Both the position numbers and the translations under genes were made by a program. This document shows, one piece after another, positions 1 to 56,586 of a stretch of 56,586 nt of DNA. The notes beneath the pieces were generated by a model. That model was not told the DNA's origin, searched no databases, and worked only from the letters and a program-made list of their open reading frames with translations. Position 1 is the first letter of the stretch. Every line of letters begins with the position of its first letter. Origin of the DNA: a virus (taxonomy: Duplodnaviria > Caudoviricetes); the IMG/VR virus record IMGVR_UViG_3300031565_000038, positions 1 to 56,586 of that record. One strand, 5' to 3'.

Positions 1-1
1 T

Positions 2-127
2 CAATGCTTACTGTGTAGCTTCGTATTAAGTTTGTGCAAGTGTTTTAAAAATTTTTGCCCACGCACATCAGTTTTTTCAAAACTGTAAGGATTGCTGTAC
101 TGCATCATAGTTAGTTTTGTGGTTACT
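2..127. repeat. Terminal overlap, copy 1 (circular contig)
   Basis: 2..127 is identical to 56461..56586 (126 bp); the preceding base differs (t at 1, c at 56460). Confidence 0.95.
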
Positions 128-766
128 CCAAATTGCTTCCGTTGTTTTACTGTAAGCTCCCGATAAATCAATCATTGGTTTAAACGGTAGCCAGTCTGCC
201 TTTGTATTTTCACAAACAATTACTTGTCCATTTCTACTTTTACACCATTCTGCAAGTTTGATAAAATCAATATTTTTAGTACTTTCTCTATAATGCTCAC
301 CGCCAAATTGGTAAGGTGGGTCAATAAACCAAGTAGATTCTGTGTTTTCCAATTCTTCATAACTCCCGTTTATTATTGTCCAATGCTTTATTTTAAATAA
401 TTGTTTTGCTATTCTTTTTTTGTCACCTGATATATTGCTAAATTTTTGTACTATTTTTTGAGGCGATGCAATAGCTCCAGCAACCATAAAACCCATTAAT
501 AATTTTTCATCATCAGAAATATTAAAATCATCAATTGACTCTTTATATTTTGGTTCTGGTAAATTTAAAATATCTTTTTCCGTTGCTTTTTGTAGCCATT
601 TCCATATACGAATTATTTTTTCATATTTATCAACTATCGTAATATCATTCTGCCAATATTTCAAACTGTACCTTGCTGAACCTGCAAACGGTTCAATTAT
701 ATTTTTGTGCTTCGGTGGTGGATAGTAGTCCACAATCTTTGATTTACTTCCGTAATATGAAAACAT
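77..766 (-). CDS. DNA adenine methyltransferase (Dam/D12-like)
   Basis: YYGSK, EPFAGSA and DPPY motifs. Confidence 0.85.
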   Translation of the reverse strand: MFSYYGSKSKIVDYYPPPKHKNIIEPFAGSARYSLKYWQNDITIVDKYEKIIRIWKWLQKATEKDILNLPEPKYKESIDDFNISDDEKLLMGFMVAGAIASPQKIVQKFSNISGDKKRIAKQLFKIKHWTIINGSYEELENTESTWFIDPPYQFGGEHYRESTKNIDFIKLAEWCKSRNGQVIVCENTKADWLPFKPMIDLSGAYSKTTEAIWSNHKTNYDAVQQSLQF

Positions 767-836
767 AAAAAATCCTCCCTAAAAATTTTTAAAACAAGAA
801 CATTCGTACTCGTATCGAACTGTATCGGTTATTGTC

Positions 837-863
837 GCACTGGTCATATACCCAACGTTAGCA
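837..863 (+). repeat. attC-like right arm and R' box; pairs with 56442..56466 across the join
   Basis: gcactggtcatatacc is the near reverse complement of ggtatataaccaatgc (56451..56466); GTTAGCA at 857. Confidence 0.8.
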
Positions 864-869
864 GTAATG

Positions 870-1172
870 CTAAATAACCTCTAACCATGCTACTTTTTCT
901 TGTGTTAGCCAATTATGAGCAAATTTTGAAAGTGGGTAATTCTTTTCGGGTTCAGAATCACTATTTACATACAATCTTCCATGTTTACTTACAATTGTTC
1001 CTGTAATGTCTTTATCTCCACTTCTCATATATGAACGCTGATATGTTATAAATCCCTTTACTTTCATACCAACTTTCAAAATAATACCTTCTCTGTTAAT
1101 GAAAGCACTACTGCTAACAAGCGGTAATACGGCATTGCCTTGTGCTTCATGGATGATTTTTTCTGTGTTCAT
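870..1172 (-). CDS. Cassette hypothetical protein
   Basis: ORF; starts inside the attC-like loop. Confidence 0.7.
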   Translation of the reverse strand: MNTEKIIHEAQGNAVLPLVSSSAFINREGIILKVGMKVKGFITYQRSYMRSGDKDITGTIVSKHGRLYVNSDSEPEKNYPLSKFAHNWLTQEKVAWLEVI

Positions 1173-1244
1173 AATTTTGTTCTCGTATTTAAGTTATTAC
1201 TAATTTGATAGTTCGGCAACGACCGCATACCGCAGCCGTTAACT
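1112..1244 (+). repeat. attC-like site
   Basis: ctgcTAAC..cggtaatacgg / ccgcataccg..GTTaact; R'' matches cassette start gttagcagt at 857. Confidence 0.85.
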
Positions 1245-1575
1245 ACAATTGCCGCTTATGGCAATCATCTGTTAAGTATTTTCCGCATTCGCAAAATCTA
1301 TCATTTTCTTTAGACGGTGAGAAATAATGCGGCAACAGATAGTTAACAGCAGATATATTTAATGCTTGTTTTTCGTTCTCATAGAAACTTTTGTAATCAT
1401 CAACATCAAATTCAGCAAGTCCATAACAATCAATTGCTAAATCATCTACCTGTTGTTGTGTTAAACATATTGATGTTTTACCCATTAGCAACATTATACC
1501 ACCGTGTCTTGCTTGGTATATGTTGAAATCTCCTTTATAGGTTGTGTCTCCTATTTGATAGCTGAATTTTCCCAT
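1243..1575 (-). CDS. Cassette hypothetical protein (C-terminal CxC..CH)
   Basis: ORF; mostly within the attC loop. Confidence 0.7.
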   Translation of the reverse strand: MGKFSYQIGDTTYKGDFNIYQARHGGIMLLMGKTSICLTQQQVDDLAIDCYGLAEFDVDDYKSFYENEKQALNISAVNYLLPHYFSPSKENDRFCECGKYLTDDCHKRQL

Positions 1576-1631
1576 TTTATTAAAGTTTTTTGTTATTAAA
1601 TCGCACTAAATATATCTGCATCCCGTTATAG
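1341..1631 (+). repeat. attC-like site with long coding loop
   Basis: gcagatatatttaatgc / gcactaaatatatctgc arms; GTT at 1625. Confidence 0.85.
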
Positions 1632-1907
1632 TGAATTTCCCTCCCACACTACATTTGAAAATCTATCCATCCAATCTTTGGCTCTATTCATATTTTTTAT
1701 GTGCGTATTAACACGTTTTTTGGCTTCTTCAAACGTTTCACATATTACAGAACTTGGCTTAGTAAATCTACCAATCTGCATACTATTAATATTTAACCAT
1801 AAGCCAAAAATCTTATATTGTGCAGTAAAATAAGTTTCAGCAAATGGGTGCTGCCATTCTTTAATTCTATATTTAAGTTTCATATAATTTGTTTTGCCAC
1901 CGCTCAA
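1626..1907 (-). CDS. Cassette hypothetical protein
   Basis: ORF; stop codon is the TTA of the crossover. Confidence 0.7.
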   Translation of the reverse strand: MSGGKTNYMKLKYRIKEWQHPFAETYFTAQYKIFGLWLNINSMQIGRFTKPSSVICETFEEAKKRVNTHIKNMNRAKDWMDRFSNVVWEGNSL

Positions 1908-1914
1908 AAACTCA

Positions 1915-2010
1915 CTATAACAAAGTGTAAAGTTTATAAGCCAGTGAAGTTTATATTCATTTAATCAAAGTCCGTGCGTGGCTTACAAAACCTTACACAA
2001 ACCGTTAGCA
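1915..2010 (+). repeat. attC-like site
   Basis: cactaTAAC..gtgtaaagtttataagcca / tggcttacaaaaccttacac..GTTagca. Confidence 0.85.
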
Positions 2011-2016
2011 ACAACA

Positions 2017-2172
2017 CTACGTCAGTGCATTTTTCAAAGCCTGTGTTATCCAATAACGAACCATACCCGATTTATTGGAAGAGCCGAAAAACTCTTTCGA
2101 TACTTTTATCAAGTCTTGTTCTTCTTTTTCTGTAAGCGATAATGTAACCGCCTTTGTTTTTTCTTTTGCCAT
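2017..2172 (-). CDS. Small ribbon-helix-helix-like protein (51 aa, not in ORF track)
   Basis: MAKEKTKAVTLSLTEKEEQDLIKVSKEFFGSSNKSGMVRYWITQALKNALT; start overlaps the upstream stop. Confidence 0.6.
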   Translation of the reverse strand: MAKEKTKAVTLSLTEKEEQDLIKVSKEFFGSSNKSGMVRYWITQALKNALT

Positions 2173-2549
2173 TATTTTACGGTATTAATATCTACAGCTA
2201 AACCATCTTCTAACATTCCAAACACATCAAAATTATATTCAATAAGTCTTTTTACAACAACATAAGGTGCCCTATTATGCCAGTAAGCTCTTCCATATTC
2301 TAAATATTCATTATAGTAATATTCAAAGCTTGTAAAACCGAAAAAGTTATCTTTAAATACACCAATCTCACTACCAAAATCAACAGGTAATGTTTGCGTG
2401 TCTGTCAAAGGTCTTAAGATAGGTTTAAATCCTTTTTCTAAATGATAAGTTAAGTTTTCAGTTGTTAACTCTGTTTTCTTACCTACTGCATTTATAATAG
2501 ATAATGAGTGAGGCAAATAAGGTGCTACTTTTTCAAATTTAAGTTTCAT
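2172..2549 (-). CDS. Phage hypothetical protein
   Basis: ORF with PYLP..KPILRPL..FDVFG pattern; has its own promoter. Confidence 0.7.
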   Translation of the reverse strand: MKLKFEKVAPYLPHSLSIINAVGKKTELTTENLTYHLEKGFKPILRPLTDTQTLPVDFGSEIGVFKDNFFGFTSFEYYYNEYLEYGRAYWHNRAPYVVVKRLIEYNFDVFGMLEDGLAVDINTVK

Positions 2550-2586
2550 AATCGTATGTATTAAGTTTTAATGCGTTATTGCTCTA

Positions 2587-2617
2587 CAAAGATAGTAATT
2601 ATTTACTAATTACCAAA
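2587..2617 (-). promoter_or_regulatory. Bacteroidota sigma-A-type promoter inside a cassette
   Basis: TTTG-19 nt-TATCTTTG on the minus strand. Confidence 0.7.
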
Positions 2618-2646
2618 TAAATATTGCAATGATTTTACCGTGCAGT

Positions 2647-2745
2647 TGCTAACACGTTGTATATGTCAGTTTTGCCAATTGGTTTTTGTGCTTTGAATGA
2701 AGTATGTGCGTGGCAAAACCGAACACATACAACCATTCGTTATGC
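2647..2745 (+). repeat. attC-like site
   Basis: ttgcTAAC..gttgtatatgtcagttttgcca / tggcaaaaccgaacacatacaac..GTTatgc. Confidence 0.85.
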
Positions 2746-3096
2746 CCCATTAAAAAGGCGTTTAAACTTAGCTTGTATATATTTGTCCAATTCTTTCCGT
2801 AGGGCTTTCTTGTCAATACCCTTAGTGTTATAAAATCGAAAAATAATTGAGTTTCTTACTTTACCATCTTTTAAGTAGCAAGTGTCCATTCCTATTTCCC
2901 AATTGCAATCTGTAAATTGTACAATTATTTTCTTACAGTGTGCTTTTAACGAACCATTGTATGCTTCTTCATAGTAAGCCCTACTTTCTCGCTGGTTAAT
3001 AAGTAAGTCCTGCTCTTTTGCAGTCATTGTCTCTACATTTATTCCTATAATTGTCTGCATATCGTTAATTAACAACGGGGCATAACAACGCATCAT
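2740..3096 (-). CDS. Cassette hypothetical protein
   Basis: ORF; stop at crossover. Confidence 0.7.
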   Translation of the reverse strand: MMRCYAPLLINDMQTIIGINVETMTAKEQDLLINQRESRAYYEEAYNGSLKAHCKKIIVQFTDCNWEIGMDTCYLKDGKVRNSIIFRFYNTKGIDKKALRKELDKYIQAKFKRLFNGA

Positions 3097-3207
3097 AAAT
3101 AATAGCGGTGTTGTGCTTATCCGTAGGTTTATAATATTAATTTACTGCTTCTCATCTTTATAATTTAGTGCGGTTAATCCGCTACTATTCATATGCCAAC
3201 GTTACCA
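3080..3207 (+). repeat. attC-like site
   Basis: ggcaTAAC..gcatcataaataatagcgg / ccgctactattcatatgc..GTTacca. Confidence 0.85.
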
Positions 3208-3212
3208 CCCAT

Positions 3213-3497
3213 TTAAAGAAATTGCGGTGTAGGTATATCAAATCGCTTTTCTCGTGGCTCGCTATCATCGTAGTCACACTCTTTTAGTTTTGGTAAGTTA
3301 GGGTGCATTCCATCGTGTTTAATATGTTTATTGTATCGCTCGCAAATATGTGGGTACTTTTTACCATCTTCCACCTTGTCTTGTTCTCGCTCGGTTATGC
3401 TTAAATATTTGCATTTTCGGAAGCAAAAAACGGGTGGTAACAAAGGCTCATATTGCATAGCCTTGTCAGTTGTCGAAGTTTCATTCTTTTTTGTCAT
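3213..3497 (-). CDS. Cassette Cys-rich hypothetical protein
   Basis: ORF; start in attC loop. Confidence 0.7.
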   Translation of the reverse strand: MTKKNETSTTDKAMQYEPLLPPVFCFRKCKYLSITEREQDKVEDGKKYPHICERYNKHIKHDGMHPNLPKLKECDYDDSEPREKRFDIPTPQFL

Positions 3498-3564
3498 TTC
3501 AGTAAGTATTTAAAGTTTATATATTCAATCTAAAAGGCTACGCAACATAGCCAAACCGTTAGCA
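3435..3564 (+). repeat. attC-like site
   Basis: gtggTAAC..ggctcatattgcatagcc / ggctacgcaacatagcc..GTTagca. Confidence 0.85.
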
Positions 3565-3565
3565 C

Positions 3566-3736
3566 TTATTTACCTCGCTGTACGCTCGGTTTTTTCTTTC
3601 CCTTTAATTTTTTTATCCTTCTTCTTATATCCTTATCATCATACCAATCAATAATAACTGGCATTATCACAACCATAATGGCTATGAATACGTATGCCCC
3701 TATAATTACATATACTAAATTATCTTTGTTCATCAT
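3566..3736 (-). CDS. Small single-pass membrane protein (56 aa, not in ORF track)
   Basis: MMNKDNLVYVIIGAYVFIAIMVVIMPVIIDWYDD followed by a basic tail. Confidence 0.6.
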   Translation of the reverse strand: MMNKDNLVYVIIGAYVFIAIMVVIMPVIIDWYDDKDIRRRIKKLKGKKKPSVQRGK

Positions 3737-3842
3737 GTCAATATTTTTTTAAAAATTAAATGTTTCAATAAAAACCAATAAGTGCTAACGTCCTCTGTCT
3801 CGTTTCGCTGTAATTACCGCTCGGTAAACCCACTTCGTTAAG

Positions 3843-4135
3843 TGCTAACATAGTGTATAATGAATGACTTAGGCGAAACTCGTAATGAGGTTCTTGTTCT
3901 CAGTATTTAAAAGAAAATAAAATCTTTATTCCTTTTTTTCATACAAGCGGTGCAAATACTTTCGTCTTTTTTAACAATATATTTACCAGTTTCAACATTC
4001 CTAAATCCAGAATATCTAATATCTGCCTCAACACCGCAATCGGTACAATAATATTTTTTCTCTTTATTATCATTCATTATATTTTCTTTTAAATCCTTTC
4101 ACAATTCAACTCATTATACACAGAGGACGTTACCA
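3843..4135 (+). repeat. attC-like site with a gene in its loop
   Basis: gtgcTAAC..gtgtataatga / tcattatacac..GTTacca. Confidence 0.8.
3907..4077 (-). CDS. Small zinc-finger protein (56 aa, not in ORF track)
   Basis: MNDNKEKKYYCTDC...ICTACMKK; two CxxC pairs. Confidence 0.6.
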   Translation of the reverse strand: MNDNKEKKYYCTDCGVEADIRYSGFRNVETGKYIVKKDESICTACMKKRNKDFIFF

Positions 4136-4200
4136 ACAATTTGCCAGTAAAAAAGTGCATAAAACGAAACGTAAGTACTGGCAAACTGTACGCTTCGCTT

Positions 4201-4642
4201 TGGTAACAACTTGTATATTCTATGCGCTGTGCATAGAATCAGCGGATTCCTCCCCTATTGTCATTTCTTCTTTACAGTCTTTAAGCATATTTATAAAACT
4301 ATCTATACTTTCAACTTTGTTAAAAACAAAAACAAGTTCAGGTTGCATTTCATCAAAGCTTTCAACACTTGCTTTTTCAATAACGTTTATCGGTCTTGGT
4401 TCAGTTACTGTTTTCATAGCGAGTACTGTTTCGCCGTTTTCGCCTTTTTCAGATCCTAGCATCCAAACATCGCCAGTTCCCATTTCACAAACCATTACAT
4501 TTTTTGTTTTTCCGTAAGTTGCATTTTTTGTTATCATCTTGTTTTTGTTTTTGCCTACACACCGTATGCGAGCGGTTATACATTTATTTTAGTTTCGTGC
4601 GATCCGGTAAAGCGCACATAACATACAATTCGATCGTTAGCG
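4201..4642 (+). repeat. attC-like site enclosing a whole ORF
   Basis: tggTAAC..ttgtatattctatgcgct / agcgcacataacatacaa..GTTagcg. Confidence 0.75.
4220..4537 (-). CDS. Hypothetical protein in attC loop
   Basis: ORF. Confidence 0.7.
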   Translation of the reverse strand: MITKNATYGKTKNVMVCEMGTGDVWMLGSEKGENGETVLAMKTVTEPRPINVIEKASVESFDEMQPELVFVFNKVESIDSFINMLKDCKEEMTIGEESADSMHSA

Positions 4643-4861
4643 GTAATAAGTCACAGTATAATCTGTACCTTCTACTGCTAAATCACATCCTATTATTACT
4701 TTAGGTGGCTCAAATAATGGTGTGTGTTCTGGCATCTTAATATCACCATTTTCAAAGTGTTTTTGCATTTGTGCTATGCGGTTTAATTTACTACCGCTAA
4801 CAACAGGTAAATTGCATTGCTGCTTTCTACCATTAAATAAGTTTTTTATAAATTTCAACAT
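4637..4861 (-). CDS. Cassette hypothetical protein
   Basis: ORF; stop at crossover. Confidence 0.65.
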   Translation of the reverse strand: MLKFIKNLFNGRKQQCNLPVVSGSKLNRIAQMQKHFENGDIKMPEHTPLFEPPKVIIGCDLAVEGTDYTVTYYR

Positions 4862-4922
4862 CTGTTCTATTTTTTAAGTTTTTACTAAATTCACGCAACG
4901 CAACTTACCCAAACCGTTATCG
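4795..4922 (+). repeat. attC-like site
   Basis: cgcTAAC..ggtaaattgcattgc / gcaacgcaacttacc..GTTatcg. Confidence 0.85.
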
Positions 4923-4946
4923 ACAATGCCGCTGCGCTTGACGAAG

Positions 4947-5198
4947 TCAATCAGTTTGTTTAATCAAATACATCTTAAAACACTTACTACACCATTTATT
5001 ACCATAAACGTCCTCGCTATCAGATTGTGTACAATCACAAACCTCCTTTGACTTCTCATTGTCGATAACGTTCTCACTTTCATTTGTTGCTTGAGAATTA
5101 ATCTGAATGAAATTTATTGCTCTTACTTCATCAGATCGCATATTATCTACTCCTGGTAATCTTAAATACTTTTGGAATTCAATTAATTCTTTCTTCAT
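4947..5198 (-). CDS. Cassette hypothetical protein (C-terminal CxC..CxxC)
   Basis: ORF. Confidence 0.65.
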   Translation of the reverse strand: MKKELIEFQKYLRLPGVDNMRSDEVRAINFIQINSQATNESENVIDNEKSKEVCDCTQSDSEDVYGNKWCSKCFKMYLIKQTD

Positions 5199-5237
5199 TG
5201 TTTCAATTTTAAATTTGTACTACGCTTGCGACACAGT

Positions 5238-5322
5238 CGATAACACACTGTATATCGAAAGCAACTAAATGAATGACTTTCCGCAACTGCGTTGCTCACG
5301 TCATACAGTGAGAACGTTATGT
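5238..5322 (+). repeat. attC-like site
   Basis: cgaTAAC..cactgtat / atacagtg..GTTatgt. Confidence 0.8.
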
Positions 5323-5640
5323 GGCATTTAAGATATGATACTCGTTCGGAGTAAAATTCCATGCCACCGCACCATCTTTAAATTTGAGTTTGGCGCAATC
5401 AATATCTCTATCTCTGTAATGTTTTCCATTGTCATCATACTCACAATATCCAGTTTCTACAACCGTTGCAAGTTTTCCTTTATGCCTGTACAAATTATAC
5501 CTTGTGCAAACTGTTTGCCCAACCCTCGCACGAATTTTGTTTCTACCTATGAACCACCTGAAAGCGGATAAGTAAAAACGCCACATAACAATGTATATAG
5601 CAAATTTGCGAGCTTTTAAGAAAGTTTTTACTGTATTCAT
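5317..5640 (-). CDS. Cassette hypothetical protein
   Basis: ORF; start in loop, stop at crossover. Confidence 0.7.
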   Translation of the reverse strand: MNTVKTFLKARKFAIYIVMWRFYLSAFRWFIGRNKIRARVGQTVCTRYNLYRHKGKLATVVETGYCEYDDNGKHYRDRDIDCAKLKFKDGAVAWNFTPNEYHILNAT

Positions 5641-5708
5641 AATTTATCTCATTTAATTAAGTTTCTACTAATTTGGATGGCAAACTTGCCATATTCTCAA
5701 CGTTGTGT
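5583..5708 (+). repeat. attC-like site
   Basis: acaTAAC..atatagcaaatttgc / gcaaacttgccatat..GTTgtgt. Confidence 0.85.
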
Positions 5709-5852
5709 GTAATTTAAAGAACCCGTAGGCTTATTTTAGCACGTGCCTACGGGAGCTCGTCCGTGCATCCATTTTGTTGTTGTAGCAGGTAATTCGTCAA
5801 TTATCGCTATTTCTGGGAATGTGATTTTAAACCCAATATCTTAATAAACTAC

Positions 5853-5982
5853 ACACAACAATTTATATAATTAATAGCTGTGGTAGTGGTTATTTTAAAG
5901 AACTATCATTTATTAAGCCTATGCAAATATATGAAAATTATAGCATTTAATACGCTACTAATCATATAAGTAGCCGTTGTAG
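5853..5982 (+). repeat. attC-like site with a promoter motif in its loop
   Basis: acaCAAC..ttatataattaatagc / gctactaatcatataa..GTTgtag; TATATTTG (minus) at 5924..5931. Confidence 0.8.
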
Positions 5983-5992
5983 GCAATTTTGC

Positions 5993-6241
5993 TTAGTAAG
6001 TGCATTGCCCACCACATTTTCTACATTCACCTGTACCTGCTATCAAATCTTGCACACCATCGCATTCGCAAAACTGTTCGCTTTGCCCTACAACATTAGC
6101 TATACCCAATAATTTTAACTTAGCTTGGTGGTATGCTTCAAGGGCTTTCTCCGTATCGTTTACATCTGTTTGGAATTGTGGTGAATATTGCGTTGGCATA
6201 TTCGGTATTCCGTGTTCATCTAAAAATTCTTTTGCTGTCAT
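5993..6241 (-). CDS. Cassette hypothetical protein (C-terminal zinc ribbon)
   Basis: ORF; CxC..CxxC. Confidence 0.65.
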   Translation of the reverse strand: MTAKEFLDEHGIPNMPTQYSPQFQTDVNDTEKALEAYHQAKLKLLGIANVVGQSEQFCECDGVQDLIAGTGECRKCGGQCTY

Positions 6242-6293
6242 TTTTTCGTTTTTAAGTCGTTAAAATTACTGTACATAGCCTTAGCCGTTGTAC
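6088..6293 (+). repeat. attC-like site
   Basis: ctaCAAC..gctatacccaataattttaac / gttaaaattactgtacatagc..GTTgtac. Confidence 0.8.
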
Positions 6294-6402
6294 TCAATAT
6301 TGCCCCTTAAATCCGTACTCTTTAAGAACATCAGCGAGTAACTTTGATTTTTCTTCTGGGATTGGTCCCCACCGCACTTTGGTTTTTGCAAAACCATTTG
6401 GG

Positions 6403-6489
6403 TTAAGAGCAATGCCCTGTACTACCTCCACAATGTCCCGCCATTGCTTCAATAAAGTTTGCAACTTTTCTCAAAACTTTCGTGTACAT
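6403..6489 (-). CDS. Putative RiPP precursor peptide (28 aa, not in ORF track)
   Basis: MYTKVLRKVANFIEAMAGHCGGSTGHCS; ATG 4 nt after the rSAM stop. Confidence 0.7.
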   Translation of the reverse strand: MYTKVLRKVANFIEAMAGHCGGSTGHCS

Positions 6490-6493
6490 AATT

Positions 6494-7363
6494 TTACCTC
6501 CATTGTTTAGTTAAACATCCATTTTCATATATAACACCGTATTTATTTGGTGCTGTTTTGTTAAATAATTTATAAGCAACTTTTACACCGTCCATAAATG
6601 AAGCTGTTAGCGTTTCCTCACACATAAAACACGAGCGTTTTAAAAGTAGTGGCGTTTTCATTTCTTTTAGCTCCTGTATTTTTGCAGTTTCTAAATACTT
6701 TTGACAACCACTATAAAAAGGTGTCCCTAGTTTAATACCAAAGGTTTTTTCAAACGAAACAAAGTATTCTTTTCCGTGTTGTATTTCGGAAAGTTTAATC
6801 GAATCAAATCCCATTTTATCGTAATGCAATAAACAGGCTGTAATATCTTCTTTCGTGTACAGATAAGGTTTCACAATATTTAGGTTAATTCTAATCTTTT
6901 CTTTATGTGGCAACGAAGCATAAAAAGCCTGTCTATCATATTTTGAAGGTACTTTCCTTATTTCGTCTGCAATTTCTTCTTTATAATGTTGTACCGAAAG
7001 GTTTATGCCGTCAATTATTTCTAAAAGTTCGGTAAACAAATCAAACCTATCACTACATATTTTTGGTATTGCAGTTGTTACAAATATTTTGAGTTTTGTT
7101 TTTTCTCTAACTTGTTTTACACAGTCCAAGAGTTCCTGTAAATAAAGGCAAGGTTCACCACCTAAAAACAATACATCATCGTATCCGTTTTGGTTTTCAA
7201 CTATGGTGTTTACTATCGCTTGTACATCGGGTTTCTTTATTCCAAAACCTTCATACTTTAAATCAATGCAATGCGAACACTTATTATCACAAGCACTTGT
7301 AAAATGTATGTCAAATGAGTTATACAACCCATCACAACAGTTTTTAATAAAAATATTTGCCAT
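6494..7363 (-). CDS. Radical SAM protein (putative peptide maturase)
   Basis: CDNKCSHC (CX3CX2C) and GGEP motifs. Confidence 0.9.
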   Translation of the reverse strand: MANIFIKNCCDGLYNSFDIHFTSACDNKCSHCIDLKYEGFGIKKPDVQAIVNTIVENQNGYDDVLFLGGEPCLYLQELLDCVKQVREKTKLKIFVTTAIPKICSDRFDLFTELLEIIDGINLSVQHYKEEIADEIRKVPSKYDRQAFYASLPHKEKIRINLNIVKPYLYTKEDITACLLHYDKMGFDSIKLSEIQHGKEYFVSFEKTFGIKLGTPFYSGCQKYLETAKIQELKEMKTPLLLKRSCFMCEETLTASFMDGVKVAYKLFNKTAPNKYGVIYENGCLTKQWR

Positions 7364-7428
7364 CGCTTCGCTGTTTTTAATTACTATTTTAGTTTTTCAA
7401 TTTAAGTTTATCAGTTAAAACCGCCAGC

Positions 7429-7557
7429 CACTAACACGTGGTATAAAACAAAGCGGTTTTAGTGGTACTCGAAGTTGTCTGCCACGTGCCAAGTTTATTG
7501 TAACTTGATAATTCAGTCCTCGCAGTCCGCTTCGATTTCATACCACCATCGTTAACG
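7429..7557 (+). repeat. attC-like site
   Basis: cacTAAC..gtggtataaaacaaagcgg / ccgcttcgatttcataccac..GTTaacg. Confidence 0.8.
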
Positions 7558-7590
7558 AAAATGTTGCAAGCAACCGCAAAAAACGAGTTG

Positions 7591-7803
7591 TTAATACCAG
7601 TAATCACAGTTACCATGTTCGCAAGCATTAAGAGTACAGTTACCATTTGGTTCATCCGAATGACAACTCTTTTCTTTTTGCTCATTTTCGTTAACGTTTC
7701 GAGCTTCTCTTTGATGCTTTAAAATTTTTCTAATCTTACGTAGTTCAATTGAAGTAACTATAAATAGTATTCCAGCTAAACAGTTAATAATAATTTGTGT
7801 CAT
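7591..7803 (-). CDS. Cassette protein with N-terminal TM helix and Cys-rich tail
   Basis: ORF. Confidence 0.6.
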   Translation of the reverse strand: MTQIIINCLAGILFIVTSIELRKIRKILKHQREARNVNENEQKEKSCHSDEPNGNCTLNACEHGNCDYWY

Positions 7804-7864
7804 AATAAAAAATTTTATTTGTTAATACTTATTTAATTTCTTTTTCCTGATCTTGCAACACTTT

Positions 7865-7953
7865 CGCTAACAAAGCGTATAGTGAAAGCATCAAATCGAA
7901 TGGTTCTCCGCAACGCTTCGCATTGCTCTCACCATACGCTCGAAACGTTATAA
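7865..7953 (+). repeat. attC-like site
   Basis: cgcTAAC..agcgtatagtga / tcaccatacgct..GTTataa. Confidence 0.8.
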
Positions 7954-8193
7954 AACAGTTTGCGAAGGAAAGTATTGGCATTTTTCGCATTCTTGATTAT
8001 CAAATGGGCATCCAAGTATATCGAATTGCGGATGATCGCAAACCGATTTTATAACAGCAGGTATAACACAGTTTTTTGCTGCGTATTCTGCCATTAAGTT
8101 AGCTACTGCATTTAATGTAAAGTTGGTTCCAGTTCCGTACCCTTCATTATCCAAGTACTGTTTTGCATTTTCAATGTCTTCTTTTGTGTACAT
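7948..8193 (-). CDS. Cassette hypothetical protein
   Basis: ORF; stop at crossover. Confidence 0.65.
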   Translation of the reverse strand: MYTKEDIENAKQYLDNEGYGTGTNFTLNAVANLMAEYAAKNCVIPAVIKSVCDHPQFDILGCPFDNQECEKCQYFPSQTVL

Positions 8194-8255
8194 TTTATTT
8201 AAGTTTTAGTTATTAATCCGCAAAAAACCGATGTCATACCTGCGTTCCGTTATAG
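8049..8255 (+). repeat. attC-like site
   Basis: ttaTAAC..gcaggtataaca / tgtcatacctgc..GTTatag. Confidence 0.85.
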
Positions 8256-8624
8256 GGCATTTAAAAACTCGCCCCTCCACATCTTTTTAATTAATTTATC
8301 GTTTACTTGTTTTACCTCATATTTTCGCATCAAAGGGAATCTTTCACTTGCCGAAAGTGATTGCCACCAATCTTTCCATTCGTTTTTAAAAATAACGCTT
8401 GGAATGTAATCTTGCTCATAATCACAATTAAGGCACTTTAAAATAACCTTACCATTTACCTCATTGCCTACAAGTGGCAAATGTTGGCTATCATTTCCAC
8501 AAGTTAATTCGTGCCAATTATCATTATGTTGGAAAATTGCTATTTTGCTTAATATTTCTTTATTGTTCATAATCTCATTTATTTTGATTTGTTGGTATGC
8601 GTAGTTTCGTGCTTTCAAATGCAA
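8250..8624 (-). CDS. Cassette hypothetical protein (likely start 8570)
   Basis: ORF; stop at crossover; left attC arm not found. Confidence 0.65.
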   Translation of the reverse strand: MHLKARNYAYQQIKINEIMNNKEILSKIAIFQHNDNWHELTCGNDSQHLPLVGNEVNGKVILKCLNCDYEQDYIPSVIFKNEWKDWWQSLSASERFPLMRKYEVKQVNDKLIKKMWRGEFLNAL

Positions 8625-8645
8625 CCGACCACATATACTTTTTCG

Positions 8646-9392
8646 TTAACGGCAAGCAAAAGAAGCGTCCGTGCGTTCAAATTCGTACACAAAAACCCAA
8701 GGATTAGAATTGAGATTATCAAATCCGTTAATTTTTGCCCATAATGAACGATAAGAAGCAATTGCCGGATGAACACCACCTGTTTGCAAATGGCTTCCAT
8801 CATCCCAAAATCCTACCATTGGTTCAACATACGATTTATAGCGGGTTTGGCACATTTGTTGCCATTTTTCGATACCTTCTGCAATTGCATCTTCCTTTGT
8901 AATATCTTCGAGCCGTTCAATTCTAATTTTTGTAAGTATCAAGAAAATACGGCAAGCATTTTTAGTCATAAATATTGAAGGTTTCCAAGTCCAATGTTCG
9001 TAATCCTCCCACGGTTGCCCATCAGCTTTATAAACATATCCGTAGTTTTCATCAGTTGGGTGTAAGTTCAATACTTTTGTATGTTGCCATGTTTCACGCA
9101 CCCAAAGTATGTCACCTACTTTGTATTTCATTTTAAACAATGAGCCTCCATATTGTCCGTTTTCGTGAACTCCTCTAACTTCAAATTGGTCTTTATCTGT
9201 AAATGCAGAGAATCCAATTTTAGGGTCTGTTATTTTTTTTGAGTATTTAACTATCCGTCTGGTTTGTGTCTTTTCTCCTCTCAATATCGCCTGAACCATT
9301 GGAGTTGAGAAAAGAATAGGTTTACAATTGCCAGCCGTTAACACGCCATATACTCCATTGGCGTGTTCGTTGGTATTCGTAGTTTCTGTCAT
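8646..9392 (-). CDS. ASCH/PUA-like phage protein
   Basis: PILFSTPMVQAILRGEKTQTRR, GDILWVRETW, WKPSIFM and NPWVFVYEF motifs. Confidence 0.8.
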   Translation of the reverse strand: MTETTNTNEHANGVYGVLTAGNCKPILFSTPMVQAILRGEKTQTRRIVKYSKKITDPKIGFSAFTDKDQFEVRGVHENGQYGGSLFKMKYKVGDILWVRETWQHTKVLNLHPTDENYGYVYKADGQPWEDYEHWTWKPSIFMTKNACRIFLILTKIRIERLEDITKEDAIAEGIEKWQQMCQTRYKSYVEPMVGFWDDGSHLQTGGVHPAIASYRSLWAKINGFDNLNSNPWVFVYEFERTDASFACR

Positions 9393-9466
9393 TTTATAAA
9401 GTTTTTAGTAAATTGATAAATTTGTTCGTTCTAATCGCCAACGTAAGCATATGGCAACCGTTATCT
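9336..9466 (+). repeat. attC-like site
   Basis: cgtTAAC..gccatatactccattggcg / cgccaacgtaagcatatggc..GTTatct. Confidence 0.85.
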
Positions 9467-9471
9467 TCCAT

Positions 9472-9852
9472 TTAAGGAAGACTAATCACATTAAGTATTG
9501 CAGGTATCCAATTCGCAGTAATTCCTTTTTTATTATTTATCGAGTATGTGAGCAAAGTTCCGCAGCTTATAAATGTCGAATGCTTAATAAAAGTAGGTGA
9601 AAAAGGAATTTCGCTTGGGGTTTCCTTTTCGCAAATATCTGGTCGTAAATCTAACAGGTGTTTAACTCTATCCCATTCTTTTTGTGTTTTGACAATATAG
9701 CATTCATTAAAATCTAATGAGCGAAAAACGGAAGATAACAAAGGCTCATATTGCATAGCCTTGTTTTCTGGTAAATTACTCATGTTAAATGTTGCTACAC
9801 TTTTGCCATGTTCATATGCTTTTAGGTATTCTTTCTTTGTTAAATCGCTCAT
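9472..9852 (-). CDS. Cassette hypothetical protein
   Basis: ORF; shares KAMQYEPLL with 3213..3497. Confidence 0.65.
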   Translation of the reverse strand: MSDLTKKEYLKAYEHGKSVATFNMSNLPENKAMQYEPLLSSVFRSLDFNECYIVKTQKEWDRVKHLLDLRPDICEKETPSEIPFSPTFIKHSTFISCGTLLTYSINNKKGITANWIPAILNVISLP

Positions 9853-9933
9853 TACTTAGTATTTTTTAAGGTTATTACTTTCTATTTATTTTGGTGGGTA
9901 ATTCACGCACTACCCATACGTACACCGTTAGGT
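9733..9933 (+). repeat. Chimeric attC-like site
   Basis: Left arm identical to 3438..3466; right arm not complementary; GTT at 9927. Confidence 0.7.
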
Positions 9934-10188
9934 GGCATTTAAAGAAATGTACTTGGTATCTATTTCAAGTTGCTGTATTTCAGTTAAGCCATTACCTTTT
10001 GCTCTGTTTTTATTGAACTTCAAGCAATCATAACACACCTTTACTTCATTTACCGTTAAGGCTATTTTGTTATCGTTAGAACAAACGCCACATAACAATG
10101 TGTCAACAATAATTACTGGCTTTTCCGGTATGTCAAATAATTTTTTTTGTATAATCATTACATTAATTTTGAAAGGTTTATATCTCAA
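9928..10188 (-). CDS. Cassette hypothetical protein
   Basis: ORF; two CxxC; stop at crossover. Confidence 0.6.
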   Translation of the reverse strand: MRYKPFKINVMIIQKKLFDIPEKPVIIVDTLLCGVCSNDNKIALTVNEVKVCYDCLKFNKNRAKGNGLTEIQQLEIDTKYISLNAT

Positions 10189-10221
10189 ATTCCGTAACTA
10201 TTGTTACACTATCCGTTAGCA
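10090..10221 (+). repeat. attC-like site
   Basis: acaTAAC..gtgtcaacaataattac / gtaactattgttacac..GTTagca. Confidence 0.85.
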
Positions 10222-10222
10222 C

Positions 10223-10507
10223 TTAAACGAGCGTCCCAGTTACATCAGCTTCAATTTTGAAAATTGCTTGTATTCTATTTTTTGAACCATCTTTTTCGCA
10301 TTCTGAAACAAACGATTCTAATTCAATATCTGAATTAATACCATAAGCTCCGTTTAAATCTAAATCACCATCGGTAATTACAATATACTTTGTATTTTCT
10401 CTCACCGAATTATCTCTAAATTTACACCCATTGTATTCCATTTTGATAAAAATTAACTGGCTATAACACACAATAAAAAATATATAGGCGTTTGTACTAT
10501 TATTCAA
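10223..10507 (-). CDS. Cassette hypothetical protein (likely start 10441)
   Basis: ORF. Confidence 0.6.
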   Translation of the reverse strand: MNNSTNAYIFFIVCYSQLIFIKMEYNGCKFRDNSVRENTKYIVITDGDLDLNGAYGINSDIELESFVSECEKDGSKNRIQAIFKIEADVTGTLV

Positions 10508-10664
10508 GGTTTGTGCCCCTCTTTGGCTTTTTTAAAGCCATTAGGTATTCACTACATATAAACTCAATCATTCCGCTAAAACTGCGTCTTTGTTTTGTAG
10601 CTTCTTTCTTAATCTCAGCGTTTATTTCGCTATCAATCGTTAAACTTTCTCTGTCCTTTGCCAT
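10500..10664 (-). CDS. Ribbon-helix-helix (CopG/Arc-like) regulator (54 aa, not in ORF track)
   Basis: MAKDRESLTIDSEINAEIKKEATKQRRSFSGMIEFICSEYL. Confidence 0.65.
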   Translation of the reverse strand: MAKDRESLTIDSEINAEIKKEATKQRRSFSGMIEFICSEYLMALKKPKRGTNLE

Positions 10665-10683
10665 AATTTTTTATATAAAAAAA

Positions 10684-11026
10684 GGGTTACCGATGCAGCC
10701 CTGTACAAAACATTGAGTTGGTCAATTAATACTCTTAGAAACTTTTACCAGGGGTTTAAAAGAACTTTGCTTTTTACATTTTAATCTTTAAAGCGTAAGA
10801 ACTTTTAATTTTAACCTTTTTGCTTTTAACTTTCAGCGTTAAACTTTTCAAGTTTTTGCAGTCTTATGCTCTAACCATCTGAGCTAATTCCCCGACTTTC
10901 GTCTGGCGGAGAATACTGGAATCGAACCAGCGACACTAAGAACCCATTGCATGTTAGTTTAGCAAACCGGTGCTTTTCTAACCCTCAAGCAGGGAATTGA
11001 ATTTATGTTTTTCGCATCGGTATTCC
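10684..11026 (-). ncRNA. Candidate structured ncRNA (about 340 nt)
   Basis: 9-bp closing stem (11014..11022 with 10688..10696) followed by a U-tract; embedded tRNA halves; 7-nt periodic A-rich tract; no long ORF. Confidence 0.65.
10855..10943 (-). tRNA. Circularly permuted tRNA-like element (3' half + CCA, GAC-GAAA-GUC linker, 5' half)
   Basis: 3' half UCUUA-GUGUC-GCUGG UUCGAUU CCAGU-AUUCUCC-G-CCA precedes 5' half GGGGAAU-UA-GCUC AGAUGGUUA GAGC-A-UAAGA-CUGCAAA; acceptor and anticodon stems pair between the halves. Confidence 0.75.
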
Positions 11027-11040
11027 TTTATTAGTTTTAA

Positions 11041-11709
11041 TTAAATTTCAATTACTGTTATTGCGTTAATTTCAGAAAGAACAGCGTCAACTTCTGTCTC
11101 AAATTCATTTACTTCATTTTGCAAATTCTCTGTAAGTTCTTCAACTTTCAAAGGGTCAACTAAATGAAATTCCTTACGCTTCACAAACGGCTCAACAATG
11201 TTTTTAACATCTTCATCGTTAGGTTTTACCCTATCATCACCTTGTTTGCCAATCATAATTTTAGCGTTCTCTAAAGCAACATTGTTTACTTTCTCATTTT
11301 CCTGAGTAAATTTTGCTTTTACTGCGTTGTGCTTTTGACTCAACCTTGCGATAAGGTTTTTCTTAACAGCTATTACAGTTTTAAAATTAATTGCATCTGC
11401 AATAGTCATTGTTTTTCCTCCAATTTTAACAATGGTCGTTCCGTTTGCTTTTACAATAGCTGATTTAATAGAGTTTTTACGCTCAATCAAATCTGAAACT
11501 GATTGAAACTTAGCCTTTACATCTTTCTCGAAATCATCTTTTGCGTAAAAACCATTAACAGGCTTATTCAATTGCATTAAACCAGTTGGCTCAACTACAT
11601 TAATAGCTTTTTCAATTCTTGCATCAATCAGTTTTAGTTCCGACAATGCTCGGTGAATAGTCATTTTTGTCTTTTCCATAATATTTAAAACTTTAAATGT
11701 TAAGTGCAA
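11041..11709 (-). CDS. Coiled-coil protein resembling DUF6847/DIP1984-type proteins (likely start 11679)
   Basis: MTIHRALSELK..., MTIADAI and C-terminal VDAVLSEINAITVIEI; family assignment from memory of the pattern. Confidence 0.6.
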   Translation of the reverse strand: MHLTFKVLNIMEKTKMTIHRALSELKLIDARIEKAINVVEPTGLMQLNKPVNGFYAKDDFEKDVKAKFQSVSDLIERKNSIKSAIVKANGTTIVKIGGKTMTIADAINFKTVIAVKKNLIARLSQKHNAVKAKFTQENEKVNNVALENAKIMIGKQGDDRVKPNDEDVKNIVEPFVKRKEFHLVDPLKVEELTENLQNEVNEFETEVDAVLSEINAITVIEI

Positions 11710-11736
11710 ATATATAGTATTATTTTATATTGTCAA
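11707..11736 (-). promoter_or_regulatory. Promoter
   Basis: TTGACA...TATATTTG. Confidence 0.7.
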
Positions 11737-11853
11737 GTATTATTAAGTATTTTTTTCAACAATATTTTTCCAACGCTCAAAATATTTTAACATTTATAAT
11801 CCTAATTAAATTCTGTGGTAACTTGATAAAAGCAACCGTATCATATTTAAACG

Positions 11854-12075
11854 TTATAACCCATTTTTACTTTTGTACAGTTCAATCAGTTCTGCAAAAG
11901 ATATTACAGGTACTCCAAAATCTCCTTCTTCTGCAAACCCATGTACTTCAATAAATTTTGTTGCTTCAATCACTTCTATTTTTGCTTCTTTAACAAGCCA
12001 TATCCAAAATGGGGTTATAACACTACCTATATGTAATGCCTTTCCGTTTTTATCAAATATTTCTAAGTTATCCAT
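11854..12075 (-). CDS. Cassette hypothetical protein
   Basis: ORF; start in loop, stop at crossover. Confidence 0.65.
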   Translation of the reverse strand: MDNLEIFDKNGKALHIGSVITPFWIWLVKEAKIEVIEATKFIEVHGFAEEGDFGVPVISFAELIELYKSKNGL

Positions 12076-12153
12076 TGTTTAAGTTTTTTAAGTTAGTATA
12101 GTAATTTATTTAAGTCGGCGCTACACATAGACAAACCGTTAGCAAACATTTGA

Positions 12154-12483
12154 CTACACACACTCGGATACTATACTCCATTCTTTATCTGCATAAAAAT
12201 CGGTATTGAAATAATAATGACCGCCTTTTGCTGTTATCTTATGATTTTTAAACCACCACCAAGTCTCCTTAAATTCATAAATCAATTCTTCATTATCAGA
12301 CCATCCTCCTGTATGTATTGATATAAGATTTTCATCTTCTTCTATTGAACCATAATTAATATCATACATACCTTTAAACAGCAAAAAGGATTCATCAGCT
12401 AATTCAAGCGCTTTAGAATTTACATTTACTATTTTACCATTTTCTTTTTCGTACATTAAATATTTTTCAAACCTGTTTTCCAT
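12154..12483 (-). CDS. Hypothetical protein
   Basis: ORF; HTGGWSDNE motif. Confidence 0.7.
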   Translation of the reverse strand: MENRFEKYLMYEKENGKIVNVNSKALELADESFLLFKGMYDINYGSIEEDENLISIHTGGWSDNEELIYEFKETWWWFKNHKITAKGGHYYFNTDFYADKEWSIVSECV

Positions 12484-12505
12484 CGCTTAAAACGTTTTAC
12501 TAAGA

Positions 12506-12709
12506 TTATTTTTTTATTTTTTCTTCCAATATGCTTGTCCTGCCCTCAATCCATCCGCTATAAAAGCTTTTCCAGTCCAACCCTTTGTGTTCAAGTTCTT
12601 TAAAACGCTCTTTTACATCTCCTATTATTTCTTTGCTTGACGGCGGTTTTTTTGCTTTCATATATAGGTTTTTTATAATACAGTTGAAAAAGTCAACCCG
12701 ATGTTCCAT
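12506..12709 (-). CDS. Hypothetical protein
   Basis: ORF. Confidence 0.5.
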   Translation of the reverse strand: MEHRVDFFNCIIKNLYMKAKKPPSSKEIIGDVKERFKELEHKGLDWKSFYSGWIEGRTSILEEKIKK

Positions 12710-13236
12710 TTTGCCTTGCCGTAAAAATACACCAGTCCTGAGCCGATCCCGACCTTTGATTTTTCGCTTATATTTATTTCTGGGTTAAAAAAAATACTTG
12801 CTAAATATAATTGGTCAAAAAACGTCAAGTCAATTTTTGTCCATTTCCATTTGAGCAAAGCCTTGAAAGAATGGTTTCCCGTATTTATAAAAGAGTACCC
12901 AAAACTGAACCATTTTGTAAAAGGATAGGTAAATGAAGCAGAAAAATAATCTATCCGCTTCTCTGTATCCATGAAATATTCAACCCCTCCGTATCTTGTA
13001 TTAATTGCGGCCATATAGGAATAGTAAGGGTTTCCATTGTCTCTCTCATAGTTAACCATACCCCTTATCTCCACACATGAATCAATGAGCGTCTTTGCTT
13101 CGATCTTTGAATAGTAGTCGAAAAGACAGGTGTCTTTTGCATTTCTACTGTTCAAATGCAGTTTGATTTCGGTCTGTGAAAAAAGGCTCGATGAAACCAA
13201 TAAGATCAATATAATTAAAGTGCTTAATCTTTCCAT
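12673..13236 (-). CDS. Exported protein, possible small outer-membrane beta-barrel
   Basis: Signal peptide ending LFS-Q; alternating aromatic beta-strand pattern. Confidence 0.55.
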   Translation of the reverse strand: MERLSTLIILILLVSSSLFSQTEIKLHLNSRNAKDTCLFDYYSKIEAKTLIDSCVEIRGMVNYERDNGNPYYSYMAAINTRYGGVEYFMDTEKRIDYFSASFTYPFTKWFSFGYSFINTGNHSFKALLKWKWTKIDLTFFDQLYLASIFFNPEINISEKSKVGIGSGLVYFYGKAKWNIGLTFSTVL

Positions 13237-13263
13237 TTTATGTTTTTTGGTTTTGTATTCTTT

Positions 13264-13458
13264 TCATTTTACCAAATTTATACATTTTGAATAACTGTCG
13301 AAAATCAATTTTTCTCCGTTGCATTTCGGGCATTTGATATTTTCACCGTTGAAACTGATTGAATCGTCCTTTGAGCGATACCAAGCCCTTTTTCCCTTTA
13401 GCTCATACTGGAATACATTATCGCATCCAAGGCATTTTATATGGTTGTTTTTTCCCAT
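13264..13458 (-). CDS. Zinc-ribbon protein
   Basis: CLGC..CPKC. Confidence 0.6.
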   Translation of the reverse strand: MGKNNHIKCLGCDNVFQYELKGKRAWYRSKDDSISFNGENIKCPKCNGEKLIFDSYSKCINLVK

Positions 13459-13472
13459 GTTTGATGTTTAAT

Positions 13473-13509
13473 AAAAGAGGGGGCTTCGCCGTAAGGCATC
13501 CCCTCTTTT
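13473..13509. terminator. Intrinsic terminator-like hairpin
   Basis: aaaagagggg..cccctctttt stem. Confidence 0.6.
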
Positions 13510-13580
13510 AAACCAAAAAAAAGTATTCAAATAGTACAAGAAATACGAATTTATAAAAAACAGAACACATTGTCAAATAT

Positions 13581-13637
13581 TTATCTGTAGTTTATATTTT
13601 TTTCGTTATGCAAAAAGTACTGTTATACGGTAGTTGT
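13581..13637 (+). repeat. Array-head element copy 1 (attI-like or RHH operator)
   Basis: 54/57 identical to 55871..55927; both end at the G|TT of the first cassette. Confidence 0.75.
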
Positions 13638-13645
13638 GTGTAATA

Positions 13646-13939
13646 CTACTTACTAAGCTCAATTAAGCAATTCTTTAGTATTTCAAACGCATCCTCTTGC
13701 GCTGCTTCTGTTGTGGAAAATCCAGCCCCACGCTCACTCGGTTCATGCAAGCTTTCTTCTAACACTTTCAATGCTTTTTCGGCAGCATCTTCTATTGCGT
13801 TATCCACACGCTCTTGCTCTTCAATTTCTTCCATAGCTATTCCATAACCTTCCCAGTTATCTACTCCAGCGCATTCCAACGCACGCATTTTAGATTCAAT
13901 CAACTCTAATTCTTTTAATCTACTTTTTGAAATTTCCAT
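13646..13939 (-). CDS. Cassette hypothetical protein
   Basis: ORF; LExAGVDNWEGY motif. Confidence 0.75.
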   Translation of the reverse strand: MEISKSRLKELELIESKMRALECAGVDNWEGYGIAMEEIEEQERVDNAIEDAAEKALKVLEESLHEPSERGAGFSTTEAAQEDAFEILKNCLIELSK

Positions 13940-14177
13940 ATCTATATTTTTTGTGGTTTAATAAACCGTACTACACACAACAATTTGTATAATTCAGTTG
14001 GCGTGTGTGCTTAGTCCAACTTTTGCACTTTTAATTTAGTTTATATCGGTTCGACAATTTAGTGCTATTAATGCCAACCGAAATCATACAATGGTCGTTA
14101 TAGCGAATTATTTTTTAACCGCCTTATTGCAAGCATATATCCTTCGTGTAAGAAAATTTCGCATTTATGGTATATTC

Positions 14178-14528
14178 CTATTTCCCACATTTATAGTACT
14201 CTATTCTAAATTTGAATCCATCACACAACCAATCCTCAATTTTTGGGACATAAGTTGACGAACCGTTCCAATACACTCTCGGATGAAACATAAATTGATT
14301 GCATTGTTCTTTTGTGAACCCATGTATTTCGAGAGTTGCAATTTTTTTAGTTACTAAATGAGTAAAATGAAATAACCAATCGCCATCTTTGTGTCTTTCA
14401 ATAAATTTCATTTCAACCTCGTTAAATCCTTCATCGTGAATTGATTTTAACCATTCTTTAGCATTTATTTCGGCTTGTTCAAAAGTTCCTCCTTTGTTTA
14501 CAGAACCTGCATTTATAATTATTCCCAT
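14178..14528 (-). CDS. Cassette hypothetical protein
   Basis: ORF. Confidence 0.7.
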   Translation of the reverse strand: MGIIINAGSVNKGGTFEQAEINAKEWLKSIHDEGFNEVEMKFIERHKDGDWLFHFTHLVTKKIATLEIHGFTKEQCNQFMFHPRVYWNGSSTYVPKIEDWLCDGFKFRIEYYKCGK

Positions 14529-14591
14529 TGTTTTGATATTTAATTGTTAATAATTCGATTAATAAAAGGCAGCCGATAACACTACAAAAAT

Positions 14592-14807
14592 TTATAAGCA
14601 AAATGAAACAGCATCGCCCATATAATTGTAAGTCATGTAAAAATGATTTCCGCAACCACATTTTATCTTTGTTGCCCAGCTTTTATTTCTGTTACATCTG
14701 TTCAGATATTTATCGTTTATATCATCATACCATTTTTCACAGTTTGGACATTGAAAATCCGTTTTTGCAAAATCCATGAAGCCGTCTTTTATTTCTATAC
14801 CTATCAT
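14592..14807 (-). CDS. Zinc-binding hypothetical protein
   Basis: CPNC..CGCG. Confidence 0.6.
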   Translation of the reverse strand: MIGIEIKDGFMDFAKTDFQCPNCEKWYDDINDKYLNRCNRNKSWATKIKCGCGNHFYMTYNYMGDAVSFCL

Positions 14808-14987
14808 TTGTTCTACATCTCGTTTTTAAATATTTTTTCTAAATCAATATCCATTCCTTCACCATTGTTTTTTTCGACCCAAATTATATTTTCCCTGTCA
14901 AAACCTTCAATTTCTGATGCTTTTTGCAGTTTAAATATACCAACATTCAAAATTTCGTTACTATTTTGCCATATTAACTCTTGTTTT

Positions 14988-15215
14988 TTACTTTTTTTCA
15001 TACATATGTCCGTTTTTTGCATACCAGCGCATATCTGATTTATAACTTTCATAGGATTGAGGTGTTTCTGGTTTTCCCCATCCAATATTATTTTTTCTTA
15101 AAACAGAAGCGTCAATGATATTCCTATAAACCATTCTTTCAGGTTTTTTATCCATAATGATAAATACCTCTGTTCCTTTTTTTGGCAATTCTGTTATTTT
15201 TTTATAACCTTTCAT
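14988..15215 (-). CDS. Hypothetical protein
   Basis: ORF coupled to the helicase stop. Confidence 0.6.
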   Translation of the reverse strand: MKGYKKITELPKKGTEVFIIMDKKPERMVYRNIIDASVLRKNNIGWGKPETPQSYESYKSDMRWYAKNGHMYEKK

Positions 15216-16165
15216 ATGCCCATTTTTTCTTTTATATGTTTATCAAGTTCAGTAAAAGGGTCTTCGTTTTCCATGTAAAAACGGTTTTTCATCGGGTCAA
15301 AATGAACCTGAACAGTACCGGGTCTTCCACATATCCTTTGTTTTTTTATTTTTGCAGAAGTAAACAAAGCCATTGTATTATCTGGTTCAGAAATTTTATA
15401 AGGTCTGTGAACAAATAAAATATCGTCAATTTTATTGTTCCACATGGCCCCATGTGCAAGGTCAAACACATTCGGTTCTTTTATAACGCCATCATCTGTA
15501 ATCGGGTTTCTTGGTGATTTGCAATGCCCTACGATTATTTTGTAAACATCATTTCTTTGTGCGAACATTTTTTCTTTGCCTAAAAATGAAGAAAGATATT
15601 TATCGTCACGCCCCGACTTTTCCCAGTCGTTTTCCAACTGATTGAATGGGTCGATCACACAACCATCAACACCGTGCTTTACTATTGCATCTAAAAACCT
15701 ATCGTTTATATATTCAGGTGTCGGGGACTCTGTTTCTGGGTACAATAAAAAGAAGTGTTCTTTGACAAACTCCATTCCTGCCTCGTACTCGATCATTGAC
15801 ATTTGGTTATGGTGTTGCTTCATTGTGGATTTTCCGATCAGTGTATGTATAATGTCGTTATAGAAGTGATCGACTGGCATATTTTCTGGGGAAAATATTG
15901 CGAATTTCTCATTATCATTCAAAGCCCTTAATAACAACAATTGGTTTAACATTGCCGATTTTCCGTGATTTCCATACCCTGCAAACATTATCAGGTTTTT
16001 TTTAAGCCATCTAAAATGAGGGTTTATTCCATTAAAATAAGTTGTCTTACCAAGCTCATATCCATTTACAAAACCCTTGACCATGGAATCCCTGTGGTCG
16101 TCAAGATATTGAACGTCTTTTACCTTTTTGCTTTCGCTTTTTATTTCATCCAACGAAATATTCAT
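15212..16165 (-). CDS. SF4 (DnaB/Twinkle-like) replicative helicase
   Basis: Walker A GYGNHGKS; FSPEN; Walker B VIDPFNQL. Confidence 0.85.
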   Translation of the reverse strand: MNISLDEIKSESKKVKDVQYLDDHRDSMVKGFVNGYELGKTTYFNGINPHFRWLKKNLIMFAGYGNHGKSAMLNQLLLLRALNDNEKFAIFSPENMPVDHFYNDIIHTLIGKSTMKQHHNQMSMIEYEAGMEFVKEHFFLLYPETESPTPEYINDRFLDAIVKHGVDGCVIDPFNQLENDWEKSGRDDKYLSSFLGKEKMFAQRNDVYKIIVGHCKSPRNPITDDGVIKEPNVFDLAHGAMWNNKIDDILFVHRPYKISEPDNTMALFTSAKIKKQRICGRPGTVQVHFDPMKNRFYMENEDPFTELDKHIKEKMGI

Positions 16166-16479
16166 TATCTTACTTTGAATTTAATAAGTTGTTTTATAAG
16201 TAAAGATTGAAGCCACCCAATACTTTCAATTGCTGTGGATTTAATTTTGTTTTTTTCATCAATACATTTATTCAACTCTGTCAACAACCTTATGTTTTCC
16301 ATTTCAATTTCTGACGCATAACTAATAAGCCCGTTATTGTGGTTTATAATGAAATTTAAAAACCTATCTGTCATTTGTATTCCCCTTGCTTCATTTTTTA
16401 AACGATTTTTAAATTCTTTTTGCTGTTCAAGAATATCGTATTTATTTGTCAGTTTGATATTTTCTAAAATGCTATTCAT
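16165..16479 (-). CDS. Hypothetical protein
   Basis: Translationally coupled ORF. Confidence 0.65.
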   Translation of the reverse strand: MNSILENIKLTNKYDILEQQKEFKNRLKNEARGIQMTDRFLNFIINHNNGLISYASEIEMENIRLLTELNKCIDEKNKIKSTAIESIGWLQSLLIKQLIKFKVR

Positions 16480-17176
16480 TGCTTATTATTATTTCAGGAA
16501 ATTTAGCTTTTGGTATTGGTGGTTTTATTTTATATTCAGCTTCAAACCAATTATTAGATAATGTCCTACGCCATAATTTAACATCTTTCCCTTTTGAATT
16601 TATCCAATTGTCAAATTTACCGCCATTGGTATAATGGTTAATTATTTTTTGTACTGGAAGATCATAACCATTTTCTTTTCCGTATTGTTCAACTTCATCA
16701 AAAGAAGGGTTGACGTTTTTTGTATTACTATTACCATTACTATTAAACTTTATATTTATATTACTATTTTCAAAGGATTCTAAAGCCTTTAAAAGGCTTT
16801 CAAAGTCTTCTATATTACCCTCATAATTAGATAATTCTGTAATATTTAACGGTAAATCATTAAAAACAGCAATAGCCCCTATTTTCATATTACTGTTCAT
16901 ACTTTGATTTTTTAAAAAGTTTGCTAAAATGATGAAGTTGTCAATATGAAAAACCTTATTAAAACTTTCAAAGTGTTTTAAAGCTTTTAAAACGGTTTTT
17001 TCATCTAGCCCTGTATCAAATATCATCCGCTCTAATGTTATTTCATAAATTCCTAAAACATTAGTTAGTGAATTTGTCAATAAATATAAAAATAATAGTT
17101 TTTCGGCTGGTGATAATTTTCTAATAAAAACATCATCCCAAAAATGCGTATTTACAGACCTTAATTTTTTAGCCAT
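16472..17176 (-). CDS. Replication initiator-like protein
   Basis: N-terminal FWDD..KLLFLYLLTN..GIYEI winged-helix pattern; upstream of the helicase. Confidence 0.75.
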   Translation of the reverse strand: MAKKLRSVNTHFWDDVFIRKLSPAEKLLFLYLLTNSLTNVLGIYEITLERMIFDTGLDEKTVLKALKHFESFNKVFHIDNFIILANFLKNQSMNSNMKIGAIAVFNDLPLNITELSNYEGNIEDFESLLKALESFENSNINIKFNSNGNSNTKNVNPSFDEVEQYGKENGYDLPVQKIINHYTNGGKFDNWINSKGKDVKLWRRTLSNNWFEAEYKIKPPIPKAKFPEIIISNE

Positions 17177-17196
17177 TATTTTATAAATAAAATAAC

Positions 17197-17318
17197 AGAA
17201 CCGCCAGCGAGTGCCGTAGTAACTTAATCCGTAAGGAAAAGCCCACTCGCTTTTGGTTCTTTTATATTAAATAAACTGATTTCATTTTTACGAATTAAAT
17301 TACTACATTACAAATATA
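17197..17318 (-). promoter_or_regulatory. Promoter and structured 5' leader of the replication operon
   Basis: TATATTTG at 17311..17318; two interlocking inverted repeats. Confidence 0.6.
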
Positions 17319-17382
17319 CAAAAAATAACTTATATGCTGATTAATTTTTTAGTATTTTATTGATTAGTAAACTTTAATCCAC

Positions 17383-17772
17383 CTAATTATAACCGTTTTC
17401 GGTCTCATATCGTTCAATAACCTTTTTAGCGTTAAAATAAGCCTTTTCGCTTACAGGTTTTTTTTGTATTTCAATTCGTTCCAAAAACTTAATGTCAAAC
17501 TCTCGTACAACAATCACATTATTCCCTTCAATATCCTTCACATTATTATCAAGTTTTATTGCAAAGGTTGGATAACAGTCATTTTTAATTAAATGTTTGT
17601 TTACATAGGTATATTTACCGCTGCAAGTATGATAATATTGTTCATAATTTTTATTCTCAACTATTACACCTGTAACTTTCTTAAGTTTTTTCCATTTAAC
17701 TTCTGGATTAATTTCAACAGTTATTTCTCTTATCTGTACTTTTGCTCCAATATTTTTATTTATTCTTTTCAT
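17383..17772 (-). CDS. Hypothetical protein
   Basis: ORF. Confidence 0.65.
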   Translation of the reverse strand: MKRINKNIGAKVQIREITVEINPEVKWKKLKKVTGVIVENKNYEQYYHTCSGKYTYVNKHLIKNDCYPTFAIKLDNNVKDIEGNNVIVVREFDIKFLERIEIQKKPVSEKAYFNAKKVIERYETENGYN

Positions 17773-17807
17773 GTCATTAAAAATTTAACTATCGCTTTTG
17801 CTTTAAA

Positions 17808-18002
17808 TTATTTAAAGTCTTCAAAGTTTTTCAACATATAGGAAAAAACCTTGAGAACCCCAGAATGATGGGTCTTAAGTTCCCTTGCAATTTGATTGCA
17901 GTTTATATCCATGATAATTCGTTTTTCCATTATTTTTTTGGCTACCTTCTTGAACATTTCCGAGTTCGGGTCATTGAAGGTGTTGGCTGGTAATATTTTC
18001 AT
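17808..18002 (-). CDS. Small HTH-like protein
   Basis: NQIARELKTHHSGV. Confidence 0.5.
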   Translation of the reverse strand: MKILPANTFNDPNSEMFKKVAKKIMEKRIIMDINCNQIARELKTHHSGVLKVFSYMLKNFEDFK

Positions 18003-18003
18003 G

Positions 18004-18579
18004 TCATTTTACCTTAAAATTTTTTTCCTTTGCCAGTTCCTTGCATTTTTCCTTATAAGTTTCAATGATTTCTATAAGCGAAACCCTGTCCCATTTGAAA
18101 GATATCCTTTTGTAATGATCGGCAATAAAACGAAGCCTGTCCATTCTTTCCTGACCTATTTTTTCAACAAGTTTTTTTCCGTATTCTATGGCGTTTGAGT
18201 GTTTGTAATAATTATCGCCCTTGGACTGCAAGTTAACGTTGTCCTCATTGAATTTCAACTCGCTTACAGTAGATGGGTAATAATGCCCGGCATGGCAGTT
18301 TGGGTGTCCATATTTTAATGGTTTTCCAGAACTTATACAAAACCCATTGCCATTTTCGTCAGTATCACGAAGCCTGATGAATTTATTGAACCATTTTTGT
18401 GCTGTTCCCTTAAGTTGGTCAATGTTTTTATCACTGTATTTTTGTATTTTTTTTGAGTCCATGATTCTAATTTTTTGGTTGTTTATGTTGCGTATATTTG
18501 AAAGTTGTATGCAATTAAAAAGCGATACCACCGCAATCTTCACAACAACTATGTCCGTCATTAGGCTTTTGTTTTTCAC
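18004..18579 (-). CDS. ninG: NinG/Rap-family recombination endonuclease (likely start 18462)
   Basis: FNKFIRLRD, CISSG, HAGHY and FNEDNVNLQ motifs. Confidence 0.85.
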   Translation of the reverse strand: MKNKSLMTDIVVVKIAVVSLFNCIQLSNIRNINNQKIRIMDSKKIQKYSDKNIDQLKGTAQKWFNKFIRLRDTDENGNGFCISSGKPLKYGHPNCHAGHYYPSTVSELKFNEDNVNLQSKGDNYYKHSNAIEYGKKLVEKIGQERMDRLRFIADHYKRISFKWDRVSLIEIIETYKEKCKELAKEKNFKVK

Positions 18580-18784
18580 ACATAAGGCATTTAGAATCGC
18601 TTTTTAACGGCTCTCTTCGCCATACAACATTAAATATAAATAGTAAAAATTTACTACGTTTTGCGCTTCTTTCAATATCTCTGCATAGTCTCAACCAAGC
18701 TATGTTCAGTTCCATACATGCGCCTTGTAGTGTTTCTAATCTCATTAGTAGCCTTTGCTGTAAATTGTAATATGGTCTTTTCAT
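18515..18784 (-). CDS. Cassette hypothetical protein
   Basis: ORF; start in loop. Confidence 0.65.
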   Translation of the reverse strand: MKRPYYNLQQRLLMRLETLQGACMELNIAWLRLCRDIERSAKRSKFLLFIFNVVWRREPLKSDSKCLMCEKQKPNDGHSCCEDCGGIAF

Positions 18785-18836
18785 GTCCGTAAATTTTTAC
18801 TATTCATATTATTCCCGTTACAGGCAATAAAAATTA

Positions 18837-19034
18837 CTACTCTTTCTGTTTTAATTCAAGCAGTTCTTTTTCAAGTGTTTCTATTATTTGTTTAACCTCG
18901 TAACTTATCTGCTCCATCATACTACCTTCACCTTCATAATAGGTGAAGTTATGTTTAGTTTTTGGGTGATATAGTTTGCGTATAGCATTTAATGCTGTTG
19001 CTTTTTTATATTGTTTTAATTCCTCTGTTGTCAT
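18837..19034 (-). CDS. Cassette hypothetical protein
   Basis: ORF. Confidence 0.65.
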   Translation of the reverse strand: MTTEELKQYKKATALNAIRKLYHPKTKHNFTYYEGEGSMMEQISYEVKQIIETLEKELLELKQKE

Positions 19035-19156
19035 AACCGTAATTTTAAAAGCCTATAACAATTTGTAAAAATAATAGCCAATATAGGCGTTTGTACTATT
19101 ATTCAAGGTTTGTGGTTTGGCTACTATTCTTACAAGTTAACATTAGCCTTCATTGA

Positions 19157-19441
19157 TTAACACACCGTCTGCACCTCGCCTTTTCTCCATGACACAGCTC
19201 TTTTAAATGCAGAGTCTCGTAGCGATTTTAAAGAAAGTTTATCTATTAATTCTTTAGCTTGCAATTCACTTATAGTTACTTTTATTTTTATAATTGGAGA
19301 ATCTTTACGCAAATAGCGTATTAATCTATATTTATCTCCGTATTGGGAAATCAACCATAAGTGATTCCATTCTGATATAAGATTGTCAATATTAACAAGA
19401 CAATTACCAGTTTCTTTAAAATCTTCAATAATTTTTTTCAT
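19157..19441 (-). CDS. Cassette hypothetical protein
   Basis: ORF. Confidence 0.65.
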   Translation of the reverse strand: MKKIIEDFKETGNCLVNIDNLISEWNHLWLISQYGDKYRLIRYLRKDSPIIKIKVTISELQAKELIDKLSLKSLRDSAFKRAVSWRKGEVQTVC

Positions 19442-19480
19442 ATGTTTTTAAATTTTTTCGTTATTCAAAATCTTCCATGC

Positions 19481-19822
19481 TCATCCGTCTTTTTCCGTTC
19501 TTATCTCTCTCGAATACTCCAAAATCGGCTCGTTAAACACATATCCAATCAATCTTGCTCGATAACCTTTATCCAATAAATCACGTATTGGTATTGCGGT
19601 CCCATAGCTAATATATATTTTATTTACAGCTTTTTTGTTTACAGTTACTATTCCAAACTTGGCAATTATTCCGAAATAAATAATTCGCCAAAATCCATAT
19701 ATCACTAACCATTTTAATTTGAATTTCTCACCGTGCAGAGAGAAAAAACGAGGCATGGCAATAGATAAAATCCATTGCTTAAACTGTGATAATTTTGAAA
19801 TTATATGTTTTCTTATTTTCAT
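19481..19822 (-). CDS. Cassette hypothetical protein
   Basis: ORF; start in a degenerate loop. Confidence 0.6.
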   Translation of the reverse strand: MKIRKHIISKLSQFKQWILSIAMPRFFSLHGEKFKLKWLVIYGFWRIIYFGIIAKFGIVTVNKKAVNKIYISYGTAIPIRDLLDKGYRARLIGYVFNEPILEYSREIRTEKDG

Positions 19823-19878
19823 TTTACTAAGTTTTTGAAATTATAACTATTAAATAGCAACGTATCTTATCAGGGCTG

Positions 19879-20328
19879 TTATATAAAATTAGCAATCGTT
19901 TTTTCAAAATCCTCCATGCTTATCCAGTGCAGAATATGTTTGAGCATGGCATCAATGCACATACTGTATATCCTTGAAAATTCCACATCGTCCATCGACT
20001 TGAAGGATATAGAACGAGCTTGTAAATGTTCTTTTCCTGTCATATCGTAAATAACATCAGCTTCTCCTATCATTATCATTAGTTTTTTTCTAAGGTAATT
20101 GACATTCCTCAACCTGTCATATTCCTCTTCTTCAGGGAAAAGATATATGCATGCGTTCAGGAATGCAAAAAACTTTCTGTGAAAATCAACATTCCTTTCT
20201 TTCCATATATCAATATTGAGACAATCCCCATCATTTAATTTCAGGCTTTTTTTAAAACCGTCAAATTCAACGAAATCAACAGAATCACGGAAAGCGTCAA
20301 TATTTTTTATGGTGCATTTTAGTTCCAT
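19879..20328 (-). CDS. DUF1367-like protein
   Basis: RNVDFHRKFFAFL and SISFKSMD motifs. Confidence 0.75.
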   Translation of the reverse strand: MELKCTIKNIDAFRDSVDFVEFDGFKKSLKLNDGDCLNIDIWKERNVDFHRKFFAFLNACIYLFPEEEEYDRLRNVNYLRKKLMIMIGEADVIYDMTGKEHLQARSISFKSMDDVEFSRIYSMCIDAMLKHILHWISMEDFEKTIANFI

Positions 20329-20420
20329 TTTTCAAAATGATAAACACAACAAAAACGCAATAATAAACCCTATGAGCATATAGCGAATAATATGCAATAT
20401 AAAAAGATATTCAACTTTTC

Positions 20421-20792
20421 TCATTTTGCTTTGATTTCATTTAAAACCCACTTGCATCCCAATGTTTCAGCCATAAGATTGATTTCATACAGCGTCAAAT
20501 CCCCGTCATCAAAGATATGAACTGTTTGTTTTTTTCTGATCTTCTGCATTTTAAATTCACATCCCAAAATCTCAGCTATCAGTTTCATCTCGGAATACCT
20601 AAAATCCCTTTTGTTTTTCTCGAAAAGACAAATATCCTTGTCCCTTATGTTTTCAGGGAGTTTTTCCGCAAGTTCTTTTTGGGTCATGCCTTTTTTTAGC
20701 CGCTGCTCTTTTACGAGTTCGTATATGGTTTTCATATGGTATTTTTCCGCCACGGATTTTACTGTTTTTTTAAACTTTTTTAGTGATGTCAT
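20421..20792 (-). CDS. XRE-family HTH regulator
   Basis: RLKKGMTQKELAEKL..IAEILG. Confidence 0.8.
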   Translation of the reverse strand: MTSLKKFKKTVKSVAEKYHMKTIYELVKEQRLKKGMTQKELAEKLPENIRDKDICLFEKNKRDFRYSEMKLIAEILGCEFKMQKIRKKQTVHIFDDGDLTLYEINLMAETLGCKWVLNEIKAK

Positions 20793-20821
20793 ATATTTGT
20801 TTTAAGTTAATTATATTTTGG

Positions 20822-21037
20822 TTATATTCCGCAAATTCGTTTTTTAGATCGTACTTCATCTTTTGTATAATTATTTATAATTTCAAGTTTCCAACCTTTC
20901 TTTACAACACCATCGCCTTCCAATTCAATTTTAATTTCACGTTCCAAAATTGATCGAATTATTTCGCCAACATCATCACCATGCCCATCATAACCGCCTT
21001 CATCATCAAATTTAAATTTCAATATTACTTCTTTCAT
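20822..21037 (-). CDS. Hypothetical protein
   Basis: ORF. Confidence 0.55.
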   Translation of the reverse strand: MKEVILKFKFDDEGGYDGHGDDVGEIIRSILEREIKIELEGDGVVKKGWKLEIINNYTKDEVRSKKRICGI

Positions 21038-21076
21038 CTCTTTTATTTAAAAAAACATAATTGCAAAGTCAACATT

Positions 21077-21748
21077 CTAAAAAGGTAAATCCGAAAAATC
21101 ACCGATATTTGGTTGTTTTTCTGGTGGAACATCATCTACAGAATGCTCAGTGGCTTCTTTCTCAACGGCAAAGTCACAAATATTGCCCATTTGTCCTTCA
21201 ATATATGATTTAAGAAACTTTTTAAGCTTAATAAAATACATTTTCCAGTCATCGGAATCAAAACCATCACCATTGTTTTCTGGTTGAACAATGCCATTTA
21301 TTGCGCATTTGTTTTCTTTGTCCCAAAAATAGTTTTCCAGCTTTTTACCGTTTTGGACAATCGAAATCCCAGTAAGCTGTTTTCCATCATTGTTAAAGTC
21401 GTAAGGGTTTATCGTTATTTTTTCTTCAAGGTTTATATTGGAGAACTTTCTTGCGAAGTCTATAAAATACCTTCCATTTGTAGGCATCGTCAAACATGCC
21501 GTATCCTTTCCGTCTGTCATTTTCAAAATACATTGCTCCCCAAATTCAGATTCGTTAAATTCTATCCCCGAAATGAACGCTGTTAGGTTTTTATGGTGCA
21601 GTTCCCATTTTTCACCGTTGCTACCATCTTTTTTTTCATAATGCCTTAAAATTGCATTAGGTGTATCCGCCGTGACTTTTTGTGTCAACTTGCCAGATAT
21701 AATGTATAAATACATTGTGTTGTTTTCGATTTTTTCCGTAAGTCCCAT
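21077..21748 (-). CDS. Putative single-stranded DNA-binding protein
   Basis: Acidic C-terminal DLPF tail; next to the exonuclease. Confidence 0.55.
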   Translation of the reverse strand: MGLTEKIENNTMYLYIISGKLTQKVTADTPNAILRHYEKKDGSNGEKWELHHKNLTAFISGIEFNESEFGEQCILKMTDGKDTACLTMPTNGRYFIDFARKFSNINLEEKITINPYDFNNDGKQLTGISIVQNGKKLENYFWDKENKCAINGIVQPENNGDGFDSDDWKMYFIKLKKFLKSYIEGQMGNICDFAVEKEATEHSVDDVPPEKQPNIGDFSDLPF

Positions 21749-21760
21749 TTTTATTGTTTT

Positions 21761-22390
21761 TTAATTTGTTAAAAAATCGTAATCGTTATAGTTCTTGATT
21801 TCCTGTTTGATCAAGGTAATCGTTTTTCTTAATCGTTCTTCAATTTCTTTGTGCATTTTAAAATCAGGATATACCCTAATGATAAAAGGCTTTAAACTTG
21901 GATGGTAACTCATAAAATCGCAATATTCAGCATTGGTTACAAACAATTGCCCCTGCACTTGCCATTTATATTCATTTGGTAATTTTTCCGCTTTAATATA
22001 ATTCCAATGGGTTCGTTTTTTAGGGCATTTTATTTCAAGCAATTTTGTAAAACCATCCATACCGCCATCTGGAGAAACCCCAACCCATTCGTGAAATTCG
22101 TTACTTTCATCAGGAATACAAAGCCCCGTTTCTTCAACATCAACCTCAAAAATGTCTTCATACGCTGCCCGTGCTTCTGGTTCTAATTCAATACCACGCT
22201 CCATATCTGCATTTGTATAAGTTTCTTCCATTTCACCACTTTTGATCTCAGCGGCAATATCAGAAATCAACCCCTTATAACCAATTGTAGACTCACCTGA
22301 CATTAAATCCTTGAATCTTGATGCCCCAATACGTCCAAGTTTAGCTTGAAACCACGCTTCACTTCTTTGCTCTGTTTCAATTCGAATCAT
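21761..22390 (-). CDS. YqaJ/lambda-exonuclease family protein
   Basis: EQRSEAW, RGIELEPEAR, SPDG, EIKCP and YKWQVQGQL motifs. Confidence 0.9.
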   Translation of the reverse strand: MIRIETEQRSEAWFQAKLGRIGASRFKDLMSGESTIGYKGLISDIAAEIKSGEMEETYTNADMERGIELEPEARAAYEDIFEVDVEETGLCIPDESNEFHEWVGVSPDGGMDGFTKLLEIKCPKKRTHWNYIKAEKLPNEYKWQVQGQLFVTNAEYCDFMSYHPSLKPFIIRVYPDFKMHKEIEERLRKTITLIKQEIKNYNDYDFLTN

Positions 22391-22773
22391 TGTGAAATTT
22401 CTTTATCTTGTAAAACCATCCAGTCCATCATTTTTTTTGCCGTGGCAAACATTTGATCTGGTTTAATTTTGCCCTCGCATACCAAATCTTTAGCATATGA
22501 CATTGCAAAACCAGAATATTTAGACTGCTCTTTTTTTACCGCTCTGTTATAAGGTGAAAATTGTGCTTTTTGAATCGGTTTAATATTCAAATAATTGCCT
22601 TTTTTTTCTTCTGTAAATTCAGCTTCTTTACCAGCAATGAACTTAGTTTGGTCTTTTGCTGTTGAAAAGTATGTGGCTTTTTTGTCATCATATTCAATTT
22701 TATGAATATATGCTATACCAAATTTAGTTTCAATTTCTTTGTCAAACCTAGCTGATTTAATTATTGCTTTCAT
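22387..22773 (-). CDS. Recombination-module protein (OB-fold-like)
   Basis: Coupled to the exonuclease; position typical of annealing/SSB genes. Confidence 0.5.
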   Translation of the reverse strand: MKAIIKSARFDKEIETKFGIAYIHKIEYDDKKATYFSTAKDQTKFIAGKEAEFTEEKKGNYLNIKPIQKAQFSPYNRAVKKEQSKYSGFAMSYAKDLVCEGKIKPDQMFATAKKMMDWMVLQDKEISQ

Positions 22774-22986
22774 TTTTATTGTTTTTTATTGTGCTAAATT
22801 AATTAATTACATTTACATTATCAAGTAAATTCATAATTTATAGGCATTCTAAATAAAAAGTGAAATATTCTGCGTTTTTCACCACAAACTTAATATTAAC
22901 TTTTTGGTTCATAAACATTCGTATACACATACATTAGCATTAATACTACATTCGTGCTAATTCAGCTTGTATTTCTTTTTGCTTTT

Positions 22987-23274
22987 CTAATAATTTTCTT
23001 CTAAGTCGTAAAACCCAGAACCAAACTGCACACTTTTGTAATATTCATCACAAACATATCTCGATAAAATTACTGTAAATTGGTAGTTTACATCATTTTG
23101 AAAACCAACATTTATCCAGCTTAATTTATTGTCTTGAAAACTTATATTTAAACTTAAATGAGTTTTACTTCGGTTTCCCAAATATTTATGAGTAGTTTCT
23201 CTCAATTCAACTTTTTCTAATAAAGGAGCAGATTTAAGAACCGCTTGTTCTAATTTTTTAATAATATTTTTCAT
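22987..23274 (-). CDS. Hypothetical protein
   Basis: ORF. Confidence 0.6.
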   Translation of the reverse strand: MKNIIKKLEQAVLKSAPLLEKVELRETTHKYLGNRSKTHLSLNISFQDNKLSWINVGFQNDVNYQFTVILSRYVCDEYYKSVQFGSGFYDLEENY

Positions 23275-23312
23275 CTTGTTTTAAATTTTGTCGTTAATAA
23301 TCCGTACTAACC

Positions 23313-23613
23313 GTTGTGTGCAATAAAAATTACTCGCTAATCTCTTTTAATTTAGCTTCATTTTCTTTAATCAACTTCTCAATCAATCCCTTCATTACTG
23401 GAGGTAATTGCACTTGTGGTGCGTTTAGCAATGTTGCTATTTCAATATTCATTTCTAATAATTCTTGTAATTCCATGTCCGTAATTTTAAAAGCACACAA
23501 CAATGTATATATGGCATTGTATTAGTGCTTTGGTTAAACTTTTATTTTAATTTGTTAATGTATCTCATTTTTCAACTTTGGTTCTCAACGCCACATATAC
23601 TGCAACGTTGTTC
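23313..23613 (+). mobile_element. Single cassette (48-aa ORF 23330..23476 on minus strand; attC-like site 23495..23613)
   Basis: gttgtgtgcaataaaaattac vs gtaattttaaaagcacacaac; gtatatatggcattg / caacgccacatatac arms. Confidence 0.75.
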
Positions 23614-23640
23614 GTAATACTAACACCATATAATTAATCA

Positions 23641-24081
23641 TCAATTAATTTCAAATTCGTTTCCACAGTTTGCGCAAACAAACATTTCTTTTCCATCCGA
23701 TTCTGGAGGGTCTAAGTACGTTGCTGATATCTCCTTGTTTTCTGGTGATGGTTCGCATTCTCCACCGCATTCAGGACAGTCGTATTTTCCCCATAAAACG
23801 AGTTTATAGAATAATTCTGATATATTAAATTCTTTCTTTCCCACAACAATAATCCCACATTTCCCTGTACATAGAATACATGCACCTTCCATTGTTCTTA
23901 ATTCTCCATCCTTCACCATATTGTCAACCAGAAGCCTTCCACTCTCGCAGATATCGTCAACCAGATAACCATGTTTATTTGAAATTTCCAAAATTTCCTC
24001 AATAAGCAAATCTGGCGACCTTCCAAGTGCAATGGAAAGTTCTATCAATGCCGTGTTTTTTTTGATCGTTATATTTTTCAT
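23641..24081 (-). CDS. Zinc-finger hypothetical protein
   Basis: CPECGGEC..CANCG. Confidence 0.65.
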   Translation of the reverse strand: MKNITIKKNTALIELSIALGRSPDLLIEEILEISNKHGYLVDDICESGRLLVDNMVKDGELRTMEGACILCTGKCGIIVVGKKEFNISELFYKLVLWGKYDCPECGGECEPSPENKEISATYLDPPESDGKEMFVCANCGNEFEIN

Positions 24082-24422
24082 TCCAAATCTTTTTTAAGTT
24101 CTTCAACAAAATCAATTCCAAGTCCTGTTTTTTCGGCAATAGAAATCACCGCATCAATTCTGCTCGTTTCAATAGACTCCATAAAGCTTTCTGTTTTGTG
24201 AAATTCATTGCGAAGAAGTCTTTTTAAAAGTTCTTTTTCGTTCGACAAAAGGATTTTATCCAAAAATAAAGGAATATATTTTGATTCCAACTCAGTCAAG
24301 TCTTTATCCCTATTGTATTGGATATCCTGATATAATTCTAGTGCCTCTGGGTTCTTTTCAATATCTCCTATAAACGTGAAAAATTCAAATATCTTTTTTC
24401 TGATTGTTTCGGTTGTTTTCAT
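24078..24422 (-). CDS. Hypothetical protein
   Basis: ORF. Confidence 0.65.
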   Translation of the reverse strand: MKTTETIRKKIFEFFTFIGDIEKNPEALELYQDIQYNRDKDLTELESKYIPLFLDKILLSNEKELLKRLLRNEFHKTESFMESIETSRIDAVISIAEKTGLGIDFVEELKKDLE

Positions 24423-24428
24423 TTTTGT

Positions 24429-24659
24429 TTATTTTTTCTTGTTGTGATAATCTTTCCTGACTTTTTCAATTGTATCTACAAAAGCGTTCATTCTTATGAA
24501 TTTAACGGTTTTATGGAAAACCTCGGATTCTATCCTTGTTCCGATCGCATTCGATAACCTTGTAGCTGTTTCTTTGTAAGATTCTCCTTTTATCGGCTCG
24601 ATCATCTGCGCATATATTGCGCATAGTTCGCCGATACGTTCTTTTTCTGGTTTTGCCAT
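24429..24659 (-). CDS. Hypothetical protein
   Basis: ORF. Confidence 0.6.
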   Translation of the reverse strand: MAKPEKERIGELCAIYAQMIEPIKGESYKETATRLSNAIGTRIESEVFHKTVKFIRMNAFVDTIEKVRKDYHNKKK

Positions 24660-24666
24660 TTTACTG

Positions 24667-24864
24667 TTATTTTAAAATAACAGTAAATGGAGCAAATAAA
24701 AACTTGTTTTCCTGAGAATCTACATCATAGTAGGTAGTATGTTTATTGGTTGCTCTAAGAATTGGATACAATTCGCTAAATTCAACCCCATTGATGTTTT
24801 TTATGTTTTTTCTGTTTTTTTTCACTAAAACTTTAAGTTCTTTTTGTGTTTTTAATGTTTTCAT
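24667..24864 (-). CDS. Hypothetical protein
   Basis: ORF. Confidence 0.6.
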   Translation of the reverse strand: MKTLKTQKELKVLVKKNRKNIKNINGVEFSELYPILRATNKHTTYYDVDSQENKFLFAPFTVILK

Positions 24865-24924
24865 TTTGTTCTGCCCATGCCCTTGGGTCTTGCTTGGGCT
24901 TCTGGCTCGCCCGATTATATTATT

Positions 24925-25146
24925 TTAAGTTAAAAAATTAAGTCCTTTTTTTCTCAACATCCAAACTGGTGCTTCGATTTCAAATTGATCTATAACGTTC
25001 ACGCAGCTCAATGGAAACCAAACAGAGCCTTTAACTATCTGACCTTTAATTTGAACGGCTTTTTCTGTCATTTGAACGGCGTTGTCCAATTGAATGGTTA
25101 CTGTTTCCCAGTTTTTGAAGTTTGCGTGTGTTGCTTGTGATTTCAT
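24925..25146 (-). CDS. Hypothetical protein, probably early-expressed
   Basis: ORF with TEKAV..VWFPLS pattern, directly behind a promoter. Confidence 0.65.
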   Translation of the reverse strand: MKSQATHANFKNWETVTIQLDNAVQMTEKAVQIKGQIVKGSVWFPLSCVNVIDQFEIEAPVWMLRKKGLNFLT

Positions 25147-25173
25147 CTTTTTTGGTTTTTGGTTTGTTTGTCT

Positions 25174-25210
25174 TACAAATATACGTCAACTAAATTACAT
25201 TGTCAAGTAA
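25174..25210 (-). promoter_or_regulatory. Duplicated promoter, copy 1
   Basis: TTGACA-17 nt-TATATTTG; 37 bp identical to 30589..30625. Confidence 0.75.
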
Positions 25211-25253
25211 TTAATGGTGTTTATTTAAAATAACAGCTAATTTATAACGTGTA

Positions 25254-25295
25254 TAAATAAAAAAGGGGCGTTAGCCCCTAATTCAACCAAACCAA
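25254..25295 (-). terminator. Intrinsic terminator in a 42-bp direct repeat, copy 1
   Basis: AGGGGC-TAAC-GCCCCT followed by a T-tract on minus; identical to 31124..31165. Confidence 0.75.
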
Positions 25296-25305
25296 AAAAC
25301 CAATA

Positions 25306-25968
25306 TCAGAAAAGTACCGATACACCCACTTTGGGAAGCACTTTTTTATCATAAAAAACAACGCCGCCCTGAAACCCCATGTTTTTTTTGAACATCCCGA
25401 ACTCAACATCATGGAGTACACCACCGTAACTGTACGATACATAGTGGTGGTATTTGTCCCTGTAAACTATCTTGTCCTTATAGATGGTTTCGTAGATTAT
25501 ATGCTCTTTTATTGCGGTCTTTTGTTTTAAGTCCCAATCGAAATCTACATTGAATATGCCGCCATAGTAGTCTATGGAGTACCTGAGTGTAAAATCATCG
25601 TTTTTAAAGGTGTCGTAAAGCGTTTTGGGTGTATTGTCTTCTTTTTGCAGATAAACGGTGTCATTGGGCTTCATTTCAGCCAAACGGCGCAATTTCCTCT
25701 CGTGGTCAAGCTTCGATTCAAAATTCCTTGTTATTGATCCGTTTTTGTCTTTGTAAAAGATCTCGACCTTTGTTTTTGCTTTTTCGAGTTTACTGTAGGA
25801 TTCATGCGAAGCCCTCAGTTTTTCGGACATGAAAACACTGTCCGATCTGTACTTTTCTATTTTAGAAGAGTATTGAGAGTTTTCTTTCTTTTCTGATTTC
25901 CAAAGAAAGAACAATGTTATTGCTATTGGCGCAATTATTACCAAAAGCCATTTTGTAAGTTTAGCCAT
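25306..25968 (-). CDS. Spanin-like lysis accessory protein
   Basis: N-terminal TM helix, coiled coil, beta-rich C terminus ending in F; follows the lysin. Confidence 0.5.
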   Translation of the reverse strand: MAKLTKWLLVIIAPIAITLFFLWKSEKKENSQYSSKIEKYRSDSVFMSEKLRASHESYSKLEKAKTKVEIFYKDKNGSITRNFESKLDHERKLRRLAEMKPNDTVYLQKEDNTPKTLYDTFKNDDFTLRYSIDYYGGIFNVDFDWDLKQKTAIKEHIIYETIYKDKIVYRDKYHHYVSYSYGGVLHDVEFGMFKKNMGFQGGVVFYDKKVLPKVGVSVLF

Positions 25969-26431
25969 TTTTAATATATTTTTCGTAAGTTTTTATGAAC
26001 CCGTCAACAGTTCCGGAACCCTTGTAAGTATTGTAACGTTTTTTCCATAATGCAGCCATTCCTTCAATGTCATGGATTTTAGGAAGTTTTTCTGGATATC
26101 TCCTATATTGGAATCTGCAAAAGCAAATGGAAAGCACATCGTTGTTTTCAAGGTACTCTGCCATTAAATCTTCAACACCAGCTTCTTTCATTACAAGATT
26201 CTTCAACATTGGGTTGTACTTCAAGAAATGCTGGATAATGTCATAAAATGTACTTGGTTCTATTTGACATATGCCCAATGCTGGACCGCCGCCGATCTGC
26301 TTCCTGTATTTCCCCATCAGGCTTTCTTTTGCGATCGTTCCTAATATAAGATATAGGGCTTCATCGGAATAAAGCCCTATTGATTTCAAAGTATCTGTTA
26401 TCAGCTTTTCAAGCTTTTTCCTTTCGATCAT
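25961..26431 (-). CDS. Endolysin (lysozyme/transglycosylase-like)
   Basis: IAKES..GGGPALGICQIEPST..WKKRYNT pattern; position after a holin-like gene. Confidence 0.7.
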   Translation of the reverse strand: MIERKKLEKLITDTLKSIGLYSDEALYLILGTIAKESLMGKYRKQIGGGPALGICQIEPSTFYDIIQHFLKYNPMLKNLVMKEAGVEDLMAEYLENNDVLSICFCRFQYRRYPEKLPKIHDIEGMAALWKKRYNTYKGSGTVDGFIKTYEKYIKNG

Positions 26432-26733
26432 TTCTTGTTAACCCCTAATGTTGTCTTGATATTTTTGTCAGCAATCTTTATAATGGATTTAAAAAGCTTC
26501 TGCCCGGTTATTCCAAAGCACATTGCGGTTATCTTCGTGAAGTCGAATCCATGAAGCATAAACTGGTCTGGTTTTAGTTCCAATGCCCAAATCAATACAC
26601 ATCCCGCCAGTACATTTGTAAATATACTGACAAAATATTTAAGTGTAAAAATACCTTTTCCAGTTGCTCCCACAAAATCTATAAGTGCATAAACCGTTGC
26701 ACCTATCAGTACTGCCAAATAAAGTTCTTTCAT
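26428..26733 (-). CDS. Putative holin
   Basis: Small protein with 2-3 hydrophobic segments and a basic C terminus; overlaps the lysin start. Confidence 0.6.
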   Translation of the reverse strand: MKELYLAVLIGATVYALIDFVGATGKGIFTLKYFVSIFTNVLAGCVLIWALELKPDQFMLHGFDFTKITAMCFGITGQKLFKSIIKIADKNIKTTLGVNKK

Positions 26734-26829
26734 AATGTTTTGTTTAAAATTTATGTAAAGGTAAGGTTTTTTTGTTTGAAAATCAAATATTGGTATCTGT
26801 GGTGCATATATTCAGTAGTTACCACACAT

Positions 26830-27123
26830 TTAAGAGTATGGTTGGTCAAATCCGTAATCTTCGCCAAATTCCTTTTCAAATTTTAAAGTTGCGTGTTCTT
26901 CACAAGTGGCTTCTATTTCTTTGGTTTCTAATATACCATCACGCTTCCAGCAATCAAAGAAGAATAAACGTGTGGTAACAACAGGTATAGTTAAATTTTC
27001 AACTCGCTTTAGTGCAAAATCTACACCTGCTTGGAATCCATTACCAAAGTATGCGTTACTTCCTGCTTTTTTATAGGCTTCATCTATGCCTTTTACTATT
27101 TCTTTTTCTTCAATCTGTATCAT
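26830..27123 (-). CDS. Cassette hypothetical protein
   Basis: ORF; start in loop. Confidence 0.65.
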   Translation of the reverse strand: MIQIEEKEIVKGIDEAYKKAGSNAYFGNGFQAGVDFALKRVENLTIPVVTTRLFFFDCWKRDGILETKEIEATCEEHATLKFEKEFGEDYGFDQPYS

Positions 27124-27181
27124 AATTTCTGTTCTTTTAAATCGTTAAAAATCAAACCATACCCAAACCGTTAGCCACCAT

Positions 27182-27505
27182 TTAACGACAGTCAAACGAT
27201 GGGTTGAAAATTGGTTGTTCACCAGAATTCCACGGCGATTTAATCCATATCCAACAACTATCTTGATTTCTTTTTATTCTCACATCGTTTTCTAAAACAT
27301 CTCTTTGTCCTTCAAAGTATGCTTGTTCTAATGCTTTCGTTACATCCGATTCTTTTACCACTCCGTAATCACAAGAAGTAAATAAAACGGTGGCTAACAA
27401 GGTGTATAAAAAATACCTTGCTTTTCTGGTAATTGAACTTTTGTTTTTCATATCAAATTTATTTTTAAAATTAAACATTATCTCTTTATTGTCGGTACTT
27501 TTCAT
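27182..27505 (-). CDS. Cassette lipoprotein-like protein
   Basis: LLATVLFTSC lipobox-like sequence. Confidence 0.6.
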   Translation of the reverse strand: MKSTDNKEIMFNFKNKFDMKNKSSITRKARYFLYTLLATVLFTSCDYGVVKESDVTKALEQAYFEGQRDVLENDVRIKRNQDSCWIWIKSPWNSGEQPIFNPSFDCR

Positions 27506-27525
27506 ACACCCGACATTAGGGCGAA

Positions 27526-27762
27526 TTAACGCACTATCAAAGTATCATCGTCTTGTATGGTTCTCATTTGTTCAGCTCCATTTTGAAACATCGGAGATTT
27601 TACAATTACGTGCGTTTGGTCTTTACCTAAACCCTCCCCGCAATGTGGGCATTTAGCATCTTCTAAAAGTTCAATTATAACTTGTCTTTGGTCGGTTTCT
27701 CCAATTACTTTTGCTGGTTTACCTTCCCACAATAAGTAATCTCCTAAGTTTGCGTTTTTCAT
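27526..27762 (-). CDS. Cassette hypothetical protein
   Basis: ORF; CPHC. Confidence 0.65.
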   Translation of the reverse strand: MKNANLGDYLLWEGKPAKVIGETDQRQVIIELLEDAKCPHCGEGLGKDQTHVIVKSPMFQNGAEQMRTIQDDDTLIVR

Positions 27763-28255
27763 ATCAAATAATTAACTCGCATTGTTCTTTAATTAATTCA
27801 GTAATCTTATTAACTAATATTTGTTTTTTTTTCATGATATTTCTGTTTAAGTTATACTTCACCCTTTACGGCATATAATACCATTGGTTAATTTAAAAAT
27901 TAACTAAGCCTTTTGCAGCGACCTCATCCGGTAAAGGATTGAAGTTTAACTTTCGTTATGCCGTACCATGTTTGGGTGTACAAGAGCATGGTTTTATTTT
28001 CTTCAATGCCGCAAATAACTCTTTATACTCTTTTTTTTGTTTCTGCTCGATATAATCAGCAATGGGGTTTTCGAGTCCGAACCCCGATGTCTGCAAATGA
28101 TAGCAGTCGAAAAGGCACAAACAAAGGGGCATTTAGACCCGAAATAATATTTTAGCTTGAATTGACTGCTATCAATTACAGCTACTAAAGTACAAAAAAG
28201 ATTCAATTATTCAAAGAACTACGTTAACTATTTTCAATATCTCTTATTCGGATAT

Positions 28256-28750
28256 TTAAATTTTATTATTATTATACAATCTATTTAATTGATCTATCAA
28301 ATTCTCATAACCGTTTTCTATCAAATATGTTTTAGCTTTTTTGTAATTAGCCTCTAATAAATCATTGTTGATAATTGTATTGATAAGTTTGGCTTTAGTT
28401 GTAATTGCATATCTCTTTCCTGCTGCATCTGAATAAATATAATTTATTTGATGAATGTACTTTTTTATTTTTTTACAGAAATTCATGTCATCTTTCAATT
28501 CCTTATCTAAACAAAACCTATTAATATTAAATGTTTCAAAAATTTTTGTTTTACCAATAATTCTATTTATAAAACTTTCATAAAGTTCATATTTATCTCC
28601 GCACCCTATACATCCAAAATAATTAATCAAATAAAAATCATTACATACATAACATAAAAACTTATTAGGGTTGTTTTCGCAAAGATTAAATATTGAATTT
28701 GAATGCTTAATGCAATAATCCGTATGAATATCTAAAATCAATTCTTTCAT
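28256..28750 (-). CDS. Hypothetical protein
   Basis: AT-rich ORF. Confidence 0.55.
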   Translation of the reverse strand: MKELILDIHTDYCIKHSNSIFNLCENNPNKFLCYVCNDFYLINYFGCIGCGDKYELYESFINRIIGKTKIFETFNINRFCLDKELKDDMNFCKKIKKYIHQINYIYSDAAGKRYAITTKAKLINTIINNDLLEANYKKAKTYLIENGYENLIDQLNRLYNNNKI

Positions 28751-28798
28751 TTATTTTTGGTTTGGTTTATTTACGTGGTGGTTCAGATAAATGTTGTT

Positions 28799-29131
28799 TT
28801 AAATTAAAACAAATCCATCACACAACAAATACAAAGATGCATCATGTATGTTCCCAAGCTTTATCAGCTCACCCTTTTCGTACCAAGCAGTTTTTAAGCT
28901 TATATTGTCTGGTTCATTATGCCAGCATACAGAACAGCTATCATCTGAGCTTAAGTCTTCTACAATTCCTATTATAAGTGGGTATTCCTTGGATGCAACA
29001 AATTCATGTAAGGTATAATGATTTGGCTCGTTATTGTGGTGGTTATAATATGTCTTACCCATGTAGTATGATTTTAAGTTTTTCTTAATTGTCAGTTTTT
29101 GATACTGGATTTTAAAGTCTTGTAGTTTCAT
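28799..29131 (-). CDS. Hypothetical protein
   Basis: Coupled to the rSAM stop. Confidence 0.6.
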   Translation of the reverse strand: MKLQDFKIQYQKLTIKKNLKSYYMGKTYYNHHNNEPNHYTLHEFVASKEYPLIIGIVEDLSSDDSCSVCWHNEPDNISLKTAWYEKGELIKLGNIHDASLYLLCDGFVLI

Positions 29132-30138
29132 TTTTTTTGTAATAAAACATTTAAATAATTATAATCCTTACAGCATAAATCAATACATTCTTTAAAAGAC
29201 ATCAGTTCTATTCCTTTATAAAACGACCCTGTTTGTTCAACAACAGCAAAAGGTGCTGCTGAACCAATATTTTCCATATTGCTGTCAATTACTTTTTTTC
29301 CAAATAAATGATGTGTAATATTATACGTTTGTTCAATAAATCCATCCATTCCATCAACTCCACAGCAATTTAATGAATCTGACATATCACGAAGCCTGTT
29401 TTCGGCGCAATAAAATTTCAATCCTACATTGTAGCATTCAGCTTTTATTTCCTTAAAATCATCAATTAACACTTGTCTTGGAAAACAACAATCTGCACCA
29501 ACTTTCACAAGCCCATCTTTCATACTTCGCCATTTCATGCCCTCAATTATAATTCCATGAACACCTTGTTTTTTGTATTCTGATAAAATCTGCAATAAAT
29601 ATTCCTTAGATTCTAAAATATACGGTTGAACACGAATCAAAAGTCGTTTGCAATTCAATGATATTTCTTGCAAAGAATTTAACCTTTGATTATAAGTAGG
29701 TGCATTTGGTTCTATTTCGTCAAAATCAGGAGAAATCATAGAAATCTGAATAGCTACGTTCATATTAGAAATCAATTTTAAATCTCGCTTTAAAACATTA
29801 ACCCCTTTTGTTGAAATAATCAAAGGGTAGTCAGGTTTTGTTTTTTCAATATATTCTAAAACTTTTCGTGTTCTTTTTTCTATCTTTTCAATAGGTTGAT
29901 AAGGGTCCGATAATCCACCTATATGTATAGGTAATTCTCTAGAACACCATTTAGTAAATTCATTTCGCTCTCCATTTATCCAATTCTTAAACGAAATCCA
30001 TCCGCCACCGTTTTTAATTTTAGTAATATTATTCCCTCTTTTTGCAAAACAATATTCGCATTCATGCGAACATCCTTTATAAGTATCAAAATTCAATGGA
30101 TTGCTGCAATGCAATATCTGACTTCCAGTTTTTATCAT
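29128..30138 (-). CDS. Radical SAM protein, spore-photoproduct-lyase-like family
   Basis: DTYKGCSHECEYCFA, GGLSDPYQPIE, ISTKG and EPNAPT motifs. Confidence 0.85.
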   Translation of the reverse strand: MIKTGSQILHCSNPLNFDTYKGCSHECEYCFAKRGNNITKIKNGGGWISFKNWINGERNEFTKWCSRELPIHIGGLSDPYQPIEKIEKRTRKVLEYIEKTKPDYPLIISTKGVNVLKRDLKLISNMNVAIQISMISPDFDEIEPNAPTYNQRLNSLQEISLNCKRLLIRVQPYILESKEYLLQILSEYKKQGVHGIIIEGMKWRSMKDGLVKVGADCCFPRQVLIDDFKEIKAECYNVGLKFYCAENRLRDMSDSLNCCGVDGMDGFIEQTYNITHHLFGKKVIDSNMENIGSAAPFAVVEQTGSFYKGIELMSFKECIDLCCKDYNYLNVLLQKK

Positions 30139-30352
30139 TTTCTAAAATATCTAAAATGTAATTACTTAATTTTTCTTTTCCGTGTAATTCAATAAACTCA
30201 TCTAAAATAGATATTCTGCTTTTTTTAAATGTTAATCTTACGGCTTTAAGTGGGCTTTTAGCTCGTACCGATTCTTTAAAATCACAAGGAGAACTCAAAT
30301 CTATTCCCCTTGTATCTAATTCTTCTATTTTAATTTTGCTCCAATGTTCCAT
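30086..30352 (-). CDS. Hypothetical protein
   Basis: ORF. Confidence 0.55.
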   Translation of the reverse strand: MEHWSKIKIEELDTRGIDLSSPCDFKESVRAKSPLKAVRLTFKKSRISILDEFIELHGKEKLSNYILDILENDKNWKSDIALQQSIEF

Positions 30353-30354
30353 TA

Positions 30355-30564
30355 TTAAAATCCTTCTGTCACGCGATTATAATTTCTTTTTCTATTTACT
30401 GTTGTGCAAACTTGGTTCTCGCTATTTATATAAACCAAACTTGAAGGTGATTCTAAGTTAAATCCGTATCCTTTTGCAAATGCTGTAATAGTTCTAATTC
30501 CATCACCATTTTTAATCATTTGTCTTACTTTTCTTGCTCCTGATGTTGCTATTGCTTTTGTCAT
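30355..30564 (-). CDS. Hypothetical protein, probably early-expressed
   Basis: ORF directly behind a promoter. Confidence 0.6.
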   Translation of the reverse strand: MTKAIATSGARKVRQMIKNGDGIRTITAFAKGYGFNLESPSSLVYINSENQVCTTVNRKRNYNRVTEGF

Positions 30565-30588
30565 TTTATTAAGTATTAATTATTACAC

Positions 30589-30625
30589 TACAAATATACG
30601 TCAACTAAATTACATTGTCAAGTAA
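30589..30625 (-). promoter_or_regulatory. Duplicated promoter, copy 2
   Basis: Identical to 25174..25210. Confidence 0.75.
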
Positions 30626-30692
30626 ATAGCTAATTTATAACGGGTATAAATAAAAAAGGGGCTTGCGCCCCCCAAACCAAATAATCATGAAA

Positions 30693-30959
30693 CTATTTTA
30701 GCTTACTATGCGTAATATTGGCAAAAGTCTGACCATTACCAACCATGACAAAGTACGTTGATCTCTTATACAATGCAACCAGTTTCATTCCTTCATTATA
30801 GGAAATAAAACCGTAAACATCCTGCTCGTCCATTTTCAATTTGACAAGCGATTTTTTGAAATCTTCTGGGTTTCTTTCTGCATCAAAAAGCAGATAGCTT
30901 TCTCCTAATATGGTGTTCCTTTCCATACCTTCAGAGGTAATCCTTCTTAGTACAAACAT
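30693..30959 (-). CDS. Moron-like hypothetical protein
   Basis: ORF with its own TATATTTG (31033..31040) and a downstream hairpin (30652..30673). Confidence 0.65.
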   Translation of the reverse strand: MFVLRRITSEGMERNTILGESYLLFDAERNPEDFKKSLVKLKMDEQDVYGFISYNEGMKLVALYKRSTYFVMVGNGQTFANITHSKLK

Positions 30960-31123
30960 ATATCTATTTATTTATAAAACGGGTACTCTGTAAAGTTTTC
31001 CCCTTCCCTTTTTTATTTAGTCTTTCAATTTACAAATATACAAAAAAAGGGGCAAAGCCACAATAATATATCATAACTGTAAATAATAGCAAAAACTGTA
31101 ATTATCTGCAAGCAAACTATCTT

Positions 31124-31165
31124 TAAATAAAAAAGGGGCGTTAGCCCCTAATTCAACCAAACCAA
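31124..31165 (-). terminator. Late-operon terminator, 42-bp direct repeat copy 2
   Basis: Identical to 25254..25295. Confidence 0.75.
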
Positions 31166-31173
31166 GTATTATT

Positions 31174-33756
31174 TTAATTTAAAAATTCCTTGTCAAATGC
31201 TTTGTCGGCTTCCTTGAAAGCATCTGTAAAGCCATTGCGTTTGCCATTTAGCTTTTTGATCTCTTTTAAGTTATTCCTTAAGCAACGTTGCCACTCGTTA
31301 TAATTTATAATAGTATAAGCTCCGCTTGACAAACCCCATTTTGGTTGAATATCACATTGAATATTACTGAGTTCTGTATTATCTTTTTTAAGATCGCTTA
31401 CTGCTTTTTTCAGTTCGTCAATCTGCTCCTGCTGCTCCTGAATAGCTTTTATCATAACTGGGATCAGCTTGTTGTAATCCATCCCGTAGAAACTGTTGGC
31501 TTCATCCGTTGGCTCGTTAACCGCTTCTGGTATGATATCAAGAACCTCTTGTGCCACCAACCCGATCTCTTTTCTTTGGCTGTTCTTTTCGAGCTTTACT
31601 TTGCCGTTCTCTACGCTTCCAGAGAACCTTGTGTAGGATTTCGGCTTTAGCTTCATCAGCTCCGCAAGCCCGTAGCTTAACGGCTTTTGGTTTTTCTTTA
31701 GCCTGTTGTCGGAATAGGTCAGGTAAGAGCCGTCAATATACAGGTCGCCGTTGCCTTTTAAGATAAATTTTGTGCTAAAATTATTCTTCATAACTGTAAT
31801 ATTGTCATCGTCTGCAAATGATGTAACCCCCGTACCGCCATCTGTTTTATAAGAAACAAGGCTTATAATACCAAGAGATGATCCAGATTCTGTTTGACCC
31901 GCAGCTCCTGCATATCCTGATATTATAACAGCCGGTATTGTTTCTGTAAACCCATCTATACCGATACCGCCATTTGCCGTATTAGCTTTCTTTAACCCTC
32001 CCCACGTATCTGCTTCTGCAAAATCTGTGAAAAGATGTGCTACATCTGAGCTTTTCCCTGTAAATATAAACCCATCGGCAGCACCTTGGTTCAACGTTAA
32101 CCCACCTTTGTCAGCATCTGGGGCGGTTTCGTTTACCCCCAAAATATAATTTCCAGTTGAAAGCGTATCAACATCTAAAGTCCAATAATCGGTGGTAGAA
32201 GGAGGCTGCCATGTACCAGTGCCGCTGCCATCACTTGTAAGAACATAATCGTTCGTTGCCCCAGTGGGTAACTTGAACCCCGTCATTGTAGCAGTCCCGT
32301 TAACGTCAAGCTTTGAGGTTGGGGTTACGCCAATACCAAAATCGCCTTCTTTGCTCAGCGTCATTTTGATATCCATGTCAACCGCATCGCCAGCAGTGCC
32401 AGAAGCCTCCTCTGTCCTGAAGAAAATTGCACCGTTGCTGAACTGGAAGCCAGCCGTCCTGCCGTCCTCCAAAAGCCTTATATCGCCTCCGTTAAAATAT
32501 GAGTTTACGAACATGAACCCGTTCACGTCAGAAAATGACTGGGTGTTGAAAGAGCCGATAAGTTGTGTCGGCATGCTCGTTGTATGCCCGATATAGTGTA
32601 TCGGATAGATCGGGTCTGGGTTGTTTATCCCTAAATTGCCGTCCTTTATAACAACAGTGCTGTCAAATGCGCTGTATAAAGTATCTGCATCTAAAGTCCA
32701 GCCGCTAGCCGTTCCAGCGTTCCTATCAACATAAGCCTTTATAGAATCACCTCCGACCATGTAATTGGCTGCATTTTCCAAGGAAGCTGTTATGTTTGTA
32801 AATATAGTGTCTGCCAAAATACCTCCATTTACTTCTAACTTTTCATCTGGAATAGCAACCCCTATCCCAACGTTGCCAGTAGGCATTATCCACATCTTTT
32901 TTGTTGGTGGAGCGTTATCAGAAGTTGCAAAAGTTAGCATTCCTTTATTGCTCGACCCGTTTTTGTCGCCAGATATGTATGCAAGTATTTTATCTGGCTG
33001 TAAGTTGGCGGCAGCCATATTAGCAAAATTAACCCTGCCAAAAGGAAGGTCGTCACCTGCCAGTATTCCACCAATACGCATTTCCCCTGCCACATCAGAT
33101 GTAGTTTCGATTATATCTAGCATTTTTACGGGAGAAATTATATTTATTCCAAGACGGTCATTGACTTCATCATATGCTGACGTTCCAAAAAATATACTTC
33201 CCTTGGTTGCGTTAGTTGTACTTGAAATTGTTAAGTCGTCACCAACTTCAATGCCTCCTATTACCGATTGCCCACCATCTACACCAGTCGAAAGATCGGA
33301 TGTTACCGTGTTGACAGACCTTGTTAAGCCAGTACTGAATATGAGATCATCGCACGCTCCCGAATTGTTGTCGATGAACGTAAGCCAGTTAGCCCTGTTG
33401 ATATTCGTTGAAGTCGTGTCGATTAAACTCTGTACGATATCTTGGCTTATCTGAGTCAGATAATCCGCTGCCCCTGACAAAGTAACCGAGTCGTGCAATT
33501 GATCCGTGAACACGAACTCCATGAAATCAGTCCCGTCCACAATATTGGACAATGTTGTATCACCGTCTTGCGCCAACTTTATAAGGTACGCCTTCCATGC
33601 CGTCAAATCTATAACTATGTTCCCTCTTGAAGTAAAATCGGTAAACGGTGTTGTATTGTTGAATATCCTGTCCACCCTCGTTGTCGAAAGCTGCCCGTAC
33701 ATCCCTATGGTAGTAAAAAGAGCCACCGCCATCAATAATTTTTTCATTTTAATCAT
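31174..33756 (-). CDS. Tail-fibre-like protein with C-terminal intramolecular chaperone (peptidase S74) domain
   Basis: SDNRLKKN..GLVAQEV..DYNKLIPVMIKAIQEQ; GNVGIG repeats; N-terminal signal-like peptide. Confidence 0.8.
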   Translation of the reverse strand: MIKMKKLLMAVALFTTIGMYGQLSTTRVDRIFNNTTPFTDFTSRGNIVIDLTAWKAYLIKLAQDGDTTLSNIVDGTDFMEFVFTDQLHDSVTLSGAADYLTQISQDIVQSLIDTTSTNINRANWLTFIDNNSGACDDLIFSTGLTRSVNTVTSDLSTGVDGGQSVIGGIEVGDDLTISSTTNATKGSIFFGTSAYDEVNDRLGINIISPVKMLDIIETTSDVAGEMRIGGILAGDDLPFGRVNFANMAAANLQPDKILAYISGDKNGSSNKGMLTFATSDNAPPTKKMWIMPTGNVGIGVAIPDEKLEVNGGILADTIFTNITASLENAANYMVGGDSIKAYVDRNAGTASGWTLDADTLYSAFDSTVVIKDGNLGINNPDPIYPIHYIGHTTSMPTQLIGSFNTQSFSDVNGFMFVNSYFNGGDIRLLEDGRTAGFQFSNGAIFFRTEEASGTAGDAVDMDIKMTLSKEGDFGIGVTPTSKLDVNGTATMTGFKLPTGATNDYVLTSDGSGTGTWQPPSTTDYWTLDVDTLSTGNYILGVNETAPDADKGGLTLNQGAADGFIFTGKSSDVAHLFTDFAEADTWGGLKKANTANGGIGIDGFTETIPAVIISGYAGAAGQTESGSSLGIISLVSYKTDGGTGVTSFADDDNITVMKNNFSTKFILKGNGDLYIDGSYLTYSDNRLKKNQKPLSYGLAELMKLKPKSYTRFSGSVENGKVKLEKNSQRKEIGLVAQEVLDIIPEAVNEPTDEANSFYGMDYNKLIPVMIKAIQEQQEQIDELKKAVSDLKKDNTELSNIQCDIQPKWGLSSGAYTIINYNEWQRCLRNNLKEIKKLNGKRNGFTDAFKEADKAFDKEFLN

Positions 33757-33806
33757 TTTAAATCGTTGTTAAGTTTATAATTTATTTGCGGCAAATGTAG
33801 TGATTT

Positions 33807-36800
33807 TTAGTCATTGTAAACTTGTATTAAATCATTTATGTAACGCGGAAAGGTTATCGTTAACGTAGTGGTCCCTTCCCCTGACCAGTTACTAGTTTCT
33901 ATTATCCTTCCGTTGTAAAAAACCGTTGCCCCAACCTTTATGGTGAAAGTTGTTGTAAAATTGTTTTCACCGTCGATGGATACTTTAAATTCATTGAACG
34001 GGGTTTCCCTGTCATCGACATAATCGTAAATCTGGTTTCCAGTTGCAAGTGCCGTGCCACCATTAACGATAGTTCCTGTAATTATATTCAATTGCGGATC
34101 GGTAGAGCCATTGGTAACAGTCAATTGCCCTGTTGTATTTGATGAAGTAGTTATAACGACCGTACCTGTTTTTCCGTTCACCGAAATAACATCGTGGTTG
34201 TTGTCTATTTTTTCCCAAATAATACCATTAAATATGATCATGTCCCCGATTTTCCAATTCCCAGTACCATCAATAATAGTATTTCCTGCAACATTCACTG
34301 TGTAATAATGCCCTTTCGTGCCAACGCTTGACGTTATTGTTGGCGTGTTGGTCGAAGCGTTCCAAGTTCCTTGATACACAACAGCGCCAATCAAAGCATC
34401 TGGAATCTGCGAAATCGGTATTTTTGCACTTCCATCAAGCGTTGCCACACCGTTTGCAGACCCTTTTTCGTCCAAACCTATGTATTTGTTGTCAAGAAAT
34501 GACAACCAATTTGAACGGTTTATATTTGTCGAAGTCGTATCAATTAAATCCTGAGTTATCTGCTGACCCAACAAACTTAAATAATCCGCACCACCAGCCA
34601 ATGTAACAGCATTGTGCCTTACCGATGTGTTCGCCGCAACATCGGTATTATTTGAAACTTCCGTATCAAAATCAGAAATCGTGGATGCCGTCTGCGTACC
34701 GGTATGGTTCGCCCTCGCTAGATAATAACTACCCTGCTGTGAATCCAGCAAATCAGCATTTAGATTTGTATTAAGGGTTGTGGAAGCGGCTGCATAAGGC
34801 TGTGTTCCTGTTGAAACACTGGAAATGTAATTGTTTGCCGTCAACTGCCCAGTGAATATATTGTCCGTATCGAGGAACCCTATCCTTGACGTGTCGGAAA
34901 TATAAACAGGGTCGGCTTCGTTTGCGTTCACCGAATCCTTGAAATCCACTACCCTGTTGTACTGTATTTGGTCAAGGTGAATATAATCTGTACCGTCACC
35001 GCCCTGTTTGACCGTTGTATTGTTATGCTCTATTGTCGAAGGGGCATCACCTTTCGCTGCATCACGTTGAATAACAGTGCCGACAACGCCGTTTGTCCCG
35101 TATATTATACCGCCCAAAGGTATTCCAAATTCTTTTATTATTTCTGGAAACCCGCTCAATGCAAGTATATCGTTAACGTTAGCTTCTTTCGCATCGTCCA
35201 ACGTATTGTACTGAACATTGTGTATTGTCGTGAAAAACAAATTGTTGTCGTTCTTTGCTGCCCATATCCAATTAACGGTGAATTTGTTCGGCAATAAAGA
35301 AACTAGGTTGCCACCGCTGACATAATCGGTGTTGTTCAATGTGTTTTTAAGCGTGTACGAATAAACTCCGCCAGTCGGCGTGTATTCACGAAATGTCGTT
35401 GTTGCAGAGCTGTAGTCAGGGAAAGCCTGCTGTATTATGCCGCAGGAAGTAGAACCGCTGGACATGAAGAAATTCAGCCCACTTGCTGACAGCAGCATTC
35501 CGCTTTCTATGACAACCCCCCTTGATTCCGAAATTTTTAAAAGTTTCTCTGCCAGTCCGCCACCAGTGACGGAAACCTGTGTTTCCTCTTGGTCGTTGCC
35601 CTCCCTGAACCTCTGCTGAACACACACTATATTTGAAAGGTTTGAAAGGTTGGAAAGCTCCACCCTCCATTCAGGTGAACCCCCGTTGTAGTTTATCTCA
35701 ATGAAATTGTTCGCATCGTCGGTCAGCAATATGGTGTCGGCAGGGATGACATAGACCCTGGGATACCCGAAGTTGTCGGGGTTGTTATAAAGAAAACACC
35801 TTGATTCTGGTAAAATAACCGATCCAAGACCATCACCTGTTATACCCGGGTCAAAATCCAAACCTGCAGTATTTCCATCCAATAAGAGAAAATCCCTTTT
35901 GTTAACATAATTTACGTTTGCAGTCGAAGCGGTAAGACCGTCCATTTCAAGAAAACCACCGCTTGATATGTTATAGTCTATGTATTGGAATGTCGTTGCA
36001 CAGCTCCTCACCATCAACTGCGAAGTGCCGTCAATGTTTACCGTGTTTCCTATTTCCCCGTTTAAACACTGACCAGAAGATGAATTTGTATTGTTTAGTT
36101 CCCCTATTGTCTGTGAACCCTGTATGTCTATAAAACCACCGTTGTTGTTTATGTCGGCTGCCACCTGTGATATATCGACCAAGTGGAGTACATGCCCTCC
36201 ATCGCTCCTCGTGCCAGTAAAATTGATTTCCTGCGAAGCGTTGACCTGACCGCCCTTTATCCATACGGACTTGAAGCTTGACGCATCGCCGGTTACGAAG
36301 TTCATCGTGCCATCGGAAAATATTATGTCCTCCAGTATTATAGATTCGTTGCCAGCACCCGTGCTTGTCCAGTTTATCGTGCCGCTTATCTGTGTCTTTT
36401 TGAAATAACCCTTGATTATAAGGCTCTTCGTTGCAGGGAATGTGAAATCGCCAACATAAAGACCAGCATCGAGCAACAATACCCTGCTCACCGTTCCCGT
36501 CAAAGTATCTATTACGTCCTGAATAGGTGTTGCGCCAACGTTTTTTACGTATATCGTATTTTCATGGGTATTCAGATAAAAGAGGCTGTCAAGCTCCCTC
36601 AACGCACCCTGTACCGTTATACTGTCGATTATTGCATTGTTGGTCGTATCGTATGAGATTTTTGATGCCACCAATGCCCCTGCAAGTGAATCCGTCAATG
36701 TCATCAACGGTACTGCATCGCTAGAGTCCAACGGTCTACGGACATTCTTGAAAATATTGCCGAAACCAGAATAAGGGGCTATCAAAGTATCTCCCTCAGT

Positions 36801-36908
36801 ATTAATCATCTTGTTGAGAAGCTGAAGATTTCTTATGGGCAAATCTTGGCTTTGTGAAAAACATAATCCCGAAACCAACAAAAACAGTATGATAAAATAT
36901 TTTTTCAT
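33807..36908 (-). CDS. Large fibre/virion-associated protein
   Basis: Fibre motifs LNADLLD, RANHTGTQ, GVATLDG and YQGTWNASTN; signal-like N terminus. Confidence 0.7.
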   Translation of the reverse strand: MKKYFIILFLLVSGLCFSQSQDLPIRNLQLLNKMINTEGDTLIAPYSGFGNIFKNVRRPLDSSDAVPLMTLTDSLAGALVASKISYDTTNNAIIDSITVQGALRELDSLFYLNTHENTIYVKNVGATPIQDVIDTLTGTVSRVLLLDAGLYVGDFTFPATKSLIIKGYFKKTQISGTINWTSTGAGNESIILEDIIFSDGTMNFVTGDASSFKSVWIKGGQVNASQEINFTGTRSDGGHVLHLVDISQVAADINNNGGFIDIQGSQTIGELNNTNSSSGQCLNGEIGNTVNIDGTSQLMVRSCATTFQYIDYNISSGGFLEMDGLTASTANVNYVNKRDFLLLDGNTAGLDFDPGITGDGLGSVILPESRCFLYNNPDNFGYPRVYVIPADTILLTDDANNFIEINYNGGSPEWRVELSNLSNLSNIVCVQQRFREGNDQEETQVSVTGGGLAEKLLKISESRGVVIESGMLLSASGLNFFMSSGSTSCGIIQQAFPDYSSATTTFREYTPTGGVYSYTLKNTLNNTDYVSGGNLVSLLPNKFTVNWIWAAKNDNNLFFTTIHNVQYNTLDDAKEANVNDILALSGFPEIIKEFGIPLGGIIYGTNGVVGTVIQRDAAKGDAPSTIEHNNTTVKQGGDGTDYIHLDQIQYNRVVDFKDSVNANEADPVYISDTSRIGFLDTDNIFTGQLTANNYISSVSTGTQPYAAASTTLNTNLNADLLDSQQGSYYLARANHTGTQTASTISDFDTEVSNNTDVAANTSVRHNAVTLAGGADYLSLLGQQITQDLIDTTSTNINRSNWLSFLDNKYIGLDEKGSANGVATLDGSAKIPISQIPDALIGAVVYQGTWNASTNTPTITSSVGTKGHYYTVNVAGNTIIDGTGNWKIGDMIIFNGIIWEKIDNNHDVISVNGKTGTVVITTSSNTTGQLTVTNGSTDPQLNIITGTIVNGGTALATGNQIYDYVDDRETPFNEFKVSIDGENNFTTTFTIKVGATVFYNGRIIETSNWSGEGTTTLTITFPRYINDLIQVYND

Positions 36909-38083
36909 TATGGTGTGTGTTTAAAAAATTGAACATAAAAATTGCCGATAGCCCCAACGGAATCTACTATCTCTAGATATAAAGTAGTGTCAACATCAAA
37001 AGAAATCGTTCTGTGAACAGGGGTTGCTTGAGGTTTCTCCGTCTTGTTCACTTCAGTTAGAAACTCTGAAATAATCTCATTTCCACCGGGTGTATAACCA
37101 AGTTTATATTTAAACGTGTCAGCAGCGGAAGATGAATTGTGTTTTGCACTTACTACATGCGTCATCCAACCTGCTTTTAAAGTGAAACTGATCGTTGAAG
37201 TTACGCCTATAAATGATTGATTGTCCATTTTGTCCTCTCCTATCTCTATGGTCGGCAGCCCCCTGTCGTCAGTGGACAGTGCCAACGGTTCTTTTTGTAT
37301 GAAGTCTATGCTTGTTTTTTCAAGGTTCGAGTTTCCGCTCTCGTCAACATCTATTCCTCCGTTGATGGTATAACCAAGATCGTTGACCGTGAAAAAGTAA
37401 TGCAGTGCTGCTATCGCTATTTTCCTTACAATGAATTTTGGCAAAGGTTCTGTTTCCAGTTTGAAGCCTGAAAACAATTGGGCTTGCGTCAGCTGGCTCA
37501 CTGTTTGGTTTTTATAATCACTTTTTTCGATCTCGAACACGCTCTTCCTGTCTGTTGACTCAACGTACATAAAGAACGTTATACCGCTCCTGTAATCGAC
37601 CTGAAAGCTTTCAAAATCAGATGGCGCATTATAGTTCGTGTAAACGAGTTTGAGCATATTGCCATTGTCGATCTCTGTTTGGACGTCATAAACCGTTTGC
37701 CATGCCGAGAACCATTTATAAGTACCTTTTTCTGCATAGACCCTGAAAGGATTTGAATATGAAGAAAAATCAATGTCGAACTCAAAGTAATACCTGTATT
37801 CGGATGGATCAGCCCAACTCGGTTCTTTGCTTAAATCTGGTTTTAATGTTACGGAAATAAAGTTAACGGTACCATCGCTTTGAACAACCCTTACGGTTGG
37901 GACTACATCTGTATCAGATACGCATTGAGCAGTTACCGTATCCGTTTCCGCAAACTTCTGACAATAACCGAATATCGTATGCCCTCCGAAACGCTCGTTT
38001 TCAGGCGATGTGTTCTCACGGCTCGGAAGCGCACCGTTGTCCGTGAAAAAATGAATGCTGTTTGCTTGCGATATTGTTAACAT
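36908..38083 (-). CDS. Tail/baseplate protein
   Basis: Position downstream of the tape measure gene. Confidence 0.6.
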   Translation of the reverse strand: MLTISQANSIHFFTDNGALPSRENTSPENERFGGHTIFGYCQKFAETDTVTAQCVSDTDVVPTVRVVQSDGTVNFISVTLKPDLSKEPSWADPSEYRYYFEFDIDFSSYSNPFRVYAEKGTYKWFSAWQTVYDVQTEIDNGNMLKLVYTNYNAPSDFESFQVDYRSGITFFMYVESTDRKSVFEIEKSDYKNQTVSQLTQAQLFSGFKLETEPLPKFIVRKIAIAALHYFFTVNDLGYTINGGIDVDESGNSNLEKTSIDFIQKEPLALSTDDRGLPTIEIGEDKMDNQSFIGVTSTISFTLKAGWMTHVVSAKHNSSSAADTFKYKLGYTPGGNEIISEFLTEVNKTEKPQATPVHRTISFDVDTTLYLEIVDSVGAIGNFYVQFFKHTP

Positions 38084-40287
38084 TATCCTACAAAATTATA
38101 TTTCTCTATTAATTTAAACGTTGCTTCTTTCTTTGCTATATCATATTTGAATCCCTCATCTGTTATAAGCCACCCTGCTTTGTTCCTCGCAACCTTTACA
38201 AGTTTGTTCTTGTTTGCAAGCAAGGTGGCAAAATTCGCATCATAAAACGGCACTTTAACGGTCATCAACATGATCCCGAATTTTGGGTCTCCGATTTCCG
38301 GCTCTGTCGCTATACTTTTTTTTATTTTTATGTCTTGGTTTTCCGTAACCTCCACCCCGGTCGCCACGCTTTTTGTTTTCAACGTTGACAATTTCCCGGA
38401 TTGTTGGTACGCAAGGACGGAATTCTGCACCACGTCCAGACCAGTCGCTATAATGTTTTTGTTCTTTAACAAAATATTCGTTGGGGTAAAAGGTAAATTC
38501 CATGAAGCATCGCCGAAAAGGCTTGAATTGTCAAGAACAGTGTAATTCTCGAAAACTTCTGGCTTCCATTCCGTTGCACCGTCCTTTTGTACTTTCAAAA
38601 TAAAAGCATCTTCATCGCCGTCAACATCTTCGCTTGCATTCGCACCTTTTCCGACAACTGGGTTCTCCAACAGCTTGAATGCTCCCTTTGGATCACCCCT
38701 TAACGTGGATACCAGTTCAACCTTCTCTCCAACCGGAAGTATCGAAGTTCTGGTATTTTGCGTGTTGTATTCAGCCCTGCCGTTTATAAGTTCATACGAA
38801 TATTCTTTGAACCCTGTTTCTATCTCGGAATAAATACCGTCCAAAAAAACCTCCTCCTCGATTTCGTTCTGGTTCAGTTTATCTGATATGTCAAAACCTA
38901 CTTCATCAATAAAAATATCGTCTATCGGTTCAAAAACAAGTTTTTCATCACCGCCGATTACCTGAAACTCAAAACCGATGTTGTTCAGCAACCCAACGGA
39001 ATTAAAAAATTCTTTCGGTTTTACCGTGATAGGTGCGTTCCTGTCACTTAACGGAAGTCCCCTAAAATTAAGCCCTCCTATTACGTTCATTAACGTTTCT
39101 TGATCTACCCCGTTGAAAAAATCAGATTTAAAAGGTTCTTGTTTATCGAATATCAATTGACAGCACCTTAGCAGGGCTTTGTCCATAGGTATAGATTCAA
39201 TAGAAGTGGATGCAATGTTTACAACGGACTCTATCATTTGATTTTGCCCAGAAATAGTGGTTATGAACGCGAAACTTGTAAAGTTTCCTATATAAAGAAT
39301 AACGGACTCCCCTGCCAATATTTCCAATGGTTCATTTGTCGATTTTGTATCGTAGGTTATTGTTTTACGAATACCAGACCCAGTGAACGTTCCGAGCGAA
39401 ATTTGATTTTTGATCGTACCATCGAAGGCGGCGACAAATAATTCTCCATTCAGTACCGGGGCTATTTGGATTTCCGCCGACCCATTAAAAAATAACGTCT
39501 TGTCGACTTCTGAATTCAATAATATCATGTTATTGTTGGACGGTTGGGAGTCATCCAATAATATCAAATCATCGCTTACCGATTGGGCTTCTTCAAAATC
39601 GCTTTCCGTCAATTCTTGGTTTATAACGAATATCGGGTTTTTTAAAAATTCTTGAATACCTATGCTAAAAGTTGCCCCAGGTGAACTTGTCCAATTTGCA
39701 AAAAAGTTATTCGAAATCTCGGGGATGTTGATTGTTTTCTTTAAATCTACAAAATCAATTATCTGGTATCCACCTATGCTCTTTGTCCTCGTAAGGTCGA
39801 GTTTTATGTTTTTTCTTTTTTGCCACAAAGTAAAAAGCCCAGTCTGGTCAACGCTTATGGATATGCTTTCTATTGCGCCAGTATCCCCTTTGTTTGTTTT
39901 TAAAGTATTGAAATCAAACGTGAACAGATCTCCGAATGGTTGGTATTCCCAGTCCTCGTCCCTGTATTCTACTATCAGTTTTGCTTCTGCGATCAACTTG
40001 TTTTCCAAGAACAGCCCTTTGTCCCACTCACCGCCACCAAGATAAGTCCCGTACAATATCCTGAACCCATCGTTTATGAATTTAAGGTCTCCGATCTTGT
40101 ACTTTGAAAAAACACCGCTCGTAAATACGGCACCGATACCAAAGCCCCTTCCAAGCACAATAGATGAGTCTTCCCATCCTATCGGTGCTGACTCAAGGAT
40201 CTGTAACCCGTTTTTGGAAGATATCCAAAAACGAAACCTATTAGGCGTTTTATTGCCTACCGTATTTGGGTTAATCGGAGATGTCAT
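38083..40287 (-). CDS. Tail tip protein
   Basis: Directly follows the tape measure gene; APIGWE motif. Confidence 0.6.
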   Translation of the reverse strand: MTSPINPNTVGNKTPNRFRFWISSKNGLQILESAPIGWEDSSIVLGRGFGIGAVFTSGVFSKYKIGDLKFINDGFRILYGTYLGGGEWDKGLFLENKLIAEAKLIVEYRDEDWEYQPFGDLFTFDFNTLKTNKGDTGAIESISISVDQTGLFTLWQKRKNIKLDLTRTKSIGGYQIIDFVDLKKTINIPEISNNFFANWTSSPGATFSIGIQEFLKNPIFVINQELTESDFEEAQSVSDDLILLDDSQPSNNNMILLNSEVDKTLFFNGSAEIQIAPVLNGELFVAAFDGTIKNQISLGTFTGSGIRKTITYDTKSTNEPLEILAGESVILYIGNFTSFAFITTISGQNQMIESVVNIASTSIESIPMDKALLRCCQLIFDKQEPFKSDFFNGVDQETLMNVIGGLNFRGLPLSDRNAPITVKPKEFFNSVGLLNNIGFEFQVIGGDEKLVFEPIDDIFIDEVGFDISDKLNQNEIEEEVFLDGIYSEIETGFKEYSYELINGRAEYNTQNTRTSILPVGEKVELVSTLRGDPKGAFKLLENPVVGKGANASEDVDGDEDAFILKVQKDGATEWKPEVFENYTVLDNSSLFGDASWNLPFTPTNILLKNKNIIATGLDVVQNSVLAYQQSGKLSTLKTKSVATGVEVTENQDIKIKKSIATEPEIGDPKFGIMLMTVKVPFYDANFATLLANKNKLVKVARNKAGWLITDEGFKYDIAKKEATFKLIEKYNFVG

Positions 40288-43200
40288 ATAGCTTGTCCCT
40301 GTATGTTTGTGTAAAATTCCCCGTGCGCTTTCCTATCACTATTCCCCTTCTGTCTATTATTGGTATTTCCTTGTTTGTTATGGCTCTTTCTATTTTTTTA
40401 TTGCTTTCGATTAATTTACCCGTCATTATTTTTAATTCTATTGGATCATGCCCTGTTTGATTGATACCAGCCATTGCGACCAACTGTGGGTCTGTTATCT
40501 TTTTGAGCTCTGGGTTCGATGTTACCCTAGAGCCAGCCATGTCCGTGAACAGAGTTGGTTTTGTTGTCAGGTAGGATTTGCCCGACCTGTCCGTGGTGAT
40601 CTCCGCTTTTCCGTCCTCGGAGGTTACGAAGTTTGCTGGCGTTGAGAATTTTCCTTTTGTTCCAGTCTTGAATTTTTTTGATTTATTAAACAATGAAAAG
40701 ATGCTTGCAAATTGTAGAATCGTTGCAGCTATAAGTGGTATATTAAATGGAAATCCTTTTTTTGCGGCATTTGAAACAGCTACGGCTTGATTTGATTGTA
40801 TTATACCTAATGAGATAAGGTTTTCTCTTATTGCATCCGCCTTCTTGATTGCAAGGGCAATTTTACCAATAGCAGTTTCCTGACCGAATATAGCTATTGT
40901 TGCATCAAGTGTTGCAAATTTAGCAGCCCTTTTTGCTTCTTCTAAATCTTGTATTCTTTTAAGATCATCCGCTTCAAGTTGCGCTTTTTTGTCAAGAAAA
41001 TCCTGCGTAGCCTGTAATTTCGCTTCGTTTTCTTCCTCCAAGCCTTCTTCGATATCTTCTTCTACTGGGGCATCGATCTCTTCTGCAAGTTTATCAATAG
41101 CTTCAGCTATTTCTGACTTCTGCTTATCAATAATTGTTTGGCGTCTTGCAAATTCAACATCCCAAAGTCCAGCAAGTACAATTATTTTTTCTTGTTCAGA
41201 TAATATTGCAAAATCTTTACTTTTTTTAATTTGGTTTATTTCGTGTTCATAAATTTCCTCATCAGTAACTAGACCGTATTTCTTTTTTATTTTAAATACT
41301 TCTTCCTGTCTTTTAATTTCGCTTTTTATATCTTCAGCAAGCTTAAGTTCTGCCGCCAATTTATCTGCTTTTATTTTATCTTCTTCTGCTTTTTTTGCAA
41401 GTGCTTTTTCTTCTTCGATAGATTTTATTTCTTCTTTTCTTTTATTGATAAGAAACGTTCTGACAATACCTATTAATTTATTTCTAAGATTTGTTTCAGA
41501 AACAGAAAATTCATCAGAAAATGAAGAAATCAATTTATTCTCCTCCAACCCAGCTGATGTTAGTAATTCCAAGGTTAGTTTTTTTCTTTTTTTCAGATTA
41601 TCAATTGATATATTGTTCTGAATAGCCTCAACCTTAGTTAACTCCCTAAATGTTCCAAATGTAGTTTCACGACCAACACGTAATTCACCCTCTAATTTAC
41701 TTATCTCTTTTAGAGTTACAGCTAAATCAGATACTATCTTCGGAGTCGAAAGTTCTGTTAACTCATTAAGTATTTCCTGCTGTTTTGTCACAAAACCCTC
41801 TGCAAGACCAGTATTTATTCCTAGAACTTTTCCGTACTTATCAATTTCGGTCGCAGCAGAAGGGACTATTTTTACAATATCGCCTATAATTGTTTCAATT
41901 TCATCTTGTTGTTTTTTATTTGGCTCTCCTATTTCTAATAATTCAGTATATCTTGTTATCAAAATATCGAGTTTATCTCCATTTTCTTTTAAAGATATTT
42001 TTGTTTTTGCCATCGCAGTTGATAATTCAGAATTGAATTCATTCAACGTTGACAATGAACTTGCGCCTTTGTTTAGAACGCCTATAAATTTAGTAAACAG
42101 TTGAGTTGCACTTCTCAGGAACGGATTTAGCTTTGTTCCCAAATTGATAGCCAGACCTTCAAGTGCCGATCGTGCCTTGTCAGCATCGCCAACAAGGTTG
42201 TCACGCATAACATCTGCCATTCGTTTTGCAGCACCAGCAGCACCTTCGTATTTCTTTGTCAGCAGATCGCCCTCTCTTGCGTTGTCAGCCAATATAATTG
42301 CCGCTGTAGCACCACGTTTCCCGAACAGTTCCATTGCAGTTTTGTTCTTATCGGTGGCATTACGGATTTTCCCCATTGCTTCTTCCCATGTCAGCCCCTG
42401 TTTTGAAAGTTCAAGGAAAATATTCCTTAGCGAAGTTCCTGCTATCGAAGCTTCAAGGCCCCTATCGACCAACAAACTTAATGAAGCCGTTGCACGTTCA
42501 ACGGATACATCTGCATTTGTTGCAACAGGAGCAACCTTCGACATTGCGTTCTCGAACTTGGATATGTCCAGAGCCGAGCTTGCAAATGAAAGTGCCATTA
42601 CATCCGCTACCCTCGTTGTTTCTTTTGCGGTAAGCCCAAAACCTTTAACCGTTGCTGCGGCTACCGTGGCAGCCTGCCCTAAGTCTGCGTCAGCAGCGGT
42701 CGATAAATCCAATACCGCTGCTGTGGCATCGAGTATCTGCGTTGACGTGAAGCCTAATTTAGCAAGGTTTATTTCCAATTGTGCAACTTCGGAAGCTGTT
42801 TTTTCAGTCGATTCGCCAAGGTCTTGTGCAAGTTTTCTGAGTGAAATGAGTTCGCTTCCAGTTGCGCCAGATACAGCACCGACCTTGCTTATTTGCCTGT
42901 CAAAACCTGCAAATGTACGTATTGCGTTGCTTACGCCCCTTATAGCAGACCTTATGCCCAAATATGCACCAGCGGTTGCCACAAGTGTCGTAACCTGTGA
43001 TTTAAGTGCTTTTGTTAACCCACCACCTACACCGGTTGTTTTTTGCAGTTCTGTTTTTGTCATTTTTAACTGCTCCGTGTATTGTTTGAATTTTGCCCTG
43101 CTCTCGTCCGTTTCTCTCTGCTCCCTATTCCTCAGTGTATTGAGCGCTTTTATTTTGGCTTTGAGATCGTCAATTGATTTTCCTTGGTTGACAGCGTCTT

Positions 43201-43516
43201 TTTGTAATTGTTTTTCTTTGATTGCAAGTTTTTCAGCTGTTTTTATCGCTTTTTGCCTCTCATTTTCAAGCGTGGCAGCAATTTTTTTTGCCTCCTTATC
43301 AGCTTTTTCTTTTTCCTTTACCGATTTCGCTAAATCATCTTGACCTTTTTTCAGGCTGTCAACCGTTGTTTTAGCCTTTTTTAGTTCAGAATCCCGCTCC
43401 TTTAGTAGTTTTAAGTCTTTTTTCCGTGTTTCGTGAAGCTCAATAATAGCATCGTTCAAAGCCCTTATGGCTTTTTCAACCTGCAATACCAAATCCATGC
43501 TAACATCTTCTGCCAT
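40271..43516 (-). CDS. Tape measure protein (TP901-type core)
   Basis: FDRQISKVGAVSGAT, VADVMA, AGTSLRNIF and ELFGKRG motifs; long coiled coil. Confidence 0.92.
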   Translation of the reverse strand: MAEDVSMDLVLQVEKAIRALNDAIIELHETRKKDLKLLKERDSELKKAKTTVDSLKKGQDDLAKSVKEKEKADKEAKKIAATLENERQKAIKTAEKLAIKEKQLQKDAVNQGKSIDDLKAKIKALNTLRNREQRETDESRAKFKQYTEQLKMTKTELQKTTGVGGGLTKALKSQVTTLVATAGAYLGIRSAIRGVSNAIRTFAGFDRQISKVGAVSGATGSELISLRKLAQDLGESTEKTASEVAQLEINLAKLGFTSTQILDATAAVLDLSTAADADLGQAATVAAATVKGFGLTAKETTRVADVMALSFASSALDISKFENAMSKVAPVATNADVSVERATASLSLLVDRGLEASIAGTSLRNIFLELSKQGLTWEEAMGKIRNATDKNKTAMELFGKRGATAAIILADNAREGDLLTKKYEGAAGAAKRMADVMRDNLVGDADKARSALEGLAINLGTKLNPFLRSATQLFTKFIGVLNKGASSLSTLNEFNSELSTAMAKTKISLKENGDKLDILITRYTELLEIGEPNKKQQDEIETIIGDIVKIVPSAATEIDKYGKVLGINTGLAEGFVTKQQEILNELTELSTPKIVSDLAVTLKEISKLEGELRVGRETTFGTFRELTKVEAIQNNISIDNLKKRKKLTLELLTSAGLEENKLISSFSDEFSVSETNLRNKLIGIVRTFLINKRKEEIKSIEEEKALAKKAEEDKIKADKLAAELKLAEDIKSEIKRQEEVFKIKKKYGLVTDEEIYEHEINQIKKSKDFAILSEQEKIIVLAGLWDVEFARRQTIIDKQKSEIAEAIDKLAEEIDAPVEEDIEEGLEEENEAKLQATQDFLDKKAQLEADDLKRIQDLEEAKRAAKFATLDATIAIFGQETAIGKIALAIKKADAIRENLISLGIIQSNQAVAVSNAAKKGFPFNIPLIAATILQFASIFSLFNKSKKFKTGTKGKFSTPANFVTSEDGKAEITTDRSGKSYLTTKPTLFTDMAGSRVTSNPELKKITDPQLVAMAGINQTGHDPIELKIMTGKLIESNKKIERAITNKEIPIIDRRGIVIGKRTGNFTQTYRDKLYDISD

Positions 43517-43518
43517 TG

Positions 43519-44079
43519 TTATTTTATTTCACGTGCTATTTTTACCATTTCAAAAAAATCTGAAAGAACAACAGAATTGTCTATGTTGATGTTGTTCATC
43601 CCGAATACCTTTATTTTAAGATTTGTAAACGAAATCCCTTTTTTGCTCCCCTCGTTGATCTTGCTTTCATTGAACTTGTCGTTTATAAACTGGATTTCCT
43701 GTGTTATCTTCGCCAAGTCCTCGAACGTTTTTACTTCGATCTGGAACTCATCGAACAGCATCCTGCACCATTCATCCATCTTGCCGCCATTAAAATCTTT
43801 TCCAAGTGTTTCACAATATCCCTTCATTTCCGCTTCGTACTGCATCAGATCTGAAATTGTGTCCATGTACGTTTCTAGTTTCAAAACCTTGTTGCCAAGC
43901 GCAACAAGATCAAAACCGTTGTCCAAGAATGCGGTATCGCCAAGACCAACCTTGACGAGTGCGATAAGTTCATTTATATTTTCGTCATCAATACCGTACT
44001 TTTCCAACGGGTACAGTTCGTTGGTCTGGTCGTATTGACCGTAATCGCCCACCGTTATCTTATGCAGCTTCCTGTACAC
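43519..44079 (-). CDS. Possible tail assembly chaperone
   Basis: Position just before the tape measure gene. Confidence 0.5.
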   Translation of the reverse strand: MYRKLHKITVGDYGQYDQTNELYPLEKYGIDDENINELIALVKVGLGDTAFLDNGFDLVALGNKVLKLETYMDTISDLMQYEAEMKGYCETLGKDFNGGKMDEWCRMLFDEFQIEVKTFEDLAKITQEIQFINDKFNESKINEGSKKGISFTNLKIKVFGMNNINIDNSVVLSDFFEMVKIAREIK

Positions 44080-44389
44080 CTTCGATATAATATTTTTTAA
44101 CCGTTGAAATGCAGTTTTTTAAATAATCGAACGAAACGCCCCTTGAACCGATCTCTTTTGCTTCTTTTTTGCATTCTTTCAATATTGCATCAAGTAGGTT
44201 GAAAAATCCTTGCTGAATAGCGTAAGCCTCTTTTTTTTTCTCGTCAACCATATGAGACTTTGTTATTTTAACAAGTTCTTCAAGGTATTTGATCGAAACG
44301 TATCTGATCCCAAATTTTTTAGATACTTTTTTTGATGATTTATAAATATCATCAAGGTTCTTGAACAAAACTTTGTGTATTTTTTTCAT
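44060..44389 (-). CDS. Hypothetical protein
   Basis: Coupled ORF. Confidence 0.6.
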   Translation of the reverse strand: MKKIHKVLFKNLDDIYKSSKKVSKKFGIRYVSIKYLEELVKITKSHMVDEKKKEAYAIQQGFFNLLDAILKECKKEAKEIGSRGVSFDYLKNCISTVKKYYIEGVQEAA

Positions 44390-44835
44390 TTTCTAAGTAC
44401 TTTGTTTTTATAAAATCCGTACAATGATTTACTGCTTGCCATACTTGCAATACGTTTGTTATCTACCGTTAACCCATATATATATTCTCCGTATCCTGCC
44501 CGATTTTTCTCCGTTCTAGGTGCTGAAAGAAAATTCGACTTGTGGTCAAAACTCCCAAAAAAGTAAGTCCCTTTGTTTTCGTTTGTTGAAATAAACATCT
44601 CACCTTGAAAATCACCAGTTCCTTTAAGATTTGGTTTGCTAAAACCTTTTTTCTTTGCGTAAGGTTTTGAATAAAGCGGTTTTATGGGCTTTCCTGTTGA
44701 AAGCTGTGAAGCGAGCATCTGTTTTTGATTTAGCTTAACCAACAATTCCTCGTTGTCAGAAATTGCATTGGCAATCCAAACATCCATGTCCCTTACAAAT
44801 GCTTCGCTCCGCTTCCTCAGTTCGCCCAAATCCAT
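44386..44835 (-). CDS. Neck/tail-completion protein
   Basis: NLKGTGDF..IYGLT motifs; position. Confidence 0.55.
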   Translation of the reverse strand: MDLGELRKRSEAFVRDMDVWIANAISDNEELLVKLNQKQMLASQLSTGKPIKPLYSKPYAKKKGFSKPNLKGTGDFQGEMFISTNENKGTYFFGSFDHKSNFLSAPRTEKNRAGYGEYIYGLTVDNKRIASMASSKSLYGFYKNKVLRK

Positions 44836-44838
44836 GGG

Positions 44839-44982
44839 TTACTCTTTTTTCTTTGGTAGTTTGCCGCCAATTTCAACATACCATTCTTCCCAAGTCTTGT
44901 TATCGCCTTTACAATATTTATTGTACCAAGCCTCGAATTGCTTAGGTGTCAATTTAGCATACCTTTTATTCAAACTTTTCAT
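44839..44982 (-). CDS. Small protein (47 aa, not in ORF track)
   Basis: MKSLNKRYAKLTPKQFEAWY...; fills the gap with an overlapping start/stop. Confidence 0.55.
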   Translation of the reverse strand: MKSLNKRYAKLTPKQFEAWYNKYCKGDNKTWEEWYVEIGGKLPKKKE

Positions 44983-45887
44983 TATGCTTGTGGTTTAATT
45001 TCTAATCCATTTGAAATATACCCATAAAAAGTAGCGGTTGCAGCCTCATCGGTTACACGTATGGTCAAGGTATCACCAGCTGCTAAATTTGCAGGCACAG
45101 CATCTTTTTGAATTAAAAGATCATAAATGGACACATCATCGAAATCACTAATCGAAATTGCCGGTGTGCTTACACTTGTTATCAAAGTTTCAAAATCTGC
45201 ATCCACTAATGGATTTGTAGGCGCAAACCCTACACCGTCACGTGTGGTTATTTTTACCTGAACAATTCCAGTACTTATATTGTAAGGCGTTACAATTTTC
45301 ATCTTAAGCCCTACCGGTACATAATTTGTAAGATCGGTAAGCGTGTACCCAACGGATATAATTTCCCTGTTGTCCCATTGGTCTACATCACGTGCAAAGA
45401 AATAGAACGGGTAGCTGTTAGAAAGCGGATCTGCTGGAAGGTCGTTCTTTTTGTTAATTACAAAACGCATCCCTGAATAAGTGCCGTCCGAGTTCCTTGT
45501 AACGTCCCATTTTTTACCTTCAAGATAAATCAGCACGTCAACTGTCTGCCCATCGTAACCGTTCTTAGCCATATAATCGCAGAACGTTTCCCTCAAATAA
45601 GCAAGCATCGATGGAACTGGTTTGCTTTCCATGATCTTATAGTTGTTCGGCGTTGTGGTGATCGTTGGGTCATCTGTTGTTTTCTCTGTTGAATTTGTGA
45701 CAAGAACGTCACCCTTTACTCCTGCTGTTTTGCCAGCAACGATTGTTCTCATTGCAGTGGCAAGGTCATTGAGCTGCGCTTCTGTGTAGCTCTCACCGGG
45801 TCTTGTTATCAACGCAGCCTGTGGTTTACCTGGGAAGCATTCTTGCCCAGACCTGCCTACGAAAAATAACGGATTGTTACAGTTCAT
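44982..45887 (-). CDS. Putative major tail (tube) protein
   Basis: Position, size and composition. Confidence 0.6.
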   Translation of the reverse strand: MNCNNPLFFVGRSGQECFPGKPQAALITRPGESYTEAQLNDLATAMRTIVAGKTAGVKGDVLVTNSTEKTTDDPTITTTPNNYKIMESKPVPSMLAYLRETFCDYMAKNGYDGQTVDVLIYLEGKKWDVTRNSDGTYSGMRFVINKKNDLPADPLSNSYPFYFFARDVDQWDNREIISVGYTLTDLTNYVPVGLKMKIVTPYNISTGIVQVKITTRDGVGFAPTNPLVDADFETLITSVSTPAISISDFDDVSIYDLLIQKDAVPANLAAGDTLTIRVTDEAATATFYGYISNGLEIKPQA

Positions 45888-45903
45888 TTTTTTATTTTTT
45901 TAA

Positions 45904-46410
45904 TTAACAATTGTTTAATTTATAATCTACGCTTGTATCGAACCTGACAAGATAAAAGGGCTGCATATTGTCTTCTGGCTTTACCATCCCGAACTTCTCA
46001 AAAGCCTCCAGTCCTGATGTAATCTCAGGTGGTTCAAAATCCGTGTTGACCATCAAAGCGACAATGTCTTTATGCACAAGATCAATGGCATCGCCACGAT
46101 CCGTTACACTTGGATATATCCTCTCTATGTCAACCGAAAAATAAATGCCCACCTTCGCACGGTAATCAGAATAACTGTCGCCTAAATGCTCATGGTCGTT
46201 TTCTACAAGAAAAAAACTGCTCGCATCTATCCTGTCATCCAATAAAACTTCTTTGTAATCAAGTTTGTTTCCAAGATCAATAGCAGGGACTTTTTCACCT
46301 GCCCTCTCATTGTGAAAGGCACGCCCATAACTCGAATAGTTTGCGGTTGTCCACAGACCGTTCTCGAATATAGCCCTAAGCTCCTCTATCTTAGCCCCTA
46401 TCCCGATCAT
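45904..46410 (-). CDS. Putative tail terminator/completion protein
   Basis: Position; C-terminal DNMQPFYLVRFD. Confidence 0.5.
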   Translation of the reverse strand: MIGIGAKIEELRAIFENGLWTTANYSSYGRAFHNERAGEKVPAIDLGNKLDYKEVLLDDRIDASSFFLVENDHEHLGDSYSDYRAKVGIYFSVDIERIYPSVTDRGDAIDLVHKDIVALMVNTDFEPPEITSGLEAFEKFGMVKPEDNMQPFYLVRFDTSVDYKLNNC

Positions 46411-47462
46411 CTTAAAGTAGCGTTTATGATTCTTGGCTTATAAAAGAAGTCCTTTTTCAAATCCCTTATAGCCCTACCTATTTTCGATAATACGCCCTGA
46501 ACATAAACGGTTTCATCTTTGTAGCCGTGCAGCTCAAGGTTTATCTTCTTTATGTTCTCATCGGTTATGCTTTCCGTGCGGTTGCTCCTTGTCGAGTTTT
46601 TTACAAGGTCAAGAACCTTTGCAGCCATTGACAACTGTATTGCATATGCAAGTTTGTTCTTGTTCCTTATCATCAGCTCCGTGTAATCTTGATATACGTT
46701 TATGATGATGTTCAACCCTCCCGTATCCGAAAGGCTCTGATATTCCGTTACGTCCAAAACCTTGTTTGTATGCTGCACGTAAACAGGCTCGATATAAAAG
46801 TCCATTAACTGGAATTGATAACTCGACATGTCGTAATTCCTCTTATATGGTTTCGCCCCGTTAAGATCATCTTCAAAATAACCAACATAAAAAGTACCGC
46901 CCTTGTAAGAAACATCATCCGCTATATACCATTCCAAACTTTCAATTACAGACTCTCCAGCGGAAGTCGTTACCGATTTCGTTGCAATCGCTGCTTTTTT
47001 ATTTGAGTTGTACAAATAAACATTAAACGTTTTTTCAAGGTCAAAAGCCAATTCTATTTGAGAAATAACGGATAATATGCTATTTCTGCAAATAGGAACG
47101 ATTTTAAAACCTATGAACCTATTAGACGTGTCAAGCGTATCGCTAAAATTCTTCTCAAAAGGATAAAGGTTGCAAGAACTGATATGATCAGATTCCCCCT
47201 GCGTTACCTTAGAACATACATCGCTGATAACCGCCTTTTGCATTTTTGATAAATACGTGTTAAAAGCAACATCGGCAACAGCCCTGTCCTCTTGACAGTC
47301 CTTTACGTTCTTTATCGTAACCAAGGCAGAGGCATCCTGAAATTTCAATCCAGAGGTACTTCCAAGATTATCGGCGTCAACAATATCATACCCGGAAGTG
47401 GTCGGCTGATTCCAACCGACCAATCCGAATATTGAAGCCTGTATCTTGTCGTGCCTCAGCAT
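46407..47462 (-). CDS. Putative head-tail adaptor
   Basis: Position after the capsid genes. Confidence 0.55.
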   Translation of the reverse strand: MLRHDKIQASIFGLVGWNQPTTSGYDIVDADNLGSTSGLKFQDASALVTIKNVKDCQEDRAVADVAFNTYLSKMQKAVISDVCSKVTQGESDHISSCNLYPFEKNFSDTLDTSNRFIGFKIVPICRNSILSVISQIELAFDLEKTFNVYLYNSNKKAAIATKSVTTSAGESVIESLEWYIADDVSYKGGTFYVGYFEDDLNGAKPYKRNYDMSSYQFQLMDFYIEPVYVQHTNKVLDVTEYQSLSDTGGLNIIINVYQDYTELMIRNKNKLAYAIQLSMAAKVLDLVKNSTRSNRTESITDENIKKINLELHGYKDETVYVQGVLSKIGRAIRDLKKDFFYKPRIINATLR

Positions 47463-47948
47463 TTAGTACCAAAATTTAAAATACCACTTTGTTGTTTTAA
47501 GTTTGAGTTCATCGGTTATACCTTTTTCAAGAATACGCCAATACCTTGCTTTCACAGCAGTGGTAGACGTTATCCTGAATGTTGTATCAACAGTGCCTGC
47601 ATAAGTAATGGTATCCAAAGCAGTATATGCCTCATCTGGGAACTCCTTGTACTGTAGTATAAAATAATGGGCATTTGCAATTCCTGCCGTTCCGCCCAAT
47701 GAATCAACATCCATATATAAATCACAGATAGTTTCAACATTTGTATTTACAAAAATAGTTTTTGTAAGTGTTGAATCCGCAGTTCCTGTTGTGTCAGCTG
47801 CAGTTCCCGTAATAAAATAAGCTGTTTTCCCATCTGAAAGAACGTTGTCGTATGCAGTATCTTTTCCCCTGAATTGCGCCATTATAGAAAATGAAACAAA
47901 CATTAAAGCAATATATAATATTATTTTTTTCATCTTATTGTCCTCCAT
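47463..47948 (-). CDS. Virion-module protein with signal-peptide-like N terminus
   Basis: MKKIILYIALMFVSFSIMA-Q; directly after the capsid gene. Confidence 0.6.
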   Translation of the reverse strand: MEDNKMKKIILYIALMFVSFSIMAQFRGKDTAYDNVLSDGKTAYFITGTAADTTGTADSTLTKTIFVNTNVETICDLYMDVDSLGGTAGIANAHYFILQYKEFPDEAYTALDTITYAGTVDTTFRITSTTAVKARYWRILEKGITDELKLKTTKWYFKFWY

Positions 47949-48987
47949 TATTTAATACATCAAATTTAAATATAGGACTTGCGTTAGCGGTTGACATTAC
48001 AGCTTTAACAGGCGAAAGGTCAACAGAAATCTCTACAAATACATTGATATCCTGTGTTTCCCCAGAAGTTGCTTGGTTGTCAGCGCCTGCATAACGTTCA
48101 TGAACAGCAAAAGTAAGCCCTGTTCCAAACGGGTCTTCCAATGTGGTATAAAATCCACCTGCTTCACCTGAACTACCAAAATCCCTTTTGTTCAAGTTTG
48201 GAATCCAAGGTAATATACCAACAGTTCCAGCAGGGAAAATAAACCCTGAGCCAAACGATCCTTCCGGCACTGTAATATCCTGTGATACCATTCCGTTGAT
48301 ATCTTGCATTTGCCATGCTAGGTTTTCATTGTTACCCTGCCCTTGCTGTACTAAAAACTCACCTTCTTGGTATAAAAGCTCATCAGCGATCATTTCGTAC
48401 ATACCCTTGTATTTTTGTTCACGCATAAACCCTTTAACACGCTGCGCCCATCTGTTCAGATCAGCATTTGCAACATCGAATTTGTAATTGGTCGGATCCC
48501 ATGTACCTGAACGTGGCGTCAAGGATTCCACGACCTGTGATTTGTTTGTGTTCATCCATGTTGCAAGACCGCTCTCAATATCTTCGTGCAATGCTATGAT
48601 CGAAGAAAGAACTTGTCTGGATTGGATTTCAGCCAATTCCCATATAATACGGTCGGATTCTTTAATAGAATAGCCGAAATTAGCCGCATAAGTGGTAAAT
48701 GTAGCGTCTACGCTCGTACCGTCATTTTTACTGCCTGTATGGGCTGCGGAACGTGCATTTGTTACGGAAATACTCTGTTTGTTGAGTATTTTAATTGATA
48801 CAGTGTTCTGATCCGATTGTTTCAAACCAAGTACACGTTCTTTTTCAGAAGCAGGGATCAAAAAATCCGTATTCCTCAAAAGAGTTGTTAATGTTGGAGA
48901 TGGAGATTTTCTAAACTCAGGTGCGCTCATTGCCTCATTAAGTTTATATTTAAAAGCATCCCAACGTTGTGTTGAATAATTTGCCAT
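47935..48987 (-). CDS. Major capsid protein
   Basis: 350 aa, follows scaffold and portal genes. Confidence 0.75.
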   Translation of the reverse strand: MANYSTQRWDAFKYKLNEAMSAPEFRKSPSPTLTTLLRNTDFLIPASEKERVLGLKQSDQNTVSIKILNKQSISVTNARSAAHTGSKNDGTSVDATFTTYAANFGYSIKESDRIIWELAEIQSRQVLSSIIALHEDIESGLATWMNTNKSQVVESLTPRSGTWDPTNYKFDVANADLNRWAQRVKGFMREQKYKGMYEMIADELLYQEGEFLVQQGQGNNENLAWQMQDINGMVSQDITVPEGSFGSGFIFPAGTVGILPWIPNLNKRDFGSSGEAGGFYTTLEDPFGTGLTFAVHERYAGADNQATSGETQDINVFVEISVDLSPVKAVMSTANASPIFKFDVLNNGGQ

Positions 48988-49040
48988 TTTAATATTTTTT
49001 AATTAATAATTTAGCCGCATCTGGCTTGATATCCCAAGTC

Positions 49041-49934
49041 TTAATCTTGACTTATATTTTCTAATATATATTGACCTTCCTTTGACCTAATGTCTATTTT
49101 GTTTTTTTCCATGTGTGCAAAAGCCTCGTTCTTTGTTTTGAATTTAGGCTTGGTTGGTATTTGGTCAGGCATTGACCTTCCAGCAGGTTTTTTGTTCCAT
49201 TCGTTTTCCGCTATGTAATCGGCTGCAACCGTGCTGAAAGATACTGGTTTTTCCATTTTATCAAGTACTGGCTTACCCCATCTTGTTGGTGATTCCTTGC
49301 CATTTTCGTCAATATTTACACCGTAACCGTCAGATTTGAACAAGGTTGTAAATTGGCTTTTTGTCAGCCCTTCGACTTTTGGCAAATTGGCATGAAGGAA
49401 ATTATCTTCTTTCAAAGAACTTATTTTTTTATTGAATATTTGTTCGCTTTTTTCCCATTCATTCTTTTCTTTTTCGTATGTTTTTTGGATTTTACTGTTG
49501 CTTTCCTCCAGTTCCTTGATCCGCTTATTTGGCTCGATTTTAGAATCGGACAGTATTTTCTCTTTAAAATTCGTTGATACGTGCTTCGCCGTTTCATCAA
49601 AATCTATCTTACCGTCACCTGCATATTTTATTTTACCCTCAAATTCAAGCCCATTGGTATTTTTGAATGCCTTTACGGTTTGCTCTACGCCTGATTTCAT
49701 CCCATCAACATACCCATCGTTTTTGCTTTTCAAACTATCCCCTTCTGTTGATTTTCTCACGCTTTCCTTGACGTCTTCAAGTTCCGCATCGGATAACAGG
49801 TTTAATTTATTTGTTTTGATCTCAACTTCATCTTCCGAAGTTATAAATGTTTTTAAATCTTCGACAGTAATATCTTTGTCGTTAACTTTTATTCCCTTTA
49901 GCCTATCTGCTAAAATATCTAAGTTTTTAATCAT
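49041..49934 (-). CDS. Capsid scaffolding protein
   Basis: Charged coiled coil between portal and capsid. Confidence 0.65.
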   Translation of the reverse strand: MIKNLDILADRLKGIKVNDKDITVEDLKTFITSEDEVEIKTNKLNLLSDAELEDVKESVRKSTEGDSLKSKNDGYVDGMKSGVEQTVKAFKNTNGLEFEGKIKYAGDGKIDFDETAKHVSTNFKEKILSDSKIEPNKRIKELEESNSKIQKTYEKEKNEWEKSEQIFNKKISSLKEDNFLHANLPKVEGLTKSQFTTLFKSDGYGVNIDENGKESPTRWGKPVLDKMEKPVSFSTVAADYIAENEWNKKPAGRSMPDQIPTKPKFKTKNEAFAHMEKNKIDIRSKEGQYILENISQD

Positions 49935-50170
49935 TTTTTAATTTCCTCCTTTGTTTTTAAAATCTCATTGCTTGTTGCTTTATCAGCCTTGTTTTCATTT
50001 AGTTGTTTTTTCGCAAGTTCATAATGTATTTTTGTCTGAATCGTGCTGTTGTTCAATCGCTCCGCTTCATGTTCATAAATCATTACAGATTTACGTGCCG
50101 TTGGCATTTTTTCTATTATTTTACCGTCTTGGATTACCACGGTAAATTCATTGTACTTCTTTTGTTCCAT
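49931..50170 (-). CDS. Hypothetical protein
   Basis: Coupled ORF. Confidence 0.6.
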   Translation of the reverse strand: MEQKKYNEFTVVIQDGKIIEKMPTARKSVMIYEHEAERLNNSTIQTKIHYELAKKQLNENKADKATSNEILKTKEEIKK

Positions 50171-51827
50171 TTTCTTCTATTTTTATGTTATCAACAAATT
50201 GGTTAAAATCTTTTACGTAATCATCATAACTGCCACTGAAAAAATCCTCATCCTTGGTCATCACCCATTCAGAAAATGCCACCTTCTTTTGTTTTAATCC
50301 CAATGGCAATTCCATTTTCAAAACATCATCAACCGTATAATGCACCAATGGATCAACTCGCATCAACGTTGTGTATTTATGAAAAGAAATCGGGTCGTTC
50401 TCAAATTCGCTGTTATAATATTGCGATAAAATGAAGTTCATGACCGATACTGTCAATTTTTTTTCTTTTGCTTCTGAGTATTCCTTCAATATCACGTTGG
50501 CATCCCCTATCACATATCTGTCTCCAAGGTTTATAGAACTTCCTTGATATGAACTTCCAAACATGAACTTTCCAAGAGTGTCGGTAAAATATGTTATGAT
50601 CCGCTCATAACTAACAGAATATGAATGCAGTTTATCTAGTTTTGGTTGCGCCCTCAATACTTCACCCGTTGCAGTGTTCGGTGTTATTTCAATATCATAT
50701 ACCCCCCAATGGCTTTTGTTTATGGCTTTTTCCAATAGTCCTAAATCTTCTGTCATCTGCTTCCATGTATCAATCGGTGGCGACACATATCCTGCAACAT
50801 CAGGAGCAAGTTTTGTCTCGTCCCCTTCAGGTGTTTTCAGCCCGATAACATCCGATACGTCTTTTTTCAAAGCATAACCAGTCCCACCGCATTGTGAGCA
50901 AACTATGTCCGTTTGATCTATATTGATAGTACCATGCCCTTTGCAAGCCTCGCAACGTGAGAAATATTTCCAAAATACTGGATAACCGTGTAAAAACTTG
51001 AATATCCTACGGACAGAATTATCAACAAGGAATTCTTTTGCAAGTTCAATTTCGTTGTCGATAGAACTCATTTTATATCCAGTCTCAGTATTCGGTATAT
51101 CTGAAATTATCTGTGCAGGTACTTCACCGAACATATTCGGTATGGTGTATGGAATCACACCTATCTTTTGAATGATTTCAGGCGTGATCTCTGGTATATA
51201 AGAAGTATAGTTTTCTTTTGTTAACAGAATAATGGAATTTTCTTTTTTAACATATAAATAATCAAACTCCTCATCAATTACCCTAAAAACTTCAAGCTCG
51301 TCCGTTTTTTTGTGATTTATCTTGACTGGTTCAAATATTACCCATAACAGTTTTTGGTTTTCAAAACCGTAATTATATATGCTGTTTATGGATTTATACG
51401 TGATGAAGGGATTGCCATCTGAATCTGTTTCGTACATGAATATGCCGTTTGGATCAACCGCTAATTTGTCTTTCCAGTACAATTGAAGCCACTCGTTCAA
51501 CGAATAACCCCTCATGTTTTTCAGTGCTTTTTCAAAAGCATTACGTTGGGCATCCCCTTTGAGGTCAAAAATAAAACTCCCACCTTTTGCTTTGAATATT
51601 TTGTTTATCGGAGCAAATAGATTTGAGAACAGACTTTGGTTTGTCCCAGAAAACCTTCTCCTTAAGCTTAATTGTTCTTCATTCTCAAGTCCTGAAATTT
51701 GTGATAAATATTGAGCCGTGCCAGTTCCGTAAACTTGGATTTTATATTCTTCGTGTTTTGTACGAAGTGTTTTGATTTCTTCGTTTCCTTTTTTGAATTG
51801 AAATAATATATGTTGTTCCGTTATCAT
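50148..51827 (-). CDS. Portal protein with DnaJ-type zinc-finger insertion
   Basis: Follows terL; FGEVPA motif; CEACKGHG..CSQCGGTG. Confidence 0.8.
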   Translation of the reverse strand: MITEQHILFQFKKGNEEIKTLRTKHEEYKIQVYGTGTAQYLSQISGLENEEQLSLRRRFSGTNQSLFSNLFAPINKIFKAKGGSFIFDLKGDAQRNAFEKALKNMRGYSLNEWLQLYWKDKLAVDPNGIFMYETDSDGNPFITYKSINSIYNYGFENQKLLWVIFEPVKINHKKTDELEVFRVIDEEFDYLYVKKENSIILLTKENYTSYIPEITPEIIQKIGVIPYTIPNMFGEVPAQIISDIPNTETGYKMSSIDNEIELAKEFLVDNSVRRIFKFLHGYPVFWKYFSRCEACKGHGTINIDQTDIVCSQCGGTGYALKKDVSDVIGLKTPEGDETKLAPDVAGYVSPPIDTWKQMTEDLGLLEKAINKSHWGVYDIEITPNTATGEVLRAQPKLDKLHSYSVSYERIITYFTDTLGKFMFGSSYQGSSINLGDRYVIGDANVILKEYSEAKEKKLTVSVMNFILSQYYNSEFENDPISFHKYTTLMRVDPLVHYTVDDVLKMELPLGLKQKKVAFSEWVMTKDEDFFSGSYDDYVKDFNQFVDNIKIEENGTKEVQ

Positions 51828-51857
51828 TTATTTTTTTTGCTATCCGCAACCAATCTT

Positions 51858-53279
51858 TTAATATACCAATATTGATTTCTTTTTTATTGAAAAATACATC
51901 CCCATCAGTAACATATCCAAGTAATCAGGTGACCTACCAAGGAGTTTTTTCATTTTATCTTTGGATATCAACCTTTTTTTACTTTCATCATTATTTAAAT
52001 TCTCTCTCTTTAAACATGTACCGATTTCTTTTTTTATTTCTTTTTCCTGCTCCTCGCTGCAAACAATATAAATATTCCTTGAGTTTATCATCTCCGCCAA
52101 TTTAAAACCGCATTCTGATTTTAAATTGAAATAGGTCTTGTCATTTGCTTTACTACCACCATGGAATGTTGCTATATTTTTTAAATAACCCTCAAGGTAT
52201 GCTCCCATTCCATCAGAATCGGCAACTATCCTTGTATTTGGTGTAGCTGTTTTGTTTTTCAGTTCAGTTAAATCTTTCTCTATCGACTTTCCATCGGATT
52301 TTCCTTTGTCAATTTTAATGCTGCACCTTAAGCCATCCCAGTGACCAGCTATAAACCTATCCCTGCCCTGCATCGCCAAATCCGCACTTATTGATTTCAT
52401 TCCACTTTTTACATGCGAATTAGTGAACATATCGCATATGGCATCGTAATCGCATAAAGCCGAAGGGTCGTCATCGTACTCGAAATTTCCGTATATCTGC
52501 CTTTGGATCGTTATTTGATCGCCTGTTTTCATTAAATCCTCTACCCATTCTTTTACCAATGGATTTGGATTATCTGTAGGCAAAGCTGGAATAAACTTCC
52601 TGTGTTCTGGTTCTTTTTCATCACGGAACGGTATATAATACCGTTCATAAACATGGTTTTTTGCTGGATTGAAACATTCAAATTGCTTTCTTTTCAAACC
52701 GTATTTATCATTGTTTCTCCACCCAGTGCGTTCTAAAAGCTTATTGACTACAGAAGGTTCTGTCTCCTCACTTTGATCTATTGCAGACCTCGTTAATTCA
52801 AATCCACCGAATCTTGTATTCAATGGGTCGGATGGTTTATAAAAAGTATCAATCAAAAATATGTCTGATCCTGTGCTGAATGTTATCTTATTGAGTTCGT
52901 GATTATAATTGAAAGTGTTTTTTGCCTTCTTGTTTATTTTAAAATCCTTGATCCCATAAAATTGAAATTGCTTTAACAGTGTCAACAATACAGTACGTTT
53001 CAATACGGTCAATTCCTTACGCCCCAACCCCCAAGCAATATCAGGATATGCGAACCCGTCAAATATCATTATGGTTGATTCGATAATTGTTTTTCCGCCA
53101 CGTGCAGAACCACCATAGCCAACCTCTAACGTTTCTTGATCGTTCAACAGTTCAAATGTTTTCACTTGTTTTTCTGTCATGTAAAAATAATCCCCATTTG
53201 GGTATTCGCCTATCGGGATGCTCTTATATTCTCCACGCTTGTAAAGCTCAACGTATATATCAAATTCATGTTCCGTCAT
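51858..53279 (-). CDS. terL: Terminase large subunit
   Basis: YGGSARGGKT Walker A; FNP; nuclease motifs ADLA..GRD and RSPDYLD. Confidence 0.92.
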   Translation of the reverse strand: MTEHEFDIYVELYKRGEYKSIPIGEYPNGDYFYMTEKQVKTFELLNDQETLEVGYGGSARGGKTIIESTIMIFDGFAYPDIAWGLGRKELTVLKRTVLLTLLKQFQFYGIKDFKINKKAKNTFNYNHELNKITFSTGSDIFLIDTFYKPSDPLNTRFGGFELTRSAIDQSEETEPSVVNKLLERTGWRNNDKYGLKRKQFECFNPAKNHVYERYYIPFRDEKEPEHRKFIPALPTDNPNPLVKEWVEDLMKTGDQITIQRQIYGNFEYDDDPSALCDYDAICDMFTNSHVKSGMKSISADLAMQGRDRFIAGHWDGLRCSIKIDKGKSDGKSIEKDLTELKNKTATPNTRIVADSDGMGAYLEGYLKNIATFHGGSKANDKTYFNLKSECGFKLAEMINSRNIYIVCSEEQEKEIKKEIGTCLKRENLNNDESKKRLISKDKMKKLLGRSPDYLDMLLMGMYFSIKKKSILVY

Positions 53280-53411
53280 TTAAATAATGATTTCAAAGAA
53301 CGATGTATAAGATCAAAATCGCTACAATGCTTTTCTTCTATAAATTCTGTGGTCAGCAATTTTAAGCTTTCTTACAAAAGTAAGCCTTAATTGCCCTAAA
53401 TGGTAATGGTT

Positions 53412-53654
53412 TTATTTTTTGTGTAGTTTATACGACATAAACGAAGGTTTAAGTGCAAACCCTTTTCTTTGTTTACAAGTGGTTTGATTGAAGTATATTG
53501 CCCATGAATTGAATATTTTCTCGTTGCACCCTATCTCTTCTGCTTCTTTTTGCCAACGTTTAATTGATTGTGATCCAATGTGAACCATTCTCGCTGCTTT
53601 GGCACGTGAAACATTTGAATAAGCTTGTTTTGTTTTGCGGTTTATAAGTATCAT
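53412..53654 (-). CDS. HTH-like hypothetical protein
   Basis: SRAKAARMVHIGSQSIKRW. Confidence 0.55.
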   Translation of the reverse strand: MILINRKTKQAYSNVSRAKAARMVHIGSQSIKRWQKEAEEIGCNEKIFNSWAIYFNQTTCKQRKGFALKPSFMSYKLHKK

Positions 53655-53821
53655 TTATTATTACATTCTTTTACTTTTTATAACAACTCTTTAATTTACC
53701 GCTATCATTGCTTATCCCTGCACGAACCAAGAACGCAAGAGCTTCACGCCTTGAAGATTCCTTTTTTTTTGAAAAGTCAACGAAGTATCTTAAGTATTTT
53801 CGATGTTCTTCCCTGTTCATT

Positions 53822-54067
53822 TTACACACTTTTGATTTCGTACTCGCATAGCATGTGGTCGTATATTTCAGGTTCATCATAAACACCATCGTACCATGAG
53901 ATTGCCTCCACGTTAAAATAAACAATCGTTTCTCTTAAAATTGAATTTTTTATTTCTCTTGCCTCGTTTACCAAAACTGGTCGGTTGCTCAAACGGCACC
54001 AATAAATTTTGCCTTCTTCAAGTTCTTCTCTTTTCAGTGGCTTTCCTATGATTCGTTTTTGTTTCAT
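53822..54067 (-). CDS. Hypothetical protein
   Basis: ORF. Confidence 0.6.
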   Translation of the reverse strand: MKQKRIIGKPLKREELEEGKIYWCRLSNRPVLVNEAREIKNSILRETIVYFNVEAISWYDGVYDEPEIYDHMLCEYEIKSV

Positions 54068-54101
54068 ATGTTTTATTTTTTAATGGTTTATATGAATTGC
54101 T

Positions 54102-54290
54102 TCAATGATTATCGTGCTTTATCTTTAAAGTTTTATTGTCACTCCTTCCAAGGTTATCTTTAAAATCATCCATTACTTTTTCCATATCTGACAAACTCCT
54201 AACGCTTTCGTCAAGAATGACTATCCCGTTGATCTTCAATTTTTTCTTGCATTTATTGTCCATATCAAACAAATTCTTTATTTTACTCAT
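54102..54290 (-). CDS. Hypothetical protein
   Basis: ORF. Confidence 0.5.
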   Translation of the reverse strand: MSKIKNLFDMDNKCKKKLKINGIVILDESVRSLSDMEKVMDDFKDNLGRSDNKTLKIKHDNH

Positions 54291-54387
54291 GATAAATTTA
54301 ATTTTAAATTAACATTTGTTTTGTTTATATGGCATAAAGTTAACATTTTCAAAGAAGGAAATCAATCATTTTTGCGTATCACAATAT

Positions 54388-54759
54388 TTATTTTAAGATT
54401 ACAATATTACTCGGCTCTGGCATATCATCCATCCTGATAGCCCTTATTGTTTCTTTTCCTTTGATTATTGCGCTGACAACCCTATGCCATCCATCACAGA
54501 TAAAACCAGTACTGCTCAATATCACTGGGAAATCAAGATTTGCGTCCTTTACTCTTTTTCCGTGTTCGATAAAACATAAAACAGAATCAACATCCCAAAC
54601 CTTTACATCTAAATCAATGCCGTCCAATATTAAATCAAATTCTTTAAAATCATTTTCTTTACAATATTGAATCAGTTTTGGAACATCCTATATATATTCT
54701 TTGTCAACTGTATACCTTGTAAAAGTACCCTCGCTTAATTTAGTTTTGTTTATTTTCAT
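54388..54759 (-). pseudogene. ParB/Srx-like gene with an in-frame amber stop
   Basis: PVIL..ICDGWHRV motif; the frame extends to an ATG at 54759 through a single TAG at 54688..54690. Confidence 0.6.
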
Positions 54760-54806
54760 ATGATAATAGTTTTTAATTTACCAAATGGCAAAAACAGACG
54801 TTAAAT

Positions 54807-55334
54807 TCATTCTCGCACGTTATCTTTTTTTGAAAGTTTGTTTATTGCATCAGCCCTTTTCTGGAGTTCTTCTGTTGACATGTTCGTATAATCACCATAT
54901 AAAGGTTTACCGTCCTTACCCGAAAGTTCGGTTTCGGATTTTTCTTTCAGCCCTAAATCACGTGCGATTATATTCTCTTTAAATATCCCTACCGCAGCCC
55001 CTTCAAATTTTTGGCTTCTGAATATTTTATTTATTATATGTATGATATCCGAAAAATCTTCATATGTTCCTTCTGCTTTTCTGTAATCCTCAAGTTTTGC
55101 AAGCCCCGTTTTTTCAAACACAAAATACTCAAACCCATCCCAAGTATATGGTCTTTTCAATTCTATTTCATTAACATTCTTTGTTCCTTTGTTGTCTTGA
55201 ACCTTGATGGGGTTGGAATCTATATGTTGCTTATAATCATAGGCAAGTAAAAATAGTTCTTTAGGGGTGAGTATTTTAGACCTCCCATGCTCCTCTCTTA
55301 GTTTCCAAAATTCATTTCCCTTAGGTGCTGCCAT
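54807..55334 (-). CDS. terS: Terminase small subunit (P22 gp3-like)
   Basis: MAAPKGNEFWKLR..HGR, RPYT and KFEGAAVGIFKENIIARDLGL motifs. Confidence 0.9.
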   Translation of the reverse strand: MAAPKGNEFWKLREEHGRSKILTPKELFLLAYDYKQHIDSNPIKVQDNKGTKNVNEIELKRPYTWDGFEYFVFEKTGLAKLEDYRKAEGTYEDFSDIIHIINKIFRSQKFEGAAVGIFKENIIARDLGLKEKSETELSGKDGKPLYGDYTNMSTEELQKRADAINKLSKKDNVRE

Positions 55335-55338
55335 AATG

Positions 55339-55346
55339 CAAAGATA
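55339..55346 (-). promoter_or_regulatory. -7 promoter element 4 nt upstream of the terS ATG (possibly leaderless mRNA)
   Basis: TATCTTTG-CATT-ATG. Confidence 0.5.
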
Positions 55347-55661
55347 GCAAAATGAATTAAAAAATCCTAATTTTTATAAATTAATGATTCATAGATACTT
55401 GGAGGTATCGTTATAACCTGACTTTATTATGGTACAATTTTTTTCCTTCCATTTTTATAATGAATCAGAAAACTTTAAAAACTTAATTGACAATTTAACT
55501 GGACCCCATTTAATATCTCAACAAAATATAATGTTCTGATAAACAAATAATTACAAAATATAATCAAATAAATAAATTTTGCATATATCTGTAAATCAAT
55601 AACTTAAATTCGGACCTGTTATGGAAAAAAAATTAACATCAAACAGATTTTCAATTAACTG

Positions 55662-55871
55662 TTATTCATATACCCAATTAGGGGCATTTGGTATTCTTTT
55701 ATTTTTATGCTCTATTTCTTTTAATGTATTTCTAAAATTAGAGTATAAGTAAGAATTTAAAGCACTCCTTATTAATTTAGACCGATTAAAACCTTTAGAT
55801 TCAAGTGTCTTAATTGCCTTGTCTTGATCTTGTGTTAATCTTATTGGATACGCCTTAGTTAAATTGTTCAT
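55662..55871 (-). CDS. Ribbon-helix-helix regulator
   Basis: YPIRLT..NRSKLIRSAL. Confidence 0.7.
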   Translation of the reverse strand: MNNLTKAYPIRLTQDQDKAIKTLESKGFNRSKLIRSALNSYLYSNFRNTLKEIEHKNKRIPNAPNWVYE

Positions 55872-55927
55872 TATCTGTAGTTTATATTTTGTTTGTTATA
55901 CAAAAAGTACTGTTATACGGTAGTTGT
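55871..55927 (+). repeat. Array-head element copy 2
   Basis: 54/57 identical to 13581..13637. Confidence 0.75.
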
Positions 55928-56119
55928 AGGTAATAAGCCTACTTGTATCGGTTCTTATGCTTTCCTTTTGGTTGTTTATACTCGCTCTTTTTATCAAGCA
56001 CTTTCACTATTAAAAACGCTGCTCCTATTGCTATTGCTCCAAACATATCATTAAGTTTTAGTTATTAAATACGTAGGCTTACATACCTACAACACTAAAT
56101 AAAAACCATAAAAATAAAA

Positions 56120-56386
56120 CTACTTCCGGTTCTTTTTACGAGCTTTTTGCCTGCGCTCCCCACGTGTTTCGGGTAGTTTAGGTATCGGTTGTATAAGTTT
56201 CATATCTCTTTCCATGCTTGCTCCAAGTTCTTTAAGCCTGTCCACCTCACTTATAGCTTGTGGCACATCTCCAACAACAACTATCGGCACGTCTATTCTG
56301 GCTAATGCTTCAATTATGGCTACTTGCTCACCCGCCCCACAATGTGCGCCAATCAGTATCACTTTTGGTTTCTTTTCTGCTGTCAT
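56120..56386 (-). CDS. Hypothetical protein wholly inside an attC loop
   Basis: ORF flanked by taaaaataaaac / gttttattttta. Confidence 0.65.
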   Translation of the reverse strand: MTAEKKPKVILIGAHCGAGEQVAIIEALARIDVPIVVVGDVPQAISEVDRLKELGASMERDMKLIQPIPKLPETRGERRQKARKKNRK

Positions 56387-56460
56387 TCCGTTTTATTTTT
56401 ACAGGTTCTTATTAATCTCGTTAGCAAACATTAAAACGATTTGCTAACACGGTATATAAC

Positions 56461-56586
56461 CAATGCTTACTGTGTAGCTTCGTATTAAGTTTGTGCAAGT
56501 GTTTTAAAAATTTTTGCCCACGCACATCAGTTTTTTCAAAACTGTAAGGATTGCTGTACTGCATCATAGTTAGTTTTGTGGTTACT
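56461..56586. repeat. Terminal overlap, copy 2
   Basis: Identical to 2..127. Confidence 0.95.

Follow-up and report, generated by a model that had tools for sequence, protein, structure and literature searches.

The early region of this phage genome raises the question of whether its small accessory genes are organised as mobile cassettes and, if so, what moves them. The window analysed is the whole 56,586-nt stretch of IMG/VR record IMGVR_UViG_3300031565_000038. An earlier note, made from the sequence alone, had proposed a phage-borne integron-like system lacking its own integrase. The early half of the genome consists of small gene units separated by folded integron-type recombination sites. 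Each small gene, read on its own (minus) strand, lies between inverted repeats specific to its unit, GTTR-N6.. and ..N6-YAAC, and follows a long imperfect hairpin, here termed the module, typically 112-119 nt in length. Read on this strand, a cassette begins with G, a 4-nt spacer, L'', a loop, L', a 2-3-nt spacer and the inner arm GTTR-N6..., followed by the remainder of the gene and the outer arm ...N6-YAA|C. In the phage, an A/T-rich box ahead of the ATG, the start codon and the opening 15-75 codons lie in the loop, which sometimes takes in the whole gene. Because phage ORFs continue across L' and the inner arm, coding constraint could underlie part of the observed conservation.

The main array comprises 24 junctions, defining 23 units from 10215 across the record join to 55923. 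This closely matches the earlier unit list, which had counted about 22 units and placed the upper end at 10467. The proposed continuity across the join holds: in the module starting at 857, the L' half combines the final 12 bases of the record with its first 13. Arms or duplex are missing in three of the 23 units (7551->6287, 8645->8249 and 3837->3558). Further junctions lie at 11853, 12138, 13633, 14097, 18817, ~19142, ~19878, 23313, 23607, 26818, 27170 and 27515. The attI-like sequence is present as two exact 24-nt copies in the window, with 0 expected. Anti-defence-type genes occur among the cassettes; a D12 methyltransferase gene and one for a gp5.9-like RecBCD inhibitor are examples.

Table 1. 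Cassettes, modules and attI-like sites of the window (duplex, L''/L' stability in kcal/mol; CM, covariance model, in bits unless an E value is given).
Feature	Position	Strand	Arms (score)	Module or duplex	Remarks
attI-like terminal site	55872..55922	-			52-nt non-module sequence directly after last YAAC; function inferred; + strand direct repeats GTTATAC-N10-GTTATAC-GGTA|GTTG; aligned with 13582-13632
Cassette 1, ORF 56120..56386	55923..56419	-	55923-55932 + 56084-56093 (10)	duplex -19.8	adjoins attI-like site; ORF in hairpin loop (326 nt)
Cassette 2, first part	56420..56586	-	56420-56428 + 56440-56448 (9)		
Cassette 2, second part	1..856	-		L'' ~833-856; duplex -27.0 across join	D12 adenine methyltransferase gene 77..766 (PF02086) within 994-nt hairpin loop
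Cassette, ORF 870..1172	857..1237	-	857-871 + 1104-1118 (12)	1115-1241, CM 78.4	
Cassette, ORF 1243..1575	1238..1624	-	(8)	L'' 1603-1619, L' 1349-1365; duplex -25.0	inverted repeat 17 nt, 94%; ORF mostly in 277-nt module loop
Cassette, ORF 1626..1883	1625..2003	-	1625-1638 + 1908-1921 (11)	1918-2007, CM 53.7	
Two-gene cassette, ORFs 2017..2172 + 2172..2549	2004..2738	-	2004-2012 + 2646-2654 (9)	2650-2742, CM 41.8	module with 87% identity to LR756500.1
Cassette, ORF 2740..3096	2739..3200	-	2739-2748 + 3077-3086 (10)	3083-3204, CM 93.4	module with 75% identity to P12002S
Cassette, ORF 3213..3497	3201..3557	-	3201-3214 + 3428-3441 (11)	3438-3561, CM 79.7; duplex -31.8	second arm in CDS
Two short or nested units, 3558-3836 + 3837-4128	3558..4128	-	3558-3570 + 3777-3789 (13)		ORFs 3566..3736 + 3907..4077; nested repeat; structure partly resolved
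Cassette, ORF 4220..4537	4129..4635	-	4129-4136 + 4200-4207 (8)	duplex -21.1	whole ORF within 428-nt module loop
Cassette, ORF 4637..4861	4636..4915	-	4636-4649 + 4788-4801 (11)	4798-4919, CM 80.5	
Cassette, ORF 4947..5198	4916..5315	-	4916-4928 with 5057-5069 or 5236-5244 (13 or 9)	5241-5319, CM 24.1, E 0.042; duplex -23.9	
Cassette, ORF 5317..5640	5316..5701	-	5316-5329 + 5576-5589 (11)	5586-5705, CM 72.3	one groundwater-metagenome contig matches 5315-5704 only
Unit without ORF >=40 aa	5702..5975	-	5702-5716 + 5845-5859 (12)	5856-5979, CM 87.9	
Cassette, ORF 5993..6241	5976..6286	-	5976-5983 + 6087-6094 (8)	6091-6290, CM E 0.062; duplex -22.9	192-nt loop class
Radical-SAM unit, ORF 6494..7363	6287..7550	-	own-unit arms not found (3)	7432-7554, CM 87.5	PF04055
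Cassette, ORFs 7591..7803 + 7829..7990	7551..7946	-	7551-7570 + 7852-7871 (14)	7868-7950; duplex -30.7	20-nt arms, 90%
Cassette, ORF 7948..8193	7947..8248	-	7947-7955 + 8047-8055	8052-8252, CM 40; duplex -34.9	193-nt loop
Two units, 8249-8644 (ORF 8250..8570) + 8645-9459 (ASCH-like ORF 8646..9392)	8249..9459	-	second unit 8645-8653 + 9334-9342 (9)	9339-9463, CM 108.2	L duplex not found in 8249-8644
Cassette, ORF 9472..9852	9460..9926	-	9460-9473 + 9726-9739 (11)	weak duplex, -12.4	
Cassette, ORF 9928..10158	9927..10218	-	9927-9940 + 10083-10096 (8)	10093-10218, CM 78.8	uppermost junction of main array
Isolated cassette, ORF 11854..12075	11853..12141	-	11853-11862 + 12012-12021 (10)	12018-12141, CM 68.8	
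attI-like terminal site, second copy	13582..13632	-			exact 24-nt copy and alignment
Cassette, T7 gp5.9-like RecBCD inhibitor 13646..13939	13633..14100	-	13633-13646 + 13968-13981 (11)	13978-14100, CM 88.6	PF25708, 1.4e-13
Three modules	18625..19881	-	not recognised	18625-18820, 19056-19145, 19756-19881; CM E 0.032, 4e-06, 0.0017	
Cassette 23313-23606	23218..23610	-	21-nt arms (12)	23498-23610, CM 58	weaker module 23218-23316, CM E 0.35
Two cassettes, 26818-27169 (ORF 26830..27123) + 27170-27514 (ORF 27182..27505)	26818..27518	-	(12 / 11)	26976-27173 / 27395-27518, CM 43.2 / 64.6	

Arms were counted genome-wide as GTTR...YAAC inverted pairs no more than 1.6 kb apart, with 100 dinucleotide shuffles as the control. 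At a score of at least 10, 22 pairs were observed against a shuffle mean of 2.26 (maximum 6), and at a score of at least 11, 17 pairs against 0.69 (maximum 3); GTTA ranks top among all 256 end-tetramers tested. The three inverted pairs quoted in the earlier note are present at 857/1105, 3201/3428 and 9460/9726. That note had held that in most units the arms are complementary within their own unit and not to the neighbouring one, and would have been refuted by complementarity no better than in shuffled pairings; a score of at least 9 is reached by own partners in 19/30 units compared with only 9/870 other pairings. The extended core that it described, GTTRRRY/RYYYAAC, could not be maintained, as it fits only 2/33 junctions and none of 25 inner arms; the conserved part is GTTR/YAAC only.

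The proposed imperfect hairpin with its G|TT end is borne out: of the 23 units from 10215 to 55923, 20 have an L''/L' duplex of -17.9 kcal/mol or lower, and a covariance model detects 23 modules at E<0.1, every one on the minus strand. At -18 kcal/mol, 22 duplexes are found on the gene strand versus 0.5 in 10 shuffles. In an RNAalifold alignment of 18 MAFFT-aligned modules, 16 of 20 pairs carry compensatory changes, and G.U is kept at two positions in 16 modules. Among the window's 26 covariance model matches, 25 of which are on the minus strand, 92.3% of cells form pairs versus 62.9% after shuffling, and the covariation score of 0.741, versus 0.188 shuffled, was reached by none of 500 shuffles. 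The N-terminal stretch of ORF 9472..9852 (KAMQYEPLL plus hairpin) matches that of ORF 3213..3497, and the arms of its cassette show compensatory changes relative to those of the latter. Folded with DNA parameters, 20/23 modules are more stable on the minus strand than on the plus strand. Conserved G.T wobbles are found following AAC, at two places in the L stem and at position 11 of the arm; they stabilise folding on the gene (minus) strand alone, and we infer that they set strand choice.

The same architecture is present in Polaribacter phages P12002S and P12002L, in which covariance model matches are again confined to the minus strand (18/18 and 11/11), and in a 462-kb uncultured phage. The blocks that P12002S and P12002L share show 99% identity; the two phages differ by whole cassettes, replaced or reordered, with boundaries exactly at YAAC|G, equivalent to G|TT on the window's plus strand, at six sites. 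Differences at points unrelated to G|TT had been named beforehand as refuting the cassette proposal, and these breakpoints fall where it requires. The MTase-A cassette is 99.2% identical in the two phages with both boundaries exactly YAAC|G, lies in different neighbourhoods, and is swapped in order with the MTase-B cassette. Two deletions crossed over away from AAC, one in a TGTAT box 8-12 nt beyond and one in the A/T-rich pre-ATG box, indicating that short-homology recombination also reshapes these arrays.

Outside phages, the module pattern matched 119 loci, nearly all in Bacteroidota; 33 of 151 sampled genomes of the phylum contain a match, and five genomes contain from 11 to at least 95 each. 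These chromosomal arrays are large and uniformly oriented, with one module per 0.5-1.5 kb, and the sites separating their single-ORF cassettes are homologous in sequence and structure to the phage sites. Own arms score at least 9 in 41/47 Bacteroidota units versus 34/2162 other pairings, and every arm of 14-15 nt carries G.T at position 11. None of 67 early-region ORFs matched approximately 1 Mb of bacterial and phage loci at E<=1e-4; direct evidence that cassettes are exchanged with host arrays is absent.

A phage recombinase gene was not found by Pfam on 98 ORFs, a six-frame PF00589 search or tblastn with an array-associated recombinase, as the earlier note had anticipated. It had suggested looking for IntI-like genes in candidate Bacteroidota hosts; all six chromosomal arrays examined have an Xer/IntI-like tyrosine recombinase gene at the same, attI-side, end. 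These proteins score 190-216 bits, below the integron-integrase cut-off of 265, and the one compared with a solved IntI structure is without the IntI-specific insert. In a published assay, IntI1 recombined the bottom strand of P12002L_attC2 with attI1 at G|TT (PMC9892861). We infer that the likely enzyme is the array-end recombinase, acting in trans during infection; action on phage DNA has not been shown.

Combined, these results make it probable that the region is an array of mobile integron-type gene cassettes relying on a recombinase in trans, with both the enzyme and circular intermediates being inferred. That the phage builds its accessory genome from cassettes, as originally proposed, is supported by the homology to Bacteroidota arrays, the cassette-exact P12002S/L differences and the IntI1 assay. 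Once a cassette was circularised, its two arms would come together as a 10-20-bp R stem, which would account for complementarity within units rather than between neighbours. Exchange at YAA|C would allow units to be added, removed or reordered, the two copies of the attI-like site may mark array ends, and each phage gene seems to be equipped with expression signals of its own within its site, although promoters, like attI function, are inferred.

The observations might instead reflect gene expression, the modules being intergenic units of hairpin and promoter whose arms close each mRNA as a panhandle affecting stability, processing or translation, with gene shuffling a by-product of short-homology recombination between conserved boxes, as in T4-type promoter-stem-loop cassettes. 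All phage stems form on the strand of the mRNA and G.U pairs occur in them, loops hold start codons and A/T-rich pre-ATG boxes, the two P12002S/L deletions had their crossovers in conserved boxes rather than at AAC, and the phage carries a YqaJ-type exonuclease and NinG; with the genes placed on the strand that folds, a role at the RNA level stays possible in the phage. However, in 45/47 bacterial cassettes the wobble-bearing strand is the non-coding strand, so that mRNA folding does not explain the strand bias, and L'' lies upstream of any loop promoter, with the consequence that a monocistronic mRNA would be without it. Nor does this account for recombinase genes at array ends or for six boundaries exactly at YAAC|G, where just 4-5 conserved bases are shared, and the search for a shared pre-ATG box, itself weak, gave 5 matches versus 1.6 expected, a number reached in 2/100 shuffles. 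We regard this explanation as unlikely.

Less likely still in our estimation is that the modules are selfish, non-autonomous MITE/REP/ERIC-like imperfect palindromes of about 125 nt, spreading by transposition and inserting between genes of Bacteroidota and their phages. Bacterial genomes contain tens to approximately 100 copies each, many of them at the ends of contigs, a single sequence family is strongly conserved across genera, and only 4/119 pattern loci have the recombinase within 8 kb, all of which is compatible with such elements. Repeat insertion, however, leaves unexplained both the unit-specific complementary arms around ORFs and arrays that are strictly uniform in orientation and have a single ORF in each unit; P12002S/L modules move jointly with the adjoining gene, and no target-site duplications were seen in flanks examined by eye. 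Short inverted repeats are common in this A/T-rich genome (97 pairs), but an origin by chance or composition is refuted by the arm-pair and duplex shuffles and by the strong covariation, and retains virtually no credibility.

Set against known integrons, the phage layout, with its R box, an unpaired spacer, an L box and a variable loop, is that of an attC bottom strand. In canonical integrons, as in the 45/47 Bacteroidota cassettes, ORFs lie opposite the folding strand, whereas phage genes lie on it; these inverted genes and the long R stems set the phage system apart. The system also departs from classical integrons in the failed core consensus and in the candidate recombinase lacking the insert. 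It is a new variant of the integron-like cassette system. Because chromosomal gene-cassette arrays of Bacteroidota are filled with these same sites, phage and host seem to have a single plug-in system for accessory genes in common.

At 56,586 bases, the window constitutes a complete virus record (CheckV completeness 100%), and all its real genes are carried on the minus strand. Products encoded in the window include siphovirus structural proteins, a YqaJ exonuclease, NinG, a DnaB-like helicase, a D12 methyltransferase and two radical-SAM proteins. Cassettes, the units between successive junctions, carry genes for a D12 methyltransferase, a T7 gp5.9-like RecBCD inhibitor, a radical-SAM protein and an ASCH-like protein. 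An early-region ORF at 11041-11679, located between cassette junctions and far from the structural module, matches phrog_1491 ('tail fiber protein', 1.1e-56). A tRNA and tmRNA search found none, and Rfam covariance models gave no match at gathering score on the window and none at E≤1 on four module-bearing bacterial loci. The L' half of the hairpin pairing with 833-856 is formed by window positions 56575-56586 joined to 1-13. Thus, the module starting at 857 draws its L' from the two ends of the record and the array is unbroken across the join, as the earlier note had maintained. The same observation indicates that the linear record is a permuted circle or concatemer unit.

Each small gene is preceded on the gene (minus) strand by a module, a long imperfect hairpin whose elements occur in a fixed order. 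The outer arm ending in YAAC is followed by a G (29 of 33 junctions), a 4-nt spacer and an 18–22-nt L'' containing TATG, after which come the complementary L' at a distance, 2–3 nt ending in T (24 of 25) and GTTR with the inner arm. These elements make up an imperfect hairpin in which an R box, a spacer that does not pair, an L box and a loop of variable size can be recognised, on the strength of structure rather than sequence. YAAC-to-GTT distances in the window and the Polaribacter phages fall into classes of 47–51, 71–85, 112–121 and 185–197 nt, extending up to 277, 428 or 994 nt where the loop holds most or all of a gene; we have no explanation for this step-like spread. The loop usually contains an A/T-rich box as well as the start codon with the codons directly after it, with the result that the ORF reads through L' and the inner arm. 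In the phage, every cassette ORF is encoded by the folding (bottom) strand, its start falling within the site or beyond it, and the site is thus positioned at the 5' end of each cassette with the start codon within it. The classical layout of a promoterless top-strand ORF followed by its own attC was not met in the phage. A promoter role for the pre-ATG box in the loop, TAGTANNAACTTWA, has no statistical support, as five matches against 1.6 expected is too weak a difference. The two places at which an array ends (13633 and 55923) both adjoin the same 52-nt non-module sequence, from whose appearance we infer a putative attI-type docking site.

Coordinates of individual features in the window and in the sister phages P12002S and P12002L
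Feature	Position	Strand	Remarks
T7 gp5.9-like RecBCD inhibitor	13646-13939	gene strand	PF25708, 1.4e-13; directly upstream of attI-like site
attI-like sequence, same 52-nt non-module sequence	13582-13632 and 55872-55922	+	read on this strand as direct repeats GTTATAC-N10-GTTATAC before G|TTG; follows the last YAAC of each of two arrays
342-bp deletion	P12002S 48359-48700 vs P12002L 47432-47445		crossover in repeated A/T-rich box just upstream of start codons, not at junction

The classical integron consensus consists of the inverse core RYYYAAC and the core GTTRRRY, and the earlier note had assigned this canonical core to the sites in the phage. This assignment must be abandoned, as GTTRRRY fits only 2 of the 33 junctions and not one of the 25 inner arms; the conserved part is confined to YAAC/GTTR. 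Beyond this core the arms are specific to the unit. GTTR...YAAC inverted pairs separated by no more than 1.6 kb number 22 at a score of ≥10 and 17 at ≥11, compared with means of 2.26 and 0.69, respectively, in 100 dinucleotide shuffles. The three inverted pairs originally quoted (857/1105, 3201/3428 and 9460/9726) are all found in the sequence, and the statement made with them, that a unit pairs with its own box and not with that of its neighbour, is upheld: across 30 window units, each defined between successive junctions, own-partner pairing scores ≥9 in 19, as opposed to 9 of 870 other pairings. Arms of 14–15 nt contain one mismatch, at position 11, always a G in the inner arm opposite a T in the outer arm. 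A common N-terminal stretch, KAMQYEPLL, together with its hairpin, is found in ORFs 3213..3497 and 9472..9852, whose arms are different, with compensating changes present in the outer arms.

Conservation of the module as a folded structure was assessed in a MAFFT alignment of 18 modules, 11 from the window, five from P12002S, one from P12002L and one from the uncultured phage LR756500. RNAalifold identified 20 pairs in this alignment, 16 with compensatory changes, and a G.U conserved at two positions in 16 of the 18 modules. A covariance model built from the alignment and run with filters off yielded 26 matches in the window at E≤1. The 23 at E<0.1 were all on the minus strand, extending from 1115 to 27518, and the sole plus-strand match had an E of 0.94. 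Paired cells in the 26 matches amounted to 92.3%, compared with 62.9% after shuffling, and the covariation score of 0.741 (0.188 shuffled) was reached in none of 500 shuffles, both values being derived from an alignment fitted to the model. The L duplex was ≤ -17.9 kcal/mol in 20 of 23 units. With DNA energy parameters, the minus strand was the more stable in 20 of 23 modules, means being -12.4 and -10.2 kcal/mol for the minus and plus strands, respectively. This asymmetry is carried by the conserved G.T wobbles; bulged bases were noticed by eye only. The default filters of Infernal (cmsearch) dropped most A/T-rich hairpins, including even training sequences from A/T-rich phages, and counts were consequently taken from filters-off runs. 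Standard attC screens may miss this class of site for the same reason. The window contains 23 structure-defined sites and no integrase. A CALIN is defined by at least two attC sites, a few kb apart at most, without an integron integrase in the vicinity, and attC status by the standard model is not established here.

Evidence for movement of the cassettes comes from related phages. Blastn against phage records returned matches for two modules only, window 2638-2743 with 87% identity to LR756500.1, a 462-kb uncultured phage, and window 3080-3200 with 75% identity to Polaribacter phage P12002S; both records contain the same junctions, modules and arms as the window. A search of IMG/VR with the small terminase of the phage recovered 36 loci at ≤47% identity, a distance too great for breakpoints to be defined, and P12002S and its sister phage P12002L were compared instead. 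The large terminase as query found no relative in the genome contig collection. The covariance model matched 18 sites in P12002S and 11 in P12002L, on the gene strand throughout. Common blocks of the two phages are 98–99.9% identical, while gene content differs. The MTase-A cassette is 99.2% identical between them, from the G after TAAC to CAAC, with neighbours that are unlike on both sides, and the order of the methyltransferase genes is altered, A following B in P12002S and preceding B in P12002L. Further replacements start or stop at YAAC|, giving six boundary sites altogether, and these YAAC|G boundaries are, as far as sequence can indicate, consistent with exchange at AA|C. Location of the boundaries at YAAC| implies that the module moves with the gene after it on the gene strand, which in turn places the exchange point at the outer arm, corresponding to G|TT on the plus strand of the window. 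The prediction in the earlier note that relatives would differ at G|TT thus holds for the six boundary sites but not in every case. Two P12002S/P12002L deletions crossed over away from the junction, one in a TGTAT box and one in the A/T-rich pre-ATG box, indicating that short-homology recombination acts as well.

Related modules are also present in bacterial chromosomes. A pattern derived from one module subfamily and run on the genome collection detected 119 loci, nearly all in Bacteroidota and many at contig ends. Covariance model matches in five such genomes numbered 38, at least 95, 11, 78 and 18. In genomes sampled evenly across the phylum, the model matched 33 of 151 (at least one module each), a lower bound because the filters were stricter and few candidates were scored per genome. 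In the fetched arrays, modules occur in one orientation every 0.5–1.5 kb (58 matches in 11 loci), and loci L160-L179, from the genomes G001, G002, G004, G005, G049 and G073, contain single-ORF cassette arrays of up to dozens of units. Own arms score ≥9 in 41 of 47 bacterial units compared with 34 of 2,162 other pairings and exhibit the same G.T at position 11 as the phage arms. The ORF is opposite to the module strand in 45 of the 47 units. Canonical integrons are arranged in this way: the ORF occupies the top strand and is followed at its 3' end by its site, and the bottom strand is the one that folds. When 67 early-region ORFs were compared by tblastn with ~1 Mb of bacterial and phage loci, none matched at 1e-4, the best value being 0.032, under conditions in which a control query worked. 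One ~125-nt module family hardly varies in sequence over many genera (loci L044, L046, L048, L067, L118, L130, L148, L150 and others), and its right flank is often conserved too. This near-identity suggests recent spread, possibly of a cassette or of another mobile element using the same site.

In all six bacterial arrays examined (6/6), a tyrosine recombinase gene, in either orientation, lies 0.1–2.7 kb outside the array, always past the same end, which in terms of the top strand is the attI side. The best model for four array-adjacent recombinases is NF040815 ('site-specific tyrosine recombinase/integron integrase') at 213.6–237.4 bits against a cut-off of 220; second-best is TIGR02249, the model for integron integrases, at 190–216 bits against a cut-off of 265 and in two stretches. 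One of the array-adjacent enzymes has 24 residues where IntI has 67 when compared with the IntI structure 2a3v, indicating that the IntI-specific insert is missing in the recombinase compared. A recombinase homologue lies within 8 kb in only 4 of the 119 pattern loci, which fits long arrays with a single enzyme gene together with clusters lacking one. In the phage, a tyrosine recombinase is absent from the family matches of 98 ORFs, and neither a six-frame PF00589 search nor tblastn with a bacterial array-adjacent recombinase detected a match in the window. The absence of a recombinase ORF proposed from inspection of the phage alone is thereby substantiated. A complete integron, intI with its extra domain beside attI and an array, was accordingly not met, the phage being without a recombinase and the bacterial recombinases remaining below the TIGR02249 cut-off.

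Several known types of element must be considered as explanations for these modules. One possibility is that they act solely in RNA, as mRNA panhandles subject to RNase III-type processing. This reading was dropped since bacterial ORFs run opposite to the module (45/47), making the wobble strand non-coding; the wobble bias thus belongs to the DNA strand rather than to an mRNA, and an RNA role is ranked low. ERIC/REP-type repeats are scattered imperfect palindromes of ~125 nt with many copies per genome and conservation across genera, and in length, palindromic form, copy number and conservation the modules are similar. Assignment to REP/ERIC-like or MITE repeats, whose hallmarks are scattered intergenic copies, target-site duplications and independence from the neighbouring gene, was rejected on the basis of the one-orientation arrays, the movement of the module with its gene and the own-unit arms; we know of no ERIC/REP repeats forming single-ORF units with their own arms or one-orientation arrays ending at a recombinase gene. 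The PeSL (promoter-early stem-loop) cassettes of T4-type phages, promoter and hairpin repeats that flank small accessory genes in a hyperplastic region and are linked to gene shuffling, resemble the phage array in each of the latter respects. PeSLs are thought to work by homologous recombination between repeats and, to our knowledge, are without an AAC/GTT crossover core, unit-specific closing arms or homologous recombinase-linked host arrays. Another comparison is with the attachment site of the CTX phage, where a Xer-family tyrosine recombinase of the host works in trans on a hairpin formed from one phage strand; the array-adjacent recombinases described here score highest against an Xer-type model. 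Unlike the arrays, CTX involves integration of a whole phage at dif and no cassette arrays are built.

Likeness to integrons is more extensive. As in attC, a single strand folds back on itself, and its hairpin comprises an R box that ends in AAC/GTT, a spacer left unpaired, an L box and a loop of variable size. Crossover at G|TT and complementarity of the cassette start to its own inverse core are further points in common with integrons of the sedentary chromosomal kind, the Vibrio super-integron for example. Arrays have one orientation with mostly one ORF per cassette and, in the bacterial homologues, the tyrosine recombinase gene at the attI side. In contrast to attC, the core past GTTR is not RRRY, the R stem is 10–20 bp and cassette-specific rather than 7 bp, sites are typically 112–119 nt with loops of up to 190–994 nt that may hold a gene, and the visible strand asymmetry resides in conserved G.T wobbles, for which there are no functional data. 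Also unlike integrons, the phage lacks an integrase and has its genes on the folding strand with start codons within the site, while the associated bacterial recombinase lacks the IntI-specific insert and falls below the TIGR02249 cut-off. A screen of 10,705 phage genomes found 17 CALINs, attC clusters without an integrase in virulent phages, including two P12002L sites flanking methyltransferase genes (PMC9892861, Front Microbiol 2023). The bottom strand of one P12002L site recombined with attI1 via IntI1, with junctions at G|TT (PMC9892861), a site that has not been mapped to the modules described here. The P12002L of that study carries the same modules as the window; unlike the two P12002L sites reported there, at least 23 sites in the window organise the whole early region. 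The portions of PMC9892861 available to us contain no account of own-unit arms, wobbles, inverted genes, cassette-exact P12002S/P12002L differences or Bacteroidota chromosomal arrays.

One far-reaching form of the integron-like reading is advanced tentatively, our confidence falling just short of favouring it outright. Bacteroidota and their phages would have in common a distinct, uncatalogued integron-like system with sites of ~125 nt, long cassette-specific R stems, strand choice residing in G.T wobbles and an Xer-like recombinase without the IntI insert. Virulent phages, lacking the enzyme, would use that of the host to swap self-expressing anti-defence cassettes, with promoter and start codon in the site, into two attI-like docking sites, the early region being an array continuously re-dealt during infection. 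Neither enzyme activity nor circles nor junction reads were observed, the material bearing on circles and junctions being limited to assembled contigs of four metagenome runs. Joints listed in metagenome contigs have short sides (18–81 nt) that may represent repeats or other organisms, and nothing is concluded from them. Contigs from other metagenomes, a groundwater sample included, match the single cassettes 1231-1625, 5315-5704 and 11854-12141 at ~90–95% identity and stop at the junctions, which is a hint only because short contigs also break at repeats.

Phage-borne integron sites are, as a principle, already known, judging from the sections of the published work accessible to us. What appears new is how far the array extends, how this class of site is built, the presumably self-expressing cassettes with inverted genes, the differences between sister phages that coincide exactly with cassettes, and a connection to arrays, widespread in Bacteroidota, whose recombinase is not an IntI. 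Within the parts of the sources at hand, integrons are regarded as scarce or lacking in Bacteroidota, and for Bacteroidetes the IntegronFinder 2.0 preprint records nothing beyond In0 elements and a single complete integron, that of Salinibacter. The review PMC8618304 names Bacteroidota among phyla with integrons. Phage-borne attC clusters are seen as occasional curiosities (PMC9892861). No description of Bacteroidota or Flavobacteriia cassette arrays of this type was found in the literature searched. Here, a whole phage early region is cassette-built, from sites homologous to arrays in approximately one-fifth of the Bacteroidota genomes sampled. If the system is active, testable material exists, as P12002S, P12002L and the Polaribacter host are in culture. 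Activity would also reveal a second integron-like lineage, with another recombinase and another strand-selection code, and would explain in concrete terms how phages of an ecologically dominant phylum replace accessory and anti-defence genes so rapidly.

Follow-up and report, generated by a model that had tools for sequence, protein, structure and literature searches.

Which end of a mobile gene does a recombination hairpin occupy, and can the hairpin supply the start of the gene that it moves? The question is raised by the phage record IMGVR_UViG_3300031565_000038, a complete genome of 56.6 kb (the window hereafter, i.e. the whole stretch of 56,586 nt that was analysed) with 100% of its genes on the minus strand. 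According to the original prediction, its small genes are cassettes that run antisense to an integron-like attC site, start inside the loop of this site and stop at the crossover.

The hairpin elements are real and strand-specific, and their number lies far above chance. A scan of positions 1-28000 by pattern and fold detected 18 elements on the minus strand and none on the plus strand, and the same scan of 20 dinucleotide shuffles gave 0 or 1 match each (mean 0.1). After curation, the window contains 21 full hairpin elements and about six 5' half-sites. The array extends beyond its dense part, as the last five elements below lie at positions higher than 12144.

857..12144, minus strand: dense cassette array of 16 full hairpins and half-sites, with small minus-strand ORFs in between.
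1115..1241, minus strand: 127-nt element; loop ATG 1172 starts ORF 870-1172 (100 aa); the 3' arm encodes LPLVSSS.
1333..1628, minus strand: long-loop element of 296 nt; loop ATG 1575 starts ORF 1243-1575, with ISAVNYL from the 3' arm at residues 74-80; the box TAA (1628-1626) is the stop of ORF 1626-1907.
1918..2007, minus strand: short non-coding element of 90 nt; nearest following ATG at 1883.
2650..2742, minus strand: short non-coding element of 93 nt; the box TAA is the stop of ORF 2740-3096.
3083..3204, minus strand: 122-nt element; the 3' arm holds ATG 3096 (ORF 2740-3096).
3438..3561, minus strand: 124-nt element; loop ATG 3497 starts ORF 3213-3497; the arm encodes EPLLPPV, followed by a CxxxC whose first Cys lies 5 codons past the box; the leader is shared with 9736-9764 and a further locus (L103).
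4798..4919, minus strand: 122-nt element; loop ATG 4861 starts ORF 4637-4861 (LPVVSGS).
5241..5319, minus strand: short non-coding element of 79 nt; the box TAA is the stop of ORF 5317-5640.
5586..5705, minus strand: CAAC-box element of 120 nt; loop ATG 5640 starts ORF 5317-5640 (YIVMWRF).
6091..6290, minus strand: long-loop element of 200 nt; ATG 6241 starts ORF 5993-6241, with ANVVGQS from the 3' arm at residues 48-54.
7432..7554, minus strand: non-coding element of 123 nt, preceding the radical SAM ORF 6494-7363.
7868..7950, minus strand: short non-coding element of 83 nt; the box TAA is the stop of ORF 7948-8193.
8052..8252, minus strand: long-loop element of 201 nt; ATG 8193 starts ORF 7948-8193, with PAVIKSV at residues 45-51; the box TAA is the stop of ORF 8250-8624.
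9339..9463, minus strand: 125-nt element; loop ATG 9392 starts ORF 8646-9392 (248 aa, weak ASCH match); the arm encodes GVLTAG.
10093..10218, minus strand: 126-nt element; loop ATG 10158 starts ORF 9928-10158, and the codon right after the box is the first CxxC cysteine of this ORF.
12018..12141, minus strand: 124-nt element; loop ATG 12075 starts ORF 11854-12075 (GSVITPF).
13978..14100, minus strand: 123-nt element outside the range of the original prediction; nearest following ATG at 13939.
18625..18820, minus strand: 196-nt element; the loop holds ATG 18784 (ORF 18515-18784).
19056..19139, minus strand: short element of 84 nt; a 34-nt loop stretch recurs exactly at 10482-10515.
23498..23610, minus strand: element of 113 nt with CAAC...GTTG boxes.
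26976..27173, minus strand: 198-nt element; loop ATG 27123 starts ORF 26830-27123; many IMG/VR contigs hold related copies.

The elements belong to one structural family, present at hundreds of loci, without a counterpart in Rfam. After 5-6 bp, the helix is interrupted by an asymmetric internal loop, and terminal loops range from roughly 10 to 250 nt. A joint alignment of 50 elements (10 from the window, 20 phage and 20 bacterial) contains 20 pairs, 14 of which show double changes. In total, 94.9% of 982 cells are paired compared to 69.4% in shuffles, a percentage that is partly circular because a fold filter picked the elements. Double-change cells number 244 versus 76.6 in shuffles and the covariation score amounts to 0.610 versus 0.153; each of the three values was reached by 0 of 500 shuffles, and covariation also exceeds all slid controls. 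The AAC/GTT boxes are invariant in 50/50 elements, the box being required by the search pattern. Folding is strongly asymmetric between strands: across 18 window elements, G:T pairs amount to 49 when the minus strand folds and to 2 when the plus strand does, and the fold of the minus strand is the stabler one in 17 of these elements.

An 18-nt pattern matched more than 120 genome contigs, chiefly of Flavobacteriaceae and other Bacteroidota, in which 8 kb of an array hold as many as 9 elements. The window elements share the box and arm consensus of these chromosomal arrays (TAACGGTTTG..TATG ... TATA..TGTTA) as well as the covarying structure, the bulge pattern and the G:T excess (per element, phage loci average 4.2 G:T pairs and genome loci 5.15), and base-pair spectra are equal in both sets. 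An integrase gene adjoins the array in three of the five genomes checked (L263, L264 and L265); the encoded proteins score 216, 189 and 179 bits, below the 265-bit cut-off of the integron-integrase model TIGR02249, with the match split in two. The same recombinase family occurs with some phage loci. A complete 78-kb phage record carries 10 elements followed by a 269-aa recombinase. Of the three bacterial integrases beside arrays, two share 41-45% identity with this phage enzyme and the third shares 37%; relatives also sit behind the arrays of two further loci (L098 and L088). The recombinase gene stands at one and the same array end in bacteria and in recombinase-bearing phages. The window itself has no PF00589 or TIGR02249 match at E values up to 1, and a tblastn comparison with four recombinases gave a best E value of 1.1. 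A comparison of its 33 cassette ORFs with 0.93 Mb of bacterial array loci yielded no relative, and our literature search found no paper on Bacteroidota hairpin arrays beside an Xer-like/IntI-like integrase.

Phage and bacteria differ in the orientation of the genes. Relative to the G:T-rich folding strand, bacterial genes are antisense in 161 of 181 cases (9 sense, 11 unclear), whereas genes in phage loci are sense in 120 of 164 cases (6 antisense, 38 unclear); both sets of calls derive from long-ORF heuristics. Bacterial elements are moreover uniform, about 125 nt long and non-coding, with the gene on the other strand ending just before the hairpin in 144/181. The integrase-proximal unit of the bacterial arrays opens with a gene, not with a hairpin.

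As for the original identification of the sites as attC, the similarity holds for imperfect AAC...GTT hairpins in which unpaired spacer nucleotides follow the box helix, bases bulge out and the loop varies, for a strand that folds better through G:T pairs, for arrays of single-gene cassettes with the unit boundary at the AAC/GTT box and for a stop codon that often overlaps the box. It does not hold for gene position, as the phage genes lie on the folding, bottom-type strand instead of upstream of the site and co-oriented with its top strand, and the phage hairpin stands at the front of its cassette and frequently forms part of the translated sequence. Neither does it hold for the extrahelical bases (G16, T23/24), which in canonical attC are described as lying opposite the cleaved AAC of the bottom strand (PMC5027507). 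The original prediction also left the strand with these bases to be determined: in the gene strand, it is the 5' arm that carries the extra unpaired bases, an arrangement known from canonical top strands, and this criterion taken by itself would make the gene strand the 'top' strand. The window lacks the hallmark intI of a complete integron, and its 21 full elements without a recombinase correspond to a CALIN, if non-canonical sites count as attC-type.

The boundaries of the exchanged units were derived from duplicated and mobile copies. Such units reach from a 5' box (gene strand TAA|C, plus strand G|TTA) to the 5' box that follows, as in a cassette duplicated box to box at another locus (L075). 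Matching contig pieces from other metagenomes end at 1625/1231, 5315, 11854, 8252/8253 and 18815, and include 1231-1625 and 5315-5704 (both X4) and 11854-12141 (X2). Between the Polaribacter phages P12002L and P12002S, seven of nine indel junctions fall in the 5' box region, five of these inside the (T/C)AACG(T) letters. No junction (0/9) falls at the 3' box, i.e. at the minus-strand GTT, where a crossover would contradict the original prediction. The exchange point of one P12002L/S indel lies 10-15 nt into the 5' arm, that of another at a AACTTTAAA motif; judged by these junction sequences, some cassette exchanges look homologous rather than site-specific. A recombinase was found neither in P12002L nor in the examined part of P12002S.

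The ends of the ORFs coincide with the same boxes. Ten ORF ends had been proposed to use the TAA of a TAAC box, and at all ten the plus strand shows GTTA and the minus strand TAAC, the TAA of which is the stop codon. Full hairpins begin with five of the boxes (1628, 2742, 5319, 7950 and 8252); the other five are 5' half-sites (4639, 8648, 9930, 11856 and 19881). The upstream ORF stops at the box or at most 45 nt before it in 18/21 elements, and inside the 5' arm past the box in 0/21. The half-sites are the following.

835..860, minus strand: 5' half-site with TAAC at 860-857, behind ORF 870-1172; a search for a matching 3' arm was negative, and the D12-class DNA methyltransferase ORF 77-766 comes next.
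4612..4639, minus strand: 5' half-site; its TAA is the stop of ORF 4637-4861.
8620..8648, minus strand: 5' half-site; its TAA is the stop of ORF 8646-9392.
9736..9930, minus strand: chimeric element whose 5' arm (at 9930) and 3' arm (9764-9736) do not pair; the TAA at 9930 is the stop of ORF 9928-10158, and the 3' arm shares 91% identity over 45 nt with the 3' arm region of element 3438-3561.
11830..11856, minus strand: 5' half-site; its TAA is the stop of ORF 11854-12075.
19855..19881, minus strand: degenerate 5' half-site (TAACA...); its TAA is the stop of the NinB-like ORF 19879-20328.

ORF starts were likewise compared with the hairpins. All nine recurring peptides that had been noticed in the array (named in the element list above) are encoded in ATG ORFs, exactly at the translated 3' arm and GTTA box. 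An ATG ORF of at least 50 aa that runs past the 3' box begins within the hairpin in 13 of the 21 window elements, in agreement with the claim that many ORFs do so; this is the case in 66/150 phage-locus elements and in only 6/181 elements on the bacterial gene strand. The proposal that the site supplies the translation start would apply to the 13 coding elements; the other 8 are non-coding, and their ATG follows the hairpin. Many ATGs are preceded, at a distance of 3-25 nt, by a recurrent AACTTAAA-like motif. In ORFs 3213-3497 and 9928-10158, the first CxxC cysteines lie 5 and 1 codons past the 3' box, respectively, with no in-frame ATG between the box and the first cysteine. Alignments of relatives of ORF 8646-9392 open at residues 21-32, none of 25 domain matches covers residues 1-20, and the similarity of one locus to this ORF is confined to residues 1-27; one site-encoded leader is common to different proteins. 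These CxxC motifs, which abut the box, and the conserved core of ORF 8646-9392 leave no room for a downstream ATG. Judged from these sequence features, the loop ATGs are probably real start codons. We know of no report of inverted cassettes of chromosomal integrons that begin inside attC.

We consider it likely, with a probability of roughly 0.65, that the array consists of head-first, integron-like cassettes with hairpin-borne starts and box-to-box units. The repeats would be sites that recombine as folded single strands in an integron-like system of Bacteroidota, namely attC-like hairpins with (T/C)AAC...GTT(A/G) boxes, served by a tyrosine recombinase of Xer-like/IntI-like type instead of a canonical IntI. 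The phage would use the sites head-first, with the G:T-rich folding strand as coding strand, so that a cassette comprises the C of the TAA|C box, the hairpin, one ORF and the next TAA. The ORF would take its ATG from the terminal loop or 3' arm in the 13 elements above and its stop from the TAA of the next box in the ten cases, and the translated 3' arm and box would form an N-terminal leader, 5 to 81 codons long, that is encoded by the site. Exchange may be catalysed in trans by a recombinase of the host or of a co-infecting phage, cutting at AA|C; homologous recombination between the conserved 5' arms may offer a second route.

Alternatively, the hairpins descend from attC and now act chiefly as mRNA elements (insulators, processing sites or start-codon presenters between cistrons), and shuffling is a by-product of homologous recombination, with conserved arms and A-rich motifs as substrates, in the way suggested for the PeSL elements of T4-like phages. 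We regard this as possible but unlikely. The folding strand in phages is the transcribed sense strand, such that each read-through transcript would bear a 25-bp stem with G:U pairs; start codons and the recurrent AACTTAAA-like motif lie in loops or right behind short hairpins, conserved modules in unrelated contexts often span the TAAC box to the ATG, and both the two homologous-looking P12002L/S events and the recombinase-free window fit this explanation. However, the same G:T excess occurs in bacterial arrays on a strand that is antisense to the genes, so RNA folding is not needed to explain it. The five junctions inside the box itself, the cognate recombinase at the array end in some phages and the lack of a Rfam family also argue against it.

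A classical integron layout, in which the genes lie on the top strand of attC, crossover takes place at the G|TTA of the 3' box and translation starts downstream, the loop ATGs being longest-ORF artefacts, is improbable. It would account for the unpaired bases on the gene-strand 5' arm (rule in PMC5027507), the 8/21 non-coding elements and one loose contig end (X4) at the 3' box of element 7432-7554. Against it stand the units and indel junctions at 5' boxes with none at the 3' box in P12002L/S, the gene orientation, which is the reverse of that in same-family bacterial arrays, the gene-first integrase-proximal units of these arrays, the protein cores too near the box and the 49 versus 2 G:T pairs. 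An artefact of AT-rich DNA full of TAA and ATG, without any repeat family, has next to no probability: a loose AAC...GTT duplex scan does match many window sites (8-18 in shuffles), but the specific scan and the covariation already refute this explanation, and the same family recurs at hundreds of loci.

Head-first cassettes can be placed beside several described systems. CALINs in virulent phages, including P12002L, were reported by Qi et al. 2023, who describe two sites in 'divergent directions' in this phage, one of which IntI1 recombined in vivo (PMC9892861). Going by the accessible text of that report, these two are the only such P12002L sites already in print. P12002L shares the hairpin family and the lack of a recombinase with the window, but we found at least 8 elements in a single orientation; the accessible text does not mention gene-versus-site orientation, coding through the site or Bacteroidota chromosomal arrays. 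Inverted self-promoter cassettes (e.g. toxin-antitoxin; PMC13108822) are described in chromosomal integrons as similarly antisense to the usual direction and self-expressed, yet form a minority class there, whereas the whole array is inverted in the phage. The PeSL of T4-like phages (PMC2839356, PMC4122927) are likewise conserved, structured intergenic motifs beside small accessory genes, with modular shuffling in phage plastic regions; as these sources describe them, they are promoter-terminator motifs thought to recombine by homology, without AAC/GTT boxes, a tyrosine recombinase link or bacterial cassette arrays. Synthetic attC sites in coding sequences (Nivina et al. 2020, PMC7439510) also overlap protein-coding DNA with a recombination hairpin, but are presented there as engineered, whereas the phage overlap is natural and recurrent.

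Orientation, unit boundaries and starts, the last judged from sequence, are three independent lines of evidence that agree with each other and thereby support the reversed cassette that was originally predicted. Small genes that are headed by a hairpin and can be swapped suggest how such phages trade accessory genes.

Read on the minus strand, the small ORFs of the region 857-12144 alternate with long imperfect hairpins of the consensus 5'-(T/C)AACG-GTTTG-GnTATG ... loop ... TATAnC-yTGTT(A/G)-3'. Folding of 15 of these attC-like elements yielded 25-bp stems with TAAC/GTTA at their closing end; loop lengths ranged from roughly 10 to 150 nt. A scan of positions 1-28000 that combined the sequence pattern with a constrained fold returned 18 elements on the minus strand and none on the plus strand; the same scan returned 0 or 1 element (mean 0.1) in each of 20 dinucleotide shuffles. 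The curated set in the window comprises 21 full elements and about six half or chimeric sites, one of which has arms that do not match each other. Scanning and curation placed five of the full elements beyond 857-12144:

13978-14100, minus strand, hairpin element
18625-18820, minus strand, hairpin element
19056-19139, minus strand, hairpin element
23498-23610, minus strand, hairpin element
26976-27173, minus strand, hairpin element

Across 18 window elements, 49 G:T pairs are found on the minus (gene) strand versus two on the plus strand, and the minus-strand fold is the more stable one in 17 of them. No Rfam family matched the hairpins. A looser scan for AAC...GTT duplexes was dropped as too noisy (35 matches versus 8-18 in shuffles), and a MAFFT alignment of 15 whole elements aligned only their ends. 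An exact 34-nt repeat occurs twice in the window: the copy at 19081-19114 is the loop of element 19056-19139, and the copy at 10482-10515 comes before an isolated stretch resembling a 3' arm, which follows the small ORF 10500-10664.

The original prediction was that many ORFs begin in the loop of the attC-like site and that ten end with a TAA at its G|TTA, and this observation is confirmed in the window. Each of the ten ORF ends it named is the TAA of a TAAC box, and each of its nine recurrent peptide signatures is the translation of a 3' arm and box. In 13 of the 21 elements, an ATG-initiated ORF of ≥ 50 aa begins inside the element and extends past the 3' box. In 18/21 elements, an upstream ORF stops at the 5' box or ≤ 45 nt before it; in none (0/21) does its stop fall past the box in the 5' arm.

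The elements belong to a larger family. An 18-letter 5'-arm pattern matched at least 117 stretches in IMG/VR contigs and at least 120 in bacterial genome contigs, most of the listed ones being Flavobacteriaceae or other Bacteroidota. A hairpin scan, which carries some noise, gave 228 hits in the viral set, counted with those of the window and of the Polaribacter phage P12002L, and 224 in the genome set; the family filter retained 164 and 181 hairpins, respectively. Hairpins of the genome set measure some 125 nt and form arrays of up to nine per 8 kb. When 50 elements (10 window, 20 phage, 20 bacterial) were aligned jointly, 20 consensus pairs were obtained, 14 of them with compensatory changes, and G:U wobble pairs were conserved at columns 5:175 (47/50) and 18:165 (43/50). 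Paired cells amounted to 94.9% of 982 versus 69.4% in shuffles, a percentage that is partly circular because the elements had passed a fold filter. The double-change counts are free of this circularity (244 cells versus 76.6 in shuffles). The covariation score was 0.610, compared with 0.153 for shuffled and 0.06-0.12 for slid controls, and none of 500 shuffles reached the observed pairing, double-change or covariation value.

In three of the five bacterial genomes checked, the best integron-integrase-like gene directly adjoins the array. These three enzymes scored 222, 208 and 193 bits against NF040815 (tyrosine recombinase/integron integrase; cut-off 220) and 216, 189 and 179 bits, with the match split in two, against TIGR02249 (cut-off 265), and are therefore regarded as Xer-like/IntI-like rather than canonical IntI. 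The integrase is co-oriented with the cassettes in two of these Bacteroidota chromosomal arrays (L263 and L264) and divergent in the third (L265). All three enzymes are extended at the N-terminus by about 100 aa, a part that is absent from the 269-aa phage recombinase described below.

With the TAACGG reading of the hairpin as orientation reference, scored by the flanking long ORFs, bacteria and phages show opposite arrangements. For 161 of the 181 bacterial elements the flanking ORFs lie on the opposite strand, with nine on the same strand and 11 unclear; the 164 phage-locus elements give 120 same, six opposite and 38 unclear calls, to which the window contributes 11 same and three unclear ones. 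A bacterial gene ends just before the hairpin or in its first 30 nt in 144/181 cases; an ORF starts within the hairpin in 6/181 bacterial elements versus 66/150 in phage loci. Read in the TAACGG direction, each of the three bacterial arrays has the integrase at its 3' end; in L263 and L265, the integrase-proximal unit opens with a gene and not with a hairpin, like that of a classical integron. Ten elements occur in a complete 78-kb phage record, where they are followed, at the same array end as in bacteria, by a co-oriented 269-aa recombinase. This enzyme shares 41-45% identity with two of the bacterial array enzymes and 37% with the third, and relatives of it follow the arrays of two further compared loci (L098 and L088). 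As the enzyme occupies the same end in bacteria and phages, the polarity of the array is unchanged and the genes alone are turned round.

Integrons are the textbook bacterial gene-capture system, in which a cassette is seen as a promoterless gene followed by a non-coding attC; here, in contrast, the attC-like site is turned round, heads each gene and would often be translated. In the recombined bottom strand of attC, the extrahelical bases (G16 and T23/24) lie in the arm opposite its AAC, according to the part of PMC5027507 available. The layout in both our phage and bacterial sets is the mirror of this, which is the main reason why the elements are not filed as canonical attC sites. CALINs, clusters of attC sites lacking an integrase, have been described in virulent phages by Qi et al. 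2023 (PMC9892861), the available part of which gives two P12002L sites with 'divergent directions', one of them recombined by IntI1. Compared with those two sites, our analysis places at least eight elements of the family in P12002L, all in gene orientation. Full-text literature searches returned no description of the reversed design, of coding through the site or of the Bacteroidota arrays.

The unit boundaries were approached through exchange events. In one locus (L075), a cassette is duplicated: the unit starts exactly at TAAC, includes the hairpin, whose loop holds an ATG, and the ORF, and ends at a TAAC that provides the stop codon with its TAA. Upstream of the two copies, the flanks are unrelated. 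The cultured phages P12002L and P12002S share blocks of about 99.6% identity, and what separates them is indels and replacements of cassettes. Nine displayed junctions between them comprise five inside the (T/C)AACG(T) letters, two in the 5' arm 10-15 nt beyond those letters, and two at a AACTTTAAA motif before an ATG; none is at a 3' box. On the gene strand, the unit ends and junctions agree with a border at TAA|C, equivalent to the G|TTA that the original prediction gave for the plus strand. The methyltransferase cassettes of both phages also differ at box-bounded indels.

Contigs of sequencing runs from other metagenomes (X2-X4) were compared with the window; the counts refer to the 24 pieces listed, beside which there are more than 1,200 others. 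Pieces cover 1231-1625, 5315-5704 and 11854-12141, further ones end at 8252, 8253 and 18815, and six of the 24 have an internal end -1 to +7 nt from a 5' box. Two others span the whole ORF 13646-13939, starting at the ATG and reaching 5 nt beyond the stop, and other ends lie at 8225 and 6465. One loose contig end coincides with the 3' box of element 7432-7554, another with the ATG at 1172. Joints with sides of 18-44 letters were left out because conserved arms can produce them. Some exchanges are better explained by homology between conserved arms than by recombination at the box. Surveys of BLAST block ends were uninformative, with 70/74 ends in phage loci and 29/32 in bacterial loci far from any landmark. 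Queried by tblastn with 33 window ORFs, the phage loci (about 1 Mb) and bacterial loci (0.93 Mb) gave a single match, to a 23-residue leader; no relatives of the window cassette ORFs were found in the 0.93 Mb of bacterial array loci.

From the coding sequences, we infer that the loop ATGs would be true starts. In ORF 3213-3497, the first Cys of a CxxxC motif lies five codons past the box, and in ORF 9928-10158 the first CxxC cysteine is the codon right after the box, in both cases without an in-frame ATG between. Relatives of ORF 8646-9392 are encoded in 26 viral loci: the alignment begins at residue 21-26 in 18 and at residue 32 in four, three match later parts only, and one matches only residues 1-27, the site-encoded leader. 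The first in-frame ATG past the box of this ORF sits within the conserved core. Common leaders occur on unrelated proteins, for example in three pairs: 3438-3561 and 9736-9764 of the window, loci L127 and L132, and L103 and ORF 3213-3497. A AACTTAAA-like motif recurs 3-25 nt ahead of many cassette ATGs, in loops or after short hairpins. Between some hairpins and the next ATG lies a further conserved motif, TTTTGAGCGnTGG (around 11760-11800 and 1890-1910 in the window); it is also present in four unrelated viral contigs (L023, L052, L104 and L114).

The window is an entire IMG/VR virus record (56,586 bases) with a completeness rating of 100%, and all its sizeable ORFs lie on the minus strand. 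A replication/recombination block encodes a DnaB-like helicase, NinG, NinB and a RecE-like exonuclease. Further features are:

31-53 kb, minus strand, structural and packaging block
77-766, minus strand, D12-class N6-adenine DNA methyltransferase ORF at the distal array end, after a 5' half-site
6494-7363, minus strand, radical SAM ORF within one cassette (6403-7363)
6403-6489, minus strand, 28-aa ORF with a Cys/Gly-rich tail at its end, following the radical SAM ORF

No match to Phage_integrase (PF00589) or the integron integrase (TIGR02249) was obtained in the window at E up to 1; all 14 control genomes responded. Megablast of the structural region gave no match among phage records, a distant search with the array region gave two short gene matches only, and ARAGORN detected no tRNA in the window. 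The radical SAM ORF and the 28-aa ORF may encode an enzyme and its precursor peptide. The enzyme has relatives in 11 viral loci, on contigs measuring 4 to 286 kb, all without hairpin elements and therefore uninformative on cassette boundaries. The small ORFs 2017-2172 and 10500-10664 (minus) share a similar MAK..-rich N-terminus and by eye look like ribbon-helix-helix regulators. The stretch 10837-10961 (minus) weakly matches the Y RNA-like family YrlA with its tRNA-like module (33.4 bits versus a gathering score of 69, E 9e-4).

The reversed-cassette reading is thus supported, and with it that of the array as a phage-borne, recombinase-less row of head-first integron-like cassettes, with presumed start sites and a presumed enzyme step. 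Standard annotation of such genomes, by gene callers or integron finders, will get starts, orientation and the number of sites wrong. The phage arrays are tied to chromosomal arrays of Bacteroidota with an Xer-like enzyme, a large and little-described class. If the putative loop starts are used, natural proteins tolerate leaders encoded by recombination sites, which to our knowledge have previously only been engineered. The accessory regions of phages, with contents such as methyltransferases, a radical SAM enzyme and many orphans, are well known to be mosaic; head-first sites, which occur in a lytic-type phage and many related viral contigs, point to a site-guided route to this mosaicism. More broadly, and with a probability of about 0.4, somewhat short of even odds, Bacteroidota phages may possess their own integron-like exchange network of head-first cassettes, in which the hairpin would carry expression signals, the start codon and an N-terminal leader. 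If so, each cassette would drive its own expression at any landing place in a phage, and the flipped polarity would keep the phage and host chromosomal cassette pools mutually unexpressed on crossover.

Follow-up and report, generated by a model that had tools for sequence, protein, structure and literature searches.

Exact inverted copies of the circle junction in gene cassettes of a phage attC-like array and their possible role as second hairpin arms

The window, by which we mean the whole stretch of 56,586 nt analysed here (IMGVR_UViG_3300031565_000038:1-56586), is a complete phage genome of 56.6 kb in which the minus strand carries every gene. Members of a single site family, TAAC|G and then a hairpin, lie between about 30 small genes; the strict motif was counted 28 times on that strand and five times on the plus strand, versus 5.5 +/- 2.4 in 50 shuffles. 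Read on the coding (minus) strand, a cassette begins with TAA|C-G-b and ends with a-TAA, a and b being the left and right halves of a site. Homology between phages is interrupted at TAAC|G, and one relative lacks exactly the segment bounded by two sites. Host range indications for these phages point to Bacteroidota. The region had no blastn match among 50,697 phage records, no relatives were found by means of the cassette B ORF, and tblastn of the cassette ORFs against the collected loci gave almost no matches. The radical-SAM gene at 6494-7363 was rejected as a route to relatives, its homologs residing in unrelated, mostly far larger phage contigs with zero to three strict-motif matches each. 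ARAGORN identified no tRNA and no Rfam family matched at gathering thresholds; the sole notable sub-threshold Rfam match, YrlA-like, lies outside the region of the copies described below.

Three cassettes of the array, A, B and C, each contain a distal inverted copy of their own circle junction, besides the imperfect proximal arm that we refer to as canonical (Table 1). A preliminary description of the sequence placed two of the copies in coding sequence, which literally holds for B and C, with the limit that both ORFs match only themselves in a protein database of 5.8 billion sequences. Judged from sequence, A, B and C look like paralogs. Between B and C the hairpins are homologous, as are the flanks of the copy, and the link of A with B and C is based on a short common loop motif spotted by eye. 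By manual count the B and C copies differ at 7 of 22 positions and, since each copy exactly complements its own termini, all seven differences are mirrored there.

Table 1. The cassette array and the parts of cassettes A, B and C (positions in the window)
Feature	Position	Strand	Remarks
attC-like site array (TAAC|G + ~115-130 nt hairpin) between small genes	857..12138	-	cassettes A, B and C inside
Cassette A	3559..4129	-	two small ORFs: 3907-4077 (zinc-ribbon-like), 3566-3736 (membrane-like)
Cassette A, upstream site, core TAAC|G + right half b	4120..4132	-	5' arm, pairs with 3786-3798 (inverted repeats, fold)
Cassette A, downstream site, left half a + core	3557..3570	-	pairs with 3777-3790, 14 nt, 100%
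Cassette A, canonical proximal imperfect 3' arm	3839..3849	-	11 nt versus own 3' end, offset +279, ra 11, rb 0
Cassette A, distal perfect arm	3777..3798	-	between the two small ORFs, ~40 nt upstream of the start of ORF 3566-3736
Cassette B	4917..5316	-	single orphan ORF 4947-5198
Cassette B, upstream site, core + right half	5307..5320	-	inverted repeat 14 nt, 100%
Cassette B, downstream site, left half + core	4915..4928	-	inverted repeat 14 nt, 100%
Cassette B, canonical proximal 3' arm	5228..5244	-	R box 9 nt, asymmetric loop, L box; offset +71, ra 9, rb 0
Cassette B, distal perfect arm	5057..5078	-	within orphan ORF 4947-5198
Cassette C	7552..7947	-	single orphan ORF 7591-7803, paralog of B
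Cassette C, upstream site, core + right half	7938..7950	-	inverted-repeat pair
Cassette C, downstream site, left half + core	7550..7563	-	inverted repeat 14 nt, 100%
Cassette C, canonical proximal 3' arm	7852..7871	-	pairs with cassette end, 20 nt at 90%
Cassette C, distal perfect arm	7683..7704	-	within orphan ORF 7591-7803

The copies are exact reverse complements of the last 10 and first 12 nt of their cassettes, as first described: 3777-3798 of 4120-4129 joined to 3559-3570, 5057-5078 of 5307-5316 joined to 4917-4928, and 7683-7704 of 7938-7947 joined to 7552-7563. Each match breaks at the next base on both sides. The core occurs inverted (CGTTA on the coding strand) at 42 places in the window, three of which match site halves on two sides (9 nt + core + 8 nt), namely the left half of the nearest downstream site together with the right half of the nearest upstream site; the other 39 match at most 7 nt on one side. 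When the alternative joints were probed over the whole genome (11+11 probe), a copy was found only for the inverted circle junction (21/22). Direct matches to the circle junction (17-18/22) are the sites themselves, and the joint of the donor, or empty site, gave background values of 17-18 direct and 15 inverted, so that a donor-joint guide of the TnpB type, for which this joint should have a copy, was rejected. The match of the copies to the circle junction is exact and not due to chance.

The matched sequence does require a circularised cassette, although a tandemly repeated one would also provide it, and the target indeed belongs to an attC-like hairpin system. The copies do not, as had been proposed, independently fix the crossover at G|TT: the core TAACG (5 nt; ATAACG, 6 nt, in B) is common to all sites involved and the copies therefore locate the crossover only somewhere within it.

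In related phages an internal arm complementary to the last 10 nt of its own cassette, with runs of at least 8 nt, was found for 195 of 615 true partners versus 277 of 11,595 non-partner controls, and the result was replicated with 189 own-3'-end arms from 47 further loci. Complementarity of a cassette to its own junction is thus not special in itself; the perfect extension past the crossover is. Ordinary pairing ends at the crossover: positions 1-3 (GTT) are paired in 91/91 arms, position 11 is Watson-Crick in 0/91 and a G opposite T in 70, and pairing is gone by position 16. At an ordinary site the imperfect proximal arm pairs first with a (the R box) and, past an asymmetric loop, with the region that follows b (the L box). 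The R box contains a barcode of 5-6 nt specific to the cassette, and its position 11 is obligatorily non-Watson-Crick. The positions with G opposite T favour folding of the coding strand. In cassette A the pairing of the canonical arm is likewise not continuous past the crossover, and in cassette C its two mismatches (positions 5 and 11, sequence read by eye) are both G opposite T.

Perfect spanning copies form a separate class. Eight cases were identified in six separate contigs, three of them in this phage; the five other phage contigs show the same three-part topology, with copies of 24 nt (L067), 23 nt (L098), 25 nt (L118), 25 nt (L159) and 29 nt (L169) and register splits of 13+11, 11+12, 13+12, 11+14 and 14+15, respectively. 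The fixed length of 22 nt and register of 10+12 emphasized in the preliminary description are confined to this phage, whose three cassettes look like paralogs; the five other cases measure 23-29 nt and vary in register. In a first sample 195 of 202 arms measure 8-11 nt, two 14-15 nt and five 22-25 nt, and in an independent sample 188 of 189 measure 8-11 nt and one 25 nt. The class is discrete because arms measure either 8-11 or 22-29 nt with almost none in between, and it comprises roughly 1-3% of arms. Mismatch-tolerant scoring gave the same separation, true partners scoring either 21-22/22 (six cases) or no higher than the control maximum of 17 (1,487 controls), and revealed no decayed copies among true partners; four scores of 18-19 concern the same arms against the wrong partner site.

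A core-independent detector requiring 9+9 nt gave 460 matches versus 178 in a shuffle and was replaced by one with arms of at least 11 nt. Counting shuffle matches irrespective of AACG core or cassette topology, this detector gave 29 real matches versus 3-6 loose ones in shuffles per 1.2 Mb in a first survey and 21 versus 4 in a second. Matches without the AACG core were dropped (23, most of them AT-rich, in the first survey and 18 in the second), as was L248, where an 11-nt gap makes the match a local hairpin. L119 (5+6 nt) was taken as chance.

All eight perfect copies are Watson-Crick through position 11 (sequences read by eye), and their pairing totals about 195 bp with zero G-T, whereas ordinary arms tolerate G-T. 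By eye, the copy lies 3' of a canonical-looking arm in 8/8 cases, and in the six cases compared in detail its end is the start of a local inner hairpin. Copies recur in six or more unrelated hairpin subfamilies, bounded in the same way relative to the hairpin. Their position relative to genes varies: some copies precede or follow an ORF, others sit between two ORFs or within one, and no single gene-level logic is therefore visible.

DNA folding predicts pairing of the junction arm with the distal copy in 6/6 cases. With the copy blocked, 10.1-14.0 kcal/mol of stability is lost in the array and 18.0-24.5 kcal/mol in the circle, and the canonical fold returns; cassette B, for instance, switches to its canonical arm. 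This is consistent with one of the options offered at the outset, that of an arm competing with the attC fold; the other options listed there (copying by fold-back, a site for inversion, a guide of small-RNA type) gained no direct support and are no more than possibilities. Features that may be analogous to the unpaired spacer and extrahelical bases by which attC marks the recombining strand, i.e. the non-Watson-Crick position 11 (0/91) and the asymmetric loop between R and L boxes seen with the copy blocked, are both absent from the perfect copies.

We tentatively favour, at somewhat less than even odds, the reading that the 22-mers represent a distal, second 3' arm of a recombination site, integron-attC-like and acting as a single-strand hairpin, and constitute a maintained switch at cassette boundaries. 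The distal element, the exact complement of a + core + b, is additional to the ordinary arm. In the array it can pair simultaneously with two half-sites, the right one of the site upstream and the left one of the site downstream, over 13-14 bp each and with the core in common; in a circle it forms an uninterrupted 22-bp helix with the crossover mid-helix. Distal pairing does away with the unpaired features that every ordinary arm retains, and we infer a conformational switch that sequesters both boundaries of its own cassette. It may act as a lock, which blocks the canonical fold and fixes the cassette in place, or as a splint, which aligns the ends for joining; we lean slightly to the lock. 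Against the lock, it would be strongest in the circle (22 bp), which is awkward with the cassette ever having integrated. Besides, Watson-Crick pairing this perfect, free of G-T, is more suggestive of templated copying, or of a requirement for identical sequence, than of selection for folding. The variable placement of the copies among genes is a further point against this reading.

The recombinase probably comes not from the phage but, presumably, from the host. PF00589 (tyrosine recombinase) had no match in the complete genome and matched in 14/14 control genomes; PF01797 (Y1 HUH transposase, TnpA) had none either and matched in 6/14. No recombinase or invertase was found among the 38 distinct window proteins scanned, and no recombinase among the proteins common to array-bearing phages or in five Bacteroidota MAG contigs. 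A complete integron would have an IntI tyrosine recombinase and an attI site next to the array; with no integrase found, the array fits only the integrase-less CALIN category.

An unlikely but substantial rival takes the copy as a third, oppositely oriented double-stranded recombination site, the cassette then consisting of two adjacent invertible segments (between the core+b repeats and between the a+core repeats) whose inversion could switch parts of genes or promoters. Perfect inverted repeats of 13-19 nt, with the crossover core in common, delimit either segment, the segment sizes of 83-342 nt agree with those of invertons, sequence identity without G-T goes beyond what mere pairing would need, the copy divides the ORF in two in B and C, and the presumed hosts are Bacteroidota. 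In that phylum invertons are segments flanked by short perfect inverted repeats, some inside genes, and the likeness extends to repeats flanking 80-340 bp segments. Invertons occur in both orientations in a population and have an invertase nearby, whereas neither orientation variant was seen here and no strand-switch joints were listed in the contigs of the four runs, which as contigs cannot show minority isomers. Nor do the phage proteins scanned include an invertase or other site-specific recombinase, adjacent or otherwise. Flipping the downstream segment of B yields a mere 11-residue tail (hand translation), and a double-strand tyrosine recombinase needs matching overlaps, satisfiable by one site pair of the two. 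Inversion further leaves unexplained why the repeats are exactly both halves of the circle junction, with one central site in common.

About equally improbable is that the copy is a functionless by-product, a short opposite-strand patch of the junction made by fold-back priming or template switching at the hairpin, while the cassette forms or a circular intermediate replicates, and subsequently kept matched by repeated re-copying or gene conversion. An exact reverse complement with sharp ends is what DNA synthesis would leave, the copy lacks the structural regularities of functional arms, for instance the mispair at position 11, copies are rare, and all eight lie 3' of a canonical-looking arm. 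The divergence of the B and C copies with both termini still perfectly matched, the lack of decayed copies and the recurrence across hairpin subfamilies with constant boundaries argue against it. The arrangement could moreover not be derived from a single reciprocal recombination, since reciprocal exchange cannot duplicate sequence, or from a simple fold-back; one or two inversions, inverted integration via the other strand, dimer circles and 3'-end fold-back priming, worked out on paper, were insufficient, none yielding an exact copy of both halves.

A more far-reaching scheme appears less probable still. Here pairing addresses, short barcodes by which every cassette complements its own far end, would choose which two sites recombine, and the perfect copies of 22-29 nt would be full-length cis splints or locks that pair simultaneously with both boundaries of their cassette and are re-templated in each circle cycle, in a guided exchange without phage integrase across unrelated Bacteroidota phages.

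We regard it as very improbable that the element acts at the RNA level, as an antisense or guide-like mRNA stretch of about 22 nt that pairs with the leader and 3' end of its own transcript in processing, stability or translation. All elements are on the transcribed strand, the conserved G opposite T of ordinary arms would be G-U in RNA, and the length is near two helical turns. On the other hand, the perfect copies lack G-U, are placed inconsistently relative to start and stop codons, measure 22-29 nt and have their full target only in a circular or tandem template, and no Rfam family matched. Chance or an assembly artefact is effectively refuted by eight exact cases in six separate contigs, by real matches well above shuffles (29 versus 3-6; 21 versus 4) and by the source-run contigs (four records), in which the region is identical without any difference.

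Integron attC sites range from about 57 to 141 nt, and the canonical arms here lie mostly +82 to +120 nt from the cut. As in attC, an imperfect hairpin has AAC and GTT at the base and the crossover in one arm, and that arm (the R box) becomes complete with the opposite end of its own cassette, full pairing being restricted to the circular form. In integrons the attC site follows a promoterless ORF and recombination uses the bottom strand, antisense to the ORF, whereas here the hairpin is upstream of or overlaps the ORF start and the coding strand appears to fold; the barcoded R box with its obligatory non-Watson-Crick position 11 is a further difference.

IS200/IS605 elements transpose as single strands, their cleavage sites being recognised by pairing with internal guide bases. 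They resemble the present system in their strand-specific sites, conserved tetranucleotide at the hairpin foot, circular junction intermediate and definition of the joined ends by pairing, but differ in 4-nt guides and a Y1 transposase, as opposed to 10-29 nt of Watson-Crick pairing, no Y1 match and gene cassettes in tandem arrays. PeSL (promoter-stem-loop) cassettes of T4-type phages are shuffled through homologous recombination between repeats; they too have repeated intergenic stem-loops beside small variable phage genes that mark mosaic boundaries, but are not known to contain a complement, specific to each cassette, of its far end.

CALINs, attC clusters lacking an integrase, have been described in virulent phages, and an attC of Polaribacter phage P12002L is reported to have been recombined by IntI1 (PMC9892861). 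P12002L has members of the site family studied here in the same methyltransferase region, which may not be the attC recombined in that work. Those phage CALINs share with the present arrays small, diverse and mostly orphan cassettes and the lack of a phage integrase, and differ in having 2-3 sites per cluster versus about 30 per phage here (PMC9892861). At the level of titles and abstracts, no counterpart of the perfect distal arm was found in the literature.

The attC-like arrays of Bacteroidota phages are thus far larger and more widespread than the reported clusters of 2-3 sites, and are common to unrelated phages. In this natural system the cassettes carry the pairing partner of their recombination site as an imperfect functional arm and, in a few cassettes, a second time as a perfect copy spanning the crossover. 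Because perfect copies form a discrete class, recur and co-vary with the two ends of their cassettes, they offer a direct experimental handle on whether folding controls excision, integration or inversion. The copies thereby bear on the making, addressing and stabilisation of integron-type cassettes.

The preliminary description of the window claimed that three cassettes each hold an inverted copy of their own circle junction, and this was found exactly as described. In cassettes A, B and C the copies (listed in the table) match perfectly, as reverse complements, the junction made by the cassette's last 10 nt and its first 12 nt, and each mismatches at the very next base on both sides. Across the whole window 42 inverted cores occur on the coding strand. 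In only three of these do both sides agree with site halves (9 nt, the 5-nt core and 8 nt), and each of the three fits the nearest upstream and the nearest downstream site, the remaining 39 matching at most 7 nt on one side. The junction has no directly oriented copy in the genome, and the alternative empty-site joint has none in either orientation, scores of 15-18 of 22 being background or the sites themselves. It had also been proposed that the copies support the crossover position. They place it inside the 5-6-nt core but do not fix the exact point, since all sites involved share TAACG.

Coordinates of the features discussed, in the numbering of the window.
Feature	Position	Strand
Exact terminal direct repeat	2-127 and 56461-56586	
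Site array	857-12138	minus
45-nt repeat encoding KAMQYEPLL	3422-3466 and 9720-9764	
Cassette A	3559-4129	minus
Junction copy, A	3777-3798	
Canonical proximal arm, A	3839-3849	
Stretch replaced in relatives	4066-4248	
Gene near zinc-ribbon ORF	4220-4537	
Cassette B	4917-5316	minus
Junction copy, B	5057-5078	
Canonical proximal arm, B	5228-5244	
Apparently ORF-less cassette	5702-5976	
Radical-SAM gene	6494-7363	
Cassette C	7552-7947	minus
Junction copy, C	7683-7704	
Canonical proximal arm, C	7852-7871	
Intergenic region	10665-11040	minus
YrlA (Y RNA-like) match	10837-10961	
Lambda-like recombination set	18004-22390	
Possible annealase gene	21077-21748	

The window, complete as a viral record at 56,586 bases, carries an exact direct repeat of 126 nt at its ends, a sign of either a circle closed in assembly or genuine terminal repeats. 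The real genes are all on the minus strand and are those of a tailed phage (portal, packaging protein, DnaB-like helicase, RecE-like exonuclease, NinB and NinG/Rap), the portal being distantly related to portals of Polaribacter and Bacteroides phages. Most small genes in the array end with a conserved element that reads, on the coding strand, TTAAATG, about five variable bases, TAAC|G, 7-8 variable bases, (G)TATG and a motif rich in GC. On the minus strand 28 matches to the strict motif were counted, on the plus strand five, and in shuffles 5.5 +/- 2.4. About 30 sites of this attC-like family were counted in the window phage, and further members in other phage loci (L012-L129 and L144 onward), by pattern-based definitions that include false sites.

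The ordinary arm of these sites consists of ATAC, a few bases and GTTA plus six bases, and complements the final 10 nt of its own cassette. It usually lies 82-120 nt after the cut, often already within the N-terminal codons, and was seen in nearly every cassette of the window's array. Among 615 true partner pairs, 195 have complementary runs of 8 nt or more, as have 277 of 11,595 controls that are not partners; the real fraction is higher, since the relaxed pattern that yielded the 615 includes false sites. Pairing was scored by position for 91 arms picked out by their context only. Watson-Crick pairs make up 91-100% at positions 1-9 and are never seen at position 11 (G opposite T in 70, a mismatch in 21), pairing resumes at about 80% in positions 12-14 and is random from position 16 on. 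The family thus has a cassette-specific barcode of 5-6 nt and an obligatory non-Watson-Crick position 11. Because of this position-wise pairing with the cassette's own end, the site is read as an attC-like hairpin of roughly 115-130 nt, whose outer box needs the far end of its own cassette to be complete, as happens in a circle. The G opposite T implies that the coding strand is the folding strand. The hairpin's 3' half is translated at two places, where a 45-nt repeat (91% identical) that holds the canonical arm gives two different cassette proteins a common N-terminal peptide, KAMQYEPLL. In the apparently ORF-less cassette of 274 nt the canonical arm pairs with its own end over 10 nt, G-T and four more pairs.

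The 22-mers are not the ordinary arm. Besides a canonical proximal arm, cassettes A, B and C each have an additional distal element that complements, without interruption, the left half of the downstream site, the core and the right half of the upstream site. Arm lengths, measured as contiguous complement, are sharply bimodal: among 202 arms of a first sample 195 measure 8-11 nt, two 14-15 nt and five 22-25 nt, and among 189 arms of an independent second sample 188 measure 8-11 nt and one 25 nt. A detector independent of the core gave eight perfect copies in all, three of them in the window, and these eight form the sample for the class. Of the rest, L067 (24 nt), L098 (23 nt) and L118 (25 nt) come from a first set of phage contigs (29 hits versus 3-6 in shuffles), and L159 (25 nt) and L169 (29 nt) from a second (21 hits versus 4). 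A 93-kb phage with 23 sites, the remaining parts of two other records and Polaribacter phage P12002L yielded no copy. The fixed 10+12 split that had been noted holds for the three window cassettes but not beyond them, the other five being split 13+11, 11+12, 13+12, 11+14 and 14+15. Read from the sequences, each of the eight copies is preceded on its 5' side by a canonical-looking arm, and in the six cases examined the end of the copy is the start of a local inner hairpin.

Several observations suggest that the copies are maintained and not decaying. Under mismatch-tolerant scoring true partners reach 21-22 of 22 (six cases) or stay at or below the control maximum of 17, and four scores of 18-19 come from the same arms against the wrong partner site. 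Cassettes B and C are clearly paralogous, part of their loop also occurring in A; their hairpins and the flanks around the copy are homologous, and their ORFs are orphans. Their copies differ at seven of 22 positions, and all seven differences are mirrored at the termini, since each copy exactly complements its own. The perfect copies are Watson-Crick at position 11, unlike any of the 91 ordinary arms.

Single-stranded DNA folding was predicted for six cases, and in all six, array and circle alike, the distal copy is the partner of the junction arm. If the copy is barred from pairing, the predicted loss is 10.1-14.0 kcal/mol for the array form and 18.0-24.5 kcal/mol for the circle, and the canonical R-box/loop/L-box fold is then predicted to reappear. 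In the array one half of the copy lies opposite the upstream site's right half and the other opposite the downstream site's left half, and it is exactly these two boundaries that have to react if the cassette is to be excised. In these models a second perfect arm can out-compete the canonical arm and hold both cassette boundaries. We infer that the perfect arm would act as a conformational switch, and favour a lock, because the copy abolishes unpaired features conserved in all ordinary arms; in the mirror image of this possibility the arm would be a splint for end joining. A purely structural role is at odds with the lack of any G-T in about 195 bp, which rather suggests templated copying or a requirement for sequence identity. 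Two rivals therefore keep some weight. The copy may be an inverted partner site acting on double-stranded DNA, which would divide the cassette into two neighbouring invertible segments, or it may be a by-product that is copied anew. Least likely is an RNA guide, because the copies lack G-U and are variably placed: L067, L098 and L118 have theirs in front of an ORF, L159 behind one, A and L169 between a pair of ORFs, and B and C within an ORF.

Three observations on assembled contigs indicate that the cassettes move. Homology between phages is located in these hairpins and ends at TAAC|G. In one relative 5704 is joined to 6294, so that exactly the stretch between sites 5702 and 6287 is missing. 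The hairpins of B and C occur in another sample in other surroundings, homology stopping about 3-4 nt beyond the crossovers. In contigs of two other samples (X2, X3) a stretch of 183 nt, holding the upstream site of cassette A and the GTTACCAA...TTGGTAAC hairpin, is replaced by 22 other letters, so that in these relatives the gene at its edge adjoins the zinc-ribbon ORF with no site between. Homologs of the radical-SAM gene inside the array, 65-79% identical, occur in phage contigs as large as 286 kb, from which the site family is essentially missing (0-3 strict-motif matches each); this gene was apparently exchanged among unrelated phages in some other way.

A recombinase turned up neither among the phage proteins scanned nor in the proteins common to array-bearing phages, nor on the five short contigs of Bacteroidota MAGs that carry a specific hairpin signature; the enzyme is probably host-encoded. 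The lambda-like recombination set (NinG/Rap, NinB/Orf and a RecE-like exonuclease, adjoined by a possible annealase gene) includes no site-specific recombinase. A 376-nt intergenic region holds a sub-threshold YrlA match (33.4 bits, E = 4e-4, gathering score 69) and, according to ARAGORN, no tRNA.

In its apparent mode of working the system of the window is like integron attC sites, and it falls into the integrase-less (CALIN) category that PMC9892861 describes in virulent phages, P12002L among them. Unlike canonical integrons it has a barcoded outer box, and gene orientation and array size are different too. In P12002L members of the same family lie beside methyltransferase genes, flanking a small gene between two of these (about 30952-32692); one canonical arm there, at 31120, matches the end of the cassette it belongs to for 10 nt, followed by G-T and six more pairs. 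A published attC of this P12002L region is reported to have been recombined by IntI1. Literature searches at the level of listings and abstract openings gave no account of a second perfect arm or of a junction copy, which is weak evidence that no such account has been published. Phage attC clusters reported so far have 2-3 sites. One-strand arrays of the kind in the window occur in many IMG/VR contigs of 31-93 kb, from phages that have almost no proteins in common with the window phage; in size, and in spread across otherwise unrelated phages, these arrays go well beyond the published clusters.

Follow-up and report, generated by a model that had tools for sequence, protein, structure and literature searches.

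A phage gene for a helical protein that is followed closely by a long, repeat-bearing non-coding RNA raises the question of whether the two products belong to one RNA-protein particle. Such a locus is found in a complete phage genome of 56.6 kb, the whole analyzed stretch of which (56,586 nt) is referred to here as the window, and the first-pass annotation had proposed that the protein and the RNA may indeed form a single particle.

Organization of the module and its protein gene

The module lies on the minus strand and consists of a gene for a 212-aa protein (11041..11679) followed by a 341-nt non-coding RNA (10684..11024), with 16 nt between the stop codon and P1, the helix that closes the RNA. 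The promoter noted earlier ahead of the gene is present as a promoter-like site on the same strand (span 11707..11736): TTGACA at 11731..11736 and TATATTTG at 11707..11714 give 11 of 12 consensus matches in a sigma-70-type scan, which returned four such sites in the region, no excess over shuffled sequences (mean of 5.8). We take the TATATTTG box to match the Bacteroidota -7 motif TAnnTTTG as well. Between the gene and the RNA, the sigma-70-type scan revealed no convincing promoter, and no minus-strand ORF of at least 40 aa is present between 10665 and 11040.

The listed ORF (11041..11709) spans 222 aa from a TTG start at 11709. Because the homologues are mostly 207-212 aa long, the ATG at 11679 is the likely start codon, which yields the 212 aa first estimated. 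A full-length match to the phrog_1491 profile (E = 1.3e-56) covers residues 13-222 of the 222-aa ORF, and homologues of the window protein were found in 2329 clusters. T5-like phages carry a homologous gene at the corresponding position, annotated T5.085.

The structure model of the window protein (pLDDT 95.4) predicts a helical stalk together with a small sheet that unites the N terminus, a hairpin, and the C terminus. Invariant and near-invariant residues map to these head segments. Residues 1-145 have a net charge of +12, and residues 179-212 have a net charge of -10; the first region is also net basic throughout the family. Homo-oligomer prediction for four copies with alignment A3 scored 0.41, with the mark at 0.42, and an ESM Atlas look-up for the protein returned nothing useful.

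Annotation pipelines have spread the label "tail fiber protein" for phrog_1491, and we found no structural support for it. The window gene is located in the early/replication half of the genome, 20 kb from the tail genes, and its relatives stand next to tRNA islands in other phages and alone, with no phage genes around them, in bacterial chromosomes. The label appears unfounded for this family.

Distant relationship to DIP1984/DUF6847

The first-pass annotation had suggested a resemblance to DUF6847/DIP1984 proteins. The relationship itself stands, but it is a distant one: the window protein falls below the curated cut-offs of both PF20935 (DUF6847) and NF038048 (DIP1984) and matches neither, whereas 9 of 72 relatives match PF20935 (best E = 1.8e-4) and 10 of 72 weakly match NF038048 (best E = 3.1e-4). 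The family profile recovers PDB 3kdq with an E value of 0.026, and the same structure is the top Foldseek match of the model (probability 1.00, E = 3.9e-3). VIA-align superimposes 151 of 152 residues on 3kdq (Z = 11.2, rmsd = 8.3; runner-up Z = 7.6). As helical folds easily score high, the fold match is supportive and not proof. By profile and predicted fold, the window protein is a distant DIP1984/DUF6847 relative.

DIP1984 proper shares the fold of the window family, but the window protein is about 60 residues longer. Genes of DIP1984 proper are also followed by a conserved, RNA-like element closed by a covarying long-range helix; this element has another sequence, lacks heptad arrays, and is unlike the window RNA. 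Model R1, a covariance model of the arrays and 3' domain of the window RNA family, gave no match near DIP1984-proper genes in 17 loci at E values up to 1.

Architecture of the RNA

The RNA spans 10684..11024 on the minus strand, from the 5' strand of P1 through the end of its 3' strand. Among 39 non-redundant examples, the architecture is conserved and the length ranges from 230 to 460 nt. The following elements are given from 5' to 3', all on the minus strand. The 5' strand of P1, located by descriptor search and pair counts, occupies 11014..11024, and its nine base pairs join 11014..11022 with 10688..10696. A conserved GAAA motif at 11007..11013, recognized in the descriptor search, follows this strand. 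Direct reading and a descriptor then place an H-type pseudoknot at 10971..10994, in which S1 pairs 10992..10994 with 10982..10984 and S2 pairs 10987..10991 with 10971..10975. The small hairpin P3 (10956..10968; direct reading and alignment A2) opens a variable slot.

In the window, this slot is filled by the permuted tRNA that had been recognized within the block, a tRNA-like, YrlA-like insert at 10855..10941 that is optional in the family. It was assigned by direct reading and by its top Rfam match, YrlA (RF02553; 33.4 bits). The insert begins with the 3' strand of the anticodon stem, the variable loop, the T arm, the 3' strand of the acceptor stem, and GCCA; a 10-nt linker hairpin (10894..10903) leads into the 5' strand of the acceptor stem, the D arm, the 5' strand of the anticodon stem, and a 7-nt loop.

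Downstream of the slot are two arrays of 7-nt units. Array A comprises seven units of the form nUnAAag at 10802..10849, supported by periodicity, unit conservation, and the consensus fold, and is followed by a UUCUUAC-GC linker (10793..10801; direct reading). Array B comprises four units at 10765..10792, supported by alignment and unit conservation, and leads into the UUCUUUUAAA element (10755..10764; direct reading). The 3' domain (10696..10753), established by covariation, consists of the helix Pz (10749..10753 with 10699..10703) around an inner hairpin (10715..10734), after which CUG runs into P1; GGCUG and a U-tract accompany the helices at this end of the RNA. Direct reading of 10677..10696 gives the 3' strand of P1 (10688..10696), ACCC, and seven U residues (10677..10683), in agreement with the initial description of a non-coding block closed by a 9-bp stem and a U-tract.

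The 3' strand of P1 with the U-run is likely the RNA 3' end or a terminator. A simple terminator scan made no call at P1 and the U-tract because the "loop" here measures about 320 nt. Folding energy alone is not distinctive for the window RNA (z = -1.69), since 7 of 100 shuffled sequences fold equally well.

Conservation and covariation of the RNA structure

The first-pass annotation predicted a covarying closing stem downstream of homologous genes, and P1 bears this out. A P1 descriptor matched 76 of 92 downstream regions, 9 of 460 shuffled sequences, and 0 of 92 antisense sequences, and most members have (C/U)GAAA after the P1 5' strand, a motif that the search did not impose. In the alignment, 91.2% of the P1 cells are paired compared with 57.8% in shuffled sequences, counts that are biased toward pairing because the rows were selected with the stem descriptor, and 10 of the 11 pairs show compensatory change. 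The G-U pairs of P1 are compatible only with the minus strand of the window, the strand of the RNA.

An initial pseudoknot finder was dropped as too permissive (31 of 39 RNAs, 55 of 195 shuffled sequences). Its position-restricted successor recovered this arrangement, at an equivalent position, from 23 of 39 RNAs versus 55 of 780 shuffled sequences, with 22 distinct S2 sequences; this descriptor demands a 5-bp S2, and the window's own pseudoknot, just below the rule, was read from the sequence. By eye, compensatory changes are visible in the P3 stem among L001-L004 and L008 (alignment A2). For the 3' domain, 92.9% of cells are paired versus 65.6% in shuffled sequences, 8 of 9 pairs show compensatory change, and none of 500 shuffled sequences reached its covariation score. 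Two Pz pairs each occur as all four Watson-Crick pair types. A column-pair covariation scan of MAFFT alignment A5 returned Pz alone, and the inner hairpin emerged with the model-based alignment. As judged by sequence comparison, covariation is present in each of the helical elements (P1, Pz, the inner hairpin, and the pseudoknot), and the RNA is a genuine, conserved structure.

The slot and the 3' boundary are the parts that vary. The tRNA-like insert is missing in L005, L008, and L018, whereas L002 and L079 have an insert of another type, the latter carrying a tRNA in its variable region. In L029, L039, L056, and L058, a tRNA gene no more than 10 nt beyond the RNA 3' position replaces the U-tract, and in L038 a sub-threshold twister-P1 match lies beyond that position. 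The RNA therefore appears to be discrete, its 3' end being fixed by a U-tract, an abutting tRNA, or a twister-like element, depending on the member.

The same boundary bears on the idea that the element is a cis-acting 3' untranslated region, with no function beyond ending transcription or setting how stable or how well translated the upstream mRNA is. Its start only 16 nt past the stop codon, its end in a stem and U-tract, and the want of a convincing intervening promoter all suit such a role. However, a terminator or stabilizer has no need of eleven heptads kept in register, a tRNA-like insert, or a pseudoknot, and the 3' ends of relatives that come from tRNA processing or a ribozyme-like element, with no terminator, point to a released RNA. 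We consider the untranslated region reading very unlikely.

Two arrays of unpaired heptads

About ten units of roughly 7 nt had been picked out by eye; the repeats are real and more regular than first noted, as seven heptads and four heptads form the two arrays. The lag-7 self-identity over 10757..10856 is 0.527, compared with 0.335 ± 0.044 in shuffled sequences; none of 5000 shuffles reached this value, and in 2000 shuffles it was unmatched at any lag from 2 to 20. This segment is the top 100-nt window for lag-7 self-identity in the whole 56.6 kb. Tandem Repeats Finder reported a period-14 array alone (score 47).

Across 58 RNAs, each unit conserves U2 (0.97-0.98 in six of the seven units of array A), A4 (0.98-1.00), and A5 (0.74-0.98). 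The consensus fold leaves the heptads unpaired, and these features are consistent with a series of binding sites. The unit count of 7 + 4 is constant in alignment A5, save for hairpin insertions in a few members, and suggests a defined oligomer. Both arrays finish in a UUCUU element, and the arrays together with the 3' domain measure 147-167 nt in 33 of 39 RNAs. A GC-rich member retains the 7-nt period with an altered motif.

The idea that AAAG sequesters the anti-Shine-Dalgarno sequence or the anticodon of tRNA-Lys was set aside, as the GC-rich member alters the last heptad positions and keeps U..A. The E. coli 16S tail would presumably not pair with AAAG heptads.

Conserved single-stranded cores could equally serve a host protein or nuclease. 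According to this sponge or decoy reading, the heptads soak up a host endoribonuclease or a host protein that binds single-stranded RNA, and the encoded protein has only an auxiliary part, such as shielding the RNA or loading it, or acts apart from it. The conservation of unpaired arrays across the hosts of the RNA, namely Enterobacteria, Bacillota, Bacteroidota, and a GC-rich lineage, is consistent with such a role. RNase E and RNase Y have a cleavage preference that resembles the heptad junction (..AG then nU..), but the conserved A4 and A5 fall outside that nuclease motif. The distribution of the gene, described below, bears further on this reading.

Co-occurrence and distribution of gene and RNA

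With model R1, 83 of 85 viral or phage sources, many of whose loci are closely related to each other, gave a same-strand match downstream of the gene; the two misses are L036, whose contig stops at the gene, and L089. Among these sources, 45 of the 46 left out of model building were matched, as were 79 of 80 bacterial-genome loci, none of which had been used to build the model. Over the entire window, R1 has a single match. Within 121 whole genomes of one bacterial family, the RNA is present in 22, the gene in 22, and both in 21, and in these 21 genomes the RNA is found 100-350 nt past the gene, in the same orientation. A search of the genome contigs with the single window protein gave no match and succeeded with the smaller alignment A7. 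The co-occurrence of gene and RNA is strict both ways, in phages and in bacterial chromosomes; the downstream RNA thus accompanies the homologues in viral and bacterial loci alike, and, with the adjacent pairs of the 21 genomes, this strongly supports the gene and RNA as one module.

G319 has the RNA and no detectable gene, G386 and G412 have an intact RNA next to a gene matched over its C-terminal part only, and G305 carries an additional RNA match, weaker (E = 4.4e-5) and on a different contig, where no gene match was found. These cases indicate that the RNA can outlast an intact partner gene. RNA kept beside a truncated or absent gene in 3 of 22 genomes is what the sponge reading would allow, but a private protein gene, present in 21 of the 22, is needless for a host-factor decoy, and the retention of one chromosomal site across species is harder to explain if the RNA is a decoy for an enzyme of the cell itself. 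We regard the sponge reading as unlikely.

The pair recurs in hundreds of phages, T5 included, and in some bacterial chromosomes. The T5 RNA is the 357-nt gap after T5.085 (NC_005859, 43140..43496), and the RNA is present in 440 T5-like records. Synteny of the module is kept within genera, and across bacterial species it occupies one chromosomal site, while its neighbors vary by genus and are ordinary genes (MFS transporter, AhpC, DinB, LytS kinase, and methyltransferases). Because the neighbors differ between genera and are ordinary, the module appears self-contained. Genes for tRNAs are found in the flanks of 20 of 53 viral loci. In L026 and L028, tmRNA genes stand just upstream of the module.

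A two-part, self-contained unit found in phages and chromosomes with shifting neighbors has the typical distribution of a toxin-antitoxin-like, exclusion, or abortive-infection pair, in which, by type III logic, the repeat RNA would neutralize a protein that is harmful when free; retention of the RNA by a truncated gene in two genomes also fits. Yet known toxin families and PADLOC models were unmatched by the family, none being matched by more than 2 of 72 members, the helical DIP1984-like fold is no ToxN-like nuclease, and no defense genes are among the neighbors. Such a pair is in our judgment distinctly unlikely.

Rfam 15 contains no such RNA family, and searches of main texts in the literature outside subscription journals turned up no description of the RNA or of T5.085 and no function for DIP1984/DUF6847.

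A candidate RNA-protein particle

Taken together, the gene and RNA pair probably forms an RNA-protein particle of an undescribed kind. We lean toward a model in which several protein copies bind the heptad arrays to build a defined particle. The RNA would be transcribed as the 3' portion of the protein's own mRNA, as the presumed co-transcription implies, with its end set by the closing helix and U-tract or, in relatives, by a tRNA or ribozyme-like element. P1, the pseudoknot, and Pz would fold into a scaffold that presents two single-stranded arrays of seven and four heptads (nUnAAag). Protein copies may then bind along the arrays, one conserved head per U..AA core, so that the size of the particle would be fixed. 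Between the pseudoknot and the arrays, the variable slot can hold a tRNA-like domain or a real tRNA, which may recruit tRNA-processing enzymes or add stability. As a guess, the particle's target early in infection could be the metabolism of host RNA or tRNA.

A broader proposal is put forward only tentatively, as a possibility that we hold with less than even confidence. The entire DIP1984/DUF6847 superfamily may be RNA-partnered, each branch being paired with its own structured RNA, which a long-range helix closes. The 7 + 4 arrays of the phage branch would template a multi-copy assembly and thereby define a new ribonucleoprotein class, distributed among T5-like, rV5-like, Bastille-like, and many uncultured phages; Lysinibacillus, Sporosarcina, and Solibacillus would have domesticated it. 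Carrying tRNA and tRNA-like inserts and lying in tRNA and tmRNA islands, it would act on translation or on tRNA-directed host defense in infected cells.

If the particle model is true, annotation has so far missed, even in the model phage T5, a large and structured RNA family of wide distribution that has its own protein partner, and the RNA partner would be the first functional handle on DIP1984/DUF6847, which has a solved structure (3kdq) with no function. The family would also represent a third, protein-linked class beside ROOL and GOLLD among the unexplained RNAs of phage tRNA islands. T5 with E. coli K-12 offers a fully tractable test system for the module.

Comparison with known RNA systems

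YrlA, the best Rfam match, invites the reading that the element is a YrlA-type Y RNA working with host Ro60/Rsr. The two share a helix that joins the ends of the RNA, a tRNA-like module, a dedicated protein partner encoded nearby, and occurrence in phages, and the CGAA-containing sequence by the 5' strand resembles the Y RNA motif GNCGAAN0-1G that PMC4201824 describes near the 5' end. The supplementary tables of that study cover its 22 phages with YrlA, which could bear on overlap with the present family. The motif is complete in the T5-like RNA, but its first G is missing from the expected position in the window. However, the window match (E = 4.7e-05) and those elsewhere (L007, 48.2 bits; L003, 37.8; L026, 36.7; L004, 35.0; L024, 32.7) are all below the gathering score of 69, and the outer stem of the YrlA alignment differs from the stem supported by comparison. 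The YrlA order of T arm, closed or CCA-bearing acceptor-like stem, and D arm is seen in the window insert and absent from several members, and many members lack the tRNA-like part. No TROVE (Ro60/Rsr) gene was found in the phage or in any of five module-carrying bacterial genomes, in searches that detected the controls. Moreover, YrlA has no counterpart to the heptad arrays, pseudoknot, or Pz, whereas the tRNA-like module is optional here, and its partner is a ring-shaped TROVE protein, whereas the partner here is a helical DIP1984-like protein. The Y RNA reading is largely refuted, and we hold it to be extremely improbable.

The permuted tRNA-like part, encoded CCA, G3-U70 pair, and nearby pseudoknots of the window RNA resemble those of two-piece (permuted) tmRNA. 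In contrast to tmRNA, the tRNA-like part can be dispensed with, CCA and G3-U70 are unconserved even in the closest relatives, and there is no tag reading frame, since a 7-nt period does not keep any frame conserved. Identity with tmRNA was ruled out: ARAGORN reported no tRNA and no tmRNA over the window, and the Rfam models made no call (tmRNA_permuted, 12.6 bits with a gathering score of 47; beta_tmRNA, 13.3 bits).

ROOL and GOLLD resemble the present family as phage or prophage RNAs of unknown function that are frequent in tRNA islands, carry tRNAs in a variable region, and are pseudoknotted (PMC12286853, which reports tRNAs in the GOLLD linker). They suggest an RNA-only assembly, in which the RNA multimerizes or works alone and the protein is a co-expressed neighbor. 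The phage-borne loci, often in tRNA islands (20 of 53 viral loci), and the tRNA in the variable region of L079 accord with this idea. Against it, ROOL and GOLLD have no dedicated protein gene according to PMC12286853, whereas gene and RNA are paired almost absolutely here, and neither family gave an Rfam match up to E = 10 in 10400..11900. ROOL measures about 580 nt and GOLLD more than 800 nt, whereas the window family measures 230-460 nt, bears single-stranded heptad arrays, and is tied to one gene. An RNA-only assembly seems highly improbable.

Type III toxin-antitoxin systems (ToxIN, CptIN, and TenpIN), to which the first-pass annotation had compared the repeats, likewise join a protein and a repeat RNA presumed to bind it in one self-contained operon and occur in phages, plasmids, and chromosomes. 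Their antitoxins are tandem repeats of 34-36 nt (about 35 nt) located upstream of the toxin gene, whereas the units here are 7 nt long, come after the gene, and form part of a large scaffold. Neither the protein nor its relatives matched the ToxN/AbiQ, CptN, or TenpN endoribonucleases in Pfam, NCBIfam, or PADLOC. The analogy therefore fails on the defining features, with no ToxN-like toxin and with 7-nt downstream repeats.

Parallels for the proposed mode of recognition are oligomeric proteins that read short, regularly spaced sites. TRAP reads 11 triplets, HutP reads UAG every 7 nt, and CsrA pairs with CsrB/RsmZ; these systems share with the heptad arrays short conserved cores at a fixed spacing in unpaired RNA. 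Their sequences and folds are unrelated to those of the present family, and their RNAs are leaders or sponges for regulators. In contrast to these, the window RNA possesses an elaborate scaffold and a partner gene of its own.

Locus of the module in the phage genome

The window is an IMG/VR record of one complete phage (56,586 bases) and carries essentially all of its genes on the minus strand, with structural genes at ~31–55 kb and early, recombination, and replication genes at ~0–30 kb; the module lies in the early half. ARAGORN detected no tRNA or tmRNA genes across the whole record. Upstream of the module ORF, a promoter-like site on the minus strand (TTGACA at 11731..11736 and TATATTTG at 11707..11714) scored 11/12 in the scan. 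The ORF listing starts this frame at a TTG at 11709 on the minus strand (222 aa), but the true start is most likely the ATG at 11679, giving 212 aa, because most homologs among the matches listed are 207–212 aa long. An ORF-free block begins 16 bases past the stop codon and ends at a seven-U run (10677..10683). All the elements described in the first-pass annotation, namely the promoter, the coiled-coil ORF, the noncoding block with its closing stem and U-tract, the repeats, and the permuted tRNA, are present in the window.

A 54-aa ORF (10500..10664, minus strand) starts 13 nt beyond the U-tract, and similar ORFs follow the RNA in three other loci (L001, L003, and L005). Its product may resemble a ribbon–helix–helix protein; a PHROGs search assigned it no family. 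Elsewhere in the early region, together with NinB-, NinG-, and RecE-like genes, a 97-aa ORF (13646..13939, minus strand) matches PHROG families labeled as inhibitors of the host RecBCD nuclease (phrog_6234, E = 8.5e-12).

The protein is distantly related to the DIP1984 family

The full-length PHROGs match of the window protein is phrog_1491 ("tail fiber protein," E = 1.3e-56). The family comprises 2329 clusters (50% identity) matching at E ≤ 0.001, nearly all of 205–212 aa, and tblastn located it in 763 phage records, including T5-like phages of Salmonella and Escherichia, Bastille-like phages of Bacillus, and phages of Pseudomonas, Vibrio, Erwinia, Lactococcus, and others; the T5 member is T5.085. 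RefSeq phage records (e.g., NC_027355, NC_028805, and NC_048828, as well as T5.085) label the protein "tail fiber protein," and the GenBank originals of the same phage records read "hypothetical protein." The RefSeq label coincides with the name of phrog_1491 and seems to have spread through annotation transfer. The position of the gene and the bacterial copies speak against a tail fiber role.

An AlphaFold2 model built from 72 relatives (pLDDT 95.4) displays long helices and a small sheet, the latter predicted to be formed by the N terminus, a hairpin (residues 83–92), and the C terminus. Leu12, Lys72, Asn79, and Asn205 are invariant and map, with the near-invariant motifs, to the head segments. 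The window protein, like the family as a whole, has a net basic stretch at residues 1–145 and a strongly acidic last helix. Only one structural relative is clear: PDB 3kdq, an uncharacterized Corynebacterium diphtheriae protein, which was matched with a Foldseek probability of 1.00 and a VIA-align Z of 11.2 (next-best entry, 7.6); the family profile matched 3kdq with E = 0.026. HMM searches with the window protein returned no match in Pfam or NCBIfam; 9 of the 72 relatives matched DUF6847 and 10 of the 72 the DIP1984 family model, weakly. The resemblance suggested in the first-pass annotation is thus a real but distant kinship, and it does not amount to membership.

The downstream RNA is structured and carries unpaired heptad arrays

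The ~7-nt periodic repeats noted earlier lie well beyond chance. Lag-7 identity was 0.527 compared with 0.335 ± 0.044 in shuffles, a value reached by 0/5000 shuffles at lag 7 and by 0/2000 when all lags between 2 and 20 were considered, and the heptad region is the top-scoring 100-nt stretch for lag-7 identity across the entire record. The downstream block is conserved in eight related IMG/VR loci, even at 47 to 50% protein identity; its closing stem varies in sequence and keeps its complementarity, and the tRNA-like part is missing from some of these loci. Four annotated phages of unrelated groups have an unannotated gap of 380–445 nt after the gene, in which the same RNA features are visible. 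A signature descriptor (a stem of 8 bp or more with its 3' strand preceded by GGCUG) matched 76 of 92 downstream regions, compared with 9/460 shuffles and 0/92 antisense strands, and a (C/U)GAAA after the 5' strand of the closing helix (P1) emerged without being imposed.

Alignment of 38 nonredundant RNAs with that of the window reveals one architecture, which from 5' to 3' consists of P1, the GAAA motif, an H-type pseudoknot, a variable slot, seven heptads with a UUCUUA element, four heptads with UUCnnUnAAAYCC, a helix (Pz) around a hairpin, and CUG with the 3' strand of P1. With rows picked by the stem descriptor, 91.2% of P1 cells are paired compared with 57.8% in shuffles and 27 to 46% when slid, and 10 of 11 pairs show compensatory change, so that the closing stem does covary. 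For Pz and its hairpin, 92.9% of cells are paired compared with 65.6%, with compensatory change in 8/9 pairs and a covariation score reached by 0/500 shuffles; RNAalifold found two Pz pairs with four Watson–Crick types each. The pseudoknot, in which stem 1 is CCC/GGG and stem 2 joins the loop to a downstream stretch, was detected in 23/39 RNAs compared with 55/780 shuffles, with 22 distinct stem-2 sequences. Pseudoknot and P1 statistics come from descriptors custom-written for this analysis.

The heptads are predicted to be unpaired in the consensus fold. Among 58 RNAs, U2 of the heptad is conserved at 0.97–0.98 in all but one of the seven array A units, and per-unit values are 0.98–1.00 for A4 and 0.74–0.98 for A5. 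The segment that begins at the first heptad and extends to GGCUG measures 147–167 nt in 33/39 RNAs, and heptad number and register are therefore fixed; a GC-rich member retains the 7-nt period with altered last unit positions. Rfam 15 contained no family for the module RNA, the sole match being a subthreshold YrlA hit on the tRNA-like insert. Collectively, these data show a genuine RNA that is both structured and conserved, its arrays unpaired in the consensus fold and constant in their number of units.

Gene and RNA almost always occur together

A covariance model of the arrays and the 3' domain (R1, 155 positions) has a single match in the window, at 10696..10852. It matched downstream on the same strand in 83 of 85 viral or phage sources, a count that includes many close kin and is not fully independent; the misses were L036, whose contig stops at the gene, and L089. 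Among sources outside model building, 45/46 matched. In bacterial assemblies, the RNA was present at 79 of 80 loci found by the protein alone, none of which had contributed to R1. In the reverse test, R1 and the protein profile were run against 121 whole genomes from a single bacterial family; R1 matched in 22, the profile in 22, and both in 21, and in all 21 the RNA lies 100–350 nt downstream of the gene on the same strand. G319 has the RNA with no gene detected, and G394 has a weak partial protein match with no RNA. In G386 and G412, the RNA is intact and the adjoining gene is matched over its C-terminal part only; G305 shows a second, weaker RNA match (E = 4.4e-5) on a separate contig that lacks any gene match. 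In both phages and bacteria the two are hence nearly inseparable and constitute one module, as proposed from the window. This pairing could also be read as a toxin–antitoxin-like or exclusion pair, which we consider improbable, or as an assembly of the RNA alone, for which the chances appear slim indeed. One 349-kb IMG/VR contig from a very large phage (L031 and L037) holds two modules ~157 kb apart, both with R1 matches.

The nearest bacterial copy, which belongs to a Tenacibaculum genome and has 78% identity, suggests the host clade of the window phage; other Bacteroidota assemblies also carry the module. Many Lysinibacillus, Sporosarcina, and Solibacillus species have one copy at a conserved chromosomal site, with an upstream flank common to 17 Lysinibacillus loci and both flanks common to seven Sporosarcina loci. 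The bacterial neighbors are ordinary (MFS transporter, AhpC-like, DinB, LytS-type kinase, methyltransferases, and one IS element), and gene and RNA therefore form a self-contained unit, present outside phages as well.

Beside genes above the DIP1984 family cut-off, which were present in 15 of 301 sampled Bacillota genomes, R1 had no match at E ≤ 1 in 17 loci. An ORF-free stretch of 200–660 nt follows the gene at 13/15 loci, and alignment of ten downstream regions revealed a common conserved element with a G-rich 3' motif (L175–L190, ~0–300 nt downstream) that differs from the module RNA and has no Rfam match. RNAalifold on nine of these sequences predicted a long-range closing helix with at least two Watson–Crick types in 14/17 pairs. 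This small sample suggests that an RNA partner may be a trait of the whole DIP1984 superfamily.

Variable slot, tRNA islands, and 3' end

By direct reading, the slot of the window holds a circularly permuted tRNA-like domain (10855..10941, minus strand) with a 7-bp acceptor stem, an encoded GCCA, a 10-nt linker hairpin, canonical D and T arms, and a split anticodon stem. Some relatives have a closed acceptor-like stem without CCA, as most YrlA RNAs do; L002 and L047 have a different permuted tRNA-like domain, L079 a normal tRNA (58.9 bits), and in L005, L008, L018, and the bacterial copies the slot is empty. tRNA genes occur within 1.5–2.5 kb flanks at 20/53 viral loci, on the module strand in all but one, and at 0/15 bacterial loci. 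In two phage contigs, L026 and L028, a tmRNA gene immediately precedes the module. The L028 match (977–1357, plus strand) is a permuted tmRNA of 59.6 bits, above the gathering score of 47, with five tRNA genes before the module gene; the L026 match (1025–1432, plus strand) is one-piece and, at 45.1 bits, just under it. The location in tRNA and tmRNA islands and the tRNA-like inserts point to a possible role in translation or in tRNA-directed conflict with the host.

After P1, the window and its close kin have a U-tract, and in L029, L039, L056, and L058 a tRNA gene follows at a distance of no more than 10 nt. In L038, a twister-P1 match (2496–2557, plus strand) begins one base past the module RNA (2150..2495); at 41.3 bits (E = 1.3e-5), below the gathering score of 67.2, it is a lead only and may be a self-cleaving device forming the 3' end. 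That one 3' end is made by such varied devices favors an RNA released as a discrete molecule; that it serves solely as a cis-acting 3' region is very doubtful. In T5 (L093, NC_005859), "rnaX, stable RNA with unknown functions" is annotated at 40848..41566, ~1.6 kb downstream of the module and distinct from its RNA.

Proposed mechanism and relation to known systems

Given the 16-nt spacer and the lack of a convincing internal promoter in the promoter scan, the RNA would be transcribed as the 3' portion of the mRNA that encodes the protein. Several copies of the protein, each with its conserved basic head on one U..AA core, would occupy the arrays, and a particle of defined size would result, built on the scaffold of P1, the pseudoknot, and Pz. 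We consider direct binding of the protein to the arrays probable; that the RNA is instead a decoy for a host RNA-binding protein or nuclease is unlikely, though less so than the other alternatives. Of the earlier protein–RNA particle idea, the single module stands, based on the pairing, the conserved structured RNA, and the unpaired arrays, and we infer the particle itself.

In the main text of openly available papers, we found no description of the module and no mention of T5.085 or YP_006913. No RNA is annotated at the module region in T5, nor in nearly all of the 60 listed of 440 matching T5-like records. The module lacks defining features of YrlA, type III toxin–antitoxin systems, tmRNA, ROOL, and GOLLD. 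It is reminiscent of Ro60 and its Y RNA in appearing to combine a terminal helix, a tRNA-like module, and a private protein; a Ro60-dependent Y RNA is nevertheless largely refuted, as the TROVE gene is absent from the phage and from 5/5 carrier genomes. The repeat arrays seem to resemble those of TRAP, HutP, and CsrB-type systems, and ROOL and GOLLD (PMC12286853) share the genomic surroundings of the module.
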